Assembly: GCA_030695205.1 (NCBI GenBank)
Contig: JAUYTN010000040.1
Coordinates: 18,426-82,425 of the forward strand
DNA length: 64,000 bases
Source: Burkholderiaceae bacterium
Lineage (GTDB): Bacteria; Pseudomonadota; Gammaproteobacteria; Burkholderiales; Burkholderiaceae_C
Direction: 5' to 3'
The notes beneath the pieces are model-generated. The model saw nothing but the letters and a program-made list of their open reading frames with translations. It did not search any database and was not told the origin of the DNA. Shown one piece after another: positions 1 to 64,000 of the stretch; positions within the stretch are counted from its first letter, which is position 1, and every line of letters begins with the position of its first letter. Made by a program: the position numbers and the translations under genes.

Positions 1-530
1 GCAGCGGTGCATTGGCCCAGGTGCAGGCGCTGCGCCAGCTGCACCCCGGCGCAGCCCATGTGTGTTGGGCGCTGTTGGCAGGTGGCCAGTCTGCTGCCAA
101 CGACGACGGTGAGCCCAGTGGCACCGCAGGCCGACCCATGCTGGAGGTGCTGCGGCACCAGCACCTCGATGGCGTGCTGGCCACCACCGTTCGCTACTTT
201 GGTGGCATCAAACTCGGGGCTGGTGGCCTGGTGCGCGCCTACACCGATGCGGTGGCGCAGGCGGTGCTCCAGGCCCATGCGCAGCAGTTGCTGCAACCGC
301 TGCGGCGCTTGCAGACCCTCAGGTGCAGCGTGCCTTACGCCATGGAAGGCTGGCTGCGGCGCGAGCTGCAGGCCAACCCCGATGTGAACCTGCTCTCGGT
401 AGAACACGGCAGTGTCGTCACCGTGTGCATGACCCTGCCTGAGGATCAGGTACCCAGCTGGCAACAGCGGCTGGACGACCGTGCCCAAGGCCGACTGGCT
501 TGGCTGCCAGGCGGGCAAAATACCTCCTGA
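1..530 (+). CDS. IMPACT/YigZ (UPF0029) family protein, 5' end cut by window edge
   Basis: Reading frame is open from the window start; the track ORF 12..530 begins at an internal [17 protein letters not shown] and [15 protein letters not shown] motifs are typical of the YigZ/IMPACT N-domain. Confidence 0.8.
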
Positions 531-565
531 ACAACGTTTCTTCCCTTTTCCAACCAAGGATATCC

Positions 566-1309
566 ATGACCCGACTGACCCAGAAAGTAAGCATCATCAC
601 CGGCGCCGCGCAAGGCATTGGCCTGGCCACCGCGCTCAAATTCGCGGCGGAGGGTGCCATCGTCGTGGTGTGCGACGTCAAGCAAGCGGCAGTGGACGCA
701 GCCGTCGCCCAGTGCGAGGCGCTGGGCGCACAGGCGGCCGGGTTTGTGATGGACGTGACCCAGCGCGAGATGGTCGACGCCGTCGTGGCCAGCGTCATGG
801 AGCGTTTTGGCCGGGTGGATGTGCTGGTCAACAACGCAGGCATTACCCAGGATGCGCGTTTGCAGAAGATGACCCTGGAGCAGTTTGACAAGGTCATTGA
901 CGTCAACCTTCGGGGCGTTTTCCATTGCACCCAGGCGGTGGTTGACATCATGGTGGCCCAAGGCTCAGGGGCCATTCTCAATGCCAGCTCTGTGGTGGGT
1001 ATATACGGAAACTTTGGCCAAACCAACTATGCGGCCACCAAATTCGGGGTCATCGGCTTCACCAAAACCTGGAGCCGCGAGCTCGGCCCCAAAGGCATTC
1101 GCGTCAACGCTGTGGCGCCTGGCTTTGTCGCCACCCCTATTCTGGGCACCATCCCAGACAAGGTGATTGCCGAAATGGAGCACCGTGTGCCCCTCAAGCG
1201 CTTGGGCAGGCCTGAGGAGATTGCCAACGTGTACGCCTTCCTGGCCAGTGATGAGGCCAGCTACGTCAACGGTGCCGTGCTCGAAGTGGCCGGCGGCATG
1301 ACCGTTTGA
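566..1309 (+). CDS. short-chain dehydrogenase/reductase, FabG-like
   Basis: ATG at 566 inside track ORF 500..1309. TGAAQGIG cofactor motif, NNAG, catalytic YAATK. Confidence 0.85.
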
Positions 1310-1327
1310 TATTATTTTAAATAAAAT

Positions 1328-1370
1328 GGCTGTTTGCGCTCGTCAATATTCAGCAGTTAGCTATTTTATT
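1328..1370 (+). promoter_or_regulatory. AT-rich promoter-like cassette, copy A (GCGCT-N14-AGTTAGCTAT)
   Basis: GCGCT at 1336-1340 and AGTTAGCTAT at 1355-1364. -35-like TCGTCA and -10-like TATTTT with a 16 nt spacer. Ends about 20 nt upstream of the chromate transporter ATG. Same core as copies at 7987, 31373 and 44267. Confidence 0.5.
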
Positions 1371-1386
1371 TAATAGCCAAGCAGCT

Positions 1387-1965
1387 ATGGCCGACACCCC
1401 ACTGCAGCGCCCTGCCAGCAAAACCGCCCTCTTTTGGGCGTTTTCGTGGCTGGCGCTGCAGGGTTTCGGTGGGGTGGTGGCCATCGTTCAGCGCGAGATG
1501 GTGGAGCGCCGACGCTGGCTGACCCACGCCCAGTTCCTGGACGACTGGTCGGTGGCGCAGGTCATGCCTGGCCCTAACGTGGTCAACCTCTCGCTGATGC
1601 TGGGGGGACGGTTTTTCGGGGGCGCGGGTGCGGCCGTCGCGCTGGCGGGCATGTTGTGCCTGCCACTGGTCATTTTGCTGGTGCTGGTGGTGGCACTCGG
1701 CCAATGGGTGGAAGTTGGACCGGTTCAGGGTGCACTGCGGGGTTTGGGGGCAGTGGCTGCCGGGCTGCTTGCAGGCACTGGCCTGCGCATGCTGGCGCCG
1801 CTGCGCGACAACGCCATGGGCCCTGTGGTGTGCACCGCCCTCGCCTGCGCTTGTTTTGTGGCCGTGGCCTGGTGGCGATTGCCACTGGCATGGGTGCTGC
1901 TGGGCTGCGCCCCCCTGACCACCTGGGCCGCCGCCAGGGCCATCAGGCGCCAAGGTGCACCTTGA
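1387..1965 (+). CDS. chromate transporter (CHR family), half-size protein 1
   Basis: LQGFGGVVAIVQREMVERRRWLTHAQFLDDWSVAQVMPGPNVVN matches the CHR family signature. Multiple TM segments. Confidence 0.85.
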   Translation: MADTPLQRPASKTALFWAFSWLALQGFGGVVAIVQREMVERRRWLTHAQFLDDWSVAQVMPGPNVVNLSLMLGGRFFGGAGAAVALAGMLCLPLVILLVLVVALGQWVEVGPVQGALRGLGAVAAGLLAGTGLRMLAPLRDNAMGPVVCTALACACFVAVAWWRLPLAWVLLGCAPLTTWAAARAIRRQGAP

Positions 1966-2603
1966 GCAGCGCGCTGTCGTGGCAAGACTGGCTGTCCATG
2001 CTGCTGCACTTCGCGGCCTGGTCGCTGCTGTCCATCGGCGGTGCGGTGGCCACCCTGCCCGACATGCACCGCTACCTGCACACGCAGCAGCAGTGGCTCA
2101 GCGAGCTGCAGTTTGGCAGCAGCGTGGCCTTGGCGCAGGCAGCACCGGGCCCCAATGTCTTGTTTGTGGCTTTGCTTGGCTGGCACATCGGGCTCAACGC
2201 CGCTGGGGGCACGGCCGCAGGTTGGCAGGCCTGGCCACTGGCGCTGCTGGGCATGGGTGTGGCCATGGTGGCCATTTTGCTGCCCTCCTCGTTGCTGACC
2301 TACGGTGCCACACGCTGGGTACACCGCCATCAGCAGCAGCTGTGGGTGCGCGCCTTCAAGCAAGGGCTGGCACCGGTGGTGGTGGCGCTGATGCTGGCCA
2401 CCGGCTGGCTGCTGTCGTTCCCGGCACTGGGTGACGCGCCGTTGGGTGGCGTCCCGGATCAGTGGTGGACCTGGCTGCTCCAGCAGCCCTGGGCCGGTTG
2501 GTGCTTGACAGTGGTCGCCGCCCTGCTCGTCTGGCGAACCCGACTCCACCTGCTGTGGCTGCTGGGGGCGGGTGCGCTATTGGGCGCGATGGGTTGGGTC
2601 TGA
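1962..2603 (+). CDS. chromate transporter (CHR family), half-size protein 2
   Basis: SIGGAVATLPDMHRYLHTQQQWLSELQFGSSVALAQAAPGPNVLFV repeats the CHR signature. Proposed TTG start at 1962 overlaps the upstream stop (TTGA); alternative ATG at 1998. The track ORF 1656.. is extended upstream in an overlapping frame. Confidence 0.75.
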   Translation: MSSALSWQDWLSMLLHFAAWSLLSIGGAVATLPDMHRYLHTQQQWLSELQFGSSVALAQAAPGPNVLFVALLGWHIGLNAAGGTAAGWQAWPLALLGMGVAMVAILLPSSLLTYGATRWVHRHQQQLWVRAFKQGLAPVVVALMLATGWLLSFPALGDAPLGGVPDQWWTWLLQQPWAGWCLTVVAALLVWRTRLHLLWLLGAGALLGAMGWV

Positions 2604-3380
2604 GGCGCTTGTTGCTGTTGCTACTGACTGTGCCTGGCGCTGGCGCAGGGCTTCGTACAGGCACACCCCGCTGGCCACCGACACGTTCAGGCTTTCCACC
2701 GCGCCTTGCATGGGGATGCTGATGAGTGCGTCGCAAGTTTTGCGGGTCAGCTGGCGCATACCGGCGCCCTCGGCCCCCAGCACCAGCGCCACCGCACCGG
2801 TCAGGTCGGCCTGGTAGAGGGTTTGGGGTGCGTCGTCGCTGGTCCCGATGATCCAGATGTTGCGCTCTTTGAGTTCACCCAGGGTGCGCGCCAGGTTGGT
2901 GACCATGAAGTACGGCACAGTTTCGGCAGCCCCACTGGCCACCTTGGCCACGGTGGCGTTGATGCCTGCCGCGTGGTCTTTGGGGGCGATGACGGCGTGG
3001 GCCCCTGCCCCGTCGGCCACCCGCAGGCAGGCCCCCAGGTTGTGGGGGTCGGTGATGCCGTCCAGCACCAGCAGCAAGGGGTTGGCCACCCCGTCGGCCT
3101 CCAGTTGCTCCAGCAAGTCGTCGAGCGAATGCACCTGGGCCACGGCCTCCACCTTGGCAGCCACGCCCTGGTGGCCATGGCTGCCCGCGAGCCGGGCTAA
3201 GCGAACCACATCGACCTCGATCAGCCGAACCCCTGCCTCGCGCGCGCGCTCGGTGAACTGGCGCATGCGGGCGTCGCGGCGGGTAGGGTCGACATACACC
3301 TCGATGACCGATGCAGGCGCTGTTTTCAACCGCACGCCCACGGCGTGAAACCCAAAAAGTACTTTGTGTGGTGATGACAT
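2577..3380 (-). CDS. rlmB: 23S rRNA (guanosine-2'-O)-methyltransferase RlmB (SpoU/TrmH family)
   Basis: SpoU substrate-binding N-domain followed by GITDPHNLGACLRVADGAG and LVLGAEGAGMR...SLNVSVASG methylase motifs. Confidence 0.9.
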   Translation of the reverse strand: MSSPHKVLFGFHAVGVRLKTAPASVIEVYVDPTRRDARMRQFTERAREAGVRLIEVDVVRLARLAGSHGHQGVAAKVEAVAQVHSLDDLLEQLEADGVANPLLLVLDGITDPHNLGACLRVADGAGAHAVIAPKDHAAGINATVAKVASGAAETVPYFMVTNLARTLGELKERNIWIIGTSDDAPQTLYQADLTGAVALVLGAEGAGMRQLTRKTCDALISIPMQGAVESLNVSVASGVCLYEALRQRQAQSVATATSASDPTHRAQ

Positions 3381-3421
3381 GGGGGGCGATTATCCCCGCC
3401 CGCCCGCCCGCGCCCAGTGCC

Positions 3422-4177
3422 TCACCTCACCATGCGACCAGCCTCGATGGTGATGCGGTGCTCGCACCGGGCGGCAATGCCCCTGTCGTGGGTCACCAGC
3501 AGCAAGGTGGTGCCCAGCTCGCGGTTGAGGTCGAACATCAGGTTCATGACGGTCTCGCCGGTGGCAAAGTCCAGGCTGCCCGTGGGCTCATCGGCCAGCA
3601 GCACCGCCGGCCGCACCACAAACGCCCGCGCCAGGGCCACCCGCTGCTGCTCTCCCCCCGACAGCACCTTGGGGTAGTGACCCAGGCGCTGGCCCAGCCC
3701 CACCCTCTGCAGCATGTCGGTGGCCAAAGCACGGGCATCGCGCTGCCCGCCCAACTCCAGGGGCAGCATGACATTCTCCAGCGCGGTGAGGTTGCCCATA
3801 AGCTGAAAGCTCTGGAACACAAACCCTACCTTTTCGGCACGCAGCGCCGCACGCTCGTCCTCGGTGAGCACAAACAGGTCTTGCCCATCAAGGCGCACGG
3901 TGCCGGTGGTGGGTGTGTCCAGCCCCGCGATGATGGATAGCAATGTGCTTTTGCCCGACCCTGATGCGCCCACAATGGCAGCGGTTTCGCCCCGCTGCAG
4001 AGAAAAATCGATATCGCGCAAAATAGACAGAGTGCCACCGGAATCGGTGACCGACTTGCCCAGACCCTCTACCGCCACCACCGTGGCGGCACCTGAGACG
4101 CTTTTCGGGTCATGGCGACCCACCTCGGACTTCACATTCGCAACGTCAGACATGCCCAAACCCATCTCCATTGACAC
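3422..4177 (-). CDS. ABC transporter ATP-binding protein (YbbA/LolD-like)
   Basis: Walker A GASGSGKST, signature LSGGEQQRVALARA, Walker B LLADEPTGSLD. Divergent from a tesA-like gene, as in E. coli tesA/ybbA. The exact start among several N-terminal Met codons is uncertain. Confidence 0.85.
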   Translation of the reverse strand: MSMEMGLGMSDVANVKSEVGRHDPKSVSGAATVVAVEGLGKSVTDSGGTLSILRDIDFSLQRGETAAIVGASGSGKSTLLSIIAGLDTPTTGTVRLDGQDLFVLTEDERAALRAEKVGFVFQSFQLMGNLTALENVMLPLELGGQRDARALATDMLQRVGLGQRLGHYPKVLSGGEQQRVALARAFVVRPAVLLADEPTGSLDFATGETVMNLMFDLNRELGTTLLLVTHDRGIAARCEHRITIEAGRMVR

Positions 4178-4865
4178 GGCAAAACGCCGCTGGTGCGCAC
4201 ACTGTAGCGTTCTGTGTGCCTCCCTGGCGGTTGGCTGGGCAATGACCGCCGCGCCGCTGCCGGCTCATGCCCGCGCATCGGAGCCAGCCGGGGGCGCACC
4301 GACCACATCCGCCACGGTGCTGGTGGTGGGCGACTCGCTCAGCGCCGAGTACGGCCTGGCCAGGGGCACGGGCTGGGTCGCGTTGCTGACGCAGCGGCTG
4401 CAAGAGCGGCAGCCACCGGTGCAGGTCATCAATGCCAGCGTCAGTGGAGACACCACCGCCGGTGGGCGCTCGCGTTTACCCGCGCTGCTGCGCACCCACC
4501 GCCCCACCCATGTGGTGATTGAACTCGGCGGCAACGATGCACTGCGTGGGCTGGACCTGCGCATGACCGAGGCCAACCTGAGCCAAATGGCCGAATCCGC
4601 ACGCCAGGCAGGCGCCCGAGTGACGGTGGTGGGCATGCAAGTGCCGCCCAACTACGGCGCGGCCTACAGCCGCGATTTCATCGAGCTGTTTGCACGCGTG
4701 GCGAAGAAGCACCAGGCTGCCCTAGTGCCTTTTTTGCTGAAAAACGTGGCCGACGGCCCCCAGCCCACCGCCCTCTTCCAGCCGGACCGCATCCACCCGA
4801 ACGAGCAGGCCCAGCCCCTGATGCTGGCCAACGTGTGGCCGGTGCTGCGCCCCCAACTTCCCTGA
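4152..4865 (+). CDS. tesA: SGNH/GDSL arylesterase / thioesterase I-like, secreted
   Basis: ATG at 4152 inside track ORF 3864..4865 gives a signal-like N-terminus. GDSL block VVGDSLSAEYG, GGNDALRG block, DRIHPN block. Confidence 0.85.
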   Translation: MPKPISIDTAKRRWCAHCSVLCASLAVGWAMTAAPLPAHARASEPAGGAPTTSATVLVVGDSLSAEYGLARGTGWVALLTQRLQERQPPVQVINASVSGDTTAGGRSRLPALLRTHRPTHVVIELGGNDALRGLDLRMTEANLSQMAESARQAGARVTVVGMQVPPNYGAAYSRDFIELFARVAKKHQAALVPFLLKNVADGPQPTALFQPDRIHPNEQAQPLMLANVWPVLRPQLP

Positions 4866-4871
4866 ATCTCC

Positions 4872-5981
4872 ATGAGTCTGACCACACTGCCAGCCAACCA
4901 GGCGCTGGCCCAATTGGAAGGGTTCGATGCCATCGTCGATGCCCGAACCCCCCTGGAACATGCCCTGGATCACCTGCCGGGAGCCGTCAACTGGCCCAGC
5001 CTCGACGACGACGAGCGGGTAACCATTGGCACCATGTACAAACAGGTCAACCCCTTCGAGGCCAAAAAGCGGGGCGCTGCGATGGTGGCCCGCAACGTAG
5101 CGCGACATATCGAGCGCGAGCTGCTGGATGCCCCCCGCAGCTGGCGACCACTGGTGTACTGCTGGCGTGGTGGCAACCGCAGCGGGGCCCTGGCCACCAT
5201 CCTGAGCGCCATCGGATTTCAGGTGACCCTGCTGGAAGGGGGCTACAAAGCCTTTCGCCACGCGCTGTTGGACGACCTGCCCCGCCAGGCCCAGCGCCTG
5301 AGCTACCGCGTGGTGTGTGGCCCAACCGGCAGTGGCAAAACCCGACTGCTGCACGCACTGCGCGCAGCAGGTGCCCAGGTACTGGACCTGGAAGCCCTGG
5401 CCAACCACCGTAGCTCGGTGCTGGGCCACATCCCCGGTGTGCGCCAGCCCAGCCAGAAGCACTTTGACACGCTGATCTGGAACGCCCTGCGCGGCATGTC
5501 AGACCAGCGCCCGGTGTATGTGGAGAGCGAAAGCAAAAAGGTCGGTAACGTCGGTGTACCCGATGCCCTGATGGACGCCATGCGCACCAGCCCCTGCATC
5601 GACCTGCACCTGCCAACCGACGAGCGGGTGGAGTTGCTGCTGGAGGACTACCGATTTTTCGTGACCGACCCGGAGTTTTTTTGCCAGCGCCTGCTGGCGC
5701 TCAACGAGCGCAGGGGCCAGGCCCAGGTGGGCGAATGGATCTCACAGGTGCGTGGTCAACAAACCCCCAAAGTGGTGCACTCGCTGCTGACTGAGCACTA
5801 CGACCCGATGTATGCGCAGTCCATTGGCCGAAATTTTGTGCAATACGGCCACGCACTGCCCTGCGAGTTGTCAAGCCGTTCACCTGAGGCCCTGGCGCAA
5901 GCAGCCCAGTGGCTCATGGACCATGAGCACCTCATGGCTCAGGCTGAACCTTCCGCCAGCCGACTGACCTCGTTGGCCTGA
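4872..5981 (+). CDS. selU: tRNA 2-selenouridine synthase
   Basis: Rhodanese domain with CWRGGNRS active-site loop followed by P-loop GPTGSGKT. 369 aa. Confidence 0.9.
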   Translation: MSLTTLPANQALAQLEGFDAIVDARTPLEHALDHLPGAVNWPSLDDDERVTIGTMYKQVNPFEAKKRGAAMVARNVARHIERELLDAPRSWRPLVYCWRGGNRSGALATILSAIGFQVTLLEGGYKAFRHALLDDLPRQAQRLSYRVVCGPTGSGKTRLLHALRAAGAQVLDLEALANHRSSVLGHIPGVRQPSQKHFDTLIWNALRGMSDQRPVYVESESKKVGNVGVPDALMDAMRTSPCIDLHLPTDERVELLLEDYRFFVTDPEFFCQRLLALNERRGQAQVGEWISQVRGQQTPKVVHSLLTEHYDPMYAQSIGRNFVQYGHALPCELSSRSPEALAQAAQWLMDHEHLMAQAEPSASRLTSLA

Positions 5982-6000
5982 GCGAGGTCAGGGGGGCGTT

Positions 6001-6204
6001 TCAGGACGGGTCGGCCTTGGACGCGCTGTCGGCATCGGCGCCCGGCACACCTGCCGGGCCATCGGAACCTTCTGGGCCGTCCACCCCGTCAGGCTCGCCG
6101 TCGCCGTGCTTGCGCTCGGCCTTGGATTTGAGTTTTTCTTCCTTCTTCTTGCGCTTGGCGAGTTCGCGCTGGCGTTTTTCGTATCCGTAGTTGGGTGTTG
6201 CCAA
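6001..6204 (-). CDS. small hypothetical protein with Lys/Glu-rich N-half and acidic Gly/Asp/Pro tail
   Basis: 67 aa ORF filling an otherwise empty gap. No recognisable domain. Confidence 0.45.
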   Translation of the reverse strand: MATPNYGYEKRQRELAKRKKKEEKLKSKAERKHGDGEPDGVDGPEGSDGPAGVPGADADSASKADPS

Positions 6205-6245
6205 AAGCTGCTTTCGTTGATGGGGTGAATGAATGGGTCAAAAAA

Positions 6246-7463
6246 TCAGTGGCCAGAGAACACGGCCATGGCCTGCTCCAGATCGGCCTGCAGGTCCGCG
6301 GCGGCCTCCAGGCCCACCGCAAAACGCACCAGGCACCCTGCATGTGGCCAGGGGCGCTGGCGGATGGCTGGCACATCGTAGGGCGCACACAGGCTGATGG
6401 GGCCCGCCCAGCTCCAGCCCAACCGGAACAGGCGCAAGCGGTCACAAAACGCATCGATGAGCGGCTGGCCCAGCTCAGGCTTGAACACCGCACTGAACAG
6501 GCAGGCAGCCGCCGTGGCATCGCGCGCCCAGTGGGCGTGACCGGGCGAACCCGGCAACGCAGGGTGCAGCACAGCGGCCACTTCGGGGCGCTGCTGCATC
6601 CAGCCTGCCAGGGCACGGGTGGTTTGGTCCTGGGCGGCATAGCGCAGCGCCACAGACGGCAGGCCGCGCAGCACCAACTCGGCATCGTTGGCACCCACGC
6701 CGTGTCCGAGCCGCATGTGGGTCATGAGCAGGGTCTGGTGCAGGGCGGGGTCGCGGGTAACAACCGAGCCCATGAGCACATCTGCGCCGCCGCTGGGGTA
6801 CTTGGTCAGGGCTTGCATGGACATGTCCACACCCAGATCAAAGGCCTGGAACGCAATGCCTGCGCCCCAGGTGTTGTCCAGGGCGGTGAAGATGGGGCGT
6901 GCGGTGCAAGCGCTGTTGGCCCGGCGCACCACGTCCACCAGCGCGGGCAGGTCCGGGTACTCCAGGGTGATGGAGCCAGGGGCTTCCAGCCACACCAGGC
7001 GGGTGGCGGGGGTGATGAGGCGGGCCAAGTCGGCCGGGTCCATGGGGTCGTAGTACCGGGTGCTGATGCCCCAGGCGCGCAATTCATGCTCGGCAAAGGC
7101 CTTGTTGGGGCCGTAGGCGTTGTCGGGAACCAGCAGCTCATCGCCCTGGCGCAGGCAAGCCATGTCCACCAGACCCACTGCGGCCAGGCCACTGGGCACC
7201 AGCACGCAATGGTTGCCACCTTCCAGGGTGGCGATGCGCTCTTCCAGGGTGAAGGTGGTGGGGGTGCCGTGCAACCCGTAGGTGTAGCCCGACTTGTCGC
7301 GCCACTCCCGTTCGCGCAGCTCCTGTACGTTGCCAAAAAACACCGTTGAGGCCTTGTGTACCCCCGGTGCCACCGCCTCAAAGCCAGCGGGAGGCGTGTA
7401 GGCGTGGTGGATCAGCCGGGTGGACAGGGACGCTGTCATGCCCTGCCCCATCAAAGCTTCCAC
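6246..7463 (-). CDS. metC: cystathionine beta-lyase (PLP-dependent Cys/Met metabolism family)
   Basis: TRLIHH...GYTYGLHGTPTTFTLEERIATLEGG N-terminal block and TKYPSGGADVLMG PLP-lysine region. The start could be one of the Met codons at 7463, 7451 or 7439. Confidence 0.85.
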   Translation of the reverse strand: MEALMGQGMTASLSTRLIHHAYTPPAGFEAVAPGVHKASTVFFGNVQELREREWRDKSGYTYGLHGTPTTFTLEERIATLEGGNHCVLVPSGLAAVGLVDMACLRQGDELLVPDNAYGPNKAFAEHELRAWGISTRYYDPMDPADLARLITPATRLVWLEAPGSITLEYPDLPALVDVVRRANSACTARPIFTALDNTWGAGIAFQAFDLGVDMSMQALTKYPSGGADVLMGSVVTRDPALHQTLLMTHMRLGHGVGANDAELVLRGLPSVALRYAAQDQTTRALAGWMQQRPEVAAVLHPALPGSPGHAHWARDATAAACLFSAVFKPELGQPLIDAFCDRLRLFRLGWSWAGPISLCAPYDVPAIRQRPWPHAGCLVRFAVGLEAAADLQADLEQAMAVFSGH

Positions 7464-7975
7464 TTGTCCAGCAATGCCGCAGGGCGCAGGCTGTCGTAGC
7501 CCTCGAAAGGCTGGTGGATCCAGGGGTTGGTGGGCAGGAACTCCACCGAATAGTCGGGCTGGAAGGAAGAGACGCCTTTGGTCCAGATCACCGCGCTCCT
7601 GAGTTCGGTGATGGGCTCGTAGTGGTTCTTCAGGGTGTTGATCACCGCTTGCAGGGTGTGGCCGGTATCGGCGAGGTCGTCCACCAGCAGCACCTTACCC
7701 GCAATTTCACCTTTTGGTGTGGTGATGTAGCGAGCGATGTCTAGCCGCCCCTGCACCGTGCCGGCATCGGCCCGGTAGGAACTGGTGGACATGATGGCCA
7801 GTGGTTTGTCAAAAATGCGCGACAGAATGTCACCCGGACGCATACCCCCGCGAGCTAAGCACAGGATGGTGTCGAACTCCCAGCCTGACTGGTACACCTT
7901 GAGTGCCATCTTCTCGATGAGGTTGTGGTACTCGTCATAAGACACGTACAGGTGTTTGCCGTCTTCTGTCAACAT
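7451..7975 (-). CDS. phosphoribosyltransferase family protein
   Basis: PRPP-binding motif VLLVDDLADTGHTL. Sits immediately downstream of purA. Confidence 0.8.
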   Translation of the reverse strand: MLTEDGKHLYVSYDEYHNLIEKMALKVYQSGWEFDTILCLARGGMRPGDILSRIFDKPLAIMSTSSYRADAGTVQGRLDIARYITTPKGEIAGKVLLVDDLADTGHTLQAVINTLKNHYEPITELRSAVIWTKGVSSFQPDYSVEFLPTNPWIHQPFEGYDSLRPAALLDKWKL

Positions 7976-7986
7976 GGATACACTCC

Positions 7987-8029
7987 AAAATAATAGCTAA
8001 CTATACTTATATATCAAGCGCAAATTGCA
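7987..8029 (-). promoter_or_regulatory. AT-rich promoter-like cassette, copy B
   Basis: In gene orientation: GCGCT TGATATATAAGTAT AGTTAGCTAT. -35 TTGATA, 16 nt spacer, -10 TATTAT. A GGAG Shine-Dalgarno and the phosphoribosyltransferase ATG follow within about 20 nt. Confidence 0.55.
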
Positions 8030-8045
8030 CTTTATATATAAAATT

Positions 8046-10630
<2,585 letters not shown>

Positions 10631-10676
10631 GTCAATTCAGGGGGGCTTGTTAAAAAATGGATTCTACCGGGGTGGC

Positions 10677-10862
10677 TCAGCCCAGCAGCCACATACCCAC
10701 CACCCCCACCAGCACGGCACACAATCCGTAGAAGCGCAGCTGACCATCGGACAGTTGCAACAGGGTCGCAAACACCTGGCGCCACCGAGCGGGGGCCAAC
10801 AATGGAAAAAGGCCCTCAATCACGCAGACGAGGGCCACAGCCATCCACAGGCTCAACTCCAT
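10677..10862 (-). CDS. DUF2065-family small membrane protein
   Basis: 61 aa, two hydrophobic helices. Conserved position between hflC and hisZ. Confidence 0.7.
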   Translation of the reverse strand: MELSLWMAVALVCVIEGLFPLLAPARWRQVFATLLQLSDGQLRFYGLCAVLVGVVGMWLLG

Positions 10863-10868
10863 GCGGCG

Positions 10869-11765
10869 CTACTTGGCCGCAGCACCCACGCTGCTGCTGC
10901 GCATGGCCTTGAAGAAGTCGGACGAAGGATCCATGACCATGACGTCGGATTTCTTGGCAAAGCTGGTTTTGTAAGCCTCCAGGCTGCGGTAGAACTGGGC
11001 AAAGGCAGGGTCGCGGCCAAAGGCCTCGGCATAGGTGCGGGCCGCCTCGGCATCGCCCTCGCCCTTGACCTTCTGCGCTTCGCGGTAGGCATTGGCCAGG
11101 GTGACTTCGCGCTGGCGATCGGCAGATGCCCGAATCTGCTCGCCCTCTGCGGCGCCGGTTGAACGCAGCTGGTTGGCCACCTGCTGGCGCTCGGCCTCCA
11201 TGCGGCGATAGACCGACTCAGTGATGGTTTCGAAGTAGTCGATACGGTTGATCCGAACATCCACCACATCCATGCCCCAGGGCTTTTCGGCACTCCGCAC
11301 AGCGGCCAGTACCTGGCCGAGCACATCACCCATGAGCTGGTCGCGCCGGGTGGACAGCAGCTCGTTGACGGAGCGCTTGTTGACCTCTTGCTGGAACGAG
11401 TTGCGAACCACCCGTGTCAGCTGCAGGGCACCGGCACGCTCATCGAGCCCCACGTTGCGGATGTACTCCTGCGGCTCGGCAATGCGCCAGCGCACGTACC
11501 AATCGATCACCACACGCTGCTTTTCGGCCGTCAGCATGGGTTCGGCATCGCTGCTTTCCAGCGTCAGCAAGCGCTTGTCGATGTACGACACGTTTTGAAA
11601 CGGCGGGGGCAGCTTGAAGTTCAGCCCCGGCTCGGTAATGACCGAGCGAATCTGGCCCAGCTGGTACACCACGCCAAACTGGCGCTGGTCGACCACAAAA
11701 AGCGTCGAGCCCACAACGGCCAGCAGCAACAGCAGCGAGGCGCCAATCAATCCCAATCTGTTCAT
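10869..11765 (-). CDS. hflC: protease modulator HflC (SPFH/band 7)
   Basis: N-terminal TM segment plus SPFH domain. Directly downstream of hflK. Confidence 0.92.
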   Translation of the reverse strand: MNRLGLIGASLLLLLAVVGSTLFVVDQRQFGVVYQLGQIRSVITEPGLNFKLPPPFQNVSYIDKRLLTLESSDAEPMLTAEKQRVVIDWYVRWRIAEPQEYIRNVGLDERAGALQLTRVVRNSFQQEVNKRSVNELLSTRRDQLMGDVLGQVLAAVRSAEKPWGMDVVDVRINRIDYFETITESVYRRMEAERQQVANQLRSTGAAEGEQIRASADRQREVTLANAYREAQKVKGEGDAEAARTYAEAFGRDPAFAQFYRSLEAYKTSFAKKSDVMVMDPSSDFFKAMRSSSVGAAAK

Positions 11766-11793
11766 GTGTGCAAAATTCCTGTGTGAGTGGGGG

Positions 11794-13152
11794 TCAACGC
11801 ACGTCCCGTTCGCGGCTGCGCTCGGCGTCGCGGGTACGGCTGGTAGGTGCTGGCGCGGCGGCAGGCTGCTGGCTGGAGGTCGACGCCGCAGACGGCGACG
11901 AGCCGACGGGGGTACCTGTCATTTGCATGATCTTGTCCAGCGGCAGGTACAGCAGGTTGTTGCCCTGTTTGGAGTCCACCAACACCTTCGTGACGTTGCT
12001 GTACACCTCCTGCATGCTGTCCACGTACATGCGCTCGCGGGTCACCTGAGGGGCTTTTTGGTACTCCGTCAACACCGAGCGGAAGCGCTCGGAATCACCC
12101 TTGGCCTGAGACACGATGCGCGACTTGTAGCCCTCCGCTTCCTCCCTCAGTCGAGAGGCGGCACCCTCTGCACGGGGAATCACATCGTTAGCGTAGGCTT
12201 GGGCCTCGTTTTTGATGCGCTCACGCTCCTGGCCAGCCTTGAGCACGTCGTCAAACGCGGCCTGCACCTGCTCGGGCGGGCGCACACCGCCTTGCTGCAT
12301 GTTGACGGCCACCACCTCGATACCGACTTTGTAGCGATCGAGGATGTTTTGCATGAGGGAACGCACCCTGGGCGCGATCTGGTCACGTTCTTCCGCCAGA
12401 GCTGCGTCCATCTTCATTTTGCCAACGACCTCTCTGACCGCAGTCTCCGCAGCTTTGATGACGGCGGCATCCGGGTCCCGGCTCTCGAAGAGGTACTGCC
12501 GGGCATCGCTGAGGCGGTACTGAACGGCAAATTTGATCTCGACGATGTTTTCGTCTTCCGTCAGCATGGCGGACTCGCGCAGACCGGTGGCACGCACGAT
12601 GTTGTCTCGCCCCACGTCCACCGACCGGATTTGGGTCACAAACACCAGCTCATGCCGCTGAATGGGGTACGGCATGCGCCAATTGAAACCCGCACCCACG
12701 GTGGAGTGGTACTTGCCAAACTGGGTGATGACACCCTGCTGACCTTCTTGCACGATGAAGAACCCTGTGCTAGCCCAGAAAACCAGGGCAACTGCCCCGA
12801 CCAGGCCCAGCCCGATTCCGGCACTCTTGGGGTCGGGGTTGAAACCGCCACCGCCTGAATCGTTGGGCCGACGGCCTCCACCTTTGCCACCCAAGATGCC
12901 GCCGAGTTTGCGGTTGAAATCACGCCAGAGTTCGTCCAGGTCGGGCGGACCTTGCGGGTTGCTGGGGCGCTGCGGCCGCACGGGCTCCTGTGGCCCAGGT
13001 GGTGGGGCATTGGTTGGACGGCCGTCCTCGGGCGGTTCGACCTGGCCACCGCTGTCGCCGCCTCCCCTGCCCCAGCGGGGGTCGTTCAGGTTGAACATAC
13101 GCCACCAACGGCGACCGGGTACTCGGGCATTGGAAAAAACTGAGGAGTTCAT
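11794..13152 (-). CDS. hflK: FtsH protease activity modulator HflK
   Basis: LNDPRWGR N-terminal motif, Gly/Pro-rich linker, TM segment, SPFH domain. An alternative start at 13098 is possible. Confidence 0.92.
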   Translation of the reverse strand: MNSSVFSNARVPGRRWWRMFNLNDPRWGRGGGDSGGQVEPPEDGRPTNAPPPGPQEPVRPQRPSNPQGPPDLDELWRDFNRKLGGILGGKGGGRRPNDSGGGGFNPDPKSAGIGLGLVGAVALVFWASTGFFIVQEGQQGVITQFGKYHSTVGAGFNWRMPYPIQRHELVFVTQIRSVDVGRDNIVRATGLRESAMLTEDENIVEIKFAVQYRLSDARQYLFESRDPDAAVIKAAETAVREVVGKMKMDAALAEERDQIAPRVRSLMQNILDRYKVGIEVVAVNMQQGGVRPPEQVQAAFDDVLKAGQERERIKNEAQAYANDVIPRAEGAASRLREEAEGYKSRIVSQAKGDSERFRSVLTEYQKAPQVTRERMYVDSMQEVYSNVTKVLVDSKQGNNLLYLPLDKIMQMTGTPVGSSPSAASTSSQQPAAAPAPTSRTRDAERSRERDVR

Positions 13153-13208
13153 CGCGTCAGAAGCTGTAAATGGCTCGATAAAAAAAGAAAACTGAATCGG
13201 CGCTGGAC

Positions 13209-14405
13209 TCAGAGGGGCTGCGGATCATCCAATGCCTCCGACTCCAGGAACCGGGGATCGGTCTCGCTGGCTTCTGCCCGCCGGCCTTTGCCAGCGGTTT
13301 GAGCAAGGATAGAGCGCAACTCGGGCAATCCGGTTCCCGTGAGCGCACTGACATACACACGGGGAATTTCCCGGCCATCCAATTCCATGCTCCCCACGGG
13401 GTCCACAGGCACAGACTCAGGGGCCAGGGCATCCAATTTGTTGAACACCAGCAGCTGTGGGACATCGGCGGCGCCAATGTCGGCGAGCACCCGCTGCACC
13501 TCGGCAATTTGTTCGGGATAGGCGGGGTTGGAGGCATCGACGACGTGCATCAGCAAATCGGCGTCCACCGCCTCTTGCAAGGTGGCAGCAAAGGCATTCA
13601 CCAGACTGTGGGGCAGGTCCCGAATGAAACCCACGGTGTCAGACAGCGACACCATGCCCCCTGCGTCACCCAAGTACAGCTGTCGTGTGGTGGTGTCGAG
13701 GGTGGCAAACAGTTGGTCGGCGGCGTAGCTTCTGGCCTTGACCAAGGCATTGAACAGAGAGGACTTGCCAGCGTTGGTGTAGCCAACGAGGGACACCGAA
13801 AACGCGTTGCGCCGATCGCGCTGTTTGCGCTGGGTGGCACGCTGCTTTTTGACCTTTTCCAAGCGCTCGCGGATGCGCTTGACGGTATCGGCCAGCATGC
13901 GGCGGTCCAACTCTATTTGCGACTCACCCGGGCCGCCCCGATGTCCGACCCCACCACGCTGGCGCTCTAGGTGGGACCAACGGTGGACGAGCCGGGTGGA
14001 CAGGTACTGCAATCGTGCCAGTTCAACCTGAAGTTTGCCCTCGTGGCTGCGTGCGCGCTGGGCAAATATTTCGAGAATAAGCAGGGTTCGGTCGTTGACC
14101 GCGACCCCCAGAAAGCGCTCGAGGTTGCGCTGTTGCGCTGGGCTGAGAGCTTGATCAAAAAGCACCTCGGTCGCACCCGACGAGGCCACCAGCATTTTGA
14201 TTTCGTCGGCCTTGCCCGAACCCACGAACAGTGCGGGGTCGGGTGCCTTGCGCTTGCAAACCACCCGATCAGCCACCAGGAAACCCGCTGACTCTGCCAG
14301 CAGCCCCAGCTCTTCCAGTTCGCCATCGAAATGGGCATGTCCGAAATCAACACCTACCAGTACGACGGAGGGCTGAACGGGGGCTTGGGTAGGTTTGGGA
14401 TTCAA
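13209..14405 (-). CDS. hflX: GTPase HflX
   Basis: G1 GYTNAGKSSLFN, G3 DTVGFI, G4 NKLD. hfq-hflX-hflK-hflC order. Confidence 0.95.
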   Translation of the reverse strand: MNPKPTQAPVQPSVVLVGVDFGHAHFDGELEELGLLAESAGFLVADRVVCKRKAPDPALFVGSGKADEIKMLVASSGATEVLFDQALSPAQQRNLERFLGVAVNDRTLLILEIFAQRARSHEGKLQVELARLQYLSTRLVHRWSHLERQRGGVGHRGGPGESQIELDRRMLADTVKRIRERLEKVKKQRATQRKQRDRRNAFSVSLVGYTNAGKSSLFNALVKARSYAADQLFATLDTTTRQLYLGDAGGMVSLSDTVGFIRDLPHSLVNAFAATLQEAVDADLLMHVVDASNPAYPEQIAEVQRVLADIGAADVPQLLVFNKLDALAPESVPVDPVGSMELDGREIPRVYVSALTGTGLPELRSILAQTAGKGRRAEASETDPRFLESEALDDPQPL

Positions 14406-14462
14406 CGGTGGTGAAGCGTTCTGTCAGATGGGGATTGGGGCCGGATCGAAGAAGACGGCCGA

Positions 14463-14717
14463 TCAGTGGCCGCCGGCAGCATCGTCCGCTGACGCGGCAG
14501 AAAACTGTACCGGGCGACCGGGGACTATCGTGGAGATAGCGTGTTTGTAGACCATTTGGGTCACGGTGTTGCGCAGCAGCACCACATACTGGTCAAACGA
14601 TTCAATTTGCCCTTGGAGCTTGATGCCGTTGACCAGGTAAATGGACACCGGCACATGTTCGCGCCGGAGCTGGTTCAAAAATGGGTCTTGCAAGAGTTGG
14701 CCTTTGTTGTTGCTCAC
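14463..14717 (-). CDS. hfq: RNA chaperone Hfq
   Basis: Sm motifs [42 protein letters not shown] start at 14717 gives the canonical SNNKGQ N-terminus; the track ORF extends to 14762. Confidence 0.95.
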
Positions 14718-14791
14718 GATATGTTCCGTGTTCAAAGAGTTGAGGAGCGAGGACCATACCACAGCCCCTGGCTGCGGCTGACCCGAGAGGG

Positions 14792-16129
14792 TTAATCCGA
14801 ATCCTTGAAAGGGTTCGTCGACGTTTTGAGCTCGATGCGCAAAGGTGTACCGACCAGATCGAAGGCCTTGCGAAAGCGTCCCTCCAAGAAGCGCTTGTAG
14901 GTATCGCTCATGTGCTCCAGCGAGTTGCCATGAATCACCACCACCGGGGGGTTCATGCCACCTTGATGGGCATAGCGTGGTTTGGGCCGGAAAATACCGG
15001 CGCGCTGGGGCTGTTGAAATTGCAAGGCTTCCAGCAGCAACCGGGTCAACACAGGGGTGGGCATTTTGCGGTTGGCAGCGGCGTGCGCCTGCCCGATGGA
15101 CTTCCAGACCGGCGCAAGCCCCTGGCGCTTTTTGGCGGAAATGAGGTGAATGGCGGCAAATTTCATGAAGGCCAGCCGCTGCTCCATGGAGCGTTCCACC
15201 AGCGTGCGCTGGTACTCATCCACCGCGTCCCATTTGTTGATGGCAATCACCACCGCCCGCCCGCTCTCCAGGATGTACCCGGCTATGTGTGCGTCCTGCT
15301 CGGTCACACCCTGTGTGGCATCGAGCAGCAAGAGCACCACATGGGCGTTTTCGATGGCCTGCAAGGTTTTGACGACCGAGAATTTTTCGATGGCCTCGAA
15401 CACCTTGCCTTTGCGGCGCAGGCCAGCGGTGTCGATGAGCTCGAATTTGCGTCCGTCGCGCTCGAATGGGACAGAGATTGCATCCCTGGTGGTACCGGGC
15501 ATGTCAAACGCCACCAGCCGCTCTTCGCCCAACCAGGCGTTGATGAGTGTGCTTTTGCCGACATTGGGGCGACCGGCGACCGCCAGCTTAATGACCTCGG
15601 GGTCTTCCTCCGGCGCATCGCCATCATCGGTGGGTGACAGCAAGGCCAGTGCCTCTTCCGTCAGTGAACGCACGCCCTGCCCGTGTGAGGCCGACACCGC
15701 CAACACCTCACCCAGCCCGAGTTCAAAAAACTCCGACAGCTTGACGCGGTCTTGCATGCCCTCTGCCTTGTTGGCGACGAGCAAACAGGGTTTGCCGAGG
15801 CGCCGCAGGTAGTTGGCAATCTCGTGGTCCTGGGCACTGACGCCCGCACGGGCATCCACCACGAAGAGCACCACGTCGGCCTCGGCCACCGCCTGGCGGG
15901 TTTGCTTAGCCATTTCTTTGTAAATGCTGCCATCGCCCGCATCGGGCTCGAAGCCGCCCGTGTCCACCACGATGAACTCTTTCGCCCCAAGGCGGCCATT
16001 GCCGTAGTGGCGGTCGCGGGTGAGGCCGGCGAAATCGGCCACGATGGCATCGCGCGAGCGGGTCAGCCGGTTAAAGAGCGTTGATTTGCCCACATTGGGG
16101 CGGCCAATCAGGGCCAGAACAGGTTTCAA
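14792..16129 (-). CDS. der: ribosome biogenesis GTPase Der (EngA)
   Basis: Two tandem GTPase domains ([12 protein letters not shown] and [12 protein letters not shown]) plus a KH-like C-terminus. Confidence 0.97.
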
Positions 16130-16179
16130 AGGAGCTTATGCCGAGGTAAATGAACAAACAAACAAAGGGAGCAGCCGCT

Positions 16180-17316
16180 TCACTGGGGCCGCCAGGCAAA
16201 CAGCTTGCCGCCCTGTGTCAACACCAGCAGTGTGTCGCCCGCCAGAACCGGGGCACTGGCGATGGGAGTGCCGTCGGTGGTCAAGCGAGCCATGGGAAGA
16301 CCGGTGTCGCGGGACAACAGGTGGACCAGACCAAACCCATCGGGTACGGCCACGCTGCGGCCCAGCAACAATGGTGCTGCCAGCCCACGGTGCGACAGTC
16401 CATCGTAGGTCCAGAGCTTGTCACCGTTGGCGCGGTTCCACGCTTGGACCTGCCCGTTGGCTTCTGTGCCAAACAGGCTGGTGTCGTCGCCACTGAGCCC
16501 TTGGCGTCCGTCGGCAGGCCGCGTCCATTTCAGGCGTCCTCGGCTGGCATCCACACAACCCACTGCTGCCTGGAAGGCACGCACACACACCTCGTCGCTT
16601 TGGCGGCTGGCCGGTCCGGTCAGATCCACCAGGCGCTCGACATCGTTGGAACCACGGGGCAAGGCGATGGGCACGTCCCAGCGCACGCTGCCGTTGTTGG
16701 GGTTGAAACCCACCAGCCGACCGCCCATACCAACCACCAGGGTGTCGGCCACGGCCAGCATGACGCCGGATTTGCGCAGCACCAGTGGTTCACCGGGGCG
16801 GTTCTGGCTCCAGAGCCTTGCCCCGGAGTTGCCATCGAAAGCGGTGACGGTGCGGTCTGCACCGAGCACGAACACCCTCTGCCCTGCCACCAGAGGTGCG
16901 GTATAGACCGCAGCGGCCAGACGCTGGCGCCAAACCTCTTTGCCGTCAACAACAGACACCACATCGTTGCGTTCAGTGACCACCGCCGCCATGAACCCGT
17001 CGGACCCTACCCCGGCGGTGATCTGGTTGCCCAGCGTGAGTCGCCACACATCGGCACCCGAGGCCACATCGATCATGGCCACCGTGCCATTGGATGAAGC
17101 AGCCAGCACCCGGGAACCAACAACCGCCAGGTGGGCATCTAGCAGGGCCGGCCCAACCGGATTGACCCAGGCCTGCCGCACCGAAATGGTGGGCAGCAAC
17201 GGCGCCAACTCGGCTGGCTTTGGTGCATTGCCCGGCGAGGCGCAACCAGTCAAAGCAGCTACAACTACTATAGCTGATAATGCATACCCATACAGCGTAA
17301 AACGGCTATTTTTCAT
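16180..17316 (-). CDS. bamB: outer membrane protein assembly factor BamB
   Basis: Lipobox LTGCAS and PQQ-like beta-propeller repeats. Lies between der and the yfgM-like gene. Confidence 0.9.
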   Translation of the reverse strand: MKNSRFTLYGYALSAIVVVAALTGCASPGNAPKPAELAPLLPTISVRQAWVNPVGPALLDAHLAVVGSRVLAASSNGTVAMIDVASGADVWRLTLGNQITAGVGSDGFMAAVVTERNDVVSVVDGKEVWRQRLAAAVYTAPLVAGQRVFVLGADRTVTAFDGNSGARLWSQNRPGEPLVLRKSGVMLAVADTLVVGMGGRLVGFNPNNGSVRWDVPIALPRGSNDVERLVDLTGPASRQSDEVCVRAFQAAVGCVDASRGRLKWTRPADGRQGLSGDDTSLFGTEANGQVQAWNRANGDKLWTYDGLSHRGLAAPLLLGRSVAVPDGFGLVHLLSRDTGLPMARLTTDGTPIASAPVLAGDTLLVLTQGGKLFAWRPQ

Positions 17317-17325
17317 AAAAATGTC

Positions 17326-17991
17326 TCACAATGCCGATCTCTCGGCGGCGGGTGGCTGCGCACCCAATGCGTTCAGCTTGACCTCGACAAGCCGACGGTA
17401 GTCGGTTTCGGCACCCAGCAGGGTGTGCGCCTTGAGGTAGGCCTGCTTGGCCTCCGCGATGCGACCGGCCATGCGGTGCATGTCGCCCAGGCGGTCTGCC
17501 GCCAAACCCTCAAAGGCCGGATCAAAAGGACCAGCAAGCCATTTGGCAGCCTCGTCTGGCGCGCCGGCATCCATTGCCAGCCCCGCCAGCCTGAGGCGGG
17601 CAATGGCTTGCAGGCCCTTGTCGGTGTCTTTGCCCGCAGCCCACTCCAGGGCGGCTTTGGCCTTGGCCTGGTCGCCGGACTCCCACAGCCCTTGTGCGGC
17701 CAGCAACGCACCCTGGTGGGCGATGGCTGTCCTGCCGTACTGGTTTTGCAGATCGGTCAGTGCCCTTTCGGTGCGAGACGCATCTTTGGCGGCCACCGAA
17801 CGTTCCACCTCGTCAAAGAGCACCGAAGCGGACTGGGCCTGCTGGTGCTGCCAGTAGTTCCAGCCGTTCCAGGCGGCGATGGCGGCGAACACCACGGTGA
17901 GCCCCCAGGTGATAAGGTTGCCGTAGCGCTTCCAGAAGTGCTTGATCTGGTCAAGCTGTTCTTGTTCTTCGAGGTCTAGACTTTTTGCCAT
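17326..17991 (-). CDS. YfgM-family TPR-like membrane protein
   Basis: N-terminal acidic region, single TM segment (ITWGLTVVFAAIAAW), TPR-like C-domain. Conserved hisS-yfgM-bamB-der order. Confidence 0.75.
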   Translation of the reverse strand: MAKSLDLEEQEQLDQIKHFWKRYGNLITWGLTVVFAAIAAWNGWNYWQHQQAQSASVLFDEVERSVAAKDASRTERALTDLQNQYGRTAIAHQGALLAAQGLWESGDQAKAKAALEWAAGKDTDKGLQAIARLRLAGLAMDAGAPDEAAKWLAGPFDPAFEGLAADRLGDMHRMAGRIAEAKQAYLKAHTLLGAETDYRRLVEVKLNALGAQPPAAERSAL

Positions 17992-18047
17992 GGGTACAGG
18001 GATTGGGTGTGCGGGGGGATTCTAGGGGGGTCAATGGCCAAGGCACT

Positions 18048-19355
18048 TCAAGCACCGGGTGGCGCGCACAGTTCGCGTCCCCAGGTGGCGACATCGGACA
18101 AGGACACCAGCCGCTGGGGAGGCGCCGACTCTCCCTCGGGGGCACGCAGCGGCTTGAGGGCCACCATGCCCTGGGCCAACTCGTCCTGCCCAAACACCAG
18201 CGCATACCGGGCGCCGCTGGCATCGGCTTTTTTGAACTGCGATTTCATGCTGCCCTGGCCGTCGCGACCACCGGCATGCATCTGAACCGCCACACCCTGC
18301 TGCCTGAGGGACCGGAGCAGGCCCGCCACCAGCGGCGCATCCGCCGCCTGGGGCACGATGGCAAACACATCGACCGGGGCAATCGCTGGCAGTTGGTTGG
18401 CCACCTTGAGCAGCTCCAGGATGCGTTCCATGCCCAATGCCCAACCCACCGCAGGGGCAGGTTTGCCGCCGATTTGCGCCATCAGGCCATCGTAGCGGCC
18501 ACCGGCGCACACCGTACCCTGCGAACCCAACTGGTCTGTGACCAGCTCGAACACCGACAGGTTGTAGTAGTCCATGCCACGCACCAGCCGGGGGTTGATG
18601 GTGTAGGCCACGCCATTCGCATCCAAAATGGCCCTGAGCCCATTGAAGTGCGCCAGCGACTCGGGGCCCAGATACTCCATGAGCTTGGGCGCCGCCTCGA
18701 CCACCGGCTGCATGGCCGGGTTCTTGGTGTCCAGAATACGCAGTGGGTTGCTGTGCAAACGCCGCCTGCCATCTTCGTCGAGCTGTTCAGCGTGTCGCTC
18801 CAGGTGGGCAATGAGAGCCTCGCGGTGCTGCAATCGCTCCTGGGGTTGCCCAAGGCTGTTGATCTCCAGCCGGATGCCCTGCAGACCCAGACGCTCGAAC
18901 AGGTCCAGCACCATGAAAATCAGCTCGGCATCGACATCGGGACCAGCAAACCCCAGAGCCTCGGCCCCAAACTGGTGGAACTGCCGGTAGCGGCCCCGCT
19001 GGGGCTTTTCGTGGCGAAACATGGGACCCATGTAGTACAGACGCTTGCCACCTTCGTACAACAGGGAATGCTCCACAGCGGCCCTGACTACGCCAGCGGT
19101 GTTTTCGGGCCGCAATGTCAGCGCTTCGCCGTTGAGCCTGTCCTCAAAGGAGTACATCTCCTTTTCCACAATGTCGGTCACCTCGCCCAGTCCGCGAACG
19201 AACAGGGCGGTGGGTTCGACAATGGGCGTGCGCACATTGTGGTAGCCGTAGCGGGCCATGAGGTCGCGCAACAAAGCCTCCAGCCACTCCCATTGCGCAG
19301 ATTCGCCGGGGAGTATGTCGTTCATGCCTTTGACGGCGCTCAGTTTGTCTGCCAT
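18048..19355 (-). CDS. hisS: histidine--tRNA ligase
   Basis: GMNDILP, class II motif 2 RYRQFHQFG, anticodon-binding C-domain. Confidence 0.97.
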
Positions 19356-19382
19356 GGATTCAAAATATTCTGACCGTACGCC

Positions 19383-20684
19383 TCAGGGCGCACGACCATA
19401 CCGTTGTTGGATGTAGTTGCCCACCAGTGCCTGGAAATCGCGCGCGATGTGCTCCCCCCGCAAGATGACCGAGCGCTCACCGTCGATGTACACCGGCGCC
19501 GCAGGCGCTTCGCCGGTGCCCGGCAAGCTGATGCCAATGTCGGCATGCTTGCTTTCACCCGGCCCGTTCACGATGCAACCCATGACCGCCACCTTGAGCG
19601 ACTCTACCCCAGGGTACTGCGCGCGCCATTCGGGCATGGAGCGGCGCAGGAAGTCGTCGATTTGTTTGGCCAGCTCCTGGAACGTGGTGCTGGTGGTGCG
19701 CCCGCAGCCGGGGCACGCCGTGACGCTGGGCACAAAGGCACGCAGACCCAAGGCCTGCAGAATTTCCGCAGCCACCACCACCTCTTGGGTGCGGGCTTCT
19801 CCGGGCTCGGGCGTCAATGACACCCGGATGGTGTCGCCTATGCCCTGCTGCAGCAGCACCGACAGCGCAGCCGTCGATGCCACCGTGCCTTTGGTGCCCA
19901 TTCCCGCCTCGGTCAGGCCCAGGTGAAGGGCGTACCGGCTGCGCTGAGCCAGGCTTTGGTACACCGCGATCAAGTCCTGCACACCACTGACCTTGCACGA
20001 CAGAATGATTCGGTCGGCCCCCAGGCCGGCTGCCTCTGCCTGTTCCGCAGACTCCAGCGCCGATGTGATCAGTGCCTCGTACATCACCTGCCGCGCATCC
20101 CACGGCTGCGCCCGGGCGTGGTTGTCATCCATCATCCGGGCCAGCAGGTCCTGGTCCAGGCTGCCCCAGTTCACACCGATGCGCACCACCTTGTCATAGC
20201 GGACAGCGGTTTCGATCATCTGCACAAACTGTCGATCCCGCTTGTCGCCACGCCCGACATTGCCGGGGTTGATGCGGTATTTGGAGAGTGCCTGGGCGCA
20301 CGCCGGGTGGTCGGCCAGCAGACGGTGCCCGTTGTAGTGGAAGTCGCCCACCAGGGGGACGTCGATGCCCATGCGGTCCAGCTGGTCGCGCACATGGGGG
20401 ACCGCACGGGCGGCTTCATCGTTGTTGACGGTGATGCGCACCATTTCGGAACCCGCCAGCGCCAGCTCCTTGACCTGTATGGCGGTGCCAATGGCATCAG
20501 CGGTGTCCGTGTTGGTCATGGACTGGATGCGCACAGGCGCACCCCCACCCACCTGAACCACCCTGCTGCCCCAGACCACCCGGACAGCATGGGTGTCGGA
20601 CTGCAAAGGCTTGGGTAAAGGCACGGGGATGCACGTCGTTTTGGCGGAGCGCAACACGGAGTCGGCCACAGACAAGGTGTTCAT
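19383..20684 (-). CDS. ispG: 4-hydroxy-3-methylbut-2-enyl diphosphate synthase
   Basis: Full-length IspG with the C-terminal 4Fe-4S motif [10 protein letters not shown]. Confidence 0.97.
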
Positions 20685-21664
20685 TGGACCTCCAGACGCA
20701 CCACGTTGTTTTTGGTCAGCGAGAGCAAGTCCATGGCCTTGCCACGAACGATCAGATCGGTGGCGGCGGCATTGCCGACCACCACCGTGTAGGTGCTGCC
20801 CTCCTCGAAGGACAGCCGCTCACCGGCCTTGACCAGTCGCTGGATGCGCAGTCGGCCGGTGCTGTCCCGAACCTCCAACCAGGTGTCACCCCTGGCCTGA
20901 ACCGCCATCAGTTCTTTGCCAGTGGCAGGGGTGTCTGCCGCTGGTAGGTTGGACAGACCAGCGGCTGCTGGTGCCGCACCAACAGCAAACACCTGGCCAC
21001 CTGCTGCGGGCGGCCCCGCACCGGGTGAACTGCCCGCCACCACGGCAGACAATGGTGTGCTTTCGGAGACGGATGAAGTCTCAGCGCTCTGCGCGGGCGA
21101 GGAGACTGGTTCGCCCCCCTGCTGTGGCCGGTCTGCGGGCAGCTCGGCGGGCGAATAGGCCGCCACAGGGGCTGTGGGCGGAGGGCCGTCGGTCTGGCTG
21201 GGCAACCATTGAGGGGCAAAATACAGCAGCACAGCGGCCAGCAACACCAGGCCCACCACCCAGCGCAATGCGCCCGACAGTGCACCCGAGCCACCCCCAT
21301 GGGCAGGCGTCGCTCTGCCCAAACCACCAGAAATCACCAGGGGGACCGCCTTACTGGCAGGCAGCGCCGCCAGGACCATCGCGGGATCAAGCTTCAGGTG
21401 CCGGGCCACGCTGGATGCCAATGCACGGCTGAAGGTGGCATCGGTCAGATCCTCCCACCGGTTGTTTTCCAGGGATTCAAGTTTTTTGACTGGCACCTTG
21501 AGAGCCGCTGCCAAGGACTCGATGTGCAGGCCAGCGTCTTCGCGCGCACGGCGCAGCATCTCACCGGCGGTGTGGGTGTTGGCCGCGCTTGCGCTGGTGG
21601 GCTGCGCACCGGCTGGCAACGCGGCGTCGCCAGCTGGTGCAGTGTCGCGCTGGGAATCATTCAT
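20681..21664 (-). CDS. rodZ: RodZ-like cytoskeleton protein (HTH plus TM)
   Basis: XRE-type [36 protein letters not shown], a TM segment and a C-terminal DUF4115-like region. ATG at 21664; its stop overlaps the ispG start. Confidence 0.8.
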
Positions 21665-22466
21665 CAAATGCACCTCGCTCGTACCAAGCCGATTCTTTGG
21701 ATTGGGCAAAACGGCGTTTCAGTTGCTCGCCAAGTTGACGCTCTGCCGTGTGGTTGGAAAGGCGCCGCTCAGTTTTGACGCCCAGCCAAAGGGTCTCGGC
21801 ATTGGCCAACTCACTGTTGTTGATGCGGCGCAGGTGGAACTGGGCCTTTGGATAGTCGCCCCGTTTGTACAACAGCTGCGCAAGGTTGTAGCCGGTGATC
21901 GGGTTGCCCGGCTCCAGCTCAAAGGCCCGGGTGAAAGCGGCCTCTGCCTCTGCCGACTCGCCCGCACGCACCTGGCAGACACCTTGAGTCATCCAGGTCT
22001 TGGCCCGCTCTGTGTAGATGGGGCTGTTGAGTGCGCGCCCAAACAGGGTGCTCGCTTCCTTGTAGTCTGCCTGGAGGCACCGGACCCAACCGAGGTTGTG
22101 GGCCACGTTGGCGTCCAGGGGGCTCAGTTGCAAGGCCCGCCGGAAGCTCTCTTCGGCAAGCTTGGACTCGCCCATGCGCAAATACGTCAGACCTCGCAGG
22201 TTGTAGGCAGGAGAATAGTTGGGGTCGGCCACCAGCGCCTGTTTGATTTCGTCCAGCGCGACCGTGGTCTTTCCCTGTTCGAAATAGCCTGTTGCCAACT
22301 CCACCCGAAGCCGGGCACGGCGCCTGGCATCGGGCTCGTCAGAGGTGGTGGTGAGGTCCAGCCCCGAGGCTGTGGTCGCATTGCCCCCGCCGCCAGATGC
22401 GCAGCCAGCCAGACTCAAGCCCAGCAGCAAGGCCAATGCTCCCAGCAGCACGAATGGACGGATCAT
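21657..22466 (-). CDS. pilW: type IV pilus biogenesis/stability lipoprotein PilW-like (TPR)
   Basis: Lipobox LSLAGCAS and TPR repeats. The ATG at 22466 overlaps the rlmN stop (ATGA). Confidence 0.75.
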
Positions 22467-23617
22467 GTGCGGACCTCTCTTGGTGGCACCCATTGCACCA
22501 CATGGCTCGTGGCCTGCGCTCGCAGCGCTTGCATGCGGGTTGAGGCGCCTGTGCGGTCGCGCACATCACCCGCGAGCTGACCGCAGGCCGCATCGATGTC
22601 GTCACCTCGGGTTTTGCGCACCGTGGTGACGAGGCCAGCGGCCAGCAGGCGCTGCGCAAACGCGGCCACGGCCTCCTTGTCAGAGCACATCAGGCCAGAA
22701 TCCGGGAATGGGTTGAAAGGGATGAGGTTGAGCTTGCACGACAAACCCTGCCCACCGTGGGAACGAAGCAGTGCGATGAGCTGATCGGCGTGGTGGGGTT
22801 GGTCGTTCACGCCCGCCAGCATGCAGTACTCCAGCGTCACAAAATCGCGGGGGGCATGGGGAAGGTAGCGTGCGCAAGCGTCCAGCAGCTCCTGCAGTGG
22901 GTATTTGCGGTTCAGCGGCACCAAGTGGTCTCTGAGGTCATCGTTGGGGGCATGCAGAGACACCGCCAGCGCCACCGGGCAGTCGCTGGCCAGGCGGTCC
23001 ATCATAGAGACCACACCCGAAGTGGACACGGTCACGCGGCGGCGCGACAGGCCATAACCGTGGTCATCGAGCATCACTTTCAGTGCAGGAACGAGCGCGG
23101 AGTAGTTTTGCAAGGGCTCGCCCATGCCCATCATGACCACGTTGGAGATCACGCGGTCGGTGGTTTGAAACTTGGCCCGCAGGAAATGTTCGGCAAACCA
23201 CAACTGGGCGACGATCTCGGCGGTGGTGAGGTTGCGGCTGAAACCCTGGTGCCCAGTCGAGCAGAACCTGCACCCGACGGCGCAGCCTGCCTGGGAGGAA
23301 ATGCACAAGGTTCCACGGTCGTGTTCTGGTATGAAAACCGTTTCCACTGCATCGCCATTGCCCACATCGAACAGCCACTTGACCGTACCGTCAATGGAAT
23401 CCTGTCGGGACAACACCGGCAGGGCCGCCACATGTGCCACGGTACCCAGCTTGTCACGCAGGGATTTGGCCAGATCGCTCATCTCGTGGAAATGGGCCTG
23501 GCCGCGCTGGTGAATCCAGCGAAACAGCTGAACGGCACGGAAACGCTTTTCTCCGAGCCGCTCGCAAAATACGGCCAGCCCTTCGAGATCGAAGTCTAGG
23601 AGGTTGGCCGTGTGCAT
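22463..23617 (-). CDS. rlmN: 23S rRNA (adenine2503-C2)-methyltransferase, radical SAM
   Basis: [11 protein letters not shown] radical-SAM cluster motif, full length. Confidence 0.95.
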
Positions 23618-23618
23618 G

Positions 23619-24044
23619 TCAGCGCGAGTAAACGTTCATGCCTGCAAAGAAGAAGGCAATCTCTACCTGGGCGGTTTCAGCGGCATCCGAGCCATGGACG
23701 GCATTCGCGTCGATGCTGTCGGCAAAATCTGCACGGATGGTGCCAGCATCGGCTTTCTTCGGGTCGGTGGCCCCCATCAGCTCACGGTTCTTGGCGATGG
23801 CGTTTTCACCTTCCAAAACCTGGATCATGACGGGGCCAGACACCATGAAATCCACCAGGTCCTTGAAAAACGGACGCGCCTTGTGCACACCGTAAAAAGC
23901 TTCGGCCTCGGTGCGCGACAAATGGGCCATGCGGGCGGCGATGACCTTGAGACCGGCCGACTCGAAGCGGGCGTAGATCTGGCCAATGACGTTTTTGGCA
24001 ACGGCGTCGGGTTTGATGATGGAAAGGGTGCGTTCGATGGCCAT
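23619..24044 (-). CDS. ndk: nucleoside-diphosphate kinase
   Basis: [16 protein letters not shown]-terminus (ATG at 24044, 141 aa). NAVHGSD active-site His. Confidence 0.97.
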
Positions 24045-24179
24045 GTGGAGTTCCTGATGTGAAAACAATGAAAAACGGGTCAAGCCCATGATTTTAACCG
24101 GGCCGAACCGGGACCGAATCCACAACTGGACCCAAGTGGCCAGCGAGGAAGTCGCCCGACACGGCAGGCCTTGGGGCGC

Positions 24180-25328
24180 TCAGGGCTGACGACCGCCGCC
24201 GCGTTTGCGGCGCTCACGCAGCTTTTGAACGGCATCGGTTCCGATCCGTTCGGGTGCGCGAGCCTCGTCGGAACCGGCCTTGCGCGGCGCAGGCTTTCCC
24301 TTGCGCGCCACAGCGGCAGGTGACGGTTTGGCCAGTGTTTGCACCACCCTCGACCGCCTGACAGTTGGGGTTGCGTCGTACGGGTTGGGGCGCCGACCGG
24401 ACGGCGCAGCGTGTTTGAGCGGCGCATCGGAGGCCTGGGTCAGCAGCGCAATGTCCACCGCATCCAGCTCCACCCACTCGCCTCGCTTGAGGCCCCTGGG
24501 CAGCACCATGGCGCCGTAACGGATACGGATCAAGCGACTGACGGCATGGCCCACTGCCTCGAACATGCGGCGAACTTCGCGGTTGCGTCCTTCGGCAATC
24601 GTCACGCGGTACCAACAATTGGCACCCTCGCCTCCGCCGTCCTCGATGGACGAAAACTGGGCTACGCCATCTGCCAGGTTGACCCCTTCGGTCAGTTTCA
24701 GCTTTTCTTCGTTGCTGAGCGCACCCAGCACCCTGACCGCGTACTCCCGCTCCAAACCAAAGCGAGGGTGCATCAGTTGGTTGGCGAGTTCCCCAGAGTT
24801 GGTGAGCAACAACAGACCTTCGGTGTTCAGGTCCAGGCGACCCACCGACTGCCACTTGCCCTGGTGCACACGCGGCAAGCGTCTGAACACGGTGGGCCGG
24901 TTCTGGGGATCGTCGTGGGTGACCACTTCTCCTGCCGGCTTGTGGTAGGCCAGCACGCGGGGTGCCTGGGGCGTCATGCGAATCCGCACTGGCCGTCCAT
25001 TGACCTTGAGCACATCCCCCATTTGCACCCGCTGACCCACATGGGCCACTTGCCCGTTGACCGTGACCTGCCCTTTGGCAATCATGGCCTCCATGTCCAG
25101 GCGTGAGCCCATGCCCGCCTGAGCCAGCACCTTGTGCAGCTTCGGGGCATCTGCCTCGGGAAGCAGCACCCGTTTGGCAGCGGCCACCGTTGGCGCGGCA
25201 TCTGCGGAATCAAAGGCGCCGCTGACGACCGCCGCAAAATCAACGCCGTGGCTGGCAGAGGGAGCCTCTGGTGCAGCTGTGGGCAATGGAGTAGGTGTGG
25301 TGGGGTCAGCGGAGGTGGATTGGGGCAT
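24180..25328 (-). CDS. rluB: 23S rRNA pseudouridine synthase RluB-like
   Basis: S4 domain, [15 protein letters not shown] catalytic Asp motif and a basic C-terminal tail. ATG at 25328 is preferred over the track start at 25436, which would read through a tandem repeat. Confidence 0.88.
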
Positions 25329-25355
25329 GGGACAGGTCGTTGTATTGGGTGGCGC

Positions 25356-25395
25356 CGGGTTGCGTCGGGTTGCGTCGGGTTGGATCGGGTGGGCG
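25356..25395. repeat. 10 bp tandem repeat, about 4 units (CGGGTTGCGT, last two degenerate)
   Basis: cgggttgcgt cgggttgcgt cgggttggat cgggtgggcg read directly, just upstream of the rluB start. Confidence 0.8.
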
Positions 25396-25438
25396 CGGCC
25401 AGTGGCACGCACCCTCAGCTCCACTGAGAAGCTCACAT

Positions 25439-26050
25439 TCAGGGGGCCAGCGTTGAGCCTGGCTGAGCTTCAGCGGATTCGGCCTCCGGTTCGGGTTGAA
25501 ACACCAACTCAGGCTGTGCTTGTTCGTCCACTGGGGCAAGGCCGCCTGCCGACAAAGGAAGCTCGGCCAGAGACTTCAGCCCCAGATCATCCAGAAAGCG
25601 CTGGGTGGTGGCAAACAAGGCAGGTCGGCCCACAGTTTCACGGTGGCCGATCACCTCGATCCAGCCCCGATCTTCCAGCTGCTTGATCAACTGGGAGTTG
25701 ACGGTGACACCGCGGATGGCCTCCATGTCGCCCCTGGTCACCGGCTGCTTGTAGGCAATGATGGCCAGGGTTTCCAGCGTCGCACGGGAGTACCGGGGCG
25801 GCTTTTCAGGGTGCAGCCGGTCCAGGAAGACCCGCACGTCGGGCCGAGTCTGAAACCTCCAGCCGGAGGCTACCTGTACCAGCTCCACACTTCGCCCCAG
25901 CCACTGGCGCTGCAGATCGGTCAACCAACGCTTGATGGAGTCTGCGCCCACCTCGCCGTCGAACAGGGACATCAAGTCCCTGGTGGACAGTGGTTGTGGG
26001 CTGGTCAGGAGAGCCGCTTCAACGATGCTGCGGGCATCCGCTGAATTCAT
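25439..26050 (-). CDS. scpB: SMC-Scp complex subunit ScpB
   Basis: Two winged-helix repeats ([24 protein letters not shown]). Acidic C-terminus. Confidence 0.9.
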
Positions 26051-27054
26051 AAGACAGGTGCCTCAAAGCGGTCAGTGTTCAAAGACTGAGAATTGTAGTG
26101 GAGACCGTGGCTGCTCAGGACATGGGCCATGTCCGCCGGCAGCGGCGCGTCGAATTTCATGGCCTGCCCAGTCACCGGATGCGGGAACGCGAGTTGGGTG
26201 GCGTGGAGGGCCTGGCGGTCGAGTCCGGAAAACTTGCTTCCGCCGTACACACCATCACCCGCGATCGGATGCCCGATGGACGCCAGATGAACCCGTATCT
26301 GGTGGGTACGGCCCGTGAACAGCTTGCAGGCCAACAGGCTGAGGTCAGCCTGACGTTCAACTGCGACAAATTGAGTCTTGGCAGGCTTGGCACCGACGGC
26401 GTCTGGCGGGAGCGCAGCCATTTTCAACCGGTGGTGGGGGTCTCGGCCAATGGCGGCCTCCACCGTAACCACCCCGGAGTGACGCCAGGGGCGCTGCGCA
26501 ATGGCAAGGTAATAGCGCCTGACCTCTCGCGCAGCGATCAGGCGCACCAGGGCCTCCATGGCCATGCGGGATTTGGCCACCACCATCAGTCCCGAAGTGT
26601 CTTTGTCCAACCGGTGAACGATGCCCGCGCGGGGCAGCTGGGCAGCACCCTCCCAATGGTGCAACAGCCCATTCATCAGCGTACCCGACCAGTTACCTGC
26701 GGCTGGGTGGACCACCAAACCGGCGGGTTTGTTGACCACCAACAGCGAACTGTCTTCGTGGACCACATCCAGCGCCAGTTCCTCCGCCTTGAAGGCCTGT
26801 GCCTGGTCGGTGGGCCGAAGGCTGACGGTCACACAGTCCCCGGCCTTGACCTTGGACGACGGCTTGAGTTGAGCCACACCGGGTGCATCGACGTCACCTT
26901 GCATCAGCAATTGCTGCAGGTACGAACGGGAAAAAGCCGACAGCCTATCGGCCAGGCATTTGTCGATGCGGACGCCATGGTGCTCGGTACCGATGGTGAG
27001 CACCACACGCTCAACGTCTGGCCCATCATCCAAAGGGTGGGAAACCGGGGGCAA
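26047..27054 (-). CDS. rluD: 23S rRNA pseudouridine synthase RluD
   Basis: S4 domain plus [15 protein letters not shown] catalytic motif. Divergent from bamD, as in many proteobacteria. Confidence 0.92.
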
Positions 27055-27117
27055 TGCTGCCTTGGTCGATATAATTTTCGGCTCCTATGTGGTGACTTCA
27101 GCTCAAGAAAGGGCGTC

Positions 27118-27924
27118 ATGCAAGACCCCAAATTATCGTTACGTGTGGCCCCTATCGTGTGTGGCTTGGCTTTGCTGGTAGCCGGCTGTAGCTCGACTCC
27201 CAAAGATCCGACGGTCAATTGGTCGGTCGAAAAAATCAGTGCCGAAGCCCGCGATGAAAAAAACGCCGGCAACTACGACAAGGCCGTCAGCCTGCTGGAA
27301 AAACTGGAAGGACGGGCCGCAGGCACCCCCTTGGCTCAACAGGCCCAGCTGGACAAGGCCCATGCGCAATACAAGGCGGGCGACATGGCCCAGGCACAAG
27401 CCACATTGGACAGGTTTCTCAAAATGCACCCGGCGAGTCCTGCGCTTGACTACGCCCTGTACCTGAAGGGGCTGACCGCCTTCAACGACAACCTGGGCAT
27501 CTTCGGCTTTTTGTCCCAACAAAATCTGTCCGAGCGCGACCAGCTGGCGGCGAAATCCTCATTCGAATCGTTCAAAGAACTGGTCGCCCGCTTTCCCGAG
27601 TCGAAATACGCGCCCGACAGCCGCCTGCGCATGACCTACATCGTCAATTCCCTGGCTGAGCACGAAGTACATGTCGCCCGCTACTACCTGGAGCGTGGGG
27701 CCCACGTGGCCGCCGCCAGCCGGGCACAAACCGCAGTGACCGACTACCCCGGCTCACCGGCATTGGAGCAGGCGCTCTACATTTTGGTACGGGCCTACGA
27801 TGCCCTGGGCATGCCGCAGCTGCGTGACGACGCACAGCGGATCCTGACCTTGAATTTCCCACAATCAACGTACATGAGCCAGGGGTTCAAGCGGGACACC
27901 GACCCTTGGTGGAAGCTGTGGTGA
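27118..27924 (+). CDS. bamD: outer membrane protein assembly factor BamD
   Basis: ATG at 27118 inside track ORF 26098..27924. Lipobox LLVAGCSS and TPR-like YfiO fold. Confidence 0.9.
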   Translation: MQDPKLSLRVAPIVCGLALLVAGCSSTPKDPTVNWSVEKISAEARDEKNAGNYDKAVSLLEKLEGRAAGTPLAQQAQLDKAHAQYKAGDMAQAQATLDRFLKMHPASPALDYALYLKGLTAFNDNLGIFGFLSQQNLSERDQLAAKSSFESFKELVARFPESKYAPDSRLRMTYIVNSLAEHEVHVARYYLERGAHVAAASRAQTAVTDYPGSPALEQALYILVRAYDALGMPQLRDDAQRILTLNFPQSTYMSQGFKRDTDPWWKLW

Positions 27925-27949
27925 CCGACAAACAACCACTGCAGGCGGG

Positions 27950-28729
27950 ATGGTGAGCACGGGGTCGATGGTCAGGGGTTACCGCCTGGCCGCAGGCACA
28001 GGGCTGCACAAGGGGGACAGGGACTACCAGCAGGACCAGCTGGGCCTGTGGCCACACGCCGTTGTCAAACAGTGCCTACTGGGGGTCGTGGCCGACGGCA
28101 TGGGCGGGCGCAGCGGTGGACGCAAGGCCTCGGACCAGGTCATGATGACGGCCTCACAGCTGTTTGAGCGCTTTTCCCCCGACAGCGATGCGCCAGGCGA
28201 GTTCCTAGAGCGGGTGGCCCAAGAAGCACACACCGTCATCCGACTCACGGCGGTGTCGGCCGAGCAAGAGCCGCACAGTACCATTGCGGCCTTTCTGGTC
28301 ATGCCGGACTCGTCCTGTCATTGGGTGCACGCGGGTGACTCTCGGGTGTACCACTTTCACGGGGAGCATCTGGTTCACCGCACCCGAGACCATTCGTACG
28401 TCCAGGCACTGGTGGACAGGGGTGTGCTAGCACCCGAACTGGCCGACTCACACCCGCAATCCAACGTACTCATGGGTTGCCTGGGCGCAGAGGCCGACCC
28501 GCCCATTACCCACCACACCGTCGCTGCACTACAGGCGGGAGACACCCTGATCGCCTGCAGCGATGGGGTTTGGCACTACTTCACCGAACAGGAAATGGGA
28601 AAGATCGCCTTGCACCTGTCCGCCAAAGACATGTGCCAGGCGCTGATCAACATTGCCCGCGAGCGTGCCCAGGGCCACGGCGACAACCTGTCGGTGATTG
28701 CCGTCAAGTTGGAACCCAGGGCAGCCTGA
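27950..28729 (+). CDS. PP2C-family serine/threonine protein phosphatase
   Basis: VVADGMGG, ACSDGVWH and GDNLSVIAV metal-binding motifs. Confidence 0.85.
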   Translation: MVSTGSMVRGYRLAAGTGLHKGDRDYQQDQLGLWPHAVVKQCLLGVVADGMGGRSGGRKASDQVMMTASQLFERFSPDSDAPGEFLERVAQEAHTVIRLTAVSAEQEPHSTIAAFLVMPDSSCHWVHAGDSRVYHFHGEHLVHRTRDHSYVQALVDRGVLAPELADSHPQSNVLMGCLGAEADPPITHHTVAALQAGDTLIACSDGVWHYFTEQEMGKIALHLSAKDMCQALINIARERAQGHGDNLSVIAVKLEPRAA

Positions 28730-28776
28730 GCGCCGCCGCCCTGCGCACACCCGGCGGTACACCTGGTGCACCAGGC

Positions 28777-29883
28777 TCAGGTGAGTGAGGTATCCACCAG
28801 GCGGTGAGGCTCGGCCAGAAACTCCGCCGACTGCATCTCCACCAGGCGAGAGACGGTGCGGGGGAATTCGTGGGCTATTGGCCCTTCGGTGTAGAGGCGC
28901 TCGGGAGGCACAGCTGCCGACATGATCAGCTTGACTTTGCGGTCATACAGCACATCGACCAACCAGGTGAAGCGGCGGGCCTCACTGGCCATACGAACAG
29001 GCATTTCAGGCACGTTGCTCAGCAGCACCGTGTGGAACTGGTTCGCCAGTTCCAGGTAGTCGTTTTGCGAGCGTGGCCCTCCGCATAGGGTGCGGAAATC
29101 AAACCAAATCAAGCCCCCCGCGCGGCGCAGTGCCTGAATGCGGCGAGACTCGATGGTCATGACCGCAGACTCTTCGGCCGACTCCGCCAAGGAGGCGAAG
29201 GCGGCCTCCATCGCCTGATCGGCCTGCGGTCCCAAAGGCGTGTGGTACAGATTAAGCTGCTCCAGAGTGCGGCGCCGGTAATCGGTTCCGTTGTCCACAT
29301 TGATGACCACCAGTTGGGACTTGAGCAACTCGATGGCGGGCAGGATGCGGTCTCGGTGCAAGCCGTCCGGGTACAGCCCATCCGGATGGAAATTGGAAGT
29401 CGTGACGAACCCCACCCCATTGGCAAATAGCGCATCCAGCAGCCTATGCAGCACCATGGCATCGGTCACATCTGCAACATGAAACTCGTCAAAGCAAATC
29501 AACTTGTAGCGCAGGGCGATGCGTTTACCCAGTGCATCCAAAGGGTTGACCGTTCCCTGCAGCTCCCGCAACTCCCGGTGCACTTCGCGCATGAACTCGT
29601 GAAAGTGCAAACGCGTTTTGCGGCGAATGGGCACAGCAGAGAAAAAGCAATCCATCAGAAAGCTCTTGCCACGCCCCACCCCGCCGTACATGTACACGCC
29701 ACGCGGGATGGGTGGGCGAATAAACAGCTTGCGCAGCCGGGTGGAGCGCAGGTTGCGGTATTCGGCCCACTCTTTGGCGCAGCGGTCCAGCTCTTTGGCT
29801 GCGGCCAACTGCGCCGGATCGCTGAGGTAGCCCCGCTGCTTCAGGGCTCGTTCGTAAGTGCTCAGCACAGCGCCAGACCCCAC
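28777..29883 (-). CDS. zapE: cell division protein ZapE (AFG1-like ATPase)
   Basis: Walker A GGVGRGKS and Walker B ICFDEFHV. Conserved position after lpdA. Confidence 0.9.
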   Translation of the reverse strand: MGSGAVLSTYERALKQRGYLSDPAQLAAAKELDRCAKEWAEYRNLRSTRLRKLFIRPPIPRGVYMYGGVGRGKSFLMDCFFSAVPIRRKTRLHFHEFMREVHRELRELQGTVNPLDALGKRIALRYKLICFDEFHVADVTDAMVLHRLLDALFANGVGFVTTSNFHPDGLYPDGLHRDRILPAIELLKSQLVVINVDNGTDYRRRTLEQLNLYHTPLGPQADQAMEAAFASLAESAEESAVMTIESRRIQALRRAGGLIWFDFRTLCGGPRSQNDYLELANQFHTVLLSNVPEMPVRMASEARRFTWLVDVLYDRKVKLIMSAAVPPERLYTEGPIAHEFPRTVSRLVEMQSAEFLAEPHRLVDTSLT

Positions 29884-29887
29884 GCCA

Positions 29888-31315
29888 TCAGAAGTTGAGG
29901 GTGCGTTTGTCCACGGCCAATGCAGCCTCTTTGGTCGCTTCGCTCAGTGAAGGATGGGCATGGCAAATGCGGGCGATGTCTTCGGCACTGGCGCGGAACT
30001 CCATCGCCACCACCGCTTCCGAAATGAGCTCCGATGCCATGGGCCCCACAATGTGCACGCCCAAAATTTCGTCGGTTGTCGCGTCGGCCAGAAACTTCAC
30101 CATACCGGTGGTGTCGCCCAGCGCACGGGCACGACCGTTGGCCAGGAACGGGAAGGTACCTGCCTTGTACTTGACACCATCGGCCTTGAGCTGCTGCTCG
30201 GTCCGACCCACCCAGGCAATTTCCGGGCTGGTGTAGATCACCCAAGGGACAGTATTGAAATTCACATGGCCGTGTTGGCCAGCGATGCGCTCGGCCACTG
30301 CCACGCCCTCTTCCTCGGCTTTGTGCGCCAGCATGGGGCCACGCACCACGTCACCCACAGCCCAGACGCCTGGCAGGTTGGTGCGGCAGTCGCCGTCGAC
30401 CACAATCGCGCCGCGCTCGTCCAGCTTCAGGCCAACCGCATCGGCGTTGAGGCCATTGGTGTTGGGCACTCGCCCAATGGAGACGATGAGCTTGTCCACC
30501 ACGAGACTCTGGGCCTCGCCCTTGGGGTTGTCGTAGGCAATGGTGACATTGTTCTTGCCGGTCTTGATGTCACCCACCTTCACGCCTAGCTCGATTTTCA
30601 AACCCTGCTTGTCAAAGGCTTTTTTGGCTTCCTTGGCAATTTGCTCGTCCACTGCGCCCAGGAACGTGGGCATACCCTCCAGAATGGTGACCTCGGCGCC
30701 CAGGCGCCGCCACACAGAACCCATCTCCAGCCCAATGACACCAGAACCGATCAGCCCCAACTTTTTCGGCACGGCGCCGACACGCAGCGCACCGTCGTTG
30801 GACAGCACCAGTTGCTCATCAAACGGGGTGCCGGGCAGTGCACGGGCATTGGAGCCTGTGGCAATAACGACTTGTTTGGCTTCCAGAGACGCCTCGCTGC
30901 TGCCAGTGACCTGGATGGAGTAACCACCGTCAACGGCTGCCACAAACGAACCCCGGCCATGGAAGAAGCTGACCTTGTTCTTTTTGAACAGGTACAGGAT
31001 GCCTTCGTTGTTCTGTTTGACCACTGCGTCTTTGCGGGCGATCATTTTGGAGACATCCATGCTCAGTCCTTTGACCGTGATGCCATGGTCACCGAAATGA
31101 TGGCTGGCTTGCTCGAAATGCTCCGAAGACTGCAGCAGCGCCTTGGACGGGATACAGCCCACATTCGTGCAGGTACCGCCGGGCGCCGGGCCGCCTTTGT
31201 CGTTTTTCCACTCATCGATACAGGCCACGTTGAAGCCCAGTTGGGCCGCCCGAATGGCAGCAATGTAGCCGCCGGGTCCGCCACCAATCACGATCACATC
31301 AAATTTCTTGCTCAT
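29888..31315 (-). CDS. lpdA: dihydrolipoyl dehydrogenase (E3)
   Basis: GGGPGGY FAD motif and redox disulfide [13 protein letters not shown]. Downstream of sucAB. Confidence 0.95.
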
Positions 31316-31339
31316 GACTCACCTTCACCATACAAACAA

Positions 31340-31365
31340 GGCCACCCGCATCGCTGGGGGTGGCC
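31340..31365 (-). terminator. GC hairpin between sucB and lpdA (possible attenuator/terminator)
   Basis: GGCCACCC (31340-31347) pairs with GGGTGGCC (31358-31365). On the minus strand it is followed by TTGTTTGTATGG. It lies between AT-rich cassette C and the lpdA start. Confidence 0.35.
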
Positions 31366-31372
31366 TATAAAT

Positions 31373-31416
31373 TAATTTATAGCAAACTATCCAATGGATA
31401 CGAGCGCTAAAGGCCT
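31373..31416 (-). promoter_or_regulatory. AT-rich promoter-like cassette, copy C
   Basis: In gene orientation: GCGCT CGTATCCATTGGAT AGTTTGCTAT AAA. TGCTATAAA resembles an extended -10. Lies in the sucB-lpdA gap. Confidence 0.5.
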
Positions 31417-31424
31417 AAAAAGCT

Positions 31425-32687
31425 TTAAATTCCGAACAGCAGCCGTGCCGGATCTTCCAGCGCTTCCTTCATGGTGACCAGGCCCAGCACAGCCTCACGG
31501 CCGTCAATGATGCGGTGGTCGTAGCTCATGGCCAGGTAGTTGATGGGGCGAACCACCACCTGCCCGTTCTCCACCACAGCACGGTCTTTGGTAGCGTGCA
31601 CACCCAGAATGGCGGACTGTGGCGGGTTGATGATGGGGGTGGACAGCATGGAGCCGAAGGTACCGCCGTTGGAGATGGAGAAGGTGCCGCCAGTCATTTC
31701 CTCAATGCCCAGCTTGCCGTCTTTGGCCTTCTGGCCAAACTCGGCAATCTTCTTCTCAATGTCGGCAAAGCTCCTCTGGTCGGCGTTGCGCAGAATTGGC
31801 ACCACCAAGCCACGTGGCGAGCCCACCGCAATACCGATGTCGAAGAAGCCGTGGTACACGATGTCGTTGCCATCGACCGATGCATTCAGGACGGGGTACT
31901 TTTTCAGCGCATGGACCGCTGCCTTCACAAAAAAGCTCATGAAGCCCAGCTTGCAGCCATGCTCTTTCTCGAACTTTTCCTGAAACTTTTTGCGCATATC
32001 CATCACGGGAGCCATGTTCACTTCGTTGAACGTGGTCAGGATGGCATTGGTCGATTGCGACTGCAGCAGACGCTCGGCGACGCGTGCACGCAGACGCGTC
32101 ATGGGCACGCGCTGCTGAGGGCGGTCACCCAAATTGGGGCCCGCCACTGGCGCGACCTGGGGCAGCGCCTTGGTCGGTACGCCCGTCGGAATGGCCACAG
32201 GTGCTGCCACCGATGACCCAGCCGCCACGGCCGACAGCACATCGCCTTTGGTGATGCGACCGTCTTTGCCGGTACCGGCCACAGAGCCTGCAGCCATTTG
32301 GTTGTCAGCCATCAGCTTGGCCGCGGCTGGCATCGCGATGCCAGCCTTGGAGTTGTCGGCTGCAGCCGCTGGGGCTGAAGCTGGCGCCGACGGGCTTTGT
32401 GCCGCAGGTGCAGCCGCCTTGTCAGCAGGTGCCGCCGCACTCTTGCCGTCGGTGTCAATGCGGGCAATCAACTGATCGGATGCCACGGTGGAGCCATCAG
32501 CCTCGACGATTTCCAGCAACACACCTGCCGATGGCGCTGGGACTTCCAGCACGACCTTGTCGGTTTCGACCTCGATCAGGATTTCGTCCACCGCCACCAG
32601 GTCTCCTGGCTTTTTCTTCCACTGCAGCAAAGTGGCCTCTGCGACCGACTCCGAAAGCTGGGGAACCTTTACTTCTACGACTGCCAT
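31425..32687 (-). CDS. sucB: dihydrolipoyllysine-residue succinyltransferase (E2 of 2-oxoglutarate dehydrogenase)
   Basis: Lipoyl domain [14 protein letters not shown], Ala/Pro linker, catalytic DHRIIDG. Confidence 0.95.
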
Positions 32688-32758
32688 TTTTTTTCCTTCA
32701 GATCTTGATGCATGGGGCGCGTGGTGGCGAACAACTCGCCGTCACCACGCACCGGGGC

Positions 32759-35635
32759 TTACTTGGTGAGGACGAAACCCTTGAGCTTGGTGAACGCGCC
32801 GTCCACCAGCGCCTTTTGCTGCTCTTGGTGCAAGTGGGCATAACCCACCGCCGGAGAAGCCGAGGACGCACGACCGGAGTAGCCCAACTTCTGCCCATCC
32901 AACATGTTTTCGTGGATGTAGTGCTGCACAAAGAACCAGGCTCCCTGGTTTTGTGGCTCGTCCTGGCACCAGACGATCTCAGTGGCGTTGGGGAACCTGC
33001 GCAGCTCGGCAGCGAAGACCTTGTGCGGGAACGGATACAGCTGCTCGACCCGAACAATGGCGACATCGTCTGCTTCGCGCTCGGTTCGCTTTTTGACCAG
33101 GTCGTAGTACACCTTGCCAGAACACACCACCACACGCTTGACCTTGTCGGCCTTCTTCAGGACGTCGGCATTGGACTCGGGAATGATGGTCTGGAAGGCA
33201 CCCCGGGTGAACTCCGACAGGGGCGAGGCCGCGTCTTTGTTCCGCAACAGGGACTTGGGCGTCATGATGACCAGTGGCTTGCGCAAATTGCGCACCATCT
33301 GACGGCGCAGCACATGGAAGATCTGGCTGGCGGTGGTGGGCTGAACCACCTGCATGTTGGTGTCGGCCGACAGCTGCATGAAACGCTCCAAGCGGGCCGA
33401 CGAATGCTCTGGACCTTGGCCTTCGTAGCCGTGAGGCAGCATGAGGGTGATGCCGTTGACGCGCCCCCACTTCACCTCACCGGAGGCGATGAACTGGTCA
33501 ATCACCACCTGGGCACCGTTGACGAAGTCGCCAAACTGGGCTTCCCAGATCACCAGCGTGTTGGGGTCATTGGATGCATAGCCGTACTCGAATGCCAACA
33601 CAGCCTCTTCGGACAGGATGGAGTCGATCACGACAAACGGGGCCTGGTTATCGGCGACGTTTTGCAAGGGCACGTAGGTCCCTTCATCCACTTTTTCGCG
33701 CTTCTGGTCGTGAATGACCGCGTGCCTGTGGGTAAATGTGCCTCGCCCACAGTCCTCACCGGACAGCCGCACAGGGTAACCGCTGGCCACGAGCGATGCA
33801 AAGGCCATATGTTCGCCCATGCCCCAATCGACCGGAATTTCGCCGCGCCCCATGGCAGCACGGTCGTCGTACACCTTTTTGACGAGCTGGTGGGGTGTCA
33901 CGCTGGCAGGAATGGACGTCAGGCGCTCGGCCAGACGCTTCCATTCGGTCATTGGGATGGCGGTGTCGCCCGCGTCTGTCCACTTCTTGCCGAGGTACGG
34001 CGTCCAATCGACTGCGTACTTGCTCTTGAAGTTGCTCAGCACCGGATCAACCGTGTGGCGGCCAGCATCCATGTCGGCACGGTAGGCCTTGGCCATGTCG
34101 TCGCCCAATGTGTCACCCATGCCCTGCGCGGCCAGTTTGTTGGCATAGAGCGCTCGCGTACCGGGATGGGCCGCGATTTTTTTGTACATGAGCGGCTGTG
34201 TCAGGCTGGGGGTATCCTGCTCGTTGTGTCCCAACTTGCGGAAACACACGATGTCCACCACCACGTCTTTTTGGAACTCCATGCGGAATTCCAGAGCCAG
34301 TTGGGTGGCCAACACCACTGCCTCGGGATCGTCGCCGTTCACATGCAGCACGGGCGACTCGATCATCTTCACCACGTCGGAGCAGTACAGCGTAGAACGG
34401 CTGTCGCGTGGATCGGATGTGGTGAAACCAATCTGGTTGTTGATGACCAGGTGTACCGTGCCGCCGGTGGAATAGCCGCGTGTCTCTGCGAGTGCCAGCG
34501 TTTCCATGACCACGCCCTGCCCTGCGAACGCCGCGTCACCGTGCACCAGCACTGGCAGCACCTGCTTGCCTTTGGGGTCCGCACGGCGGTCCATGCGGGC
34601 ACGCACCGAGCCCTCGACCACCGGGTTGACGATTTCGAGGTGAGAAGGGTTGAAGGCCAAGGTCAGGTGGACTGGACCGCCGGGTGTGGAAACATCGGAA
34701 CTGAAGCCTTGGTGGTACTTCACATCCCCGCTGGGAAGGTCTTCGGGGGCGGTGTGGTCAAACTCGGCAAACAGGTTCTTGGGCATTTTGCCCAGGGTGT
34801 TCACCAACACGTTCAAGCGGCCACGGTGGGCCATGCCGATCACGATTTCCTGCACGCCCTTCGCGCCTGCGGATTGGATCAGTTCGTCCATGCTGGCGAT
34901 GAAGCTCTCTCCACCCTCCAGAGAAAAACGCTTTTGCCCCACGTATTTGGTGTGCAGGAAGCGCTCCAGACCCTCAGCGGCGGTCAAGCGGCCAAGGATG
35001 TGCTTTTTCTTTTCGGCGGTGAAATTGGGTTTGGAGCGGATGGACTCCAGCTTTTCCTGCCACCAGCGCTTCTGGTTCTGGTCGGTGGTGTACATGTACT
35101 CGGCACCGATGGTGCCGCAGTAGGTTTCCCGCAGCGCGTTGAGCAACTCACGCAGAGGCATGGTGTCCCGGCCAAAAAACGTGTTGCTCGTGTTGAACAC
35201 GGTTTCCAAGTCGGCGTCAGTCAGACCGTAGAACGATGGCTCCAGCTCTGGAATCTGATCGCGCTCGGTGCGCTTGAGGGGATCAAGGTCAGCCCAACGT
35301 GCACCCACGTTGCGGTAAGCGGCAATCAGTTGCTGTGTGTAAACACGTTTGCGGCCCATTTCCGAGTCGGGGCTGGCAATGACCACTTGGGTCGTGCCCT
35401 GCTTGGCGCGCTCGGCAAATGCGTTGATGACGGGGAGGTGGGGCACGTCCCGAGCATCCGTCCCATCGCAAGCGGGGACGTTTTGCAGGGCGTCAAAGTA
35501 CTCACGCCAGTTGTCGGACACACTGCCTGGGTTTGCCAGGTAGTTCTCGTACATTTCTTCGACGTAAGGGGCATTGCCACCAAACAGATACGAATTGCCT
35601 TTAAAGGCGCTGTAGACGGTATTTGTCTCGTTCAT
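32759..35635 (-). CDS. sucA: 2-oxoglutarate dehydrogenase E1 component
   Basis: ATG at 35635 (MNETNTVYSAFKGNSYLFGGNAPYVEEMYENY) preceded by GGAGG. 958 aa full-length E1o. The track ORF extends a spurious 68 codons upstream. Confidence 0.97.
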   Translation of the reverse strand: MNETNTVYSAFKGNSYLFGGNAPYVEEMYENYLANPGSVSDNWREYFDALQNVPACDGTDARDVPHLPVINAFAERAKQGTTQVVIASPDSEMGRKRVYTQQLIAAYRNVGARWADLDPLKRTERDQIPELEPSFYGLTDADLETVFNTSNTFFGRDTMPLRELLNALRETYCGTIGAEYMYTTDQNQKRWWQEKLESIRSKPNFTAEKKKHILGRLTAAEGLERFLHTKYVGQKRFSLEGGESFIASMDELIQSAGAKGVQEIVIGMAHRGRLNVLVNTLGKMPKNLFAEFDHTAPEDLPSGDVKYHQGFSSDVSTPGGPVHLTLAFNPSHLEIVNPVVEGSVRARMDRRADPKGKQVLPVLVHGDAAFAGQGVVMETLALAETRGYSTGGTVHLVINNQIGFTTSDPRDSRSTLYCSDVVKMIESPVLHVNGDDPEAVVLATQLALEFRMEFQKDVVVDIVCFRKLGHNEQDTPSLTQPLMYKKIAAHPGTRALYANKLAAQGMGDTLGDDMAKAYRADMDAGRHTVDPVLSNFKSKYAVDWTPYLGKKWTDAGDTAIPMTEWKRLAERLTSIPASVTPHQLVKKVYDDRAAMGRGEIPVDWGMGEHMAFASLVASGYPVRLSGEDCGRGTFTHRHAVIHDQKREKVDEGTYVPLQNVADNQAPFVVIDSILSEEAVLAFEYGYASNDPNTLVIWEAQFGDFVNGAQVVIDQFIASGEVKWGRVNGITLMLPHGYEGQGPEHSSARLERFMQLSADTNMQVVQPTTASQIFHVLRRQMVRNLRKPLVIMTPKSLLRNKDAASPLSEFTRGAFQTIIPESNADVLKKADKVKRVVVCSGKVYYDLVKKRTEREADDVAIVRVEQLYPFPHKVFAAELRRFPNATEIVWCQDEPQNQGAWFFVQHYIHENMLDGQKLGYSGRASSASPAVGYAHLHQEQQKALVDGAFTKLKGFVLTK

Positions 35636-35800
35636 TGTTTCGCTGACCTCCGTTTCCCTCTGGGAAACATGAGCTGGTTGAGAAACCTTCCGCAGCACGG
35701 CTGTACCGTTGGGCGGATGCGACTGTGACAGGAAGGGCCAAGTTCTGCAGCCGGTGATTGTCGCACCACATCGGGGCCCTATCGGGTCACCGGCAAGATG
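35636..35800 (-). ncRNA. structured sucA 5' leader (candidate sucA RNA motif)
   Basis: About 290 nt gap upstream of sucA. Perfect hairpin GUUUCCC-aga-GGGAAAC (35652-35668) abuts the GGAGG Shine-Dalgarno. Further 7 bp stems are CCGGUGA/UCACCGG and CCACAUC/GAUGUGG. A sucA leader motif is described for Burkholderiales. Confidence 0.4.
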
Positions 35801-35922
35801 TGGATAAAAAAAAATGAAAACAAAAAAGCGACGTTGCAACGGGGCGAATGGTCAGTTGTGTGTCAGCGCAAACAGTCCAACGCCCAAAACCCAGATGGAA
35901 CAGGCACCCACCCCATGCAGAG

Positions 35923-36300
35923 CTACCGGGCGAGGCGAGGCGACAAACGCTGGGACACCGGCACCACACCAGGCTCATCCATTTCAATCGCGATTTGCGT
36001 ACAAACCGTGCGGCAAAGCGTCACTGCCTGCTCACTCTGCACCCGATAAATCACCTGAGTGCCTTCTTTGCGCTTGGCGAGTACACCAGTTCGGTACAGC
36101 ACATTCAGGTGTTGAGACAGGTTGGGCTGGGTGGTTTCGATCTCGCTGAGCAGCTGGGACACGGATTTCTCGCGGTCACACAGCGCACTGAGAATCCGCA
36201 GGCGCATGGGCGTGGCCAGAACGCCGAACAATTCGGCCGCCAGCTCGAACACCCGAACCTTGTCGCCCTGGTCGTTGCTTTCGATGGATTGCTCTTGCAT
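35923..36300 (-). CDS. ArsR/SmtB-family transcriptional regulator
   Basis: Winged HTH LRILSALCDREKSVSQLLSEIETTQPNLSQHLNVLYRTGVLAKRKEG. Confidence 0.85.
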   Translation of the reverse strand: MQEQSIESNDQGDKVRVFELAAELFGVLATPMRLRILSALCDREKSVSQLLSEIETTQPNLSQHLNVLYRTGVLAKRKEGTQVIYRVQSEQAVTLCRTVCTQIAIEMDEPGVVPVSQRLSPRLAR

Positions 36301-36401
36301 GCTGATAAAACAGAGTTACGTATATAAGCAACCATCATAACTTCCGCTCATGCAGCGGGTGCAGGCACAAACCCTCACCCGCCAGCATTCAGCGCCTGAG
36401 C

Positions 36402-38297
36402 TCAGGATTTGACCGCCTCTTTGATTTGCTGCAGGGCAGCTGGATCTTCCATGGTGGTCAGGTCACCCGCATCCCTGCCTTCGCAAATGGCCTGAATGGC
36501 CCGGCGCAGCAATTTGCCGCTGCGGGTTTTGGGCAATACCGACACGAACCGCACCCGTGCAGGCCTGGCCACAGCCCCAAGCTGTGCATCCACCACCTTC
36601 ATGATGGCCGACTCTAGCGCCGCCACCTCAGCATCGTTGGTGGCAAGGTCAGGGTTTTTCATGACCACAAAAGCCACCGCCACCTGCCCCTTGAGCTGAT
36701 CGGCAACGCCCACCACCGCCACCTCGGCAACGTTTGGATGGCTGGAAATGCTTTCCTCGATTTCGCGGGTACCCAGGCGATGGCCCGCCACGTTGATGAC
36801 GTCGTCGGTCCGCCCGAGGATGAAGAAGTAACCCTCCTCGTCTTTGACGCCCCAATCGAAGGTGCTGTACATCACCCGGTTGTGGATGCTGGACCAATAG
36901 GTGCTGACGTAACGGGCGTCGTCACCCCAAATGGTTTGCAGACAGCCAGGAGGCAAGGGACCGTCGACCGCAATCACGCCCTTTTTGTTCGGCTCGGTGA
37001 TCTCTTCTCCGGTGACTTCATCAATCAGTCGAACGTCAAAACCGTACACCGCCTTGCCGGGCGAACCAAATTTGGTGGGGGCTTTTTCCACCCCATTGCA
37101 GATGGCCATGATGGGCCAACCGGTTTCAGTTTGCCAGTAGTTGTCGATGATGGGTTTTTGAATGGCGTCGGCAATCCAGGTGGCGGTAGGCTCGTCCAGA
37201 GGCTCACCGGCCAAGAACAAGGCCTTCAAACTGGACAGGTCGTACTTGGTCAGGTAGCTCGGATCTTGTTTTTTGAGCACACGGGCAGCGGTGGGTGCGC
37301 TGAACATGACACTGACCTTGTACTTCTCCACAAGCTGCCACCAAATGCCAGCATCGGGGCGGATAGGCAGCCCTTCGTACATGATGGTGGCCATGCCGTT
37401 GATCAGCGGGCCATAAATGATGTAGCTGTGGCCCACCACCCAGCCGATATCGCTGGTGCTGAAGTAGGTCTCTCCGGGCTCGCCCATGTAGATGTGCTTC
37501 ATGGACGCGGCCAACGCGACGGCATACCCTGCGGTGTCACGCTGCACGCCCTTGGGTTTGCCGGTGGTGCCACTGGTGTAGAGGATGTAGCTGGGGTGGC
37601 TGCTGTCCACCCACTCGCACGGCACCTGCGCATCCATGCAGGCGTCACGCATGCTGTTGTAGTCCTGGTCGCGCCCGGCGACCAAGGCCATGTCGGCCAG
37701 CCCGCGGTTGACCATCAGGACTTTGTCGGGCTGGTGCTTCGCCAGGCGGATGGCCTCGTCGAGCAGGTGTTTGTAGGGAACCACCTTGCCACTGCGCATA
37801 CCGGCATCGGCGCTGATGACCACCTTGGGCGTGGCGTCGTCGATGCGGCTGGCCAGTGAGTGGCTGGCAAAGCCGCCAAACACCACCGAATGAATCGCTC
37901 CAATGCGCGCACAAGCCAACATGGCGAAACAGGCCTCGGCAATCATGGGCATGTAAATCAGCACACGGTCACCCTTGACTACGCCCAGGCTTTGCAAAAT
38001 GGCCGCCATGCGCTGAACCTCAGCGTGCAACTCGCGAAAGCTATAGGCCTTTTCTGTATTCGTTTCGGTGGAAACAAAGATGAGCGCGTTCTGATCGGGG
38101 CGGGTGGCCAGATGGCGGTCCACCGCGTTGTGGCACAGGTTGGTGGTTCCGCCGACAAACCACTTCGCAAACGGGGGCTTGTCATAGTCGCAGACCCGAT
38201 CAAACGGCGTTTGCCAGTCAATCAACTGCGCTTGTTCGCGCCAGAAACCGTCCCTGTCGTCAATGGAACGGCGGAAAAAATCGGTGTAGCTTGTCAT
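36402..38297 (-). CDS. prpE: propionate--CoA ligase-like acyl-CoA synthetase
   Basis: AMP-binding motif YTSGTTGKPKG. N-terminus FWREQAQLIDWQTPFDRVCDYDKPPFAKWFVGGTTNLCHNAVDRHL is typical of PrpE/ACS-type enzymes. 631 aa. Confidence 0.8.
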   Translation of the reverse strand: MTSYTDFFRRSIDDRDGFWREQAQLIDWQTPFDRVCDYDKPPFAKWFVGGTTNLCHNAVDRHLATRPDQNALIFVSTETNTEKAYSFRELHAEVQRMAAILQSLGVVKGDRVLIYMPMIAEACFAMLACARIGAIHSVVFGGFASHSLASRIDDATPKVVISADAGMRSGKVVPYKHLLDEAIRLAKHQPDKVLMVNRGLADMALVAGRDQDYNSMRDACMDAQVPCEWVDSSHPSYILYTSGTTGKPKGVQRDTAGYAVALAASMKHIYMGEPGETYFSTSDIGWVVGHSYIIYGPLINGMATIMYEGLPIRPDAGIWWQLVEKYKVSVMFSAPTAARVLKKQDPSYLTKYDLSSLKALFLAGEPLDEPTATWIADAIQKPIIDNYWQTETGWPIMAICNGVEKAPTKFGSPGKAVYGFDVRLIDEVTGEEITEPNKKGVIAVDGPLPPGCLQTIWGDDARYVSTYWSSIHNRVMYSTFDWGVKDEEGYFFILGRTDDVINVAGHRLGTREIEESISSHPNVAEVAVVGVADQLKGQVAVAFVVMKNPDLATNDAEVAALESAIMKVVDAQLGAVARPARVRFVSVLPKTRSGKLLRRAIQAICEGRDAGDLTTMEDPAALQQIKEAVKS

Positions 38298-38321
38298 GGC
38301 GGGTCTCCGTGGGTGGCAGGT

Positions 38322-38337
38322 ATTATGAATTCATAAT
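38322..38337. promoter_or_regulatory. perfect 16 bp AT-rich palindrome ATTATGAATTCATAAT upstream of prpE-like gene
   Basis: Read directly; 25-40 nt upstream of the ATG at 38297. Stands out in GC-rich surroundings. Confidence 0.5.
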
Positions 38338-38384
38338 TATGTTTTCAGGCGCTTTCTTGTGGCTGACACCGTGCATACACGGGG

Positions 38385-39008
38385 TCACTTCACCAGGGAC
38401 AGCGCTTCACGAAACGCGGGATGTTCACAAGTTTGCAGCCACTCAAACACCACCATCTCAGTGGTGACAAGCTCTACACCCGCCCCTGCCAAACGGTCAA
38501 ACGCCGCATCCCGGTTGCGCTCGGTGCGGGAGCTGCAGGCATCCGTCACCACCCACACATCAAACTCGTGCTCGACCAACTGCAACGCGGTTTGCAGCAG
38601 ACACACATGCGCCTCACACCCGGCCAAGAGAATGGTGTTTCGCTCTGTAGGTGCCGGGGCTGGTGCTTTTTGCAAGTGTTTAGGCAAGCTGCGGGCATTG
38701 CCCGAGGTGGGTTTGACCGGCGGCCGCAACCGATCAGCCAGTCCGTCGGCAACCGCTCCAAAATGCATCTTGCTCAGGGTGTGGTTGCACAGAGCCTTCA
38801 ATTCGGGGAAGTTGGGACCGAGACGGCTGGGGTTTTGTTCGGTTCCCCACACAGGCACGTCCAGCAACCTGGCAGCCCTGGCCAACAGCAGGGCATTGGC
38901 CTGCACCTGGGCATGGTCCCGCATGACTGGCATGAGCTTCAACTGGTAGTCAACACACACAACTTGGGATTCCACGGCGTCAATCAGCACAGCATTTCCT
39001 TGGTTCAA
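38385..39008 (-). CDS. isochorismatase-family hydrolase
   Basis: Cysteine hydrolase fold with VWVVTDACSS catalytic Cys region. Confidence 0.85.
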   Translation of the reverse strand: MNQGNAVLIDAVESQVVCVDYQLKLMPVMRDHAQVQANALLLARAARLLDVPVWGTEQNPSRLGPNFPELKALCNHTLSKMHFGAVADGLADRLRPPVKPTSGNARSLPKHLQKAPAPAPTERNTILLAGCEAHVCLLQTALQLVEHEFDVWVVTDACSSRTERNRDAAFDRLAGAGVELVTTEMVVFEWLQTCEHPAFREALSLVK

Positions 39009-39125
39009 AAGTTTCGGACACAGATCGACAATATATAGTGCGACACCATGCCAGTCAGGGCACCATCGCCGTTATGGCGTTGCACCCTGTGTACCCTTGG
39101 CCCCAACCCCGTTAGCTGCGAATCC

Positions 39126-39755
39126 ATGAAACTGTTCCCCCGCTCGATTCCCTGTACCTCGTACGTGATGCTGCTGACACTGGCCGCTGCCTTTTGGCAT
39201 GGCCAGGCGAGCGCCGAACCAGACCAGCCAGTCACGCCAACCTCAACGGTCGCATCGGTGGTGTCGGCAGCGGAATCTGCCTACTCGGTGTCCAGCGCAC
39301 TGGTGCTGACCAAAGCCACTGAGTTCAGAGAGCAAGTGTCCACCACCACTTCGGATCTGGTCATGACCGCGTTGGGTTTTCTGGGGGTGCCTTACCGACG
39401 CGGTGGCGAGGACGCGGAGCAAGGGTTTGACTGCAGCGGTTTTGTGCGCTCCACCTACGAACAGACACTGGGCCTGGTTCTTCCCCGGCGGGCCGAAGAA
39501 CAGGCCCGAGCCACCACCCGAATCAGCCGCGAAGAGCTCAAGCCAGGTGACCTGGTCTTTTTCAACACCATGCGCCGCGCATTCAGCCATGTGGGCATTT
39601 ACCTGGGGGACGGCAAGTTTATCCATGCCCCCCGCCCCGGGAAGAACGTCAGGGTGGAAGACATGCGGGTGGCGTACTGGACCAAACGCTTCAATGGCGC
39701 ACGCCGGGTCGATGCCGCTGCGGACCTGAACATGAACCCCGTGATTGGGCGGTAA
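39126..39755 (+). CDS. C40 (NlpC/P60) family peptidoglycan peptidase, secreted
   Basis: ATG at 39126 gives a signal peptide (…WHGQASA). Catalytic FDCSGFV and HVGIYLGDGKFIHA. Confidence 0.9.
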   Translation: MKLFPRSIPCTSYVMLLTLAAAFWHGQASAEPDQPVTPTSTVASVVSAAESAYSVSSALVLTKATEFREQVSTTTSDLVMTALGFLGVPYRRGGEDAEQGFDCSGFVRSTYEQTLGLVLPRRAEEQARATTRISREELKPGDLVFFNTMRRAFSHVGIYLGDGKFIHAPRPGKNVRVEDMRVAYWTKRFNGARRVDAAADLNMNPVIGR

Positions 39756-39802
39756 GGCTGTCTGGGCCACCGCCAGCCCGCCATCCACTGCCACACACCC
39801 AT

Positions 39803-39830
39803 AAAAAAAGCCTCTGAACGAGGCTTTTTT
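39803..39830. terminator. bidirectional rho-independent terminator
   Basis: AAAAAAA-GCCTC-tgaac-GAGGC-TTTTTT lies between the convergent NlpC/P60 and phasin genes. Confidence 0.8.
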
Positions 39831-39892
39831 ATGGGTGCCAGGGGCTGCTGGTGGCACGCCCTGTGCCACGCGCGCTGCCCCTGTGTGGCCAA

Positions 39893-40441
39893 TCAGGCCT
39901 TAGCGGTCACAGTGGAAGCGGCCTTGAGGGCTTGCTCGGTGGCAGCGGTTACGCTGGCTTCTGTCATTGACACTGCTTGCTTGGCTGCTTTTTGCAGGCT
40001 TTCAACTGCATTCTGGCTGGTGGCCATGGCAGTCTTGAGCACAGCAACAGCAGACTCGGTGCCAGCAGGTGCATTTTTGGTGATGTTTTCCATCGCCTTT
40101 TCCATGGCCTTCTGGCCTTCGGCGGCTTTGCCTTCCAGCGCCTTGGTCAGGTCGCTGGTGGCGTCGGTCACGATGGACTGCACATGGCGGCTGTAAGCCA
40201 CGGTTTTCTGGGCCATGGGGGCCACAGCACCAGCTTGCAGAGCCATGACTTGCTGTGGGTCTTTGGCTTCCATCAGAGCCTGGGCGTGGGCAAAAGACTC
40301 GGTCATCACAGCCTTGGTGGCGGCCATGTTGAGTTCAACCAGTTTTTCAAAGCCAGAATAGGCCTTGGTAGCAGCTGCCTGCGCGGCATCCAGGTTGGCT
40401 TTGTTGGCGGCGGCGAATTGCTCGGGAGTGGTGTTGATCAT
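39893..40441 (-). CDS. phaP: phasin-family protein (PHA granule-associated)
   Basis: ATG at 40441 (MINTTPEQFAAANKANLD...). Ala/Lys/Glu-rich helical protein typical of Phasin_2. Confidence 0.85.
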   Translation of the reverse strand: MINTTPEQFAAANKANLDAAQAAATKAYSGFEKLVELNMAATKAVMTESFAHAQALMEAKDPQQVMALQAGAVAPMAQKTVAYSRHVQSIVTDATSDLTKALEGKAAEGQKAMEKAMENITKNAPAGTESAVAVLKTAMATSQNAVESLQKAAKQAVSMTEASVTAATEQALKAASTVTAKA

Positions 40442-40490
40442 GGTGGGCTTTCGGAAAGGTTGGTTGAAACACAGTGCTGTCGTGGAACTT

Positions 40491-40560
40491 ATGTTGCACT
40501 GCAGCATGGGCTCAATTATAGGGAAAACCCGGGTTTTGTCCAGAAAAATGTTGCAGTGCA
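40491..40560. promoter_or_regulatory. repeated ATGTTGCA(C/G)TGCA boxes flanking an AAAACCCGGGTTTT palindrome (candidate PhaR-type operators)
   Basis: Boxes at 40491-40503 and 40548-40560; palindrome at 40524-40537. All lie in the divergent region upstream of the phasin gene. Confidence 0.35.
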
Positions 40561-40665
40561 CAAAATACAACAAGCCATCTGTGCAAACACGATGCACCGA
40601 GACTGCGGACAATGAAGCCATGTTCAACTTGTCCACCCCAACCCTTCGGTCAAAGACTGTCCACC

Positions 40666-41433
40666 ATGCCTATTCCTTCTTTGGTTGCAAGCATGTTGTG
40701 CTGCGTTTTGATGCTGTTTCTGGCGCCAGCCGCAGCTGATAGCAGGGCAACACCTCCGAAACACCTTCCTGCGGCACCACAGGCCCCCACCACTGTCCGG
40801 ACCTGCCAGGCCCCTGCCCCAGCATCTGCGTATGTGCTGGGCGACTCATTGGCTTTCGGGCTCAAACTCGCGGGTACCGAGGTCACGCTGCGGGCGCTGT
40901 TGCGCGGCCCCCAGCGAATCAGTTACGACGGAGGCCGGTCCATCACCACGCCAGGCGCGCACATCCGGAAAACCGCACTGGAAAGCGTCGATTTGGACGC
41001 TGAATTCATCGCCAAGGCCAAAGTGGTCGTGATCGTGCTGGGCACGAACATTCTGGAGTCTGACTTCACCGCCAGCCAGACGGACCTTCTGAAGCGGCTC
41101 AAGGCGTTAGCCCCTGACGCGAGGTACTACTGGGTGGATATTGCTGCCACCATGTCCACCTACGCCCAGGCGTGGAGCGAACGCAATCGGCTGATTTATG
41201 GCAACGCCGATGCCTTGGGTTACCGGGTCATCAGTCGGTACCAGGCTATTTTTGGGCCTAACGCAGACCCGCTGAACATCCGCTCGGGATGGGTGTTCCC
41301 GGGCATGGTGTCCGAACCCGGCTACGGTGGGGAAGGAAGCATCCACGGACACGACATCACTTTGGCCGAAGCCATTGTCGACGCACTGCTGGCTGACCTT
41401 GACCTCATCACGGGCCCAGCAGTCTGCCGCTGA
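40666..41433 (+). CDS. secreted hypothetical protein, SGNH/GDSL-hydrolase-like
   Basis: ATG at 40666 gives a signal peptide (…LAPAAADS). YVLGDSLAFG resembles GDSL block I. The rest is unassigned. Confidence 0.6.
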   Translation: MPIPSLVASMLCCVLMLFLAPAAADSRATPPKHLPAAPQAPTTVRTCQAPAPASAYVLGDSLAFGLKLAGTEVTLRALLRGPQRISYDGGRSITTPGAHIRKTALESVDLDAEFIAKAKVVVIVLGTNILESDFTASQTDLLKRLKALAPDARYYWVDIAATMSTYAQAWSERNRLIYGNADALGYRVISRYQAIFGPNADPLNIRSGWVFPGMVSEPGYGGEGSIHGHDITLAEAIVDALLADLDLITGPAVCR

Positions 41434-41499
41434 CCATGGCGCGCCGTGGACCAGCACCGCTGCAGGGTGCTCTAGCTGCAGGTAAAAGCCGCAGCGACT

Positions 41500-42009
41500 T
41501 CAGGCGTTTGGCGCACAGGGCTGCTCGTCCACCTGCCCGGGCAGCCCCCAGCGTGCAGCGGCGGCATCGTCGCTGACGCGGGCATCCACCCACCGCGCAC
41601 CTTCGGGAGTTTGTTCTTTTTTCCAGAACGGCGCGTGGCTTTTGAGGTAGTCCATCAGAAACTCACAGGCCAGGTAACTTTGGCCACGGTGGGCAGAGGC
41701 AACCGCCACCATGACAATCTGGTCCAACGGCTGCAGCACACCCACCCGGTGGATAACGCACGCGCCCAAAATGTCGAACCTGCGATGGGCTTCGGCCACC
41801 ATGGCCTCTATGGCCTTTTCGGTCATGCCGGGGTAGTGCTCAAGCTCCATGGTCTGCACAGCGCTGCCCTCATTGCGGTCACGCACCGTGCCCACAAAGC
41901 TGCACACCGCGCCCACACCGGGCTGGTTGGCCCGCAGGTGGGCCACTTCGGTGCTGAGGTCAAAGTCTTGGGTTTGGATCGAGACTCGGGGGGTGTCCAT
42001 GGTCAGCAT
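41500..42009 (-). CDS. moaE: molybdopterin synthase catalytic subunit
   Basis: MoaE fold motifs (FVGTVRD, ELEHYPGMTEK). Follows moaD. Confidence 0.92.
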   Translation of the reverse strand: MLTMDTPRVSIQTQDFDLSTEVAHLRANQPGVGAVCSFVGTVRDRNEGSAVQTMELEHYPGMTEKAIEAMVAEAHRRFDILGACVIHRVGVLQPLDQIVMVAVASAHRGQSYLACEFLMDYLKSHAPFWKKEQTPEGARWVDARVSDDAAAARWGLPGQVDEQPCAPNA

Positions 42010-42014
42010 CCGGT

Positions 42015-42266
42015 TCAGCCGCCGGTGACGGGTGGAAAGAACGCCACCTCGGCACCCTCGACCAAGGCTGCCGACTCCTCCGCCATGGTCTGGTTCAAGG
42101 CAACGCGCACCGGGCGCTCGCGCGACAAAACCTCGGCAGCCGGGCCACCACGGGCCACCAGCTCGTCGCGCAGCGCAGCCAGTGTGGTGGCATGGGTGGT
42201 GACCGCTTCACTGGCAGTGCCCATGGATTCCCGGATAGAGGCGAAGTATTTGATGGTGATGTGCAT
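42015..42266 (-). CDS. moaD: molybdopterin synthase sulfur carrier subunit
   Basis: 83 aa ubiquitin-like protein ending in GG. Confidence 0.85.
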   Translation of the reverse strand: MHITIKYFASIRESMGTASEAVTTHATTLAALRDELVARGGPAAEVLSRERPVRVALNQTMAEESAALVEGAEVAFFPPVTGG

Positions 42267-42316
42267 GGATGCGCCTTGCCGACAGGTAATGACGTGGAAG
42301 TGGTGCCAGACGGGCT

Positions 42317-43651
42317 TTATGCCAACAGATCGGCAAACGAGAGGTAGCGCACCGCATCGCCGTGGCTCACGGTGGTGCCAGCGGGGTTGTCCACCACCCC
42401 ATCACCCCAAACGGCGGACGTGAGAACGCCCGAGCTTTGGTTGGAGAACAGGTCCAACCCCCCATGCAAGTTGCGCCGCACCCGCAAGAACTCACGGCGC
42501 TTGTCGGCTTTGACCACGGAAAAGTGTGCGGGCAACACCTGCGAGGGGCACGCGACATCGGTTACACCCTGCAGCCGCAACACAAAGGGCCGCACCAGCA
42601 GCACAAAGGTCATGAAGCTGGAGACGGGGTTGCCAGGCAAGCCCATGAAATGTGCCTGCCCATGGGCACCGCCAGTGCGGCGGATGTGACCATGGGCAAA
42701 GGGTTTGCCAGGTTTCATGGCTATTTGCCAGAGGTCCAGTCCACCCAGGTGCTCCACGGCGGGTTTGATATGGTCCTCTTCCCCGACCGATACCCCGCCA
42801 CTGGTCAGGATGAGGTCATGGCTGTGCGCCGCATCTGCCAGTGCCTGCACCGTCGCGGACCGGCTGTCGGGGACAATGCCCAGGTCGGTGACCTCACAGC
42901 CCAGGCGCACGAGCATGGCCCGCAAAAAGAAACGGTTGGAGTTGTAGATGGCGCCCGGCGGCATAGCCTCCGGCGCTACCGCACCGGGCATGACCAGCTC
43001 GTCACCGGTGGACAGCAGGGCCACGCGCGGGCGTCGGCACACTGTCAACCGGGCAAGGCCCAGGCTGGCGGCCAATCCCAACTCGGCAGGGCCCAGGCGG
43101 GTGCCCGCAGCCAGCACCTGGGCACCCCGACACACATCTTCGCCAGCGCGGCGCACCCATTGACCCACCGCCGGGGCTGTGCTGAACCTCACCATCGATG
43201 CGCCGTCGGCGGTGGTTTCGGTGCCAACGTCCTCCTGCATAACCACGGCATCGGCACCAAGTGGCAGTGGCGCACCGGTGAAAATCCGCGCTGCTGTGCC
43301 CGGCTGCAAGGACTGGCTGCTGTGGCCAGCCGCAATGCGCTGGCTCACCGGCAGACACACCGGATGCGTGGGTGAGGCCGTTTGCACATCGGCACACCGA
43401 ACCGCGTAGCCATCCATGCTGGAATTGTCTTGGGGTGGCACATGCAGCGCAGACACCAGGTGTTGCGCCAAGACGCGGCCATCTGCCTCGAAGGTATCGA
43501 CCCATTGGGTCTCGGCAAGTGGCTGAGCGGCTGCGAGCAGCGACTCCAAAGCCCGGTCCAGGTCCATCAGGGGCCGTCGCACAGCGGAGGTACCTGAAGG
43601 CACAGGTGTCGGGGCTTCAGGAAGCGCAGATGGGGCAAGCAAAGGGGGCAT
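42317..43651 (-). CDS. moeA: molybdopterin molybdotransferase
   Basis: MoeA domains including SGGVSVGEEDH. Start is at 43651 or 43567. The track ORF extends further and would overlap mobB. Confidence 0.9.
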   Translation of the reverse strand: MPPLLAPSALPEAPTPVPSGTSAVRRPLMDLDRALESLLAAAQPLAETQWVDTFEADGRVLAQHLVSALHVPPQDNSSMDGYAVRCADVQTASPTHPVCLPVSQRIAAGHSSQSLQPGTAARIFTGAPLPLGADAVVMQEDVGTETTADGASMVRFSTAPAVGQWVRRAGEDVCRGAQVLAAGTRLGPAELGLAASLGLARLTVCRRPRVALLSTGDELVMPGAVAPEAMPPGAIYNSNRFFLRAMLVRLGCEVTDLGIVPDSRSATVQALADAAHSHDLILTSGGVSVGEEDHIKPAVEHLGGLDLWQIAMKPGKPFAHGHIRRTGGAHGQAHFMGLPGNPVSSFMTFVLLVRPFVLRLQGVTDVACPSQVLPAHFSVVKADKRREFLRVRRNLHGGLDLFSNQSSGVLTSAVWGDGVVDNPAGTTVSHGDAVRYLSFADLLA

Positions 43652-43719
43652 AGAAGGCAGAAGAAAAGTGTCTGTGTGCTTGGAGCCAGGGCCATTGGCG
43701 ACGGGCAGGGAGCAAGGGG

Positions 43720-44256
43720 TCACTCCGCATACTGGCTGGCATCGTAGGCGAAGCGGTCGCCCTGCGACAGCATCCACCGCGCCACATCGGCTGCCTGGTT
43801 CAGATTCAGCAGCGGCAGGCCAGTGGGTTGTGGCAGGCGGGCTTCGGAGTCGGTGGCAATCGCCGCCACAAACGGGTCGTTCGGGTACATGGGAGGTTGG
43901 CCGTGGACTTGGCGCCACACCTCCAGCTTGGGAAGGTTGCTGTCGCGGTAGCCCTCGACCAACACCCAGTCCACACCGCTGTACAACTCGGCCAGCAGGT
44001 GGTGCACCGAGAGCTCGACAGGCCGTTCGAACTCCCGCTGCAGCACCAACCTCTGGGGCGACGCTGCCACCACCTCAAAGGCGCCCGCCTCGCGGTGGCG
44101 CCAGGTGTCTTTGCCGGGATGGTCCATCTCGAACCGATGGTGGGCATGTTTGACCACCGATACCCGCTGGCCCAGCGCCTTGAGCGCTGGAATCAGCTGC
44201 TCGATCAGCGTGGTCTTGCCAGACCCCGAGCAACCAGCGATCAAAAGCACATTCAT
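43720..44256 (-). CDS. mobB: molybdopterin-guanine dinucleotide biosynthesis adaptor MobB
   Basis: P-loop GCSGSGKTTL, 178 aa. Confidence 0.9.
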   Translation of the reverse strand: MNVLLIAGCSGSGKTTLIEQLIPALKALGQRVSVVKHAHHRFEMDHPGKDTWRHREAGAFEVVAASPQRLVLQREFERPVELSVHHLLAELYSGVDWVLVEGYRDSNLPKLEVWRQVHGQPPMYPNDPFVAAIATDSEARLPQPTGLPLLNLNQAADVARWMLSQGDRFAYDASQYAE

Positions 44257-44266
44257 AGGCTTACTT

Positions 44267-44310
44267 AAAGTTATAGCAAACTATTCAATAAATTCAAGCG
44301 CAAAAGCCTT
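44267..44310 (-). promoter_or_regulatory. AT-rich promoter-like cassette, copy D
   Basis: In gene orientation: GCGCT TGAATTTATTGAAT AGTTTGCTAT AAC. -35 TTGAAT, 16 nt spacer, -10 TATAAC with a TG extension. Lies between the thrC stop and the mobB ATG. Confidence 0.55.
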
Positions 44311-44313
44311 AAA

Positions 44314-45741
44314 TCATTCACATTTTTCAACCATGTATGCCTTGACCATCTCCACACTGGCGGGCATGACGACCACCCGCTTGGGCAGCGCCTCAATGCC
44401 CTCAAACCGGGCAGGCCGCTCGGGCTGCTGGCCCAGGGCCTCGACGATGGTCTCTGCAAACTTGATGGGCAGCGCCGTCTCCAGCACCACCATGGGCACA
44501 CCTGGCTGCCGGTGTTCGCGAGCCACCTTCACACCATCAGCGGTGTGGGTGTCGATGACCATGGCGTGGCGGGCGAAGGTGTCGCGGATGGTGGCAATCC
44601 GGTCGCCGTGGGTGCTCTTGCCACTGACAAAGCCAAACCGCTCAGCCGCCTGAGCAAATGCCACATCCCCGCTCAGGTCAAAGTGCCCGGCTCGCGCCAG
44701 TTGCGGACCAAACAGCTGCGCCACCCTGGCGCCGTCGCGCCCCAACAGGTCGAACACAAAGCGCTCGAAGTTGCTGGCCTTGGAAATGTCCATGGAGGGG
44801 CTGGAGGTTTCGAAGGTGTCGGCACTGCCGCGCACGCGGTACATGCCGGTTCTGAAAAACTCGTCCAACACGTCGTTTTCGTTGGTGGCCACCACCAGCT
44901 GGGCAATCGGCAGGCCCATCATGCGCGCCACATGACCAGCGCACACGTTGCCAAAGTTGCCGCTGGGGACCGCAAAGCTGACACTCTGTTCATTGGCCGT
45001 GGTGGCCTGAAAGTAACCCGCAAAGTAGTACACCACCTGCGCCAGCAAGCGCGCCCAATTGATGGAGTTGACGGTGCCAACCTTGTACTGGCGTTTGAAC
45101 GCCAGGTCGTTGCTGACTGCCTTGACGATGTCCTGGCAGTCGTCAAACACCCCTTCGATAGCGATGTTGTGGATGTTGTCGTCCATCAGGCTGAACATCT
45201 GGGCCTGCTGGAACGGGCTCATGCGTCCGTGCGGACTCGTCATGAACACCCGCACCCCCTTCTTGCCGCGCATGGCGTATTCGGCCGCGCTGCCGGTGTC
45301 GCCACTGGTGGCACCCAGGATGTTCAGCTGTTCGCCCCGGCGGGCCAGCTCGTACTCGAACAGGTTGCCCAGCAACTGCATGGCCATGTCTTTGAAGGCC
45401 AGCGTGGGGCCGTTGGACAAGCCTTCCAGCCACAGGTCGTCTTCCAGGTGGCGCAGGGGAACAATCTCTCCGGTGCCGAACACCTCTTCGGTGTAGGTGG
45501 TTTCGCACAGGGCGCGCAGGTCCTGCGCAGGGATGTCGTCGATGTACAGCGACAGCACCTCAAAGGCCAGGGCGGCGTAGCCCTCATCGTGGTACACCCT
45601 GCGCCAGGCGCTCAGGGTGGCGTCGCTCACCTGGGGGTAGTGCTCGGGCAGGTACAAGCCCCCATCCGGCGCCAGGCCTTCAAGCAGGATTTCGCAGAAG
45701 CGTTTGCGGTCGGGATGACCACGGGTGGAGAGGTATTGCAT
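44314..45741 (-). CDS. thrC: threonine synthase
   Basis: MQYLSTRG N-terminus, PLP-lysine LAFKD, 475 aa. Confidence 0.97.
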   Translation of the reverse strand: MQYLSTRGHPDRKRFCEILLEGLAPDGGLYLPEHYPQVSDATLSAWRRVYHDEGYAALAFEVLSLYIDDIPAQDLRALCETTYTEEVFGTGEIVPLRHLEDDLWLEGLSNGPTLAFKDMAMQLLGNLFEYELARRGEQLNILGATSGDTGSAAEYAMRGKKGVRVFMTSPHGRMSPFQQAQMFSLMDDNIHNIAIEGVFDDCQDIVKAVSNDLAFKRQYKVGTVNSINWARLLAQVVYYFAGYFQATTANEQSVSFAVPSGNFGNVCAGHVARMMGLPIAQLVVATNENDVLDEFFRTGMYRVRGSADTFETSSPSMDISKASNFERFVFDLLGRDGARVAQLFGPQLARAGHFDLSGDVAFAQAAERFGFVSGKSTHGDRIATIRDTFARHAMVIDTHTADGVKVAREHRQPGVPMVVLETALPIKFAETIVEALGQQPERPARFEGIEALPKRVVVMPASVEMVKAYMVEKCE

Positions 45742-45758
45742 GCGGGCGCTCCGGGGTA

Positions 45759-47117
45759 TCAGGCCAATTCTTCCTTGCGGATGCGGGTGATGGGGGCCAG
45801 CACCGTGGGCAGACCCTGCATCACGGCCAGTGCCTCGTTCATGGTGCCCTCACGGGTGTCGTGGGTAAGAATGATCACATCGGTTTGCGTGCTGCCTTCT
45901 CCGCCCACTTCGTCGGCCTCGCGCTGCAGCACGGCATCGATGCTGATGCCAGCCTCCGCCAGAATGCCAGTCACCTTCGCCAACACGCCCGCCTGGTCGG
46001 CCACCCGCAGGCGCAGGTAGTAGCTGGTCACCACCTCACTCATGGGCAGCACCGGCAGTGTGTCCAGCGCGGCATCGATGGTGTGGGGCTGGAAGGCCAG
46101 GTGCGGCACGCGGTGGTCGGGGTCGGCGGCATGCAGCCGGGTAATGTCCACCAGATCGGCCACCACCGCACTGGCGGTGGGCTCGCTGCCCGCGCCTTTG
46201 CCGTAGTACAGCGTGGTGCCCACGGCATCGCCCTGCACCACCACCGCGTTCATGGCCCCTTCCACATTCGCAATCAGCCGCTTGGCCGGGATCAGACTGG
46301 GGTGTACCCGCAGCTCTATGCCCGCGCTCTGGCCGGTGGTCGCATCGGCCTCACGCCGCTTGGCAATGCCCAGCAGCTTGATGCGGTAACCCAACTGCTC
46401 GGCATAGCGGATATCGGCTGCGCCGAGCTTGGTGATGCCCTCCACATAGGCTTTGTCAAACTGCACCGGAATGCCGTAGGCGATCGCACTCATCAGCGTG
46501 ACCTTGTGGGCGGCGTCCACCCCTTCGATGTCAAAGGTGGGGTCAGCCTCGGCATAGCCCAGGCGTTGCGCCTCTTTCAGCACCACATCGAAGTCCAGTC
46601 CCTTGTCGCGCATCTCGCTCAGAATGAAGTTGGTGGTGCCGTTGATGATGCCCGCCAGCCACTGGATGCGGTTGGCCGTCAGTCCCTCTCGCAGGGCCTT
46701 GATGATGGGAATCCCCCCCGCCACCGCCGCCTCAAAGGCCACCACCACGCCCTTGGCCGTGGCTGCCGCAAAAATTTCGGTGCCGTGCACTGCCAGCAGC
46801 GCTTTGTTGGCCGTGACCACGTGTTTACCAGCGGCTATCGCCTCCAGCACCAGCGCCTTGGCAATGCCATAGCCACCGATGAGCTCCACCACCACATCGA
46901 TATCGGGATTGGCAATCACCTGGCGGGCGTCGTTGACCACCGCCACATCAGGCCCCACGATGGAGCGGGCACGCGCCACATCCAGATCAGCCACCATGGT
47001 GACCTCAATGCCACGTCCGGCACGGCGGGTAATTTCTTCCTGGTTGCGACGCAAAACGTTGAACGTGCCGCTGCCGACGGTGCCTATGCCCAGAAGGCCT
47101 ACTTGGATGGGTGCCAT
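45759..47117 (-). CDS. hom: homoserine dehydrogenase
   Basis: NAD motif GLLGIGTVGSG, ACT domain at the C-terminus. ATG at 47117. Confidence 0.95.
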   Translation of the reverse strand: MAPIQVGLLGIGTVGSGTFNVLRRNQEEITRRAGRGIEVTMVADLDVARARSIVGPDVAVVNDARQVIANPDIDVVVELIGGYGIAKALVLEAIAAGKHVVTANKALLAVHGTEIFAAATAKGVVVAFEAAVAGGIPIIKALREGLTANRIQWLAGIINGTTNFILSEMRDKGLDFDVVLKEAQRLGYAEADPTFDIEGVDAAHKVTLMSAIAYGIPVQFDKAYVEGITKLGAADIRYAEQLGYRIKLLGIAKRREADATTGQSAGIELRVHPSLIPAKRLIANVEGAMNAVVVQGDAVGTTLYYGKGAGSEPTASAVVADLVDITRLHAADPDHRVPHLAFQPHTIDAALDTLPVLPMSEVVTSYYLRLRVADQAGVLAKVTGILAEAGISIDAVLQREADEVGGEGSTQTDVIILTHDTREGTMNEALAVMQGLPTVLAPITRIRKEELA

Positions 47118-47179
47118 GATTTTTCTCATTAAAAATGCCTGAGGCGCATACTGTGTATGCGATTTCAGCTATGAATAAA

Positions 47180-48484
47180 TTATTTGCTTTTTCCGGTGGA
47201 TGCGGACTCTTTGCGGACATGCCCCGCTGATACCGACGCTGGCGGGGGCACGTCGGTCCCCATGCGCTTGCGGTAGATATCCAGAAAATGGGCCAGGCGG
47301 CCAATGGCCTCCCGCAAATCGTCCTCATGGGGCAAAAACACGATGCGAAAGTGATCGGGCGCCTGCCAATTGAAGCCAGTGCCCTGCACAAGCATCACCC
47401 GCGTTTGCTCCAGCACCTCCAGAAAGAACGCCTGATCGTCTTCGATGGGATACACCTTGGGGTCCAGTCGGGGAAACATGTACAGGGCGGCCACCGGCTT
47501 GACACAACTTACCCCAGGTATCGCGGTGATGAGTTCATAGGCCAGATCACGCTGGCGGCGCAGGCGACCGCCCTCGCCCACCAGCTCATTGATGCTCTGG
47601 TACCCCCCCAGCGCTGTCTGGATGGCGTACTGGCCGGGCACGTTGGAGCACAGCCGCATGTTGGAGAGCATGTTCAGGCCCTCGATGTAGTCCCTGGCGG
47701 GCTTTTTGTCGCCCGAGACCACCATCCACCCCGCGCGGTAGCCGCAGGATCGGTAGCTTTTGGACAGCGAATTGAAAGTCAGGGTCAGCACATCCTCGCT
47801 CAGCGAGCCAATGGCAGTGTGCTGCACACCGTCGTACAGCACCTTGTCGTACACCTCATCGGCAAAAATCACCAGTCCGTGTTCGCGTGCGATGCCCACA
47901 ATGGCCTGCAACAACTCGGTTGAATACAGCGCTCCGGTGGGGTTGTTGGGGTTAATGACCACAATCCCCTTGGTTCTCGACGTGATTTTGGCCCGAATGT
48001 CGTCCAGACAGGGCATCCAGCCATTGGCTTCGTCGCAGCGGTAGTGCACAGGCGTGCCGCCGCTGAGGCTGGCCGCTGCGGTCCACAGCGGGTAGTCGGG
48101 CGAAGGCAGAAGCACTTCGTCGCCATCGTCCAGCAACGCATTCGTGGCCATCACGATCAGCTCGGACGCGCCGTTGCCCAAGTAAATGTCGTCCAGCGTG
48201 ACCCCTTTGATGCCTTGCTGCTGGGTGTAGTGCATGACGGCCTTGCGCGCCGCGAAGATACCCTTGCTGTCGGAGTAACCGGCCGAGTTGGGCAGGTTGC
48301 GGATCATGTCCTGCTGCACCTCTTCGGGGCTGTCAAACCCAAACACCGCCAGATTGCCAATGTTGAGCTTGATGATTTTTTGCCCCTCGTCCTCCATCTG
48401 GCGCGCGCGGTCCATGATGGGCCCGCGAATGTCATAACAGACGTTGGACAGCTTGGTCGATTTGGTGATGGTGCGTGCGGTCAT
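47180..48484 (-). CDS. PLP-dependent aminotransferase (AlaA/AlaC-like class I)
   Basis: KLSNVCYDIRGP N-terminal block and PLP-lysine SLSKSYRSCGYRAGW. Start at 48484 is preferred; 48496 is possible. Confidence 0.9.
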   Translation of the reverse strand: MTARTITKSTKLSNVCYDIRGPIMDRARQMEDEGQKIIKLNIGNLAVFGFDSPEEVQQDMIRNLPNSAGYSDSKGIFAARKAVMHYTQQQGIKGVTLDDIYLGNGASELIVMATNALLDDGDEVLLPSPDYPLWTAAASLSGGTPVHYRCDEANGWMPCLDDIRAKITSRTKGIVVINPNNPTGALYSTELLQAIVGIAREHGLVIFADEVYDKVLYDGVQHTAIGSLSEDVLTLTFNSLSKSYRSCGYRAGWMVVSGDKKPARDYIEGLNMLSNMRLCSNVPGQYAIQTALGGYQSINELVGEGGRLRRQRDLAYELITAIPGVSCVKPVAALYMFPRLDPKVYPIEDDQAFFLEVLEQTRVMLVQGTGFNWQAPDHFRIVFLPHEDDLREAIGRLAHFLDIYRKRMGTDVPPPASVSAGHVRKESASTGKSK

Positions 48485-48658
48485 GGGCAATGGCATCGGG
48501 TGGTCAGAAACGGGCAACGGCCACCGCAATGCCCTCTTTACCCGATGGACCTACCGTACCTTGCGTCACAAAGGTCAGGTCGGCGGGTTCAATCGGACAA
48601 AAAACCTGCGGCTGGCAGTGGGTACCTACCGACTCGGCGAGTACCCATCAGGGGAAAC

Positions 48659-48934
48659 CTACGATTTTGGCACGGCCTGCTCTAGCGCTTTCTGCCACAC
48701 ACGGGCATATGCGGGCCGCAGCTGCTGCTCTATCTCTGCCACGGTGCGGAAGACGTCTATTCCTGTCATCCCCGCCTGTTGCGCAAAGTAGGCGATTTCC
48801 CCCGCTTCGGGCTTTCGTTTACCTGATTTCCACTCACTGATTCGGGCGGGCTTTATGCCTAGGTCTTCTGCCATCGCTGCTTGCGCGCGTCTGGTTGTGG
48901 TGGCTGCTCGGTCTATCAGTTCGTCTATGGTCAT
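48659..48934 (-). CDS. phage HTH (Cro/CI-type) transcriptional regulator, probable prophage repressor
   Basis: 91 aa. HTH segment AQAAMAEDLGIKPARISEWKSGKRKP. Divergent from the replication module, like rstR/rstA in CTX-type phages. Confidence 0.7.
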   Translation of the reverse strand: MTIDELIDRAATTTRRAQAAMAEDLGIKPARISEWKSGKRKPEAGEIAYFAQQAGMTGIDVFRTVAEIEQQLRPAYARVWQKALEQAVPKS

Positions 48935-48969
48935 GGCGTGTTACCACTTTTGGGAATTTGTCTGCTACA

Positions 48970-49002
48970 TTACGCAAAACGGTAATTTACCTTTTTGCGT
49001 AA
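48970..49002. promoter_or_regulatory. operator-like inverted repeat TTACGCAAAA-N13-TTTTGCGTAA
   Basis: Perfect 10 bp arms at 48970-48979 and 48993-49002, 36 nt upstream of the repressor ATG. A third GCAAAACGG half-site lies at 49033-49041. Confidence 0.5.
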
Positions 49003-49177
49003 CACAGACTGTACACCCAAGCGGCAACCCATGCAAAACGGCACAGATCAAGCCACACGGCACGAACGACAAGCGGGGCAGGCTCCTACCTGTTACCCGG
49101 CTATTCCGTCCCCTGTGGCCTCTTTGCTGCTGTCCCTGCCCCCGTCGCCCCTCCCGCCTCTCCCCTACACACCCGAC

Positions 49178-49435
49178 ATGCATTCGGCCCGCTGCGCAGC
49201 TGCAGCCCGTGCCCGGGTCGTACTTGTTCAACACGTTCAGGTGTCCGACCGTTGCGGCTCTCAGTGCGGCCGCATCGCTGGCCTGTGGACCACACCTGAT
49301 GGTGTGGATCTGTGGGTTGTCGATTTGCTTGGCGGTGGCCGGACCCATGTCCCTGCCCGTCGCGTCACCCAGTGCAGCCACCTGGATGACCGCTGCATCT
49401 GCGCGGGTGAGTCAGTTGCCGGGGTGCAGCAATGA
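49178..49435 (+). CDS. hypothetical Cys-rich small protein upstream of rep
   Basis: 85 codons from the ATG at 49178. Its TGA overlaps the rep ATG (ATGA). No recognisable domain, and the local GC is higher than in the rest of the phage. Confidence 0.35.
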   Translation: MHSARCAAAARARVVLVQHVQVSDRCGSQCGRIAGLWTTPDGVDLWVVDLLGGGRTHVPARRVTQCSHLDDRCICAGESVAGVQQ

Positions 49436-50655
49436 GCCGCATTTTTTCCCCGGATTTTTTGGACCCCGTTTCAAGTGACGTGCATGTAACACGTCACTTT
49501 AGTCTCACCAGTGAGACAAACTGCTCAAAAAACGATCAAATCCCGCTAGCAAATTTGCAGCATTTCCCAGCGCATCACGAAACCACCAAAAACCCTCGTG
49601 TCTTCTGCGACTGGGTGTCGATGTACCAAACCCATGCCCCCGGCCTGCCCATGCTGCAGGACGGCTGCTTTGTCCGCTTCGATGCTGATGGCGGCCACGA
49701 GTCAACCACCCTCAAAAAACTCAAGGTTGAGGGGAGCCACGAAAGCGCGGTATTCGTTCGCTGTGACGGCCAGACGGTCCACTTTGAGGGCAACGTGTCC
49801 AAGTTTGCACGGCGGGACAACGTGTTCGGGTTCACCTTCGCCCAATGCGTCCAGCGCATCAATTCATTGCTCGGGACTCTCGGGCTTCCCCCGTTCACTC
49901 CAGGTCAAAAAATGGAAGTCAACAGCCCCAACGGTTGGCAAACCCATTGGACTGGTGCCCGCATTACCCGGCTTGACCTCACCGAAAACTTCGCTTCTGG
50001 CAGCAAGGAAAACGCATATCACTTCATGCGCTTCCTCTCCAGCCAACAGGCCTCCCGGCTCAAAACTGGCACCCACGGTGAAGGGGAAACAGTGGATTTC
50101 GGAAGGGGCTCCCGTCGGGTCTATTCCAAAGCCTACTTAAAAGGCCCTGAACTTCGCAAACACGCAAAAAAAGACACACGCGGACCATTACCCGAACTTT
50201 CAAAACCTTTCGATCCATATTTGTTTGAACTTGCCGACTGGTGCGATGCCGTTGGCCTTGTCCGATTCGAAACAACCTACAAATCTACATTCTTAATTGA
50301 CAATGGTTTTCAATTCCTTGGGGGAATTAACATGCAAAAACTTGAAATTGATTTCAACGAGCGCCAATCCGTGTTTACTCGCGCTTCCTGTGATGTCGAA
50401 GAAATTACCAATCTAGATTCCAAAACCCTTGCCATTTACCGGATGTGGGAGGCTGGCGATGATGTGACGTCGAAATGTAGCCGCGCCACCTTTTATCGTC
50501 ATCGCGCAAAGCTTCTTCCATATGGCGTCGATATTGCCATTAAAAGCAACGTAATCAAATTTCAACCCAAAACAAGGATTATCAAACTCGAACCTGTGTC
50601 CATGCCCGACTTTTACAAAATTCCATCCCCGTCATATATTCGCCTTGCGGCTTAA
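49432..50655 (+). CDS. filamentous-phage replication initiation protein (gene II / RstA-like)
   Basis: 407 aa first large gene of the plus-strand module, with a CDWVSM entry motif. Resembles gene II/X-family initiators of RSS/RSM/Cf-type inoviruses as far as I recognise them. Followed by a pV-size ORF. Confidence 0.75.
   Translation: MSRIFSPDFLDPVSSDVHVTRHFSLTSETNCSKNDQIPLANLQHFPAHHETTKNPRVFCDWVSMYQTHAPGLPMLQDGCFVRFDADGGHESTTLKKLKVEGSHESAVFVRCDGQTVHFEGNVSKFARRDNVFGFTFAQCVQRINSLLGTLGLPPFTPGQKMEVNSPNGWQTHWTGARITRLDLTENFASGSKENAYHFMRFLSSQQASRLKTGTHGEGETVDFGRGSRRVYSKAYLKGPELRKHAKKDTRGPLPELSKPFDPYLFELADWCDAVGLVRFETTYKSTFLIDNGFQFLGGINMQKLEIDFNERQSVFTRASCDVEEITNLDSKTLAIYRMWEAGDDVTSKCSRATFYRHRAKLLPYGVDIAIKSNVIKFQPKTRIIKLEPVSMPDFYKIPSPSYIRLAA
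49473..49499 (+). other. perfect 10 bp-stem hairpin inside the 5' end of rep
   Basis: AAGTGACGTG-catgtaa-CACGTCACTT read directly. Covers codons 14-23 of the annotated rep ORF. Confidence 0.6.
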
Positions 50656-50672
50656 TTCTGGAGAACCAAAAA

Positions 50673-50963
50673 ATGCTAATTCTTGAAGGTCTTATTCATT
50701 CAATTATTGCTAAGCCATTTCGCAACAAACAAACCGGTGAAACTGGCATTACCGTCAGTGCAAATATTATCGATGTTGCTTCAACTGGCGAGCCTTCTAT
50801 TGTTAGGTTGAAAATTGATGAATCTGCCGCCCCAGCTTGGCAGAAGGCGCAAGGAAAATCCATGCGTGCTGAGGTCCGACCATGGCACATGGTCAACGAG
50901 AAAGGCGGCGAAACTTCCGGCTATGCACTGGTTGATAAGAAAGCACTCCCCAATGTCATCTAA
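50673..50963 (+). CDS. probable ssDNA-binding protein (pV-like, by position and size)
   Basis: 96 aa ORF with a GGAGA Shine-Dalgarno, immediately after rep as in inoviruses. No motif-level proof. Confidence 0.55.
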   Translation: MLILEGLIHSIIAKPFRNKQTGETGITVSANIIDVASTGEPSIVRLKIDESAAPAWQKAQGKSMRAEVRPWHMVNEKGGETSGYALVDKKALPNVI

Positions 50964-51048
50964 GCACCACCAGCGCGGAATTCTCGTTGTCGAATTCATG
51001 GTGATATTTATCATCATCCCGTACCTCATACATGCAGCGGTGAAATAA
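50953..51048 (+). CDS. small hydrophobic phage protein (31 aa; pVII/pIX-size)
   Basis: MSSKHHQRGILVVEFMVIFIIIPYLIHAAVK. Overlaps the end of the pV-like ORF, and its stop overlaps the next ATG (TAATG). Confidence 0.4.
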   Translation: MSSKHHQRGILVVEFMVIFIIIPYLIHAAVK

Positions 51049-51224
51049 TGTATCAATGTCTCGATTGTTCCGCCTTCTTCGATGTTCCTTCTGAGGTCAC
51101 CGAAGAAATGATTATCGAACACGCTCAAGCTGGCGGTTTTTCTGGTGAGGACGTCGATTTGTCCCGTGTCGGTGAGGACATTTGCCCTGAATGTGGCAGT
51201 GGTTCCATCGATGAAATCGCATAG
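51048..51224 (+). CDS. zinc-ribbon small protein (58 aa)
   Basis: Not in the ORF track (<60 aa). MYQCLDCSAFF...DICPECGSGSIDEIA carries CxxC...CPxCG like FmdB-type zinc ribbons. Same strand as, and coupled to, the neighbouring phage genes. Confidence 0.6.
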   Translation: MYQCLDCSAFFDVPSEVTEEMIIEHAQAGGFSGEDVDLSRVGEDICPECGSGSIDEIA

Positions 51225-51287
51225 AAATTGCAACGGATAACCAAATTCTCGAATTTGGTTTTTCGGTGTAATTTCGCACCATTTCAC

Positions 51288-51536
51288 ATGAAAGCTTCAG
51301 AAATGAATAAGTTTTTCGCTCGCCAAGCTGCCCGCGCAGCGCTCGTGAAGTTCGGCACCGTTGGTGCTGTGTTGTCCGGCCTGGGCATGTCTGCTCATGC
51401 TGCCCTGCCCACGGAAGTCACCACCGCCATCACCACCGCAGGTGATGACATGGTTGCCGCTGTCACGGCCATCATCGTCGCCTTTGTGGCCTTCTGGGGC
51501 CTGAAGAAACTGGGTCAAAAACTCGGCTGGATTTAA
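51288..51536 (+). CDS. inovirus major coat protein (pVIII-like) precursor
   Basis: Signal peptide ending AHA. Mature part of about 44 aa has an acidic N-terminus (ALPTEVTTAITTAGDDM), a hydrophobic core (VAAVTAIIVAFVAFWGL) and a basic C-terminus (KKLGQKLGWI). Alternative start at 51303. Confidence 0.85.
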   Translation: MKASEMNKFFARQAARAALVKFGTVGAVLSGLGMSAHAALPTEVTTAITTAGDDMVAAVTAIIVAFVAFWGLKKLGQKLGWI

Positions 51537-51563
51537 TTCCTTCAAGCGCCCAACGACTTAAAC

Positions 51564-51588
51564 AAGGGGGTTACGTGCCCCCTTTTTT
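51564..51588 (+). terminator. rho-independent terminator after the coat gene
   Basis: GGGGG-ttacgtg-CCCCC followed by TTTTTT. This is the classical position after gene VIII. Confidence 0.8.
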
Positions 51589-51600
51589 ATTGGAGCCGCT

Positions 51601-51879
51601 ATGGCTGATATGTATTTGATTGGTTGTACCACTCCCCCCAATCTTTCCGGCACTTCGTTGGCTGCTCAGTGTCCGATTGCTAATCGTCGGGCCTTCCTGG
51701 TGGACAGTGCAAAACTCGAAGCTGCGAACCTCCAGCTTGAGTTAATCCCGTCATCTATTGAGTCTGAGCGTATTCAGGACATGGCCCAATTGTTCGGCCT
51801 GATGGTGTTAGTCCTGGTTGGTGTTTGGGGTGCTAAGCAACTGCTTAGGATATTTTCCGACGACACCACCAAGGATTAA
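51601..51879 (+). CDS. phage hypothetical protein with C-terminal TM segment
   Basis: 92 aa. TM segment LFGLMVLVLVGVWGA. Confidence 0.5.
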   Translation: MADMYLIGCTTPPNLSGTSLAAQCPIANRRAFLVDSAKLEAANLQLELIPSSIESERIQDMAQLFGLMVLVLVGVWGAKQLLRIFSDDTTKD

Positions 51880-51882
51880 AAA

Positions 51883-51951
51883 ATGCCATTGCCGCTTGAA
51901 TACCTTTTTGCCGCCTGCCTGTTCCTCATTCTTTGGGTGGCGTTCAAATGA
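51883..51951 (+). CDS. tiny hydrophobic ORF (22 aa)
   Basis: MPLPLEYLFAACLFLILWVAFK. Its stop overlaps the ATG of the pIII-like gene (ATGA). Confidence 0.3.
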   Translation: MPLPLEYLFAACLFLILWVAFK

Positions 51952-53393
51952 CACCATTTCTGTTTGTCGCCCTGCTCCTGGCATCAACTGGTGCATTTGC
52001 GCAGTCTCAAGGATCAACCCGCTTTGGTTCCGTCCCCCGCGAAGTGTTTCGGCCTATCCCTGGTGGTTATGAAATGCGCCAGGGTGGGTTTACCCCAAAC
52101 CTGACAAACGTCCCTCAACCCCTATCAATGGCTCAGGGCATCAAGGGGCGCGGTGCCTTCACCGGTGGTAAGCATTTCCGCATTGATGGCACAGGCGGCA
52201 TGAAATCCTACGACATGGGCGGTATTTTTGATATGCCTGTTCCAGGTACAAAGCAAACCGCCCCCGTTCAGGTGATCACAAAGAACATCCCAAAAAAGAA
52301 CGTCGCCAAAGCTGTTTTTAATGCCTTGCCCGTTATTGGCACTGCTGTTGCAGTATTGGAAATTGCCCACATTCTTGCGACAGAATGGGATTCCCGTGAC
52401 CCTGAGGGTTTCCAGCAGGACGGGCCAGCAGTTGTTGACCCTGTTGACAAATCAATTACCCGCATGAAAACTGAGTCTTATTGGGACTATGCTGGCCAAC
52501 GCTATTCTTCTCCAAGCGCTGCCTGTGCTTCCGTGTCCGATTATCAAGGCACGTCAATTGGTGCCATTGCTGTCTACGTAGCGTCACACCTTTATGATTG
52601 CCAGATTCCGTCCGGTTCTGTTGGTCAAACTGTCAAGGTAGAGCCGCCACCAGTTAAGCGGCCTATTCCTGCTGATATTTTGGATGAGATAGCCGATGAT
52701 ATGCCCGAGAACTTAGAGCCATTGGTCGATGATGCATTTGAGCAGGGCCACAATAAACCCGGCTTTGCAATTGATATCCCCAACGACTTGCCCAAAGAAT
52801 CTAGCGGACCTGCCACTACATCACCCAAAACCGAAACAGTGAACAAGCCGGACGGGTCAAAAGTAGAGACAACTACAACAACTGATTTCACATATCAGGG
52901 CGATAAAGTCAAAATTGATCAACGGAAAAAAACCGTTTACATCGATCCCAACGGCCTCGAAACACCCGGCGATGACATAACCGTCACGGGTGAAACCCCT
53001 GACCCCGTGGCCAGTGATCCCACCAGTCCGGGCACCGAAGATGCTCCAGCTGATCCATCCGTGCCGGACCCCAACCAGGACCCCAACAAAGAGCCCACAG
53101 AAATTGACCTCGATATCTGCAAGCTCAACCCCGATATCCTGGCGTGCAAAAAACTTGATTCCCCAGAAGAGGGAGAAATCCCCAAGGAGGATAGAGATAT
53201 CACCCTCCAGACTGGGCCAACGTTCGGCGGTGGTGCCTGCATCCCTAACGTTACCGTTCAGGTGTTCGGGACCACCATCACCGCTCTGAATTTCACCGAG
53301 CCCTGCCGCTGGCTCTCTGACTACCTCAAGCCCCTGTTGCTGCTCATGGCATCCATTAGTGCGGTGTTCATCGTCCTTCCTCGGGAGTCCTAA
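51948..53393 (+). CDS. minor coat / adsorption protein (pIII-like)
   Basis: ATG at 51948 gives the signal peptide MTPFLFVALLLASTGAFA. Contains a Pro/Asp/Thr-rich linker and a C-terminal membrane anchor LLLLMASISAVFIVL. Its position before the pVI-like and pI-like genes fits. Confidence 0.65.
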   Translation: MTPFLFVALLLASTGAFAQSQGSTRFGSVPREVFRPIPGGYEMRQGGFTPNLTNVPQPLSMAQGIKGRGAFTGGKHFRIDGTGGMKSYDMGGIFDMPVPGTKQTAPVQVITKNIPKKNVAKAVFNALPVIGTAVAVLEIAHILATEWDSRDPEGFQQDGPAVVDPVDKSITRMKTESYWDYAGQRYSSPSAACASVSDYQGTSIGAIAVYVASHLYDCQIPSGSVGQTVKVEPPPVKRPIPADILDEIADDMPENLEPLVDDAFEQGHNKPGFAIDIPNDLPKESSGPATTSPKTETVNKPDGSKVETTTTTDFTYQGDKVKIDQRKKTVYIDPNGLETPGDDITVTGETPDPVASDPTSPGTEDAPADPSVPDPNQDPNKEPTEIDLDICKLNPDILACKKLDSPEEGEIPKEDRDITLQTGPTFGGGACIPNVTVQVFGTTITALNFTEPCRWLSDYLKPLLLLMASISAVFIVLPRES

Positions 53394-53395
53394 AA

Positions 53396-53680
53396 ATGGG
53401 CGTTGGTGCTTTCCTCCTGGCTCTTGTGCAGCCCATCCTCTCCCGCATCTTGATTGCTCTGGGCTTCTCCGTTGTGACCTTCGTTGGCATGGACCTTGTT
53501 ATTCAGCAGCTGGTGGATTACGCGGTCAGTGCCTGGGGTGGCCTGCCTGGGAACATCCTTGCCCTAGCTGGCCTTGCTGGAGTCGGTGAGGCTCTTTCCA
53601 TCATCATGGGTGCAGTCCTTACCCGTTTGCTCATTTGGCAGCTCACCAAGTCTGTCAAGCTGATGGGGGTCAATACATGA
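53396..53680 (+). CDS. minor coat protein pVI-like (DUF2523-type membrane protein)
   Basis: 94 aa with three hydrophobic segments. Its stop overlaps the Zot-like ATG. Confidence 0.6.
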   Translation: MGVGAFLLALVQPILSRILIALGFSVVTFVGMDLVIQQLVDYAVSAWGGLPGNILALAGLAGVGEALSIIMGAVLTRLLIWQLTKSVKLMGVNT

Positions 53681-54795
53681 TTACCATCATCACGGGCACA
53701 CCCGGTGCGGGCAAAACCCTCTACAGCATCTCCAAGCTCGTCAAGGGCGTATTGGGAACCACCGTCAAGCGCACCAAAGACGATGGCACGACCGAAGAGA
53801 TACCCCGGCGCATCGTCACCAACATCAATGGCCTGTTGCTTGACCACGAGCTGATAGACGATGGTCCCGAGCATGGGCTAAATGGGTGGTTCAAGTGGTG
53901 CAAGCCCGGCGATTTCATCGTGTTTGATGAGGTTCAAAAACCTTGGCCTCCCCGTGCTGCTGGCTCTAAGGTGCCCGACTACATATCGGAGCTTGAGACC
54001 CACAGACACAAGGGCGTGGACTTCGTGTTGATCACGCAAAACCCCATGCTCATTGATCGCAACGTAACCGCCCTAGCAGGCCGGCACGTTCACGTTCGGC
54101 GCTTCGGGTCCATCGGCGCGGCTATCGTCTATGAGTGGGACCACTGCAGCCGATCCCTCCTCTATTCCAAGGCACTGGCCAAATCCACCTGGAAATACGA
54201 CAAAAGCGTTTTCAAGCTCTACAAGTCGTCGGAGCTCCACACCAAACCACAAACCCGAGTCCCCCCCCTCGTGTTCGTCGTTGTCCTGGCCCTGGCGGCG
54301 GGTGCGTATCTCATACCCTCCACCATGTCCAGGATTGCCGAGAAATCAGATCCTGGTCAACCCGGCGACCTTTCACAATCACCAGCTGGCCCCGGCTCCC
54401 CAGCTCGACCAGGACAACCAGGACAACCAGCGGCCAACGTGCACGCATTGGCACGTGTCCCCGGCCCATCTGACAATGAGGCCACCAACGGACCCATGTT
54501 GGATGACCTCATCCTTACGGGTGTACTGTCTGCAGCCCAAAACCTCGCCATCTTCCAATGGGTTCCCAACGGTCTACCCCGGTACACCTTCACGCCCAGC
54601 CAGCTGCAGCGCTGGGGAATGGTCGTCAGGGTCTATGCTGACTGCCGCGCTGAGCTGACTGACGAACATGGCCGAAAGCGGCATTTCGGTTGCATGCCCG
54701 GTGTTCCTGTTGACACCCTCCCCCCTGCTCTCACTGGCCCAGCTGGTGATGACTCACAAACCGAGCGCAGCCGCCCTTTCAATGGGTCCGTGTGA
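53677..54795 (+). CDS. Zot / pI-like phage assembly ATPase
   Basis: ATG at 53677. Walker A GTPGAGKT, Walker B IVFDEVQ, HRHKGVDFVLITQNP, a central TM segment (LVFVVVLALAAGAYLI) and a periplasmic C-domain. Confidence 0.9.
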   Translation: MITIITGTPGAGKTLYSISKLVKGVLGTTVKRTKDDGTTEEIPRRIVTNINGLLLDHELIDDGPEHGLNGWFKWCKPGDFIVFDEVQKPWPPRAAGSKVPDYISELETHRHKGVDFVLITQNPMLIDRNVTALAGRHVHVRRFGSIGAAIVYEWDHCSRSLLYSKALAKSTWKYDKSVFKLYKSSELHTKPQTRVPPLVFVVVLALAAGAYLIPSTMSRIAEKSDPGQPGDLSQSPAGPGSPARPGQPGQPAANVHALARVPGPSDNEATNGPMLDDLILTGVLSAAQNLAIFQWVPNGLPRYTFTPSQLQRWGMVVRVYADCRAELTDEHGRKRHFGCMPGVPVDTLPPALTGPAGDDSQTERSRPFNGSV

Positions 54796-54843
54796 ACTCT
54801 TGGTGTAACTGTATTGATTTTGTAACGATCTGATTAAATCTTT

Positions 54844-54873
54844 TCGCTACAGAAAAAATACAGTTCAACCAGG
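54844..54873. repeat. 30 bp direct repeat, copy 1 (TCGCTACAGAAAAAATACAGTTCAACCAGG)
   Basis: Matches 55350-55379 at 28 of 30 positions. Overlaps the stop codon of the KfrA_N-like gene. Confidence 0.85.
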
Positions 54874-55278
54874 AGTCAGCCACCCGAAAACCTTTGCTGC
54901 TTTCGTCCATGCCTCTACTGCGTCCGCTGGGTCGTAGTGGGGACGTGCTTTCGGTTTCCCGTCTTTGACGTAAGTCGCCAGCAGTGGCCGAACGGCTGCG
55001 CGTAGTTCTTCGTTTTCTGCCCGCGCCTTTTCGGTTGCTGCTTTTGCTGCTGCCAGCATGTAGCCCATGATTTCCAGCTGGCTGCGCAGGTTCTCCAGTT
55101 GCTTCTCTGCCGTGTTTTCGACGGTCTGCTGCTGGTCCTGCCACACTTTGATCATCGGTCCTATTGTTGAAAATGACCCCGTTCCCGCCTCTTCGCGGAC
55201 TGCGGCTAGCGTCGGCTTTTTGCCTGCTGCTTTCAGGTTGTCACAAATCCGATTGACTTGATGCTGCTTGATTGCCAT
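54865..55278 (-). CDS. KfrA_N-like DNA-binding protein (possible second phage regulator)
   Basis: N-terminus VNRICDNLKAAGKKPTLAAVREEAGTGSFSTIGPMIKVWQDQQ matches the plasmid KfrA N-terminal DNA-binding pattern. Coiled-coil-like centre. Confidence 0.7.
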   Translation of the reverse strand: MAIKQHQVNRICDNLKAAGKKPTLAAVREEAGTGSFSTIGPMIKVWQDQQQTVENTAEKQLENLRSQLEIMGYMLAAAKAATEKARAENEELRAAVRPLLATYVKDGKPKARPHYDPADAVEAWTKAAKVFGWLTPG

Positions 55279-55349
55279 GGTGCTATCTCCTGGTAGAACT
55301 GTAGTGCCAATGTAGTAAATTATACTACAGAAACGCTACACCATATCAA

Positions 55350-55379
55350 TCGCTACAGAAAAAATACACTTTAACCAGG
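55350..55379. repeat. 30 bp direct repeat, copy 2 (TCGCTACAGAAAAAATACACTTTAACCAGG)
   Basis: Lies in the promoter region of the KfrA_N-like gene, next to clustered CTACAG/CTGTAG motifs (55296-55360). Confidence 0.85.
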
Positions 55380-55404
55380 TATTTTGGCGGCGTCCTGGTA
55401 TGCC

Positions 55405-55427
55405 GGGGGGGATGGGGGGATGGGGGG
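55405..55427 (+). repeat. G-tract GGGGGGG-AT-GGGGGG-AT-GGGGGG
   Basis: Read directly. The partly complementary C-tract CCCCCCACCCCCTCCCC is at 55499-55515. A small hairpin ATGGGGG-gaa-CCCCCAT is at 55420-55436. Confidence 0.8.
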
Positions 55428-55611
55428 AACCCCCATGGTGAACCGGACGTTTCGCCCTCCAGCCCTGCCACTTGGCGAAGTTCTGCCCCCGGATCAAGCC
55501 CCCCACCCCCTCCCCTTTTGATAAACAAACGGCGCACCCCCTGCCCACCCATCACCGGAGCGCGTGCCCCCGCATTGCGTTAGGGATCGTTAGTCGCGCA
55601 AGCGATGGAGA

Positions 55612-55637
55612 CAACCCCCACCCACTGCGCGGGGTGG
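55612..55637. repeat. 26 bp inverted repeat, left arm (CAACCCCCACCCACTGCGCGGGGTGG)
   Basis: Perfect reverse complement of 55968-55993. The match extends to 34 bp with 2 mismatches. Each arm also folds on itself (CACCCAC/GTGGGTG). Confidence 0.9.
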
Positions 55638-55664
55638 GTGCGCCCGGACGTAAGGGGCACCAAT

Positions 55665-55719
55665 CCCGCAATGACTGAGAGACAAGATGTGCAGTGCCCC
55701 GGAATGACCGATTGACATG
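55665..55719. repeat. 55 bp direct repeat, copy 1, containing two GCCCCGGAATGAC-type iterons
   Basis: Matches 55885-55939 with 2 mismatches. The internal 13-mers are about 31 bp apart. Confidence 0.9.
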
Positions 55720-55778
55720 ATGTGCAGCGCCCCGGCCTGCCCCCCGTAGTCGGTGCGCTGCCCCGACGAACCCCGGAG

Positions 55779-55832
55779 CGATTGCCCCCAGCTGGGGCTG
55801 CGGCGGAGCCCGGCCACGGCTGGGGGCAATCG
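55779..55832. repeat. central hairpin with 14 bp perfect stem CGATTGCCCCCAGC / GCTGGGGGCAATCG and a 26 nt loop
   Basis: Read directly. Lies midway between the 26 bp inverted repeats. Confidence 0.9.
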
Positions 55833-55884
55833 TGGAGTGTGAGGACTGCAGCGCCCCCGGCGTAGGGTGCAGGCCGTGCCCTGC

Positions 55885-55939
55885 CCCGGAATGACTGAGA
55901 GACAAGATGTGCAATGCCCCGGAATGACCGATTGACATG
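55885..55939. repeat. 55 bp direct repeat, copy 2
   Basis: See copy 1. Same orientation as copy 1 although the flanking 26 bp repeats are inverted. Confidence 0.9.
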
Positions 55940-55967
55940 GAGGGATTGGGGCACCTTTCGCCAGCAT

Positions 55968-55993
55968 CCACCCCGCGCAGTGGGTGGGGGTTG
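55968..55993. repeat. 26 bp inverted repeat, right arm (CCACCCCGCGCAGTGGGTGGGGGTTG)
   Basis: Perfect reverse complement of 55612-55637. About 90 bp upstream of the ORF starting at 56082. Confidence 0.9.
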
Positions 55994-56081
55994 GCTCCAC
56001 CGTAGGCCAGAGCCCGGTTTTTGCGCAGCAAAAAAACGCCCAAAACCTTTGCTATCCTCAAAAACACAGGAGGACAACAAC

Positions 56082-56474
56082 ATGGGACTAGAAGACCGCG
56101 ATTGGTACAGAGAAGAACACCGGCAAAAAAGACGAGCCGAATACACGCAACCACCACCCCCACCACCACCCCGAGCCCCACCAGCCAGGCCAACAACACG
56201 AACCACCCGGGCAACTCAGCCTCCCCCCGATTTGTCCGTGTACATCGATGCCTTCGAAAAAGACAAACGTCTCAACTTTTTGAAGTGGTTTCTGTTCTTC
56301 CTCGTGCTCTGTTTTGCCACATACGGCGCCCTCGCCATCGTCCGCGACTTCAAACAAAAAGCAGTCGCCAAACACCAACAAACAGCACCCACACAACAGC
56401 CAAACAAACACATCCAGGAACAACCACCGCCCCAGCCACCACAACCGCAAAAGCCCCAGCCTCGCTACCTTTGA
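56082..56474 (+). CDS. proline-rich single-pass membrane protein, hypothetical
   Basis: ATG at 56082 with a strong AGGAGG Shine-Dalgarno. MGLEDRDWYREEHR N-terminus, PPPPPPP tract, TM segment FLKWFLFFLVLCFATYGALAIV and a Gln/Pro-rich tail. Stops 3 nt before the recombinase ATG. Confidence 0.65.
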   Translation: MGLEDRDWYREEHRQKRRAEYTQPPPPPPPRAPPARPTTRTTRATQPPPDLSVYIDAFEKDKRLNFLKWFLFFLVLCFATYGALAIVRDFKQKAVAKHQQTAPTQQPNKHIQEQPPPQPPQPQKPQPRYL

Positions 56475-56477
56475 ACC

Positions 56478-57095
56478 ATGCTCATCGGTTACGCCAGAGT
56501 CAGCACCACAGACCAGGACACAGCACTCCAACTGGATGCACTCAAGCGAGCGGGTGTAAAAAAAATCTACGCTGAAAGTTGCTCCGGCATCAGCACCAGG
56601 CCACAGCTACAGACACTACTTCACGACATGCCCCCCGGGGCTGTCCTGGTCGTCTGGAAAATTGACCGCATCGCCCGAAGTCTCCCCGACCTCCTGCACA
56701 TCCTGCAGCGGCTCAAGACAAGGCGCGTCGGATTGCGCTCCCTTACCGAGCCTCTCGACACATCCACCCCAATCGGGGAATTCATGCTTCAGATACTCGG
56801 CGCAGTCGCCCAGCTCGAACGAGCCATGATCCGGGAGCGCGTCATAGCCGGACAAGTCGCAGCCATCCAGCGCGGCCAAAGACATGGACGGCCATCGTCC
56901 ATCAACGAAACTCAGAAACTCAAGATTTTGGAAATGTTCGCCGCTGATGCGACACGCTCACACATTGCGCGGGAGCTGGGTGTCAGTCGCTGGGCTGTAT
57001 GCAGGGTGATTGGTCAGGCGCAGGACCCGAACCACCCGAAATATGGCCCACACCGTCCAGTGTTGGGGCCTTTGTTGGACAATCCGAAGAGCTGA
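56478..57095 (+). CDS. small serine recombinase (resolvase/invertase family)
   Basis: MLIGYARVSTTDQ catalytic Ser motif, LVVWKIDRIARS, SLTEPLDTSTPIGEF and a C-terminal HTH (SHIARELGVSRWAVCRV). 205 aa. Confidence 0.92.
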   Translation: MLIGYARVSTTDQDTALQLDALKRAGVKKIYAESCSGISTRPQLQTLLHDMPPGAVLVVWKIDRIARSLPDLLHILQRLKTRRVGLRSLTEPLDTSTPIGEFMLQILGAVAQLERAMIRERVIAGQVAAIQRGQRHGRPSSINETQKLKILEMFAADATRSHIARELGVSRWAVCRVIGQAQDPNHPKYGPHRPVLGPLLDNPKS

Positions 57096-57165
57096 AATAA
57101 CAATTTCACCATACTTCAGGGGCTGCGCCGCTGAACACCGCGCAACCAACCCACGCACCCACACC

Positions 57166-57564
57166 ATGAAACTGCACGCCGACGCTGCCAGCCACACCAC
57201 CGTCCAGGCGCACGGGCCCGGCTGGATCGTGGTTGGGGGCGAGCGCATTGCTCACAGCGTGGCCCTGTCCTCCACTGGCGAGCGCTTCGATTGGCCTGGC
57301 GTCGCGTTCGAAGCGCTGAACGCCACCCATTTCGACGCATTGCTGCGGCTCAACCCCGAGCTGGTGATTTTTGGCAGCGGTACCAAGCACCGGTTCATTC
57401 ACCCGGCGCTGCACGCAAACCTGATGGCCCAGCGGGTGGGGCTTGAAACCATGGATACGGCTGCGGCATGCCGCACCTACAACATCCTCGCTCAAGAGGG
57501 ACGACGCGTAGTAGCCGCCCTGCTGATCGAGTCGCCTGCCGAGCCCACCAGCGCCAAAGGCTGA
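57166..57564 (+). CDS. Mth938-like (DUF498) domain protein
   Basis: ATG at 57166. ELVIFGSGTKHRFIHPAL...MDTAAACRTYNILAQEGRRVVAALL is typical of the family. Confidence 0.8.
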   Translation: MKLHADAASHTTVQAHGPGWIVVGGERIAHSVALSSTGERFDWPGVAFEALNATHFDALLRLNPELVIFGSGTKHRFIHPALHANLMAQRVGLETMDTAAACRTYNILAQEGRRVVAALLIESPAEPTSAKG

Positions 57565-57777
57565 CAGTTAAGGGCATACCAGGTGGCGGCCAGGGGGCGG
57601 GTGACATCCGCCCTGGTGGGTCGAATGTGCTCGCAATCCCGTCCTGACCAGTGGTTCGGTTAAAATACCGGATTGACGTCTGACCACTGGCTGACATCGC
57701 CTCCTGTTCTCGCGGGATGCAACATCCGTGCGACAGGCGTTGCCGCTTACACCAACTTAGGTCAGGGTACCCACAAC

Positions 57778-58320
57778 ATGGCAGTCGTTGTCAACAAACC
57801 AATCCCCGAATTCGACGCCCTCGCCACCGGACAAGTCAAGGTGTCTCACCAGACCCACTTGGGACAGGCCGTGGTGCTGTACTTTTATCCGAAAGACAAC
57901 ACCCCAGGCTGTACCACGGAGGCCATGCAGTTTCGCGACCGCTACAAAGACTTTGAAAAGCTGGGCGCTGCTGTCTTCGGGGTGTCACGCGACAACATGA
58001 AGTCGCACGACGACTTCAAAGCCAAGCTCGAACTGCCTTTCGAGCTGATCGCTGACACCGAAGAAAAAATGTGCCACATGTTTGGTGTGGTCAAAAACAA
58101 AATCATGTACGGCAAGAAGGTCAAGGGCATAGAGCGCAGCACCTTTCTGATCGGCCCCGATGGCATCCTGAAGCACGAGTGGCGCGGTCTCAAGGTCCCC
58201 GGCCATGTGGACGAAGTGCTCAAAGAAGTCAAGGCACTCAAAAGAGCTGGTGCAACCGCCGTCAAAGAAGCTGCCAGCAAAGAAGCTGTCGCGACAGATG
58301 CCGATGTCACACCCGCCTGA
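57778..58320 (+). CDS. bcp: peroxiredoxin Bcp
   Basis: ATG at 57778. VVLYFYPKDNTPGCTTE peroxidatic Cys motif, with an Ala/Lys-rich C-terminal extension. Confidence 0.9.
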   Translation: MAVVVNKPIPEFDALATGQVKVSHQTHLGQAVVLYFYPKDNTPGCTTEAMQFRDRYKDFEKLGAAVFGVSRDNMKSHDDFKAKLELPFELIADTEEKMCHMFGVVKNKIMYGKKVKGIERSTFLIGPDGILKHEWRGLKVPGHVDEVLKEVKALKRAGATAVKEAASKEAVATDADVTPA

Positions 58321-58414
58321 GCTTGTGTGCTCCACGGGTTTGGGCGGAAACCTTGGTCGGGCATAATCTTTGCATGCTGTTGACCACCGATCGCTGCACA
58401 CCACACTCCTTCTG

Positions 58415-58456
58415 AAAGCCGTCAGGGCCTGCTCTGACGGCTTTTTGCTTTTTTCG
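58415..58456 (+). terminator. rho-independent terminator after bcp
   Basis: AGCCGTCAG-ggcctgct-CTGACGGCT followed by TTTTTGCTTTTTT. Confidence 0.8.
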
Positions 58457-58476
58457 ATTTGACCCGAGTCACCACC

Positions 58477-60363
58477 ATGCCATTGCCACCTGCCCCTGCA
58501 ACAAAGGCTGCCCGTTTGCCCACCGGGGCATACACCATACAAACGCTCACCGAAGGGCGCCAGCCAGCAGTTTCCGCAGGCGGCTCAGTCGGCACTCCCT
58601 CCAGAGGCGACGCGACCGACCCCAAACCTCGAACCACCAGGGCCAAACCCGTTGCCGTGACCCCAACGGCACAACAACCCGGCATGCCATCGGATCGCCC
58701 GGCGACCGCCTCCTCCTCCGTGGCGACACCAGCTCGGCGCGCCACCAGGAAATCACCTGCTGCGCCTGTGGATGCAACCGCTTCGCGCATCCAAGGTCTA
58801 CCCACGCAGCCCGCCACAACTACCGGGGGCACAGCAGTGGTTGCAGGGTCTGAACCCGCAATCGACACCACGGCCACACTGCCACCAGCAACGCTCCCCG
58901 AGGTACTGCCCCCTTCATCATCGTCGGCAAGCTCAAGCAGGAAGTCCAGCAAGCGCAAACCCGCACGCCAGGGCCCTGCCAAGCTCTTTGTGCTCGACAC
59001 CAACGTCCTGCTGCACGACCCGACCAGTCTCTTCCGTTTTGAAGAGCACGATGTGTACCTGCCCATGATCGTGCTCGAAGAACTCGATGGACACAAAAAG
59101 GGCATGACCGAGGTGGCCCGCAATGGCCGCCAAACCAGCCGCACCCTCGACGCACTGGCCGCGCAGGCTGGTGACGACATGTTGCAGGGCTTGCCGTTGT
59201 CGGGCACTGGCCACGTAGAGGCCAAAGGCCGCCTGTTCTTCCAGACCGAGCCGCTCCATTACGCGCTGCCCACCAGCCTGCCCCAGGGCAAAGCAGACAA
59301 CCAAATCCTGGGCGTGGTGCAGGCCCTGCAGGAGCGCCACCCTGGCCGGGTGGTGGCCATGGTGTCCAAAGACATCAACATGCGGGTCAAGGCCCGGGCA
59401 TTGGGCCTGGACGCCCAGGACTACGAAAGCGACAAAACCCTGGATGACGGCGAGTTGCTGTACTCCGGTGCATTGGCGCTGGGCTCTGACTTCTGGACCC
59501 GCCAGAGCAAGGGCGTCGAGAGCTGGCAGCAAGGCAGCCACACCTTCTACCGGATCAGCAGCCCGGTAGTGGCACAGTTCCACATCAACCAGTTTGTGTA
59601 CTTCGAGTCACCGGGTGAACCTTCGCTGTATGCGCGGGTGGTTGAAATCCGCGAAAAAACCGCTGTACTCAAAACACTGCGCGACTTCACCCACCTGAAA
59701 AACGGGGTGTGGGGTGTAACCAGCCGCAACCGGGAGCAAAACTTTGCCCTGAACCTGCTCATGGACCCCGACATTGACTTCGTCACCCTGGCAGGTACAG
59801 CCGGTACAGGCAAGACACTCATGGCCCTGGTGGCCGGTTTGACCCAAGTACTGGATGACCGCCGCTACACCGAAATCATCATGACCCGTGCCACCGTGAG
59901 TGTGGGCGAGGACATTGGCTTCCTACCAGGAACTGAAGAAGAAAAAATGGGCCCCTGGATGGGCGCCTTGGATGACAACCTGGAGTTTCTGGCCAAGGGC
60001 GACGGCGGAAACGCTGGCGAATGGGGCCGTGCCGCCACCAGTGAGCTGATTCGCAGCAGGATCAAGATCAAGAGCATGAACTTCATGAGGGGCAGAACCT
60101 TCATGAACAAGTACGTCATCATTGACGAGGCGCAAAACCTCACGCCCAAACAGATGAAGACCCTGATCACGCGTGCAGGACCCGGCACCAAAATCATCTG
60201 CATGGGCAACCTCGCGCAGATTGACACGCCCTACCTCACCGAAGGCTCATCTGGCATGACCTATGCCGTCGATCGCTTCAAGGGGTGGCCACATGGCGGT
60301 CACATCACCCTCGCACGGGGTGAGCGCTCGCGCCTGGCGGACTTCGCCAGCGACGTGCTCTGA
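58477..60363 (+). CDS. PIN-PhoH (PhoH2-type) ATPase with long low-complexity N-terminal extension
   Basis: PIN motif FVLDTNVLLHDP...EELDGHKKG, PhoH P-loop GTAGTGKTLMAL and IIDEAQNLT. The first in-frame ATG is at 58477 and precedes about 170 aa of Pro/Ala/Thr/Ser-rich sequence. Confidence 0.85.
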   Translation: MPLPPAPATKAARLPTGAYTIQTLTEGRQPAVSAGGSVGTPSRGDATDPKPRTTRAKPVAVTPTAQQPGMPSDRPATASSSVATPARRATRKSPAAPVDATASRIQGLPTQPATTTGGTAVVAGSEPAIDTTATLPPATLPEVLPPSSSSASSSRKSSKRKPARQGPAKLFVLDTNVLLHDPTSLFRFEEHDVYLPMIVLEELDGHKKGMTEVARNGRQTSRTLDALAAQAGDDMLQGLPLSGTGHVEAKGRLFFQTEPLHYALPTSLPQGKADNQILGVVQALQERHPGRVVAMVSKDINMRVKARALGLDAQDYESDKTLDDGELLYSGALALGSDFWTRQSKGVESWQQGSHTFYRISSPVVAQFHINQFVYFESPGEPSLYARVVEIREKTAVLKTLRDFTHLKNGVWGVTSRNREQNFALNLLMDPDIDFVTLAGTAGTGKTLMALVAGLTQVLDDRRYTEIIMTRATVSVGEDIGFLPGTEEEKMGPWMGALDDNLEFLAKGDGGNAGEWGRAATSELIRSRIKIKSMNFMRGRTFMNKYVIIDEAQNLTPKQMKTLITRAGPGTKIICMGNLAQIDTPYLTEGSSGMTYAVDRFKGWPHGGHITLARGERSRLADFASDVL

Positions 60364-60378
60364 GCACATCCCGGCGTT

Positions 60379-60879
60379 TCAATCCTGTGGTGGCATGGGG
60401 TTGACCCAGCCGCTGGACACCCACCGGCTGGCAGAGTCCGGGGTGAGTTTGAACCCAGGCGACACCGGGACCCTGGCCACCTCCTCCGCACAGGAGTCGA
60501 AAGCCGTGAGCGTGGCCGTGGGCGAGTCTTCATCCGGGTCAATGTCCAGGCACACCTCGTAACGCCCGTCATCACCAGACACCCACACACGCTGGTGCAA
60601 GCGTGCGTGCAGCTGCTGCTCGTGTCGACGCACCACCTCATTGGCTGTTTTTACCCAGGTGTAGAACGCGGCCGGGTCCAGGGGTTTGGGGTTTTTCTTG
60701 TCACGCCCCATGGTCCATGGCGCCACCAGCGCAGGCTCGGACTCGCCATCGAGCCGCATCTCCACTGCCCAGCCGTCGTCCTCTTCGCTTTTGACCACCT
60801 TGGCGGTCCAGCCATCGCCCTGCCATAGCCGGGGCGTTTGCACCAGCGCTGGGCCCTGACCGTCGTCTTCAATAGTCAT
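60379..60879 (-). CDS. conserved hypothetical protein
   Basis: ATG at 60879 preceded by GGAGG. 166 aa, acidic, no recognised domain. Overlaps the dnaB 3' end by 11 nt. Confidence 0.6.
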   Translation of the reverse strand: MTIEDDGQGPALVQTPRLWQGDGWTAKVVKSEEDDGWAVEMRLDGESEPALVAPWTMGRDKKNPKPLDPAAFYTWVKTANEVVRRHEQQLHARLHQRVWVSGDDGRYEVCLDIDPDEDSPTATLTAFDSCAEEVARVPVSPGFKLTPDSASRWVSSGWVNPMPPQD

Positions 60880-62290
60880 CCATGCCTCCGGAAGCCAGGC
60901 TTTCAAAGCGGGTCAGCTGGTTCAAAAAGGCCAACTTGACCGTGCCGGTGGGACCGTTTCGCTGTTTGCCGATGATGACCTCGGCCACCCCTGGCTCTTT
61001 GCTGTCTTTGTTGTAGTACTCGTCGCGGTAGATGAACATGATGATGTCGGCATCCTGCTCGATGGCGCCAGATTCGCGCAGGTCGCTCATCATGGGGCGC
61101 TTGTCGGTGCGCTGCTCCACGCTGCGGTTGAGCTGTGACAGGGCAATGACCGGGCACTGCAACTCCTTGGCCAGCATCTTCAGGCCCCTGGAGATTTCTC
61201 CCAATTCAGTGGCACGGTTTTCGTTGCTAGAGCTGGAACTGCCGCTCATGAGCTGAAGATAGTCCACCACAATCAGTCCGAGTTTGCCGCACTGGCGCGC
61301 CAGTCGCCGGGCGTTGGCACGCAGCTCGCTGGGTGTCAAGCCTGGGGTTTCGTCAATGTGGAGCGAAATGTTGCGCAGCTTCTCAATCGCTTCGGCCAGA
61401 CGGGGCCATTCGTCATCGGTGAGTTTGCCGTTGCGCAAGTGGCCCTGGTTGATACGCCCGATGGAGCCGACGATACGCACCGCCAGCTGGGCTGCACCCA
61501 TCTCCATGGAAAACACCGCCACCGGCAAGCCTTCGTTCAAGGCCACATGCTCGGCAATATTGATGGCCAGCGCGGTTTTGCCCATGGACGGCCGGGCTGC
61601 GAGAACGATCATGTCACCCGCCTGAAAACCCGCCGTCATCCGATCAAGGTCATAGAACCCGGTGGGCACGCCGGTGATGTCGTTGGGGTTGTCCGCCATC
61701 TCCTGCACCCGGTCCATCAGGTCCACCACCAGGGTGTCCATGCCCTGAAAGCCCTGCTTCATGCGCGAGCCTTCTTCACCGATGTTGAAGATTTTCTGCT
61801 CGGCCTCGTCCAGGATTTTGGCCACAGGACGGCCTTGCGGGTTGAAAGCGTTGGTGGCGATTTCGTCACTGGCGGTGACCAACTTGCGCAAAATGGCACG
61901 TTCACGCACTATTTCGGCGTAACGCCGAATATTGGCTGCGCTGGGCACGTACTGCGCCAGGCTGTTCAGATAGACCAGACCTCCTACTTCTTCGGCCCGG
62001 CCCTGGTCCCGCAAATGCTCGAACACCGTGATCACATCAGCTGGCTTGGACGCATTGACCAACTGGGCAATTGCGGCATAGACCAGGGCGTGCTCGTGTC
62101 GGTAAAAGTCGCCGTCCTTAACCAGATCGGCCACCCTGTCCCAGGCGGTGTTGTCCAGCAGCAAGCCACCGAGCACGCTGGACTCCGCCTCCAGCGAGTG
62201 GGGTGGCACCCGCAGGCTAGCAACCTGCACGTCCACCGGGTATTCAGAAGGGTCCAAGGGGTCGAACGTGCGGGAAGTGGCGGTATTCAT
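60869..62290 (-). CDS. dnaB: replicative DNA helicase
   Basis: VPPHSLEAESSVLGGLLLD N-domain and Walker A ARPSMGKTALA. ATG at 62290; the track start at 62314 is a TTG. Confidence 0.96.
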   Translation of the reverse strand: MNTATSRTFDPLDPSEYPVDVQVASLRVPPHSLEAESSVLGGLLLDNTAWDRVADLVKDGDFYRHEHALVYAAIAQLVNASKPADVITVFEHLRDQGRAEEVGGLVYLNSLAQYVPSAANIRRYAEIVRERAILRKLVTASDEIATNAFNPQGRPVAKILDEAEQKIFNIGEEGSRMKQGFQGMDTLVVDLMDRVQEMADNPNDITGVPTGFYDLDRMTAGFQAGDMIVLAARPSMGKTALAINIAEHVALNEGLPVAVFSMEMGAAQLAVRIVGSIGRINQGHLRNGKLTDDEWPRLAEAIEKLRNISLHIDETPGLTPSELRANARRLARQCGKLGLIVVDYLQLMSGSSSSSNENRATELGEISRGLKMLAKELQCPVIALSQLNRSVEQRTDKRPMMSDLRESGAIEQDADIIMFIYRDEYYNKDSKEPGVAEVIIGKQRNGPTGTVKLAFLNQLTRFESLASGGMDDY

Positions 62291-62439
62291 GGTCTGCTTC
62301 AAATCAGCCGGCAATGGTAGTCAGAACGGCGAGGCGGCGCACCGCATAACTCGGTGGACAAGTTGGTGAACAACTGTGAGCAAGTGGTGGATATCGGCGG
62401 ACAACCCCCACATGCCGTACGCTCCCAGAGCGACAGACG

Positions 62440-62472
62440 CCTCAAACGACAAAGCCGCCCAAGGGCGGCTTT
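62440..62472 (-). terminator. hairpin terminator after rplI
   Basis: AAAGCCGCCC-tt-GGGCGGCTTT, then TTTGTCGTTTG on the minus strand. About 57 nt past the rplI stop. Confidence 0.5.
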
Positions 62473-62528
62473 GCATGAACAGAATCACCCGCCCAACCGG
62501 GGTGGGTAATGCGTGTCAGGACAAGCGA

Positions 62529-62981
62529 TCAGGCCGACTCGCCCAGCACCTGGACGGGTACTTCAATGGTCACGTCGGTGTGCAAAGACACAATGACGTT
62601 GTACTCACCAGCAGCCTTGAGGGGACCGTTGGGCATGCGGACCTGGGACTTGACCACTGTATGGCCCATTTTGACCAGTTCGTCGGCCACATCGTGGTTG
62701 GTGACAGAACCGAACAAACGGCCATCGACGCCAGCCTTCTGGCTGATTTTGACGACCACACCGTTGAGCTTTTCGGCCAGAGCCTGGGCATCGGCCAGCT
62801 TGGCAGCGGCTGCTTTTTCGATGTCCGCACGGCGGGCTTCAAATTCTGCAATGGCGGCCTGGGTGGCGCGGCGTGCCTGACCGGTTGGGATCAGGAAGTT
62901 GCGTGCGTAACCGTTCTTGACTTTGACCACGTCGCCAAGCGCGCCGAGGTTGATCACTTTTTCGAGCAGGATGATTTGCAT
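62529..62981 (-). CDS. rplI: 50S ribosomal protein L9
   Basis: [33 protein letters not shown]-terminus, 150 aa. Confidence 0.97.
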
Positions 62982-62992
62982 GCTGACTCTCC

Positions 62993-63274
62993 TTAAACGC
63001 GGTGCTGGTCAGAGTAAGGCAACATGGCCAGGAAGCGTGCACGCTTGATGGCAGTGTTGACTTGACGCTGGTAAATGGCCCGGGTGCCGGTCAGGCGGGC
63101 GGGAATGATCTTGCCGTTTTCGGCAATGAAATCACGCAGCGTGTCGATGTCTTTGTAGTCCACCTCTTCGACATTGCCGACGGTGAAGCGGCAGTAGCGC
63201 TTGCGCTTGAAGAGCAGCGACTGGGTGTTGCGCTTGGGGCGCTTGTCTTTGTTGAAACGCTTGGGTGCAGCCAT
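62993..63274 (-). CDS. rpsR: 30S ribosomal protein S18
   Basis: ATG at 63274. RYCRFT...IDYKD...LRDFI...[10 protein letters not shown] motifs. Confidence 0.95.
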
Positions 63275-63285
63275 GATGGGCCTTC

Positions 63286-63573
63286 CTATGTACTGTGAAT
63301 ATCCTGGATATGAAAAACAACGCCTTTGCCATTGCGTGACTGTCCCAAAAAACCTGAGAACCCCCATTCAGCTTCAAGACTGGCTTTGGCCAGCACTTCC
63401 GCCTGGGTGCCAAAGGCAAGCGCCCTGAGGCTCAGCTTGACTTGGCGCGGGGTTGCCGCATCGGTTACCTGGGATTCGTGTGCCAACACCACATCGATGG
63501 CCGGCAAACCGGCCGGGGTGTACCGCATGGGATACACCTGTTCGATGCGGGCCGTCAGTTGCAACAGGTTCAC
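63286..63573 (-). CDS. priB: primosomal replication protein N
   Basis: OB-fold [33 protein letters not shown]. Lies between rpsF and rpsR. GTG at 63573 is chosen so that it does not overlap rpsF; the start is uncertain. Confidence 0.8.
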
Positions 63574-63622
63574 CCCAGGTGTTCCGGTTGCCGCAGGCGG
63601 CTGACACGTCACGCAGCGAACA

Positions 63623-63988
63623 TCAGGCGGCGTTTTCCTGCTGGGAGGCCTTGCGGGCCTCTTCACGCTCGACCGACTTCATCATGGAAGATGGACCGGT
63701 TTCGGCCTTCTTCTTGAGCACGGTGAGGTGGCGCAGCACAGCGTCGTTGAACTTGAAGGCATGCTCCAGCTCGGCCATCACAGCCTGGTCGGCCTCGATG
63801 TTGACGCACAGGTAATGGGCTTTGTTCAACTTGTTGATCTGGTACACCAGTTGGCGGCGACCCCAGTCTTCAACACGGTGCACACTGCCACCGCCAGCGG
63901 TGATCATGCCCTTGTAGCGCTCCAGCATGGCTGGAACTTGCTCGCTTTGATCCGGATGGATCAGCAAGACGATTTCATAATGACGCAT
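63623..63988 (-). CDS. rpsF: 30S ribosomal protein S6
   Basis: [19 protein letters not shown]-terminus (ATG at 63988). Confidence 0.96.
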
Positions 63989-64000
63989 ACACACTCCTTG

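Follow-up and report, generated by a model that had tools for sequence, protein, structure and literature searches.

An inovirus prophage with a proposed serine integrase between two housekeeping genes of a Curvibacter-like freshwater bacterium

The DNA analyzed here (64,000 nucleotides; "the window," to which all positions refer) belongs to a Curvibacter-like freshwater Comamonadaceae bacterium. An inovirus prophage of 8,439 bp occupies positions 48661–57099. It sits in the 242-bp divergent promoter region shared by an alanine-aminotransferase-like and a DUF498/Mth938-like gene. Its GC content was 54.6%, compared with 61.8% in the remainder of the window (0.526 versus 0.618 for the segment from pII to Zot). 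The initial annotation had placed an inovirus-type prophage of ~8.5 kb, lower in GC than the flanking genes, between two divergent housekeeping genes, which profile matches, empty sites, and a circular form (see below) bear out. All its ORFs were found in the ORF list where it had put them; its ends (48648 and 57122) came within 13–23 nt of the true ones, 48661 and 57099 (57106 including a 7-nt core), to which they had to be moved.

Unless marked otherwise, the genes lie on the plus strand. At the left end, a minus-strand HTH (Cro/cI-type) repressor-like gene (48659–48934) matched PHROG 638 (transcriptional regulator, E 1e-13) and, weakly, HTH_3. Between it and the divergent orf134–pII operon sits a near-perfect palindrome (48970–49002; 16 + 16 nt, 1-nt spacer, 94% complementary), a candidate operator. 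The Cys-containing orf134 (49031–49435; the "Cys-rich ORF" of the initial annotation) had no match in Pfam, PHROG, or NCBIfam profile searches, and is kept upstream of pII in relatives (53% in prophage L098; 35–44% in L100, L101, L104, L106, and L107). Its stop overlaps (ATGA) the start of a pII-type rolling-circle replication initiator of 407 aa (49432–50655), which scored above cut-off with both PF05144 (62 bits) and PF05155 (47 bits) and also matched PHROG 702 (E 5e-70) and TIGR01629. Profile searches gave no match for the 96-aa ORF in the pV position (50673–50963). Its AlphaFold model (pLDDT 84.9) has OB-fold topology, and all of the top 50 Foldseek matches in the PDB were OB domains of SSBs, bacterial or mitochondrial (best E 6e-4, TM 0.4–0.56); this predicted fold makes it a candidate ssDNA-binding protein in the role of pV. 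The next ORF (58 aa, 51048–51224) has a zinc-ribbon-like CxxC...CxxC pattern with only sub-threshold zinc-ribbon matches, and is conserved (100% in L082/L089, 31% in L098). The previously listed 31-aa ORF (51145–51240) lies out of frame within it, is unsupported, and is probably spurious.

The structural module starts with the major coat protein precursor (pVIII-like; 51288/51303–51536), which matched PF05356 Phage_Coat_B (26.7 bits, cut-off 23.5) as well as PHROG 7106 and 1646. A signal peptide ending in AHA precedes a mature part of 45 aa with acidic N-terminus, hydrophobic core, and basic C-terminus, and the gene is followed on the same strand by a strong intrinsic-terminator-like hairpin and T-run (51564–51593; hairpin 51564–51584, 8-bp stem with 5 GC pairs, then TTTTATTGG), so that both the pVIII precursor and the terminator of the initial annotation hold. 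No profile matched the 92-aa orf92 (51601–51879); it has a C-terminal hydrophobic segment, is conserved (95–99% in L082 and L089, 49% in L098), and is a candidate minor virion protein. A hydrophobic 22-aa ORF (51883–51951), present in the ORF list and likewise without match in profile searches, is possibly a pVII/pIX analogue. The pIII-like adsorption protein (486-aa ORF, 51933–53393; true start likely the ATG at 51948) has a signal peptide and C-terminal anchor and matched the C-terminal region of TspB (PF05616, 23.4 bits, cut-off 20). It is 71% identical to its counterpart in L089 and 45% to that in L082, compared with 98–100% for the adjoining genes, and its N-terminal and central parts vary strongly among copies. 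A pVI-like minor coat protein (DUF2523, 94 aa; 53396–53680; PF10734 64 bits, PHROG 1242 E 3e-23) and a pI/Zot-type morphogenesis ATPase (53677–54795; PF05707 89 bits, PHROG 197 E 2e-70) complete the module. The ATPase has the Walker A motif GTPGAGKT, a single TM segment, and a domain at its C-terminus. The core inovirus genes (pII, coat B, DUF2523, and Zot) thus all scored above their Pfam cut-offs, including the Zot, gene II/X, and coat profiles that had been proposed as a check.

Right of Zot, a minus-strand gene (54865–55278) encodes a KfrA_N-family DNA-binding protein of 137 aa (PF11740, 55 bits, cut-off 26), a candidate second regulator, bracketed by a 30-nt direct repeat (54844–54873 and 55350–55379, 93% identical). 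Farther on, a GC-rich region of ~400 nt (55606–56005, plus strand) is predicted to fold into one long imperfect ssDNA hairpin with 39-nt inverted arms (ΔG −136 kcal/mol versus −88.6 ± 3.5 for shuffles, z = −13.4). It was present in every phage copy and absent from host loci and the remainder of the window; it may be a packaging signal and/or minus-strand origin, or alternatively a MITE. The proline-rich orf130 (56082–56474) has one TM segment and an N-terminal DRDWYR motif; residues 1–40 matched PHROG 13107 (unknown function, E 5e-7), and its homologues are all unnamed. Its stop lies 3 nt ahead of the start of the last gene, a small serine recombinase of the resolvase/invertase type (205 aa, 56478–57095; PF00239, 136 bits). 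The KfrA_N-family gene, the 800-bp non-coding region with the hairpin, and the 130-aa ORF for a membrane protein, coupled to the resolvase gene, had been absent from the initial annotation.

The aminotransferase and DUF498 genes are directly adjacent in >70 Comamonadaceae genomes (∼75 of 80 related genomes, namely those with a contig covering both), and none of the 80 carried a phage gene. Six contigs of the same species, 98–99% identical to the flanks, also lacked the element, their two flank alignments overlapping by 7 nt. The empty aminotransferase/Mth938 site that had been suggested as a check is therefore documented, and by alignment these sites are attB. Two independently assembled contigs of 8,477 bp from two sequencing runs (L089 and L090) each had a 30-nt terminal overlap; once trimmed, they were exact rotations of each other (0 mismatches across 8,447 nt). 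In this circularly assembling form of 8,447 bp, the resolvase gene leads directly into the HTH gene, and the joint gives attP; the circular junction anticipated earlier thus exists in public assemblies. A tandem prophage array can also yield a circular assembly, and a related tandem pair occurs in L114. One run (SRR29675971) held both an empty attB (L086) and the attP junction (L092).

These data bear on whether the element is still a mobile unit. That it might be a domesticated or defective remnant is suggested by the lack of any pIV/secretin gene within it and by the HTH ORF, which crosses attP and encodes 123 aa in the circular form (gene calls in L089/L090/L097) but only 91 aa in the integrated copy, where a TAG stop codon (48659–48661) arises at the junction. 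However, the 91-aa protein retains the entire region matching PHROG 638, and many active inoviruses, for example CTXφ, lack pIV; the missing secretin implies that export would rely on some host secretin. All ORFs are full length and, except for the variable pIII and HTH genes, 95–100% identical to the circular form, which is why the prophage is read as intact. Furthermore, contigs with 98–100% identical flanks include both occupied and empty sites; the species is polymorphic for the insertion. Loss of mobility is accordingly very improbable. Still harder to credit is a composite in which an inovirus (HTH to Zot) adjoins an independent small integrative module made up of KfrA, the hairpin region, orf130, and the resolvase. 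The jump in GC to 0.62–0.67 at 55500–56250 (versus 0.42–0.56 in the structural module) and the MITE-like character of the 400-nt inverted-repeat region would fit it, but both parts share one 8,447-bp circle, both are jointly missing from the empty site, and Dulem virus 61, L111, L113, and L115 repeat the arrangement Zot–orf–recombinase with a convergent small ORF and then Rep behind it.

To locate the exchange, attB (L084–L088 and L081), attP (L089, L090, L092, and L097), attL, and attR were compared. The core reads ACGATTT in attL (48661–48667; crossover AC at 48661–48662, attB sequence to the left and attP sequence to the right) and ACAATTT in attR (57100–57106; AC at 57100–57101, host sequence to the right). 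At the third core position, attB and attR have A whereas attP and attL have G, and the base preceding AC differs too; these differences on both sides confine the exchange to the single AC dinucleotide, a pattern that, judged from the junctions, is the signature of a serine recombinase. In another contig (L094), a different flank begins directly behind this AC. The sites, ..GCTGAAATA-AC-GATTTTGGC.. (attP) and ..GGGAAACCT-AC-AATTTCACC.. (attB), share only AC-N-ATTT, and attB is intergenic and not in a tRNA gene.

The 205-aa recombinase is proposed to be the prophage's own integrase/excisionase. Small resolvase/invertase enzymes usually require accessory sites or host factors, none of which were identified here. 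The best solved homologue is the Gin invertase (E 5e-35), with the GYxRVST, DRxxRS, and ER motifs aligned, and the C-terminal region gave sub-threshold HTH_7 (21.3, cut-off 23.8) and HTH_23 matches. Gin/Hin invertases and γδ/Tn3 resolvases share its domain architecture and length and align at the catalytic Ser9, DRxxRS, and ER; they recombine two sites within a single molecule, helped by accessory sites or by an enhancer together with Fis, whereas the genetic outcome here is intermolecular integration between dissimilar attP and attB. Because its closest solved structures belong to normally intramolecular invertases and resolvases, not integrases, and because dyad symmetry of attP and attB is weak (8–10 of 24 positions), the enzyme might instead resolve multimers or invert DNA, with integration left to a host system such as XerCD, which CTXφ and φRSS use, or to another factor. 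This is unlikely: the crossover spans 2 nt and is flanked within the 7-nt "core" by mismatches on either side, unlike the identical 6–8-nt overlap of tyrosine recombinases, and the attB site is not dif but a promoter region flanked by two housekeeping genes. In addition, the attP crossover AC lies 4 nt past the resolvase stop codon, the related recombinase genes of L111, L112, and L113 have a (T)ACAATTTC-like motif right behind their stop codons, and the element holds no second attP-like site, so that no invertible segment is defined. The homologous φRSM enzyme is also described in PMC4471427, citing Askora 2011, as experimentally shown to catalyze integration and excision. Integration by the small serine recombinase, as first suggested, is thus what the junctions indicate.

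The earlier view that such enzymes serve only a few inovirus lineages needs correction. Besides the present prophage, seven Burkholderiales loci, Dulem virus 61, and three IMG/VR contigs have this recombinase clade beside pVI–Zot modules; relatives 51–58% identical adjoin pVI–Zot or pII in L100, L101, L108, L110, L111, L113, L114, and L115, and serine recombinases are already among listed inovirus integration genes (Roux et al, 2019; PMC6813254). The comparison with RSM-type phages held for the recombinase but not for the element. The φRSM-type Ralstonia phages (RSM1, RSM3, and Rs551; genus Habenivirus) are likewise temperate inoviruses of 8–9 kb with a betaproteobacterial host and a resolvase/invertase-type recombinase of ~200 aa (44–47% identical; 47% for RSM1/RSM3), their attP likewise adjoins the int and repressor genes (PMC4471427), and ORF13 of RSM1, beside int, shows a short match to the N-terminal motif of orf130. 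The remaining genome is essentially unrelated (Zot 25% identical, pII without match). In RSM1, attP (TGGCGGAGAGGGT, 13 nt identical to the host tRNA-Ser) precedes int and separates it from a repressor gene of the same orientation; here, in contrast, attP follows the int stop, where int and the HTH gene converge, and the target is intergenic rather than tRNA-Ser.

For both Zot (49–54%, the 54% over the N-terminal half) and the recombinase (46%), the top match in the phage database was Dulem virus 61 (PP511899.1), an inovirus from a lemur-saliva metagenome; its pVIII is 62% and its pVI 40% identical. Its genes are arranged as in the prophage: Zot and one ORF precede the recombinase, and behind a convergent small ORF come Rep, coat, TspB-like pIII, and pVI. 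It is, however, 6.8 kb rather than 8.4 kb long, lacks the KfrA-like gene and the large hairpin region, and its replication protein has no detectable similarity to pII. The closest cultured phages are distant (pII ≤31%, Zot ≤54% across half its length). Closer in pII (54–65% identical) are uncharacterized Comamonadaceae inovirus prophages (L098 from a lake-metagenome bin, L099 from Paracidovorax konjaci, L100/L101 from Polaromonas, and IMG/VR UViGs L104–L109), which differ from the prophage at species level and lie elsewhere in their chromosomes. L098 shares orf134, pV, the zinc-ribbon ORF, pVIII, orf92, pIII, pVI, and Zot and had no recombinase match; L100, L101, L105, L107, and L108 also have a related serine recombinase (43–54% identical).

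Taken together, 48661–57099 very probably is an intact, recently mobile temperate inovirus, a filamentous ssDNA phage. In its proposed life cycle, the recombinase would synapse attP with attB, Ser9 would act as the nucleophile for 2-nt staggered double-strand cuts at AC, and subunit rotation and religation would follow, as experiments demonstrated for the φRSM homologue. The HTH protein, bound to the palindrome at 48970–49002, would keep the prophage quiet together with the KfrA-like protein. Excision by the same recombinase, perhaps with a phage factor, would release a double-stranded circle for rolling-circle replication initiated by pII; the 96-aa OB-fold protein would coat the plus strand, and the pI/Zot ATPase would extrude it via a host secretin as pVIII, pIII, pVI, and the small proteins are added. 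The prophage is therewith a well-resolved new member of an established kind of phage and does not represent a novel one.

The initial annotation had read the block between the aminotransferase and DUF498 genes (window 48661-57099) as an inovirus prophage, an interpretation that is supported by the evidence below; the finding is real. All ORFs it had listed were recovered in the same order and orientation (ORF list, 45.5-60.5 kb), and the profile searches it had proposed for Zot, pII and coat protein yielded matches exceeding the curated Pfam cut-offs. The pII initiator (49432-50655) contained Phage_CRI (PF05144; 62 bits) and G2P_X_C (PF05155; 47 bits), and also matched TIGR01629 (57.7 bits) and a PHROG replication protein (E 5e-70). 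The major coat protein (51303-51536) matched Phage_Coat_B (PF05356) at 26.7 bits (cut-off 23.5); its translation, read directly, comprised a signal peptide, an acidic N-terminus, a hydrophobic core and a basic C-terminus, and its gene was followed by a strong terminator-like hairpin. The pI/Zot ATPase (53677-54795) matched PF05707 at 89.2 bits (cut-off 20.3) and PHROG 197 (Zot-like; E 2e-70). Directly upstream of it lie the genes for a pIII-like protein of 486 aa (51933-53393), the C-terminus of which matched TspB (23.4 bits), and for a pVI-like protein (53396-53680; DUF2523, 64 bits; PHROG minor coat protein, E 3e-23). The divergent HTH gene corresponds to a PHROG transcriptional regulator (E 1e-13), and the right-hand ORF (56478-57095) encodes a recombinase with a Resolvase domain (PF00239; 136 bits), in the C-terminal part of which HTH_7 (21.3 bits, cut-off 23.8) and HTH_23 both remained sub-threshold.

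The 96-aa ORF in the position of pV (50673-50963) gave no match in a sequence-profile search. Its AlphaFold model (pLDDT 84.9) has OB-fold topology, and the best 50 PDB matches were all OB domains of single-stranded-DNA-binding proteins; the gene following the initiator is, thus, predicted to encode an ssDNA-binding protein at the level of fold only. The 31-aa ORF (51145-51240), which had been listed among the small ORFs, was rejected as a gene, as it overlaps the conserved 58-aa ORF out of frame and lacks profile support. Three features had not been mentioned: on the minus strand, a gene of the KfrA_N family (54865-55278; 55 bits), an 800-bp non-coding region, and orf130, encoding a membrane protein of 130 aa (56082-56474), the stop codon of which precedes the resolvase start by 3 nt. 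Homology searches with the 96-aa and 130-aa proteins retrieved just a few unnamed proteins, homology and profile searches assigned no function to orf130 or orf134, and Rfam returned zero RNA-family matches for 48000-57600. The lower GC content that had been noted was evident (0.546 for the element and 0.526 from pII to Zot vs 0.618 in the remainder of the window). At 8,439 bp as prophage and 8,447 bp as circle, the element falls within the size of small circular inovirus genomes (about 5-15 kb); together with Zot, the gene II/X initiator, coat and pIII/pVI, this places it, by sequence, among the inoviruses (Tubulavirales).

Using the aminotransferase as query, 80 Comamonadaceae loci were fetched, the best matches being from Curvibacter (90% amino-acid identity). 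Where both sides were covered, the order homoserine dehydrogenase, aminotransferase, DUF498, Bcp, PhoH was conserved, aminotransferase and DUF498 genes were divergent neighbours, and phage, KfrA, orf130 and resolvase genes were absent. An exact-protein look-up with the DUF498 protein retrieved six contigs (L081, L084-L088; 98-99% identical to the window flanks) that lacked the element and one (L082) that carried a variant of it at the same site. Where the element is missing, alignment of the left flank stopped at window position 48667 and that of the right flank began at 57100, leaving an overlap of 7 nt. The empty aminotransferase/DUF498 site that the initial annotation had asked for, therefore, exists both in relatives and in six near-identical contigs.

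With the resolvase protein as query, this type of look-up retrieved contigs (L089, L090, L092 and L097) in which the resolvase gene runs directly into the HTH gene, the alignments breaking at 57106 and 48661, again with an overlap of 7 nt. Two of them (L089 and L090), from separate runs, are 8,477 nt long each, and in both the ends share a direct overlap of 30 nt; with this overlap removed, the two sequences differ only by rotation (0 mismatches over 8,447 nt). A circular molecule is expected to yield this outcome in a k-mer assembly, although a tandem array would look alike. The predicted attP junction is, in any case, present in public assemblies, and in one run (SRR29675971) it occurs together with the empty attB. 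It is, thus, unlikely that the block is the remnant of a dead prophage, because its genes are intact, and occupied, empty and circular forms coexist. It is equally unlikely to be a composite of two elements, as circle and empty site alike treat it as a single unit. Long direct repeats at its ends were absent; identity between the att sites amounts to just 2+4 nt, which makes them recognizable solely via comparison with the empty and circular forms.

This comparison allowed the crossover to be located. The empty host site reads GGGGAAACCT-AC-A-ATTT-CACCATAC (attB) and the site on the circle GCTGAAATA-AC-G-ATTT-TGGCACGG (attP), whereas the left and right prophage junctions read GGGGAAACCT-AC-G-ATTT-TGGCACGG (attL) and GCTGAAATA-AC-A-ATTT-CACCATAC (attR), respectively. 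The base following AC (A in attB, G in attP) stays with the right arm, and the base preceding it (T in attB, A in attP) stays with the left arm. As the markers on both sides segregate with their arms, the sequences imply that strand exchange must have taken place inside the AC dinucleotide (48661-48662 and 57100-57101). Crossing over within 2 nt, between sites that are otherwise unlike, is the hallmark of serine recombinases; tyrosine recombinases, XerCD included, employ an identical overlap of 6-8 nt, which the crossover observed here does not fit. That host XerCD mediates integration, with the resolvase serving another role, is, therefore, unlikely, also considering that the target is not dif and where attP is positioned. 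Inoviruses depending on XerCD/dif (CTXphi, phiRSS, XacF1) have a dif-like attP that recombines with dif of the chromosome, and no recombinase of their own, whereas the element encodes one, its attB is a promoter region within synteny conserved across Comamonadaceae, and its crossover is confined to 2 nt.

Related recombinase genes on three further contigs (L111, L112 and L113) are trailed, just past the stop codon, by a (T)ACAATTTC-like sequence, which suggests that the clade shares a conserved att core. A generalized pattern, GAAA-N3-AC-R-ATTT-Y, matched attL only when the window was searched with it, because the spacing between GAAA and AC differs between the left arms of attP and attB; as a motif, it is, thus, of no use. 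In attP and attB, dyad symmetry is only weak (8-10 of 24 positions). On another contig (L094, 1190-1977), the sequence following the recombinase gene diverges exactly past AC; the unrelated flank that follows holds a NERD-domain-like ORF. This indicates a second junction type at the same cut site, probably a secondary site of integration or a different host.

The recombinase comprises 205 aa and, among solved structures, is closest to Gin invertase (E 5e-35) and gamma-delta resolvase; its N-terminal GYxRVST (with the nucleophile Ser9), DRxxRS and ER motifs align with those of the solved homologs. Invertases like Gin, Hin and Cin have their invertible segment between two crossover sites in inverted orientation; in contrast, no second att-like site was found in the element, and the products are integration junctions. 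The large serine integrases (phiC31, Bxb1) are 450-700 aa long and carry recombinase and zinc beta-ribbon domains after the catalytic domain, whereas in this shorter enzyme Resolvase alone scored above cut-off, followed by weak matches to small HTH domains. Its best phage matches were Dulem virus 61, a metagenomic inovirus (46%), and the filamentous Ralstonia phages RSM1, RSM3 and Rs551 (44-47%); identity to ORF14 of RSM1/RSM3 was 47% over 178 aa (E 5e-42).

The phages of the phiRSM type, thus, share with the element a homologous resolvase-type Int, and in both cases attP lies immediately beside int and the repressor gene. According to the account in PMC4471427, which cites Askora et al, 2011, the resolvase-like Int of RSM phages was shown to catalyze integration as well as excision, acting at a 13-nt sequence that attP and tRNA-Ser have in common. 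The arrangement differs, however: in RSM1, the attP core precedes int and is located between it and the repressor gene, whereas here attP follows the int stop by 4 nt, within or beside the 3′-end of the HTH ORF, between convergent genes. The target differs as well; the attB of phiRSM resides in tRNA-Ser(UCG) with 13-nt identity, that of the element in the intergenic promoter region between aminotransferase and DUF498, with only AC-N-ATTT shared. A tRNA search of 40000-64000 found none near the element, and none adjoins most of the related recombinase genes; targeting of a tRNA was, therefore, dismissed. The rest of the genome is unlike that of Habenivirus (RSM1-like): in tblastn against RSM1, Zot was 25% identical, and pII, pVIII, pIII and pVI gave zero matches. 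The N-terminus of orf130 contains a DRDWYR motif (56082-56130) that matches the start of ORF13 of RSM1 (L102, 7831-7881; 59% over 17 aa) and also PHROG 13107. In both phages, the gene is a neighbor of that for the recombinase; orf130 is possibly an accessory factor.

The position of attP affects the HTH ORF, which spans it: the protein has 123 aa in the circle (L089, 5938-6309) and 91 aa in the prophage, where it ends at a stop codon (48659-48661) built of host and phage bases. The last 32 residues of the circle's version read antisense to the 3′-end of the recombinase gene. A related arrangement is that of phiRSS0, the repressor gene of which holds the dif site, distinguishing it from the superinfective phiRSS1. 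If the altered tail changed activity or stability of the repressor, the phage would be able to tell its integrated state from the episomal one; that integration reprograms the regulator in this way is, however, rather improbable, and as Dulem virus 61 has no HTH/attP overlap of this type, the overlap may be incidental.

Within the non-coding region, ∼400 GC-rich nt (55606-56005) can fold as ssDNA into one long imperfect hairpin (dG −136 kcal/mol, z = −13.4); its ends form inverted arms of 39 nt, and direct repeats of 55 nt lie inside it. In the window, the repeat motif of 55600-56000 occurs inside the element only and, among ∼180 fetched loci, only in phage copies, which makes an origin from host REP sequences unlikely. 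The hairpin is a candidate for a packaging signal or minus-strand origin, for either of which its length would be unusual, or, alternatively, for a phage-borne MITE. Nearby, a 30-nt direct repeat (93% identical; 54844-54873 and 55350-55379) brackets the KfrA_N-family gene, and further CTACAG/CTGTAG motifs are present in 55296-55360; these are possibly binding sites of its product.

A search of 50,697 phage records with the complete element as query revealed zero near-identical DNA matches; it is, thus, not a described isolate. The closest cultured or deposited phages reached at most 31% identity for pII and at most 54% for the N-terminal half of Zot; around the recombinase, Dulem virus 61 has its genes in the same order. 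Other Comamonadaceae genomes and IMG/VR contigs contain prophages whose pII is 54-65% identical, several of them carrying a related recombinase. Recombinases 55-58% identical are encoded directly downstream of pVI-Zot in Hylemonella, Curvibacter, Rhodoferax and Burkholderiaceae MAGs; at a Paracidovorax locus (L110), the related gene is near just a weak pVI-like match. The initial annotation had regarded integration by a small serine recombinase as known from only a few lineages, which needs correcting, because the recurrent linkage to pVI-Zot argues that the pairing is common in Burkholderiales; serine recombinases are also named among inovirus integration genes by Roux et al, 2019 (PMC6813254). 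In a Rhodoferax MAG (L114), two related pVI-Zot-recombinase units (1757-3760 and 9491-11470) follow each other 7,734 bp apart, representing a tandem inovirus prophage array.

The recombinase does not differ between any copies of the element (100% identity), and for pVI, Zot, pVIII and pII identity amounts to 94-100%. In contrast, pIII shares 71% with L089 and 45% with L082, and the HTH protein 65% with L089 and 59% with L092; in L082, an unrelated 131-aa ORF (2328-2723) replaces the OB-fold gene (window 50673-50963). In this copy, which occupies the same attB, pIII (3714-5087 vs window 51933-53393) is embedded between genes 94-100% identical. The copies, thus, differ by the usual mosaic, with host-range and immunity modules swapped within one phage species.

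From the gene set, the polymorphic insertion at a single site, the circular junction and the crossover dinucleotide beside the recombinase gene, and by analogy to the respective families, a life cycle can be proposed. The recombinase would integrate and excise the double-stranded form at AC, pII would nick the plus-strand origin for rolling-circle replication, and the OB-fold protein would cover the plus strand. pI/Zot together with a secretin of the host, as none is encoded by the element, would push out the filament, which would gain pVIII, pIII, pVI and small proteins. The HTH protein, bound to the near-perfect palindrome at 48970-49002, and the KfrA-like protein would control the orf134-pII operon.

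Upstream of the DUF498 gene, just 59 nt of native sequence remain (57100-57166), the recombinase gene reads toward DUF498, and the aminotransferase promoter region is separated from its divergent partner by 8.4 kb. Expression of both host genes may, thus, be altered in lysogens. As such prophages have no long end repeats, pipelines in which att repeats must reach 10 bp or more, like that of Roux et al, 2019 (PMC6813254), are unable to delimit them. The compact 205-aa enzyme, whose att sites need not exceed a few tens of bp, could be tried as an integration tool for Comamonadaceae. The element is a biologically ordinary temperate filamentous phage, the Zot-domain protein of which is the assembly ATPase and does not indicate a toxin. 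As judged from its genome, it is a temperate inovirus with an RSM-like small serine integrase, from a lineage of Comamonadaceae phages that are uncultured. Noteworthy are its non-tRNA intergenic target, the location of attP in the repressor ORF, shortened from 123 to 91 aa, and the large structured non-coding region. With attB, attP, attL and attR known, a circular form existing, and a natural sequence marker fixing the crossover to one dinucleotide, it represents a natural, fully resolved case of integration by a serine recombinase in an inovirus outside Ralstonia.

Follow-up and report, generated by a model that had tools for sequence, protein, structure and literature searches.

A conserved stem and iteron module from the main non-coding region of a filamentous prophage

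Introduction

Long inverted repeats beside the gene of a small serine recombinase raise the question of whether the DNA between them is an invertible switch. A locus of this kind lies in a 64,000-nucleotide stretch of a Burkholderiaceae genome (hereafter the window), where an earlier note, made from the sequence alone, described perfect inverted repeats around an iteron-rich segment upstream of such a gene. The note likened this geometry to Hin/Gin-type switches, and named as alternatives a res/attP site for the recombinase, a phage origin or packaging-signal region, and a MITE/REP-type insertion. For integrative filamentous phages, packaging and complementary-strand signals 'remain largely unknown' according to a study of Xanthomonas phages (bioRxiv 10.1101/2023.12.30.573655), the sole detailed study found on such cis signals.

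Results

The repeat segment lies in a filamentous prophage

The segment sits within an inovirus (filamentous) prophage recognised by PHROG and Pfam matches and by its circular relatives. Markers were a Rep of the Phage_CRI family, Zot, pVI, and coat proteins; homologs of pIV, pVII, and pIX were not found in the prophage by sequence. The gene order is repressor (- strand), small SH3-like ORF, Rep (pII), pV-like protein, coat proteins, pIII-like, pVI-like, Zot/pI, and KfrA_N (- strand), followed by a large intergenic region, a proline-rich TM protein, and a serine integrase. Two circular contigs of 8477 nt (L002 and L003), whose ends overlap by ~30 nt, were collinear with window positions 48661-57106.

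The prophage is a phiRSM-like integrated filamentous (single-stranded DNA) phage. Its recombinase is 45-47% identical to ORF14 of phiRSM1 and RSM3 (Habenivirus), with which it shares the cassette of proline-rich TM protein, serine integrase, attP, and repressor. The phiRSM cassette, including ORF13, has been described (PMC3816273), and the RSM3 annotation places attP between ORF14 and ORF15. Neither the prophage nor its intergenic region matched any of 50,697 phage records at the DNA level, in near or distant mode. The KfrA_N protein, used as an anchor, recovered one protein cluster only and no viral match. No tRNA was found in the window. The features that define the prophage are as follows.

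48661-57101, + strand: inovirus (filamentous) prophage, ~8.44 kb
48659-48934, - strand: phage repressor (HTH), C-terminus shortened by integration (91 aa; the circular form encodes 123 aa)
49031-49435, + strand: ORFpre, a small Cys-containing protein with a predicted SH3/Tudor-like barrel, translationally coupled to Rep
54865-55278, - strand: KfrA_N-domain DNA-binding protein gene, left flank of the intergenic region; missing from the module-bearing L143 and L160
55279-56081, + strand: large intergenic region, the prophage's sole long non-coding stretch by the ORF list, the gap recurring in gene calls on relatives
56082-56474, + strand: proline-rich membrane protein, counterpart of phiRSM ORF13
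56478-57095, + strand: small serine recombinase (Resolvase, PF00239, 1.3e-39, plus HTH_7), the phage integrase

Architecture of the intergenic region

Within the large intergenic region, a nested set of repeats is bounded by conserved blocks.

55404-55515, + strand: upstream G-run/C-run hairpin, with an 8-9 nt indel that varies among close relatives
55518-55528, + strand: conserved block 1, TTGATAAACAA, located in a small hairpin loop, with invariant alignment columns
55577-55612, + strand: conserved block 2, GCGTTAGGGATCGTTAGTCGCGCAAGCGATGGAGAC, its 3' end forming the base of the closing stem
55603-55641, + strand: left inverted-repeat arm, the 5' half of the closing stem, with the perfect 26-mer at 55612-55637
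55665-55766, + strand: left iteron cluster, with the 55-bp repeat 55665-55719 and cores GTGCAGTGCCCCGG at 55689, 55722, and 55753 (degenerate)
55779-55832, + strand: central GC-rich hairpin, with 20-nt arms and a 14-bp perfect part
55846-55939, + strand: right iteron cluster, with cores at 55846 (degenerate), 55876, and 55909 and the 55-bp repeat 55885-55939
55964-56002, + strand: right inverted-repeat arm, the 3' half of the closing stem, with the perfect 26-mer at 55968-55993
55993-56040, + strand: conserved right block GGCTCCACCGTAGGCCAGAGCCCGG, then the hairpin TTTTTGC-GCA-GCAAAAA (56018-56034), then ACGCC

The perfect 26 bp inverted repeats that the earlier note had located were confirmed. 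Within the 64-kb window, the 26-mer CAACCCCCACCCACTGCGCGGGGTGG has just two exact occurrences, on the + strand at the left arm and on the - strand at the right, and 100 dinucleotide shuffles contained no such inverted repeat with 3 mismatches permitted. Pairing continues beyond the 26-mer to a length of 39 nt, 92% complementary (55603-55641 with 55964-56002), and more weakly as far as 55673 and 55936; each arm is internally palindromic (CACCCAC..GTGGGTG). The two 55 bp direct repeats reported between the arms are likewise present; they are 96% identical and composed of ~33-bp units. The accompanying account of two 13-mers per 55-mer about 31 bp apart stood in part: exact copies of GCCCCGGAATGAC lie at 55696, 55883, and 55916, a fourth is degenerate, and the distance is 33 nt rather than 31. 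The iterons are better described by the core GTGCAGTGCCCCGG, with six copies on the + strand only; the right cluster has the orientation of the left one and occupies the mirror position. The central hairpin was found where described, with a 14 bp perfect stem and arms (55779-55798 and 55813-55832) that are 90% complementary overall. The inverted repeats, 55-bp direct repeats, and central hairpin are real and far exceed chance.

When folded as ssDNA, the + strand of 55595-56010 formed one large hairpin (-132 kcal/mol; z about -10.5 to -10.9 against shuffles). The idea that this fold holds the iterons single-stranded found no support, since the predicted P(unpaired) of the cores was ~0.27 compared with ~0.35-0.45 elsewhere in the interior. 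A consensus scan of 55642-55963 found no sigma-70-like promoter, in line with the earlier note's failure to see a convincing one inside the segment. A candidate sigma-70/sigma-54 promoter within the iteron unit (TTGACA / TGGACA..TGCA) was discarded by eye and by scan for misfitting spacing.

Integration site of the serine recombinase

The att sites were mapped by comparing public assemblies that contained empty attB, attL and attR, or circular attP. Sequences of attP came from L002, L003, L005, and L010, and those of empty attB from L225, L226, L229, L230, and L232; L001 and the window represent the integrated form, and L002 and L003 the circular form. All four circular forms join window position 57106 to 48661. 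Mapping of this junction, which the earlier note had proposed as a check, placed the crossover at an AC dinucleotide (57100-57101 / 48661-48662) just 3' of the recombinase gene.

48649-48674, no strand: attL, GGGGAAACCT-AC-GATTTTGGC, crossover AC at 48661-48662 from the attP/attB comparison
57087-57113, no strand: attR, GCTGAAATA-AC-AATTTCACC, crossover AC 5 nt past the recombinase stop codon

The circular attP is GCTGAAATA-AC-GATTTTGGC and the empty attB is GGGGAAACCT-AC-AATTTCACC, with attL and attR as their reciprocal hybrids. The sites have only the AC core and imperfect dyad flanks in common. A search for direct repeats between the prophage ends that could act as att sites found none >10 nt, which fits a 2-bp core. 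The attP lies within the overlap of the int and repressor 3' ends, and attB is intergenic, between aminotransferase and DUF498 genes. In this respect the phage differs from phiRSM, whose attB is the tRNA-Ser(UCG) 3' end and whose common core measures 13 bp (PMC3816273). The attB mapped here for a phiRSM-type serine integrase is thus no tRNA gene, and its core is 2 bp long; the truncation of the repressor on integration bears on the regulation of these prophages.

The actual integration site is ~1.1 kb to the right of the inverted-repeat segment. Its half-sites are A/T-rich (GC..AAAT) whereas the inverted-repeat arms are GC-rich. The attP 26-mer agreed with the arm at 9/26 positions and with the whole intergenic region at 15/26, which is background.

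Conservation across phage lineages

Homologous modules were found in L157/L158, L159, L171, L143/L195/L209, and L160/L182/L191. At least six phage lineages conserve the module. Its orientation with respect to the phage genes is always the same, and in each of the six the iterons occupy the + (gene-sense) strand. Its layout is fixed: conserved flanking blocks, closing stem, same-strand iterons, and central GC hairpin. The combination of inverted outer and direct inner parts, which the earlier note had called unusual, is both unusual and conserved across lineages. The site is the main non-coding region between the morphogenesis and the replication/regulation genes, the order being Zot - (KfrA) - intergenic region - (TM, Int) - repressor - Rep in the window and Zot - intergenic region - repressor - Rep in L143.

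The module is independent of the serine recombinase, as L143/L195/L209 and L160/L182 carry the module and lack the recombinase gene. Both L143 and L160/L182 are also devoid of KfrA and TM genes. The module persists through exchanges of the Rep, Zot, and integration genes. For example, the Rep of L158 is Rep_trans, replacing Phage_CRI, and the core GTGCAGTGCCCCGG is shared by phages with Phage_CRI Reps (window, L143) and with the Rep_trans Rep (L157/L158); the iteron sequence does not co-vary with the Rep family. The Reps of L143 and L160 are 95% identical, and their Zots are 64% and 38% identical, respectively, to that of the window. As the lineages are related, such co-occurrence arguments draw on non-independent samples.

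Among close relatives (92-96% identical), positions 55590-56010 were nearly invariant and the flanks variable. Across lineages, iteron spacings were 33, 37, and 41-42 nt, and helical phasing as the meaning of the spacing was ruled out on these values. Equivalents of the central hairpin with different sequence occur in L157, L143, and L171, and a compensatory A:T to T:A change distinguishes L157 from L158. The stem of the small hairpin at 56018-56034 also covaries between lineages.

Most of the other related inoviruses examined had no comparable long inverted repeat. Relatives reached through the recombinase (54-58% identity; viral L011-L015 and Comamonadaceae L065-L071), which are too distant for alignment, had no comparable inverted-repeat/iteron structure near the recombinase, and L143 was the only one of the Zot-anchored viral relatives L139-L155 with the module. 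The long inverted repeat is therefore no general inovirus requirement. A degenerate two-iteron pattern gave 64 matches in metagenomes, five of them true relatives; ~45 represented an unrelated soil-bacterial motif, and a few were simple tandem arrays.

Covariation of the closing stem

The stem is kept by compensatory change. In an ungapped register counted from the conserved base of the stem, 18-25 of the 26 positions were Watson-Crick pairs in each lineage, while the arm sequences were unrelated between lineages past position 8. Position 2 shows a compensatory change from G:C to T:A, and position 6 a conserved A.G mismatch. At variable positions 10-26, arms paired with their own partners at 13-17 of 17 positions versus 3-12 with arms of other lineages. 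Non-Watson-Crick pairs included 10 G.T and 0 A.C, and this suggests that the + (viral) strand is the one that folds. Other versions of the module gave ssDNA fold z-scores of -14.6, -4.9, and -4.0, and that of L143 folded weakly better than shuffles (z = -1.7). Strand-asymmetric covariation is equally compatible with + sense RNA and + ssDNA.

Discussion

The geometry that suggested a Hin/Gin-type switch is present at this locus. The inverted repeats are long and ~320 bp apart, the resolvase/invertase-family gene lies where the earlier note had placed it, with its ORF starting 485 bp right of the right 26-mer, and the best PHROG match of its product is annotated 'DNA invertase'. The adjacent recombinase would then invert 55642-55963 by crossover between the arms. 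This locus and the Hin, Gin, and Cin systems do have in common their inverted repeats and a small serine recombinase (resolvase/invertase family) close by, yet here the arms are not recombinase sites: the enzyme crosses over at the AC dinucleotide, between half-sites unlike the arms. Nor is there orientation polymorphism. Both orientations had been proposed as a signature to look for, and the seven independent assemblies that cover the region (consensus assemblies) are collinear with the window, unbroken at the arms, and agree with all six lineages in a single orientation. Moreover, phages without the recombinase have the module, lineages with 75% identical recombinases differ in arm sequence, and the segment contains no promoter or alternative coding sequence. 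The switch reading is largely refuted, and we consider it very improbable. Closeness to the recombinase gene, together with arms that are internally palindromic, as dimer-binding sites often are, could also indicate an attP or res-type (integration or multimer-resolution) site. This, too, is contradicted by an attP seen directly 3' of the recombinase gene in circular, integrated, and empty-site sequences, by the segment's dissimilarity to att sites, and by modules in recombinase-less phages, which leaves it with next to no probability. A MITE/REP-type mobile insertion, lodged by chance in the prophage, would account for the short unit with 39-nt terminal inverted repeats and for a GC-rich inner arm part specific to the window lineage. 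Such an origin is hard to reconcile with flanks that lack a target-site duplication (...GCGCAAG/CGATGG versus CCACCG/TAGGCC), with a 26-mer confined to the two arms within 64 kb, or with 0 matches of the 20-mer arm core in 2.9 million viral contigs. All true homologs from viral and metagenome scans occupied the same inovirus position between the same conserved blocks, and we regard the MITE reading as highly improbable. Because the crossover lies elsewhere, att sites do not resemble the arms, one orientation prevails, and some lineages have no recombinase, the switch, attP, and MITE readings are unsupported. When they occur in an ssDNA phage, long inverted repeats beside a resolvase/invertase gene do not count as evidence for an invertible switch.

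The segment is very probably a conserved cis-element of the inovirus intergenic region that is no substrate of the recombinase. Of the possibilities in the earlier note, the evidence from a conserved, covarying element favours the phage origin or packaging-signal region. The best explanation overall, and a reasonably probable one, is a conserved cis-acting single-strand module in the core of the prophage's large intergenic region. Two conserved blocks flank the long closing stem formed by the inverted repeats, and the stem encloses two same-strand clusters of GTGCAGTGCCCCGG iterons on either side of the central GC-rich hairpin. The module would work when the + (viral) strand is single-stranded, most likely as a complementary (minus)-strand origin and/or a morphogenetic (packaging) signal. 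In Ff phages, hairpins of the intergenic region serve as minus-strand origin and packaging signal, and it is by analogy with Ff that function is assigned here; a specific role as single-strand origin or in packaging is a possibility we place somewhat short of even. The iterons may be recognition sites for a factor constant across these phages, perhaps one supplied by the host, or else the small conserved SH3-like product of the ORF immediately before rep.

Regular 33-nt direct repeats are also typical of protein-binding arrays on double-stranded DNA. The iterons could bind a phage protein (Rep, the SH3-like ORF, repressor, or KfrA) in the RF or prophage, as a plus-strand origin or enhancer, a control region for copy number or transcription, or a centromere-like site, with the inverted repeat being secondary, for instance a cruciform or a by-product of history. 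In keeping with this, a KfrA_N DNA-binding gene adjoins the region, ORFpre strictly co-occurs with the module, and the module moves with a 95%-identical replication module between L143 and L160 while Zot differs. Furthermore, the conserved TTGATAAACAA ~85 nt upstream may resemble CTTG/ATA-type RCR nick sites (CTTG/ATA in L143); CTTG is the recognition sequence of such sites (bioRxiv 10.1101/2023.12.30.573655). However, one iteron core with the same flanking blocks accompanies two unrelated Rep families, Phage_CRI and Rep_trans, which argues against Rep specificity. KfrA is missing from L143/L160, and iteron spacing varies across lineages such that helical phasing is not conserved. A double-stranded array also leaves the covarying stem and the 10:0 excess of G.T over A.C unexplained, and we consider it unlikely, though worth keeping in view. 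A structured + sense RNA, which might for instance act as a stabilising 3' UTR element or a terminator for the structural operon, or as the leader of the TM/recombinase transcript, would fit the G.T (G.U) pairs without A.C on the coding-sense strand equally well, and the module does follow the last gene of a long operon. Against it, an Rfam search of the segment gave sub-threshold microRNA-hairpin noise only, no terminator-like T-run was found for the segment, and the downstream gene varies from a + strand TM gene in some lineages to a convergent repressor in others. Iterated 14-mers are also unusual in RNA elements, and an RNA role appears improbable.

The single-strand module can be compared with several known systems. 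Like the intergenic region of Ff (M13/f1/fd), it is non-coding, follows the morphogenesis genes, and has large imperfect + strand hairpins in fixed orientation. Unlike Ff, with which it shares no sequence similarity, the module is a single ~400 nt structure that encloses direct iterated 14-mers on both sides of a central hairpin. The sso of rolling-circle plasmids and Frpo of plasmid F are long imperfect palindromes that act in one orientation only, on a displaced single strand. They resemble the module in having short conserved motifs inside otherwise variable stems; in contrast to them, it lacks RSB and CS-6 motifs and its stem shows no clear -35/-10 pair, and a link of the module to priming is purely inferential. 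In CTXphi, the forked hairpin of attP(+) is the XerCD substrate. Inverted sequences in + ssDNA of an integrative inovirus form a hairpin in both cases, but the window phage integrates elsewhere, through a double-strand attP and a phage serine integrase, and no dif-like sequence was recognised by eye. phiRSM3 also has a long hairpin in the intergenic region past its zot-like gene (31-bp perfect inverted repeat, 195 nt, z = -11), which differs from the module in having no direct iterons and no sequence similarity.

The Xanthomonas inoviruses of the phiLf family are likewise integrative, are without pIV, pVII, and pIX, and use a GC-rich DNA hairpin as signal. Their mapped packaging signals are small hairpins of 20-26 nt within the rep gene (gII), beside the origin, and are orientation-independent (bioRxiv 10.1101/2023.12.30.573655), whereas the element in the window is ~400 nt, intergenic, and fixed in orientation. 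The small gII hairpins of these phages count against a large intergenic packaging structure. For one clade there is now a candidate element that has sharp boundaries, is conserved, and covaries. Its testable parts are the stem, conserved A.G mismatch, iterons, central hairpin, and two flanking blocks, and it comes with a candidate protein partner.

That partner is ORFpre, which we hypothesise to bind the iterons. More speculatively, and rather unlikely in its full form, the module could be an undescribed 'iterons-inside-a-hairpin' element of Comamonadaceae-type inovirus ssDNA, a packaging signal and/or complementary-strand origin read by ORFpre. If true, this would be a dedicated protein-DNA recognition system held constant while Rep, Zot, and integration modules are swapped. 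ORFpre matched no Pfam or PHROG family. The structure model was of moderate confidence (pLDDT 68) and its best PDB matches, SH3/Tudor-like, had E ~0.02, so that no function is assignable from them. The ORFpre family comprises 127 clusters at 50% identity, and ORFpre was found only in loci with the iteron module.

A filamentous prophage with a phiRSM-type integration cassette

An integrated filamentous phage occupies ~48.66 to 57.10 kb of the window, with host genes for an aminotransferase and a DUF498 protein on its flanks. It comprises the following features:

48659-48934 (-), HTH repressor
49031-49435 (+), small ORF (ORFpre)
49432-50655, Phage_CRI/G2P Rep
between Rep and Zot/pI, in this order: pV-sized ORF, coat proteins, pIII-like protein, DUF2523/pVI-like protein
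53635-54795, Zot/pI
54865-55278 (-), KfrA_N protein
55279-56081, intergenic region of 803 bp
56082-56474, proline-rich membrane protein
56478-57095, small serine recombinase (205 aa)

The closest phage relatives of the recombinase were ORF14 of the Ralstonia phages phiRSM1 and RSM3 (45-47% identity). In those phages, the integration cassette consists of a proline-rich TM protein (ORF13), a serine integrase (ORF14), attP, and a repressor (ORF15) (PMC4471427; PMC3816273; RSM3 annotation). The membrane-protein/serine-recombinase operon recognized in the earlier note is present and was identified as the counterpart of this ORF13-ORF14-attP-ORF15 cassette.

Two further repeat regions are likely operators. 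One, at 55300-55369 on the upstream side of the KfrA_N gene, consists of AT-rich palindromic and repeated sequence (TGTAGT..TACTACAG); the comparison locus L157 has a similar inverted repeat of 23 nt (530-586). The other, a perfect 10-bp inverted repeat (TTACGCAAAA..TTTTGCGTAA), is located in the gap between the repressor gene and ORFpre (48970-49002).

Architecture of the intergenic module

The elements reported in the earlier note for the intergenic region (26-mer inverted repeats, 55-bp direct repeats, and a central hairpin) proved real and correctly placed. The 26-mer CAACCCCCACCCACTGCGCGGGGTGG occurs at 55612-55637 (+) and 55968-55993 (-), with no third site in the window at up to 3 mismatches and zero matches in shuffled sequences. 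The inverted repeat is longer than the 26-mer, reaching 39 nt at 92% (55603-55641 / 55964-56002), with a weaker extension to about 70 nt. Between these arms, the 55-bp direct repeats (55665-55719 and 55885-55939) are 96% identical and built from units of about 33 bp. The right copy occupies the mirror position of the left about the palindrome centre, yet lies in direct orientation. The arms of the central hairpin are 55779-55798 and 55813-55832. The iteron is better defined as the 14-mer GTGCAGTGCCCCGG, present in six copies, all on the + strand. Folded as ssDNA, the + strand of 55595-56010 gave a single large hairpin (-132 kcal/mol, z = -10.9).

Exact copies of the 14-mer GTGCAGTGCCCCGG also occur in tandem arrays of 17-nt period in non-phage contexts (L199 130-197, L202 659-740), and are probably coincidental. 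A second large hairpin, at 55404-55515 in the window, contains G-runs (GGGGGGGATGGGGGGATGGGGGG) and C-runs and differs in length by 8-9 nt between close relatives.

Occurrence of the module in other phages

Three routes were used to find homologs: an ORF that gene callers carry across the element's right half, an iteron search over loci already fetched, and a scan of viral and metagenome collections with a two-iteron DNA pattern. Together, they revealed five further lineages with the module (L157/L158; L159; L171; L143/L195/L209; L160/L182/L191). A comparable structure was absent from most other related inoviruses examined.

Organization of the module, shared by all lineages, in order of its parts
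Part 1: block 1, (T)TGATAAACAA
Part 2: block 2, GCGTTAGGGATCG..GCGATKGAGAC
Parts 3-4: stem arm, then two to three iterons (+)
Parts 5-6: central GC hairpin (usually present), then further iterons in the same orientation
Parts 7-8: complementary arm, then the block GGCTCMACC..GAGCCCGGTTTTT-hairpin-AAAAAACGCC

In the window, TTG/ATAAAC in block 1 (55518-55528) is a candidate Rep nick site and plus-strand origin. The module of L159 is compact, with three tandem 41-nt iterons inside an 18-bp stem. Gene content around the module varied. L143 and L160/L182 lack the recombinase, KfrA, and the TM gene, and carry the module between Zot and the repressor, while L158 encodes a Rep_trans Rep instead of Phage_CRI. 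L160 shares 95% identity with L143 in Rep, while its Zot is only 38% identical to that of the window. The presence of the module thus does not depend on the recombinase, on KfrA, or on one Rep family.

The degenerate two-iteron pattern also recovered an unrelated conserved motif at about 45 metagenome loci (e.g. L161 566-611, L173 7840-7885, L188 3873-3919). In soil metagenomes this motif consists of two copies of TAACCGGTGCGCCGCCCCGGTTA, spaced by 32-34 nt and positioned shortly before a gene that begins ATGTCCAGCCAGCC. The arrangement resembles a paired operator or promoter element.

Covariation of the stem

The conserved base (TKGAGAC / GGCTCMA) anchored an ungapped alignment of the stems, in which every lineage formed 18-25 Watson-Crick pairs out of 26, with arm sequences that were unrelated past position 8. 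The pair at position 2 underwent a compensatory change from G:C to T:A, and all lineages have an A.G mismatch at position 6. Of the 17 variable positions 10-26, 13-17 paired when a left arm was matched with the right arm of the same lineage, but only 3-12 with the right arms of other lineages. This pattern indicates that the inverted repeat is a selected stem; the GC-rich 26-mer of the window is a lineage-specific lengthening of it. The central hairpin showed a compensatory A:T to T:A change between L157 and L158 (97% identical), and covariation was likewise seen in the small T5-stem-A5 hairpin (56018-56034). Between the arms of the inverted repeat, the non-Watson-Crick positions included 10 G.T and 0 A.C, an asymmetry expected if the + (viral) strand is the one that folds.

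The RSM3 genome (L138, 5657-5851) has an analogous intergenic structure after its zot-like gene, although its sequence is unrelated to the window module. There, a 31-bp perfect inverted repeat with nested repeats forms part of a ~195-nt hairpin (z = -11), which is not annotated in the phage record.

Site-specific recombination maps outside the module

Contigs carrying the recombinase were found by exact-sequence look-up (n = 18). L002 and L003 (8477 nt each) are circularly permuted, with an overlap of about 30 nt between their ends. The circular junction was also present in L005 and L010, and the integrated form in L001, L004, L006, L008, and L009. By BLAST against the window, the junction joins 57106 to 48661.

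Attachment sites
attP, circular forms: ...GAAGAGCTGAAATA-AC-GATTTTGGCACGG...
attR, window 57087-57113, AC at 57100-57101: ...GCTGAAATA-AC-AATTTCACC...
attL, window 48649-48674, AC at 48661-48662: ...GGGGAAACCT-AC-GATTTTGGC...
empty attB, five contigs with the same DUF498 protein and without prophage: ...GGGGAAACCT-AC-AATTTCACCATAC...

Comparison of these four sites confined the crossover to the 2-bp AC core, and a core of this length is the expectation for a serine recombinase. The attP junction of the excised circle, whose mapping the earlier note had proposed, could thus be placed 3' of the recombinase gene from circular, integrated, and empty-site contigs, with the AC five nucleotides past the stop codon. 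The dyad symmetry of attP is imperfect (GCtgAAATa AC gATTTtgGC). The attP sequence matched the GC-rich arm at 9/26 positions, without resemblance, and its best match in the whole intergenic region (15/26) equalled the background of random windows. attB is intergenic, between the aminotransferase and DUF498 genes (about 2030-2060 in L225), and shares with attP only the AC core and loose dyad flanks. While phiRSM uses an attB in a tRNA gene, that of the window prophage is non-tRNA. The prophage and its cassette are of the phiRSM kind, newly found, with a non-tRNA attB.

In the circular phage, the repressor gene encodes 123 aa (L002 5938-6309; window 48659-48934 and 57013-57101). Its 3' end is antisense to that of the recombinase, with an overlap of about 82 nt, and attP lies inside it. 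Integration swaps the last roughly 30 codons to leave a prophage repressor of 91 aa, and prophage and episome therefore encode different repressor proteins.

At L007 1177-1240, an identical recombinase is followed by the same ...AAATAAC, then by differing sequence (ATATTCGAACAAATCC...) and an unrelated + strand gene, representing either a second integration site or exchange of a neighbouring module. A related inovirus prophage (Zot + recombinase) is present in L070, a Rhodoferax MAG, as two tandem copies 7734 bp apart (1981-3736 and 9715-11470).

The earlier note had likened the segment to a Hin/Gin-type invertible switch. Seven independent assemblies covering the segment wholly or partly were all collinear with the window. 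Contig ends fell within the 55-bp direct repeat or the central palindrome, and none at the arms. Among genomes 92-96% identical, 55590-56010 was almost invariant, and the flanking intergenic sequence carried substitutions and an indel. With a single orientation, a crossover elsewhere, arms unlike attP, and modules in phages lacking the recombinase, the switch was unsupported. The location of attP and the recombinase-less modules likewise left an attP/res site unsupported, and a MITE/REP insertion was not supported, the 26-mer being restricted to the two arms within the window. The evidence best supports another alternative listed in that note, a phage origin or packaging-signal region.

A proposed cis-acting role and its rivals

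In Ff phages, the packaging signal and minus-strand origin lie at the position corresponding to the module. From this position, together with the fixed orientation, + strand folding, and independence of Rep, we infer that the module may act in cis on the single-stranded viral genome, where it would serve complementary-strand priming or as a morphogenetic signal. Folding predictions for the ssDNA do not place the iterons in exposed positions. A double-strand role for them, as an origin enhancer, operator, or partition site, is a serious rival, albeit a less likely one; a role of the module as + sense RNA is less likely still. Compared with the mapped packaging signals of Xanthomonas integrative inoviruses, which are small hairpins (20-26 nt) inside gII (bioRxiv 10.1101/2023.12.30.573655), the window module is large and intergenic. 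Among inovirus intergenic cis-elements, a hairpin with internal direct iterons seems to be a variant not described before.

A candidate iteron-binding protein

The reader of the iterons must be common to all lineages, whether it is supplied by the host or by the phage. Of the non-structural phage proteins, only the product of the small ORF (49031-49435, +) is conserved across all lineages with enough sequence for the comparison (40-62% identity), including the module lineage with a Rep_trans Rep. Among all loci fetched, the ORF was found solely at those bearing the module. It overlaps the start of rep by 4 nt and is translationally coupled to it. The Cys-containing product had no Pfam or PHROG family, and a structural search with its model gave no significant match; it belongs to an uncharacterised family of 127 clusters at 50% identity. 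The model predicts a C-terminal SH3/Tudor-like barrel, and we regard this protein as a candidate only for the iteron reader.
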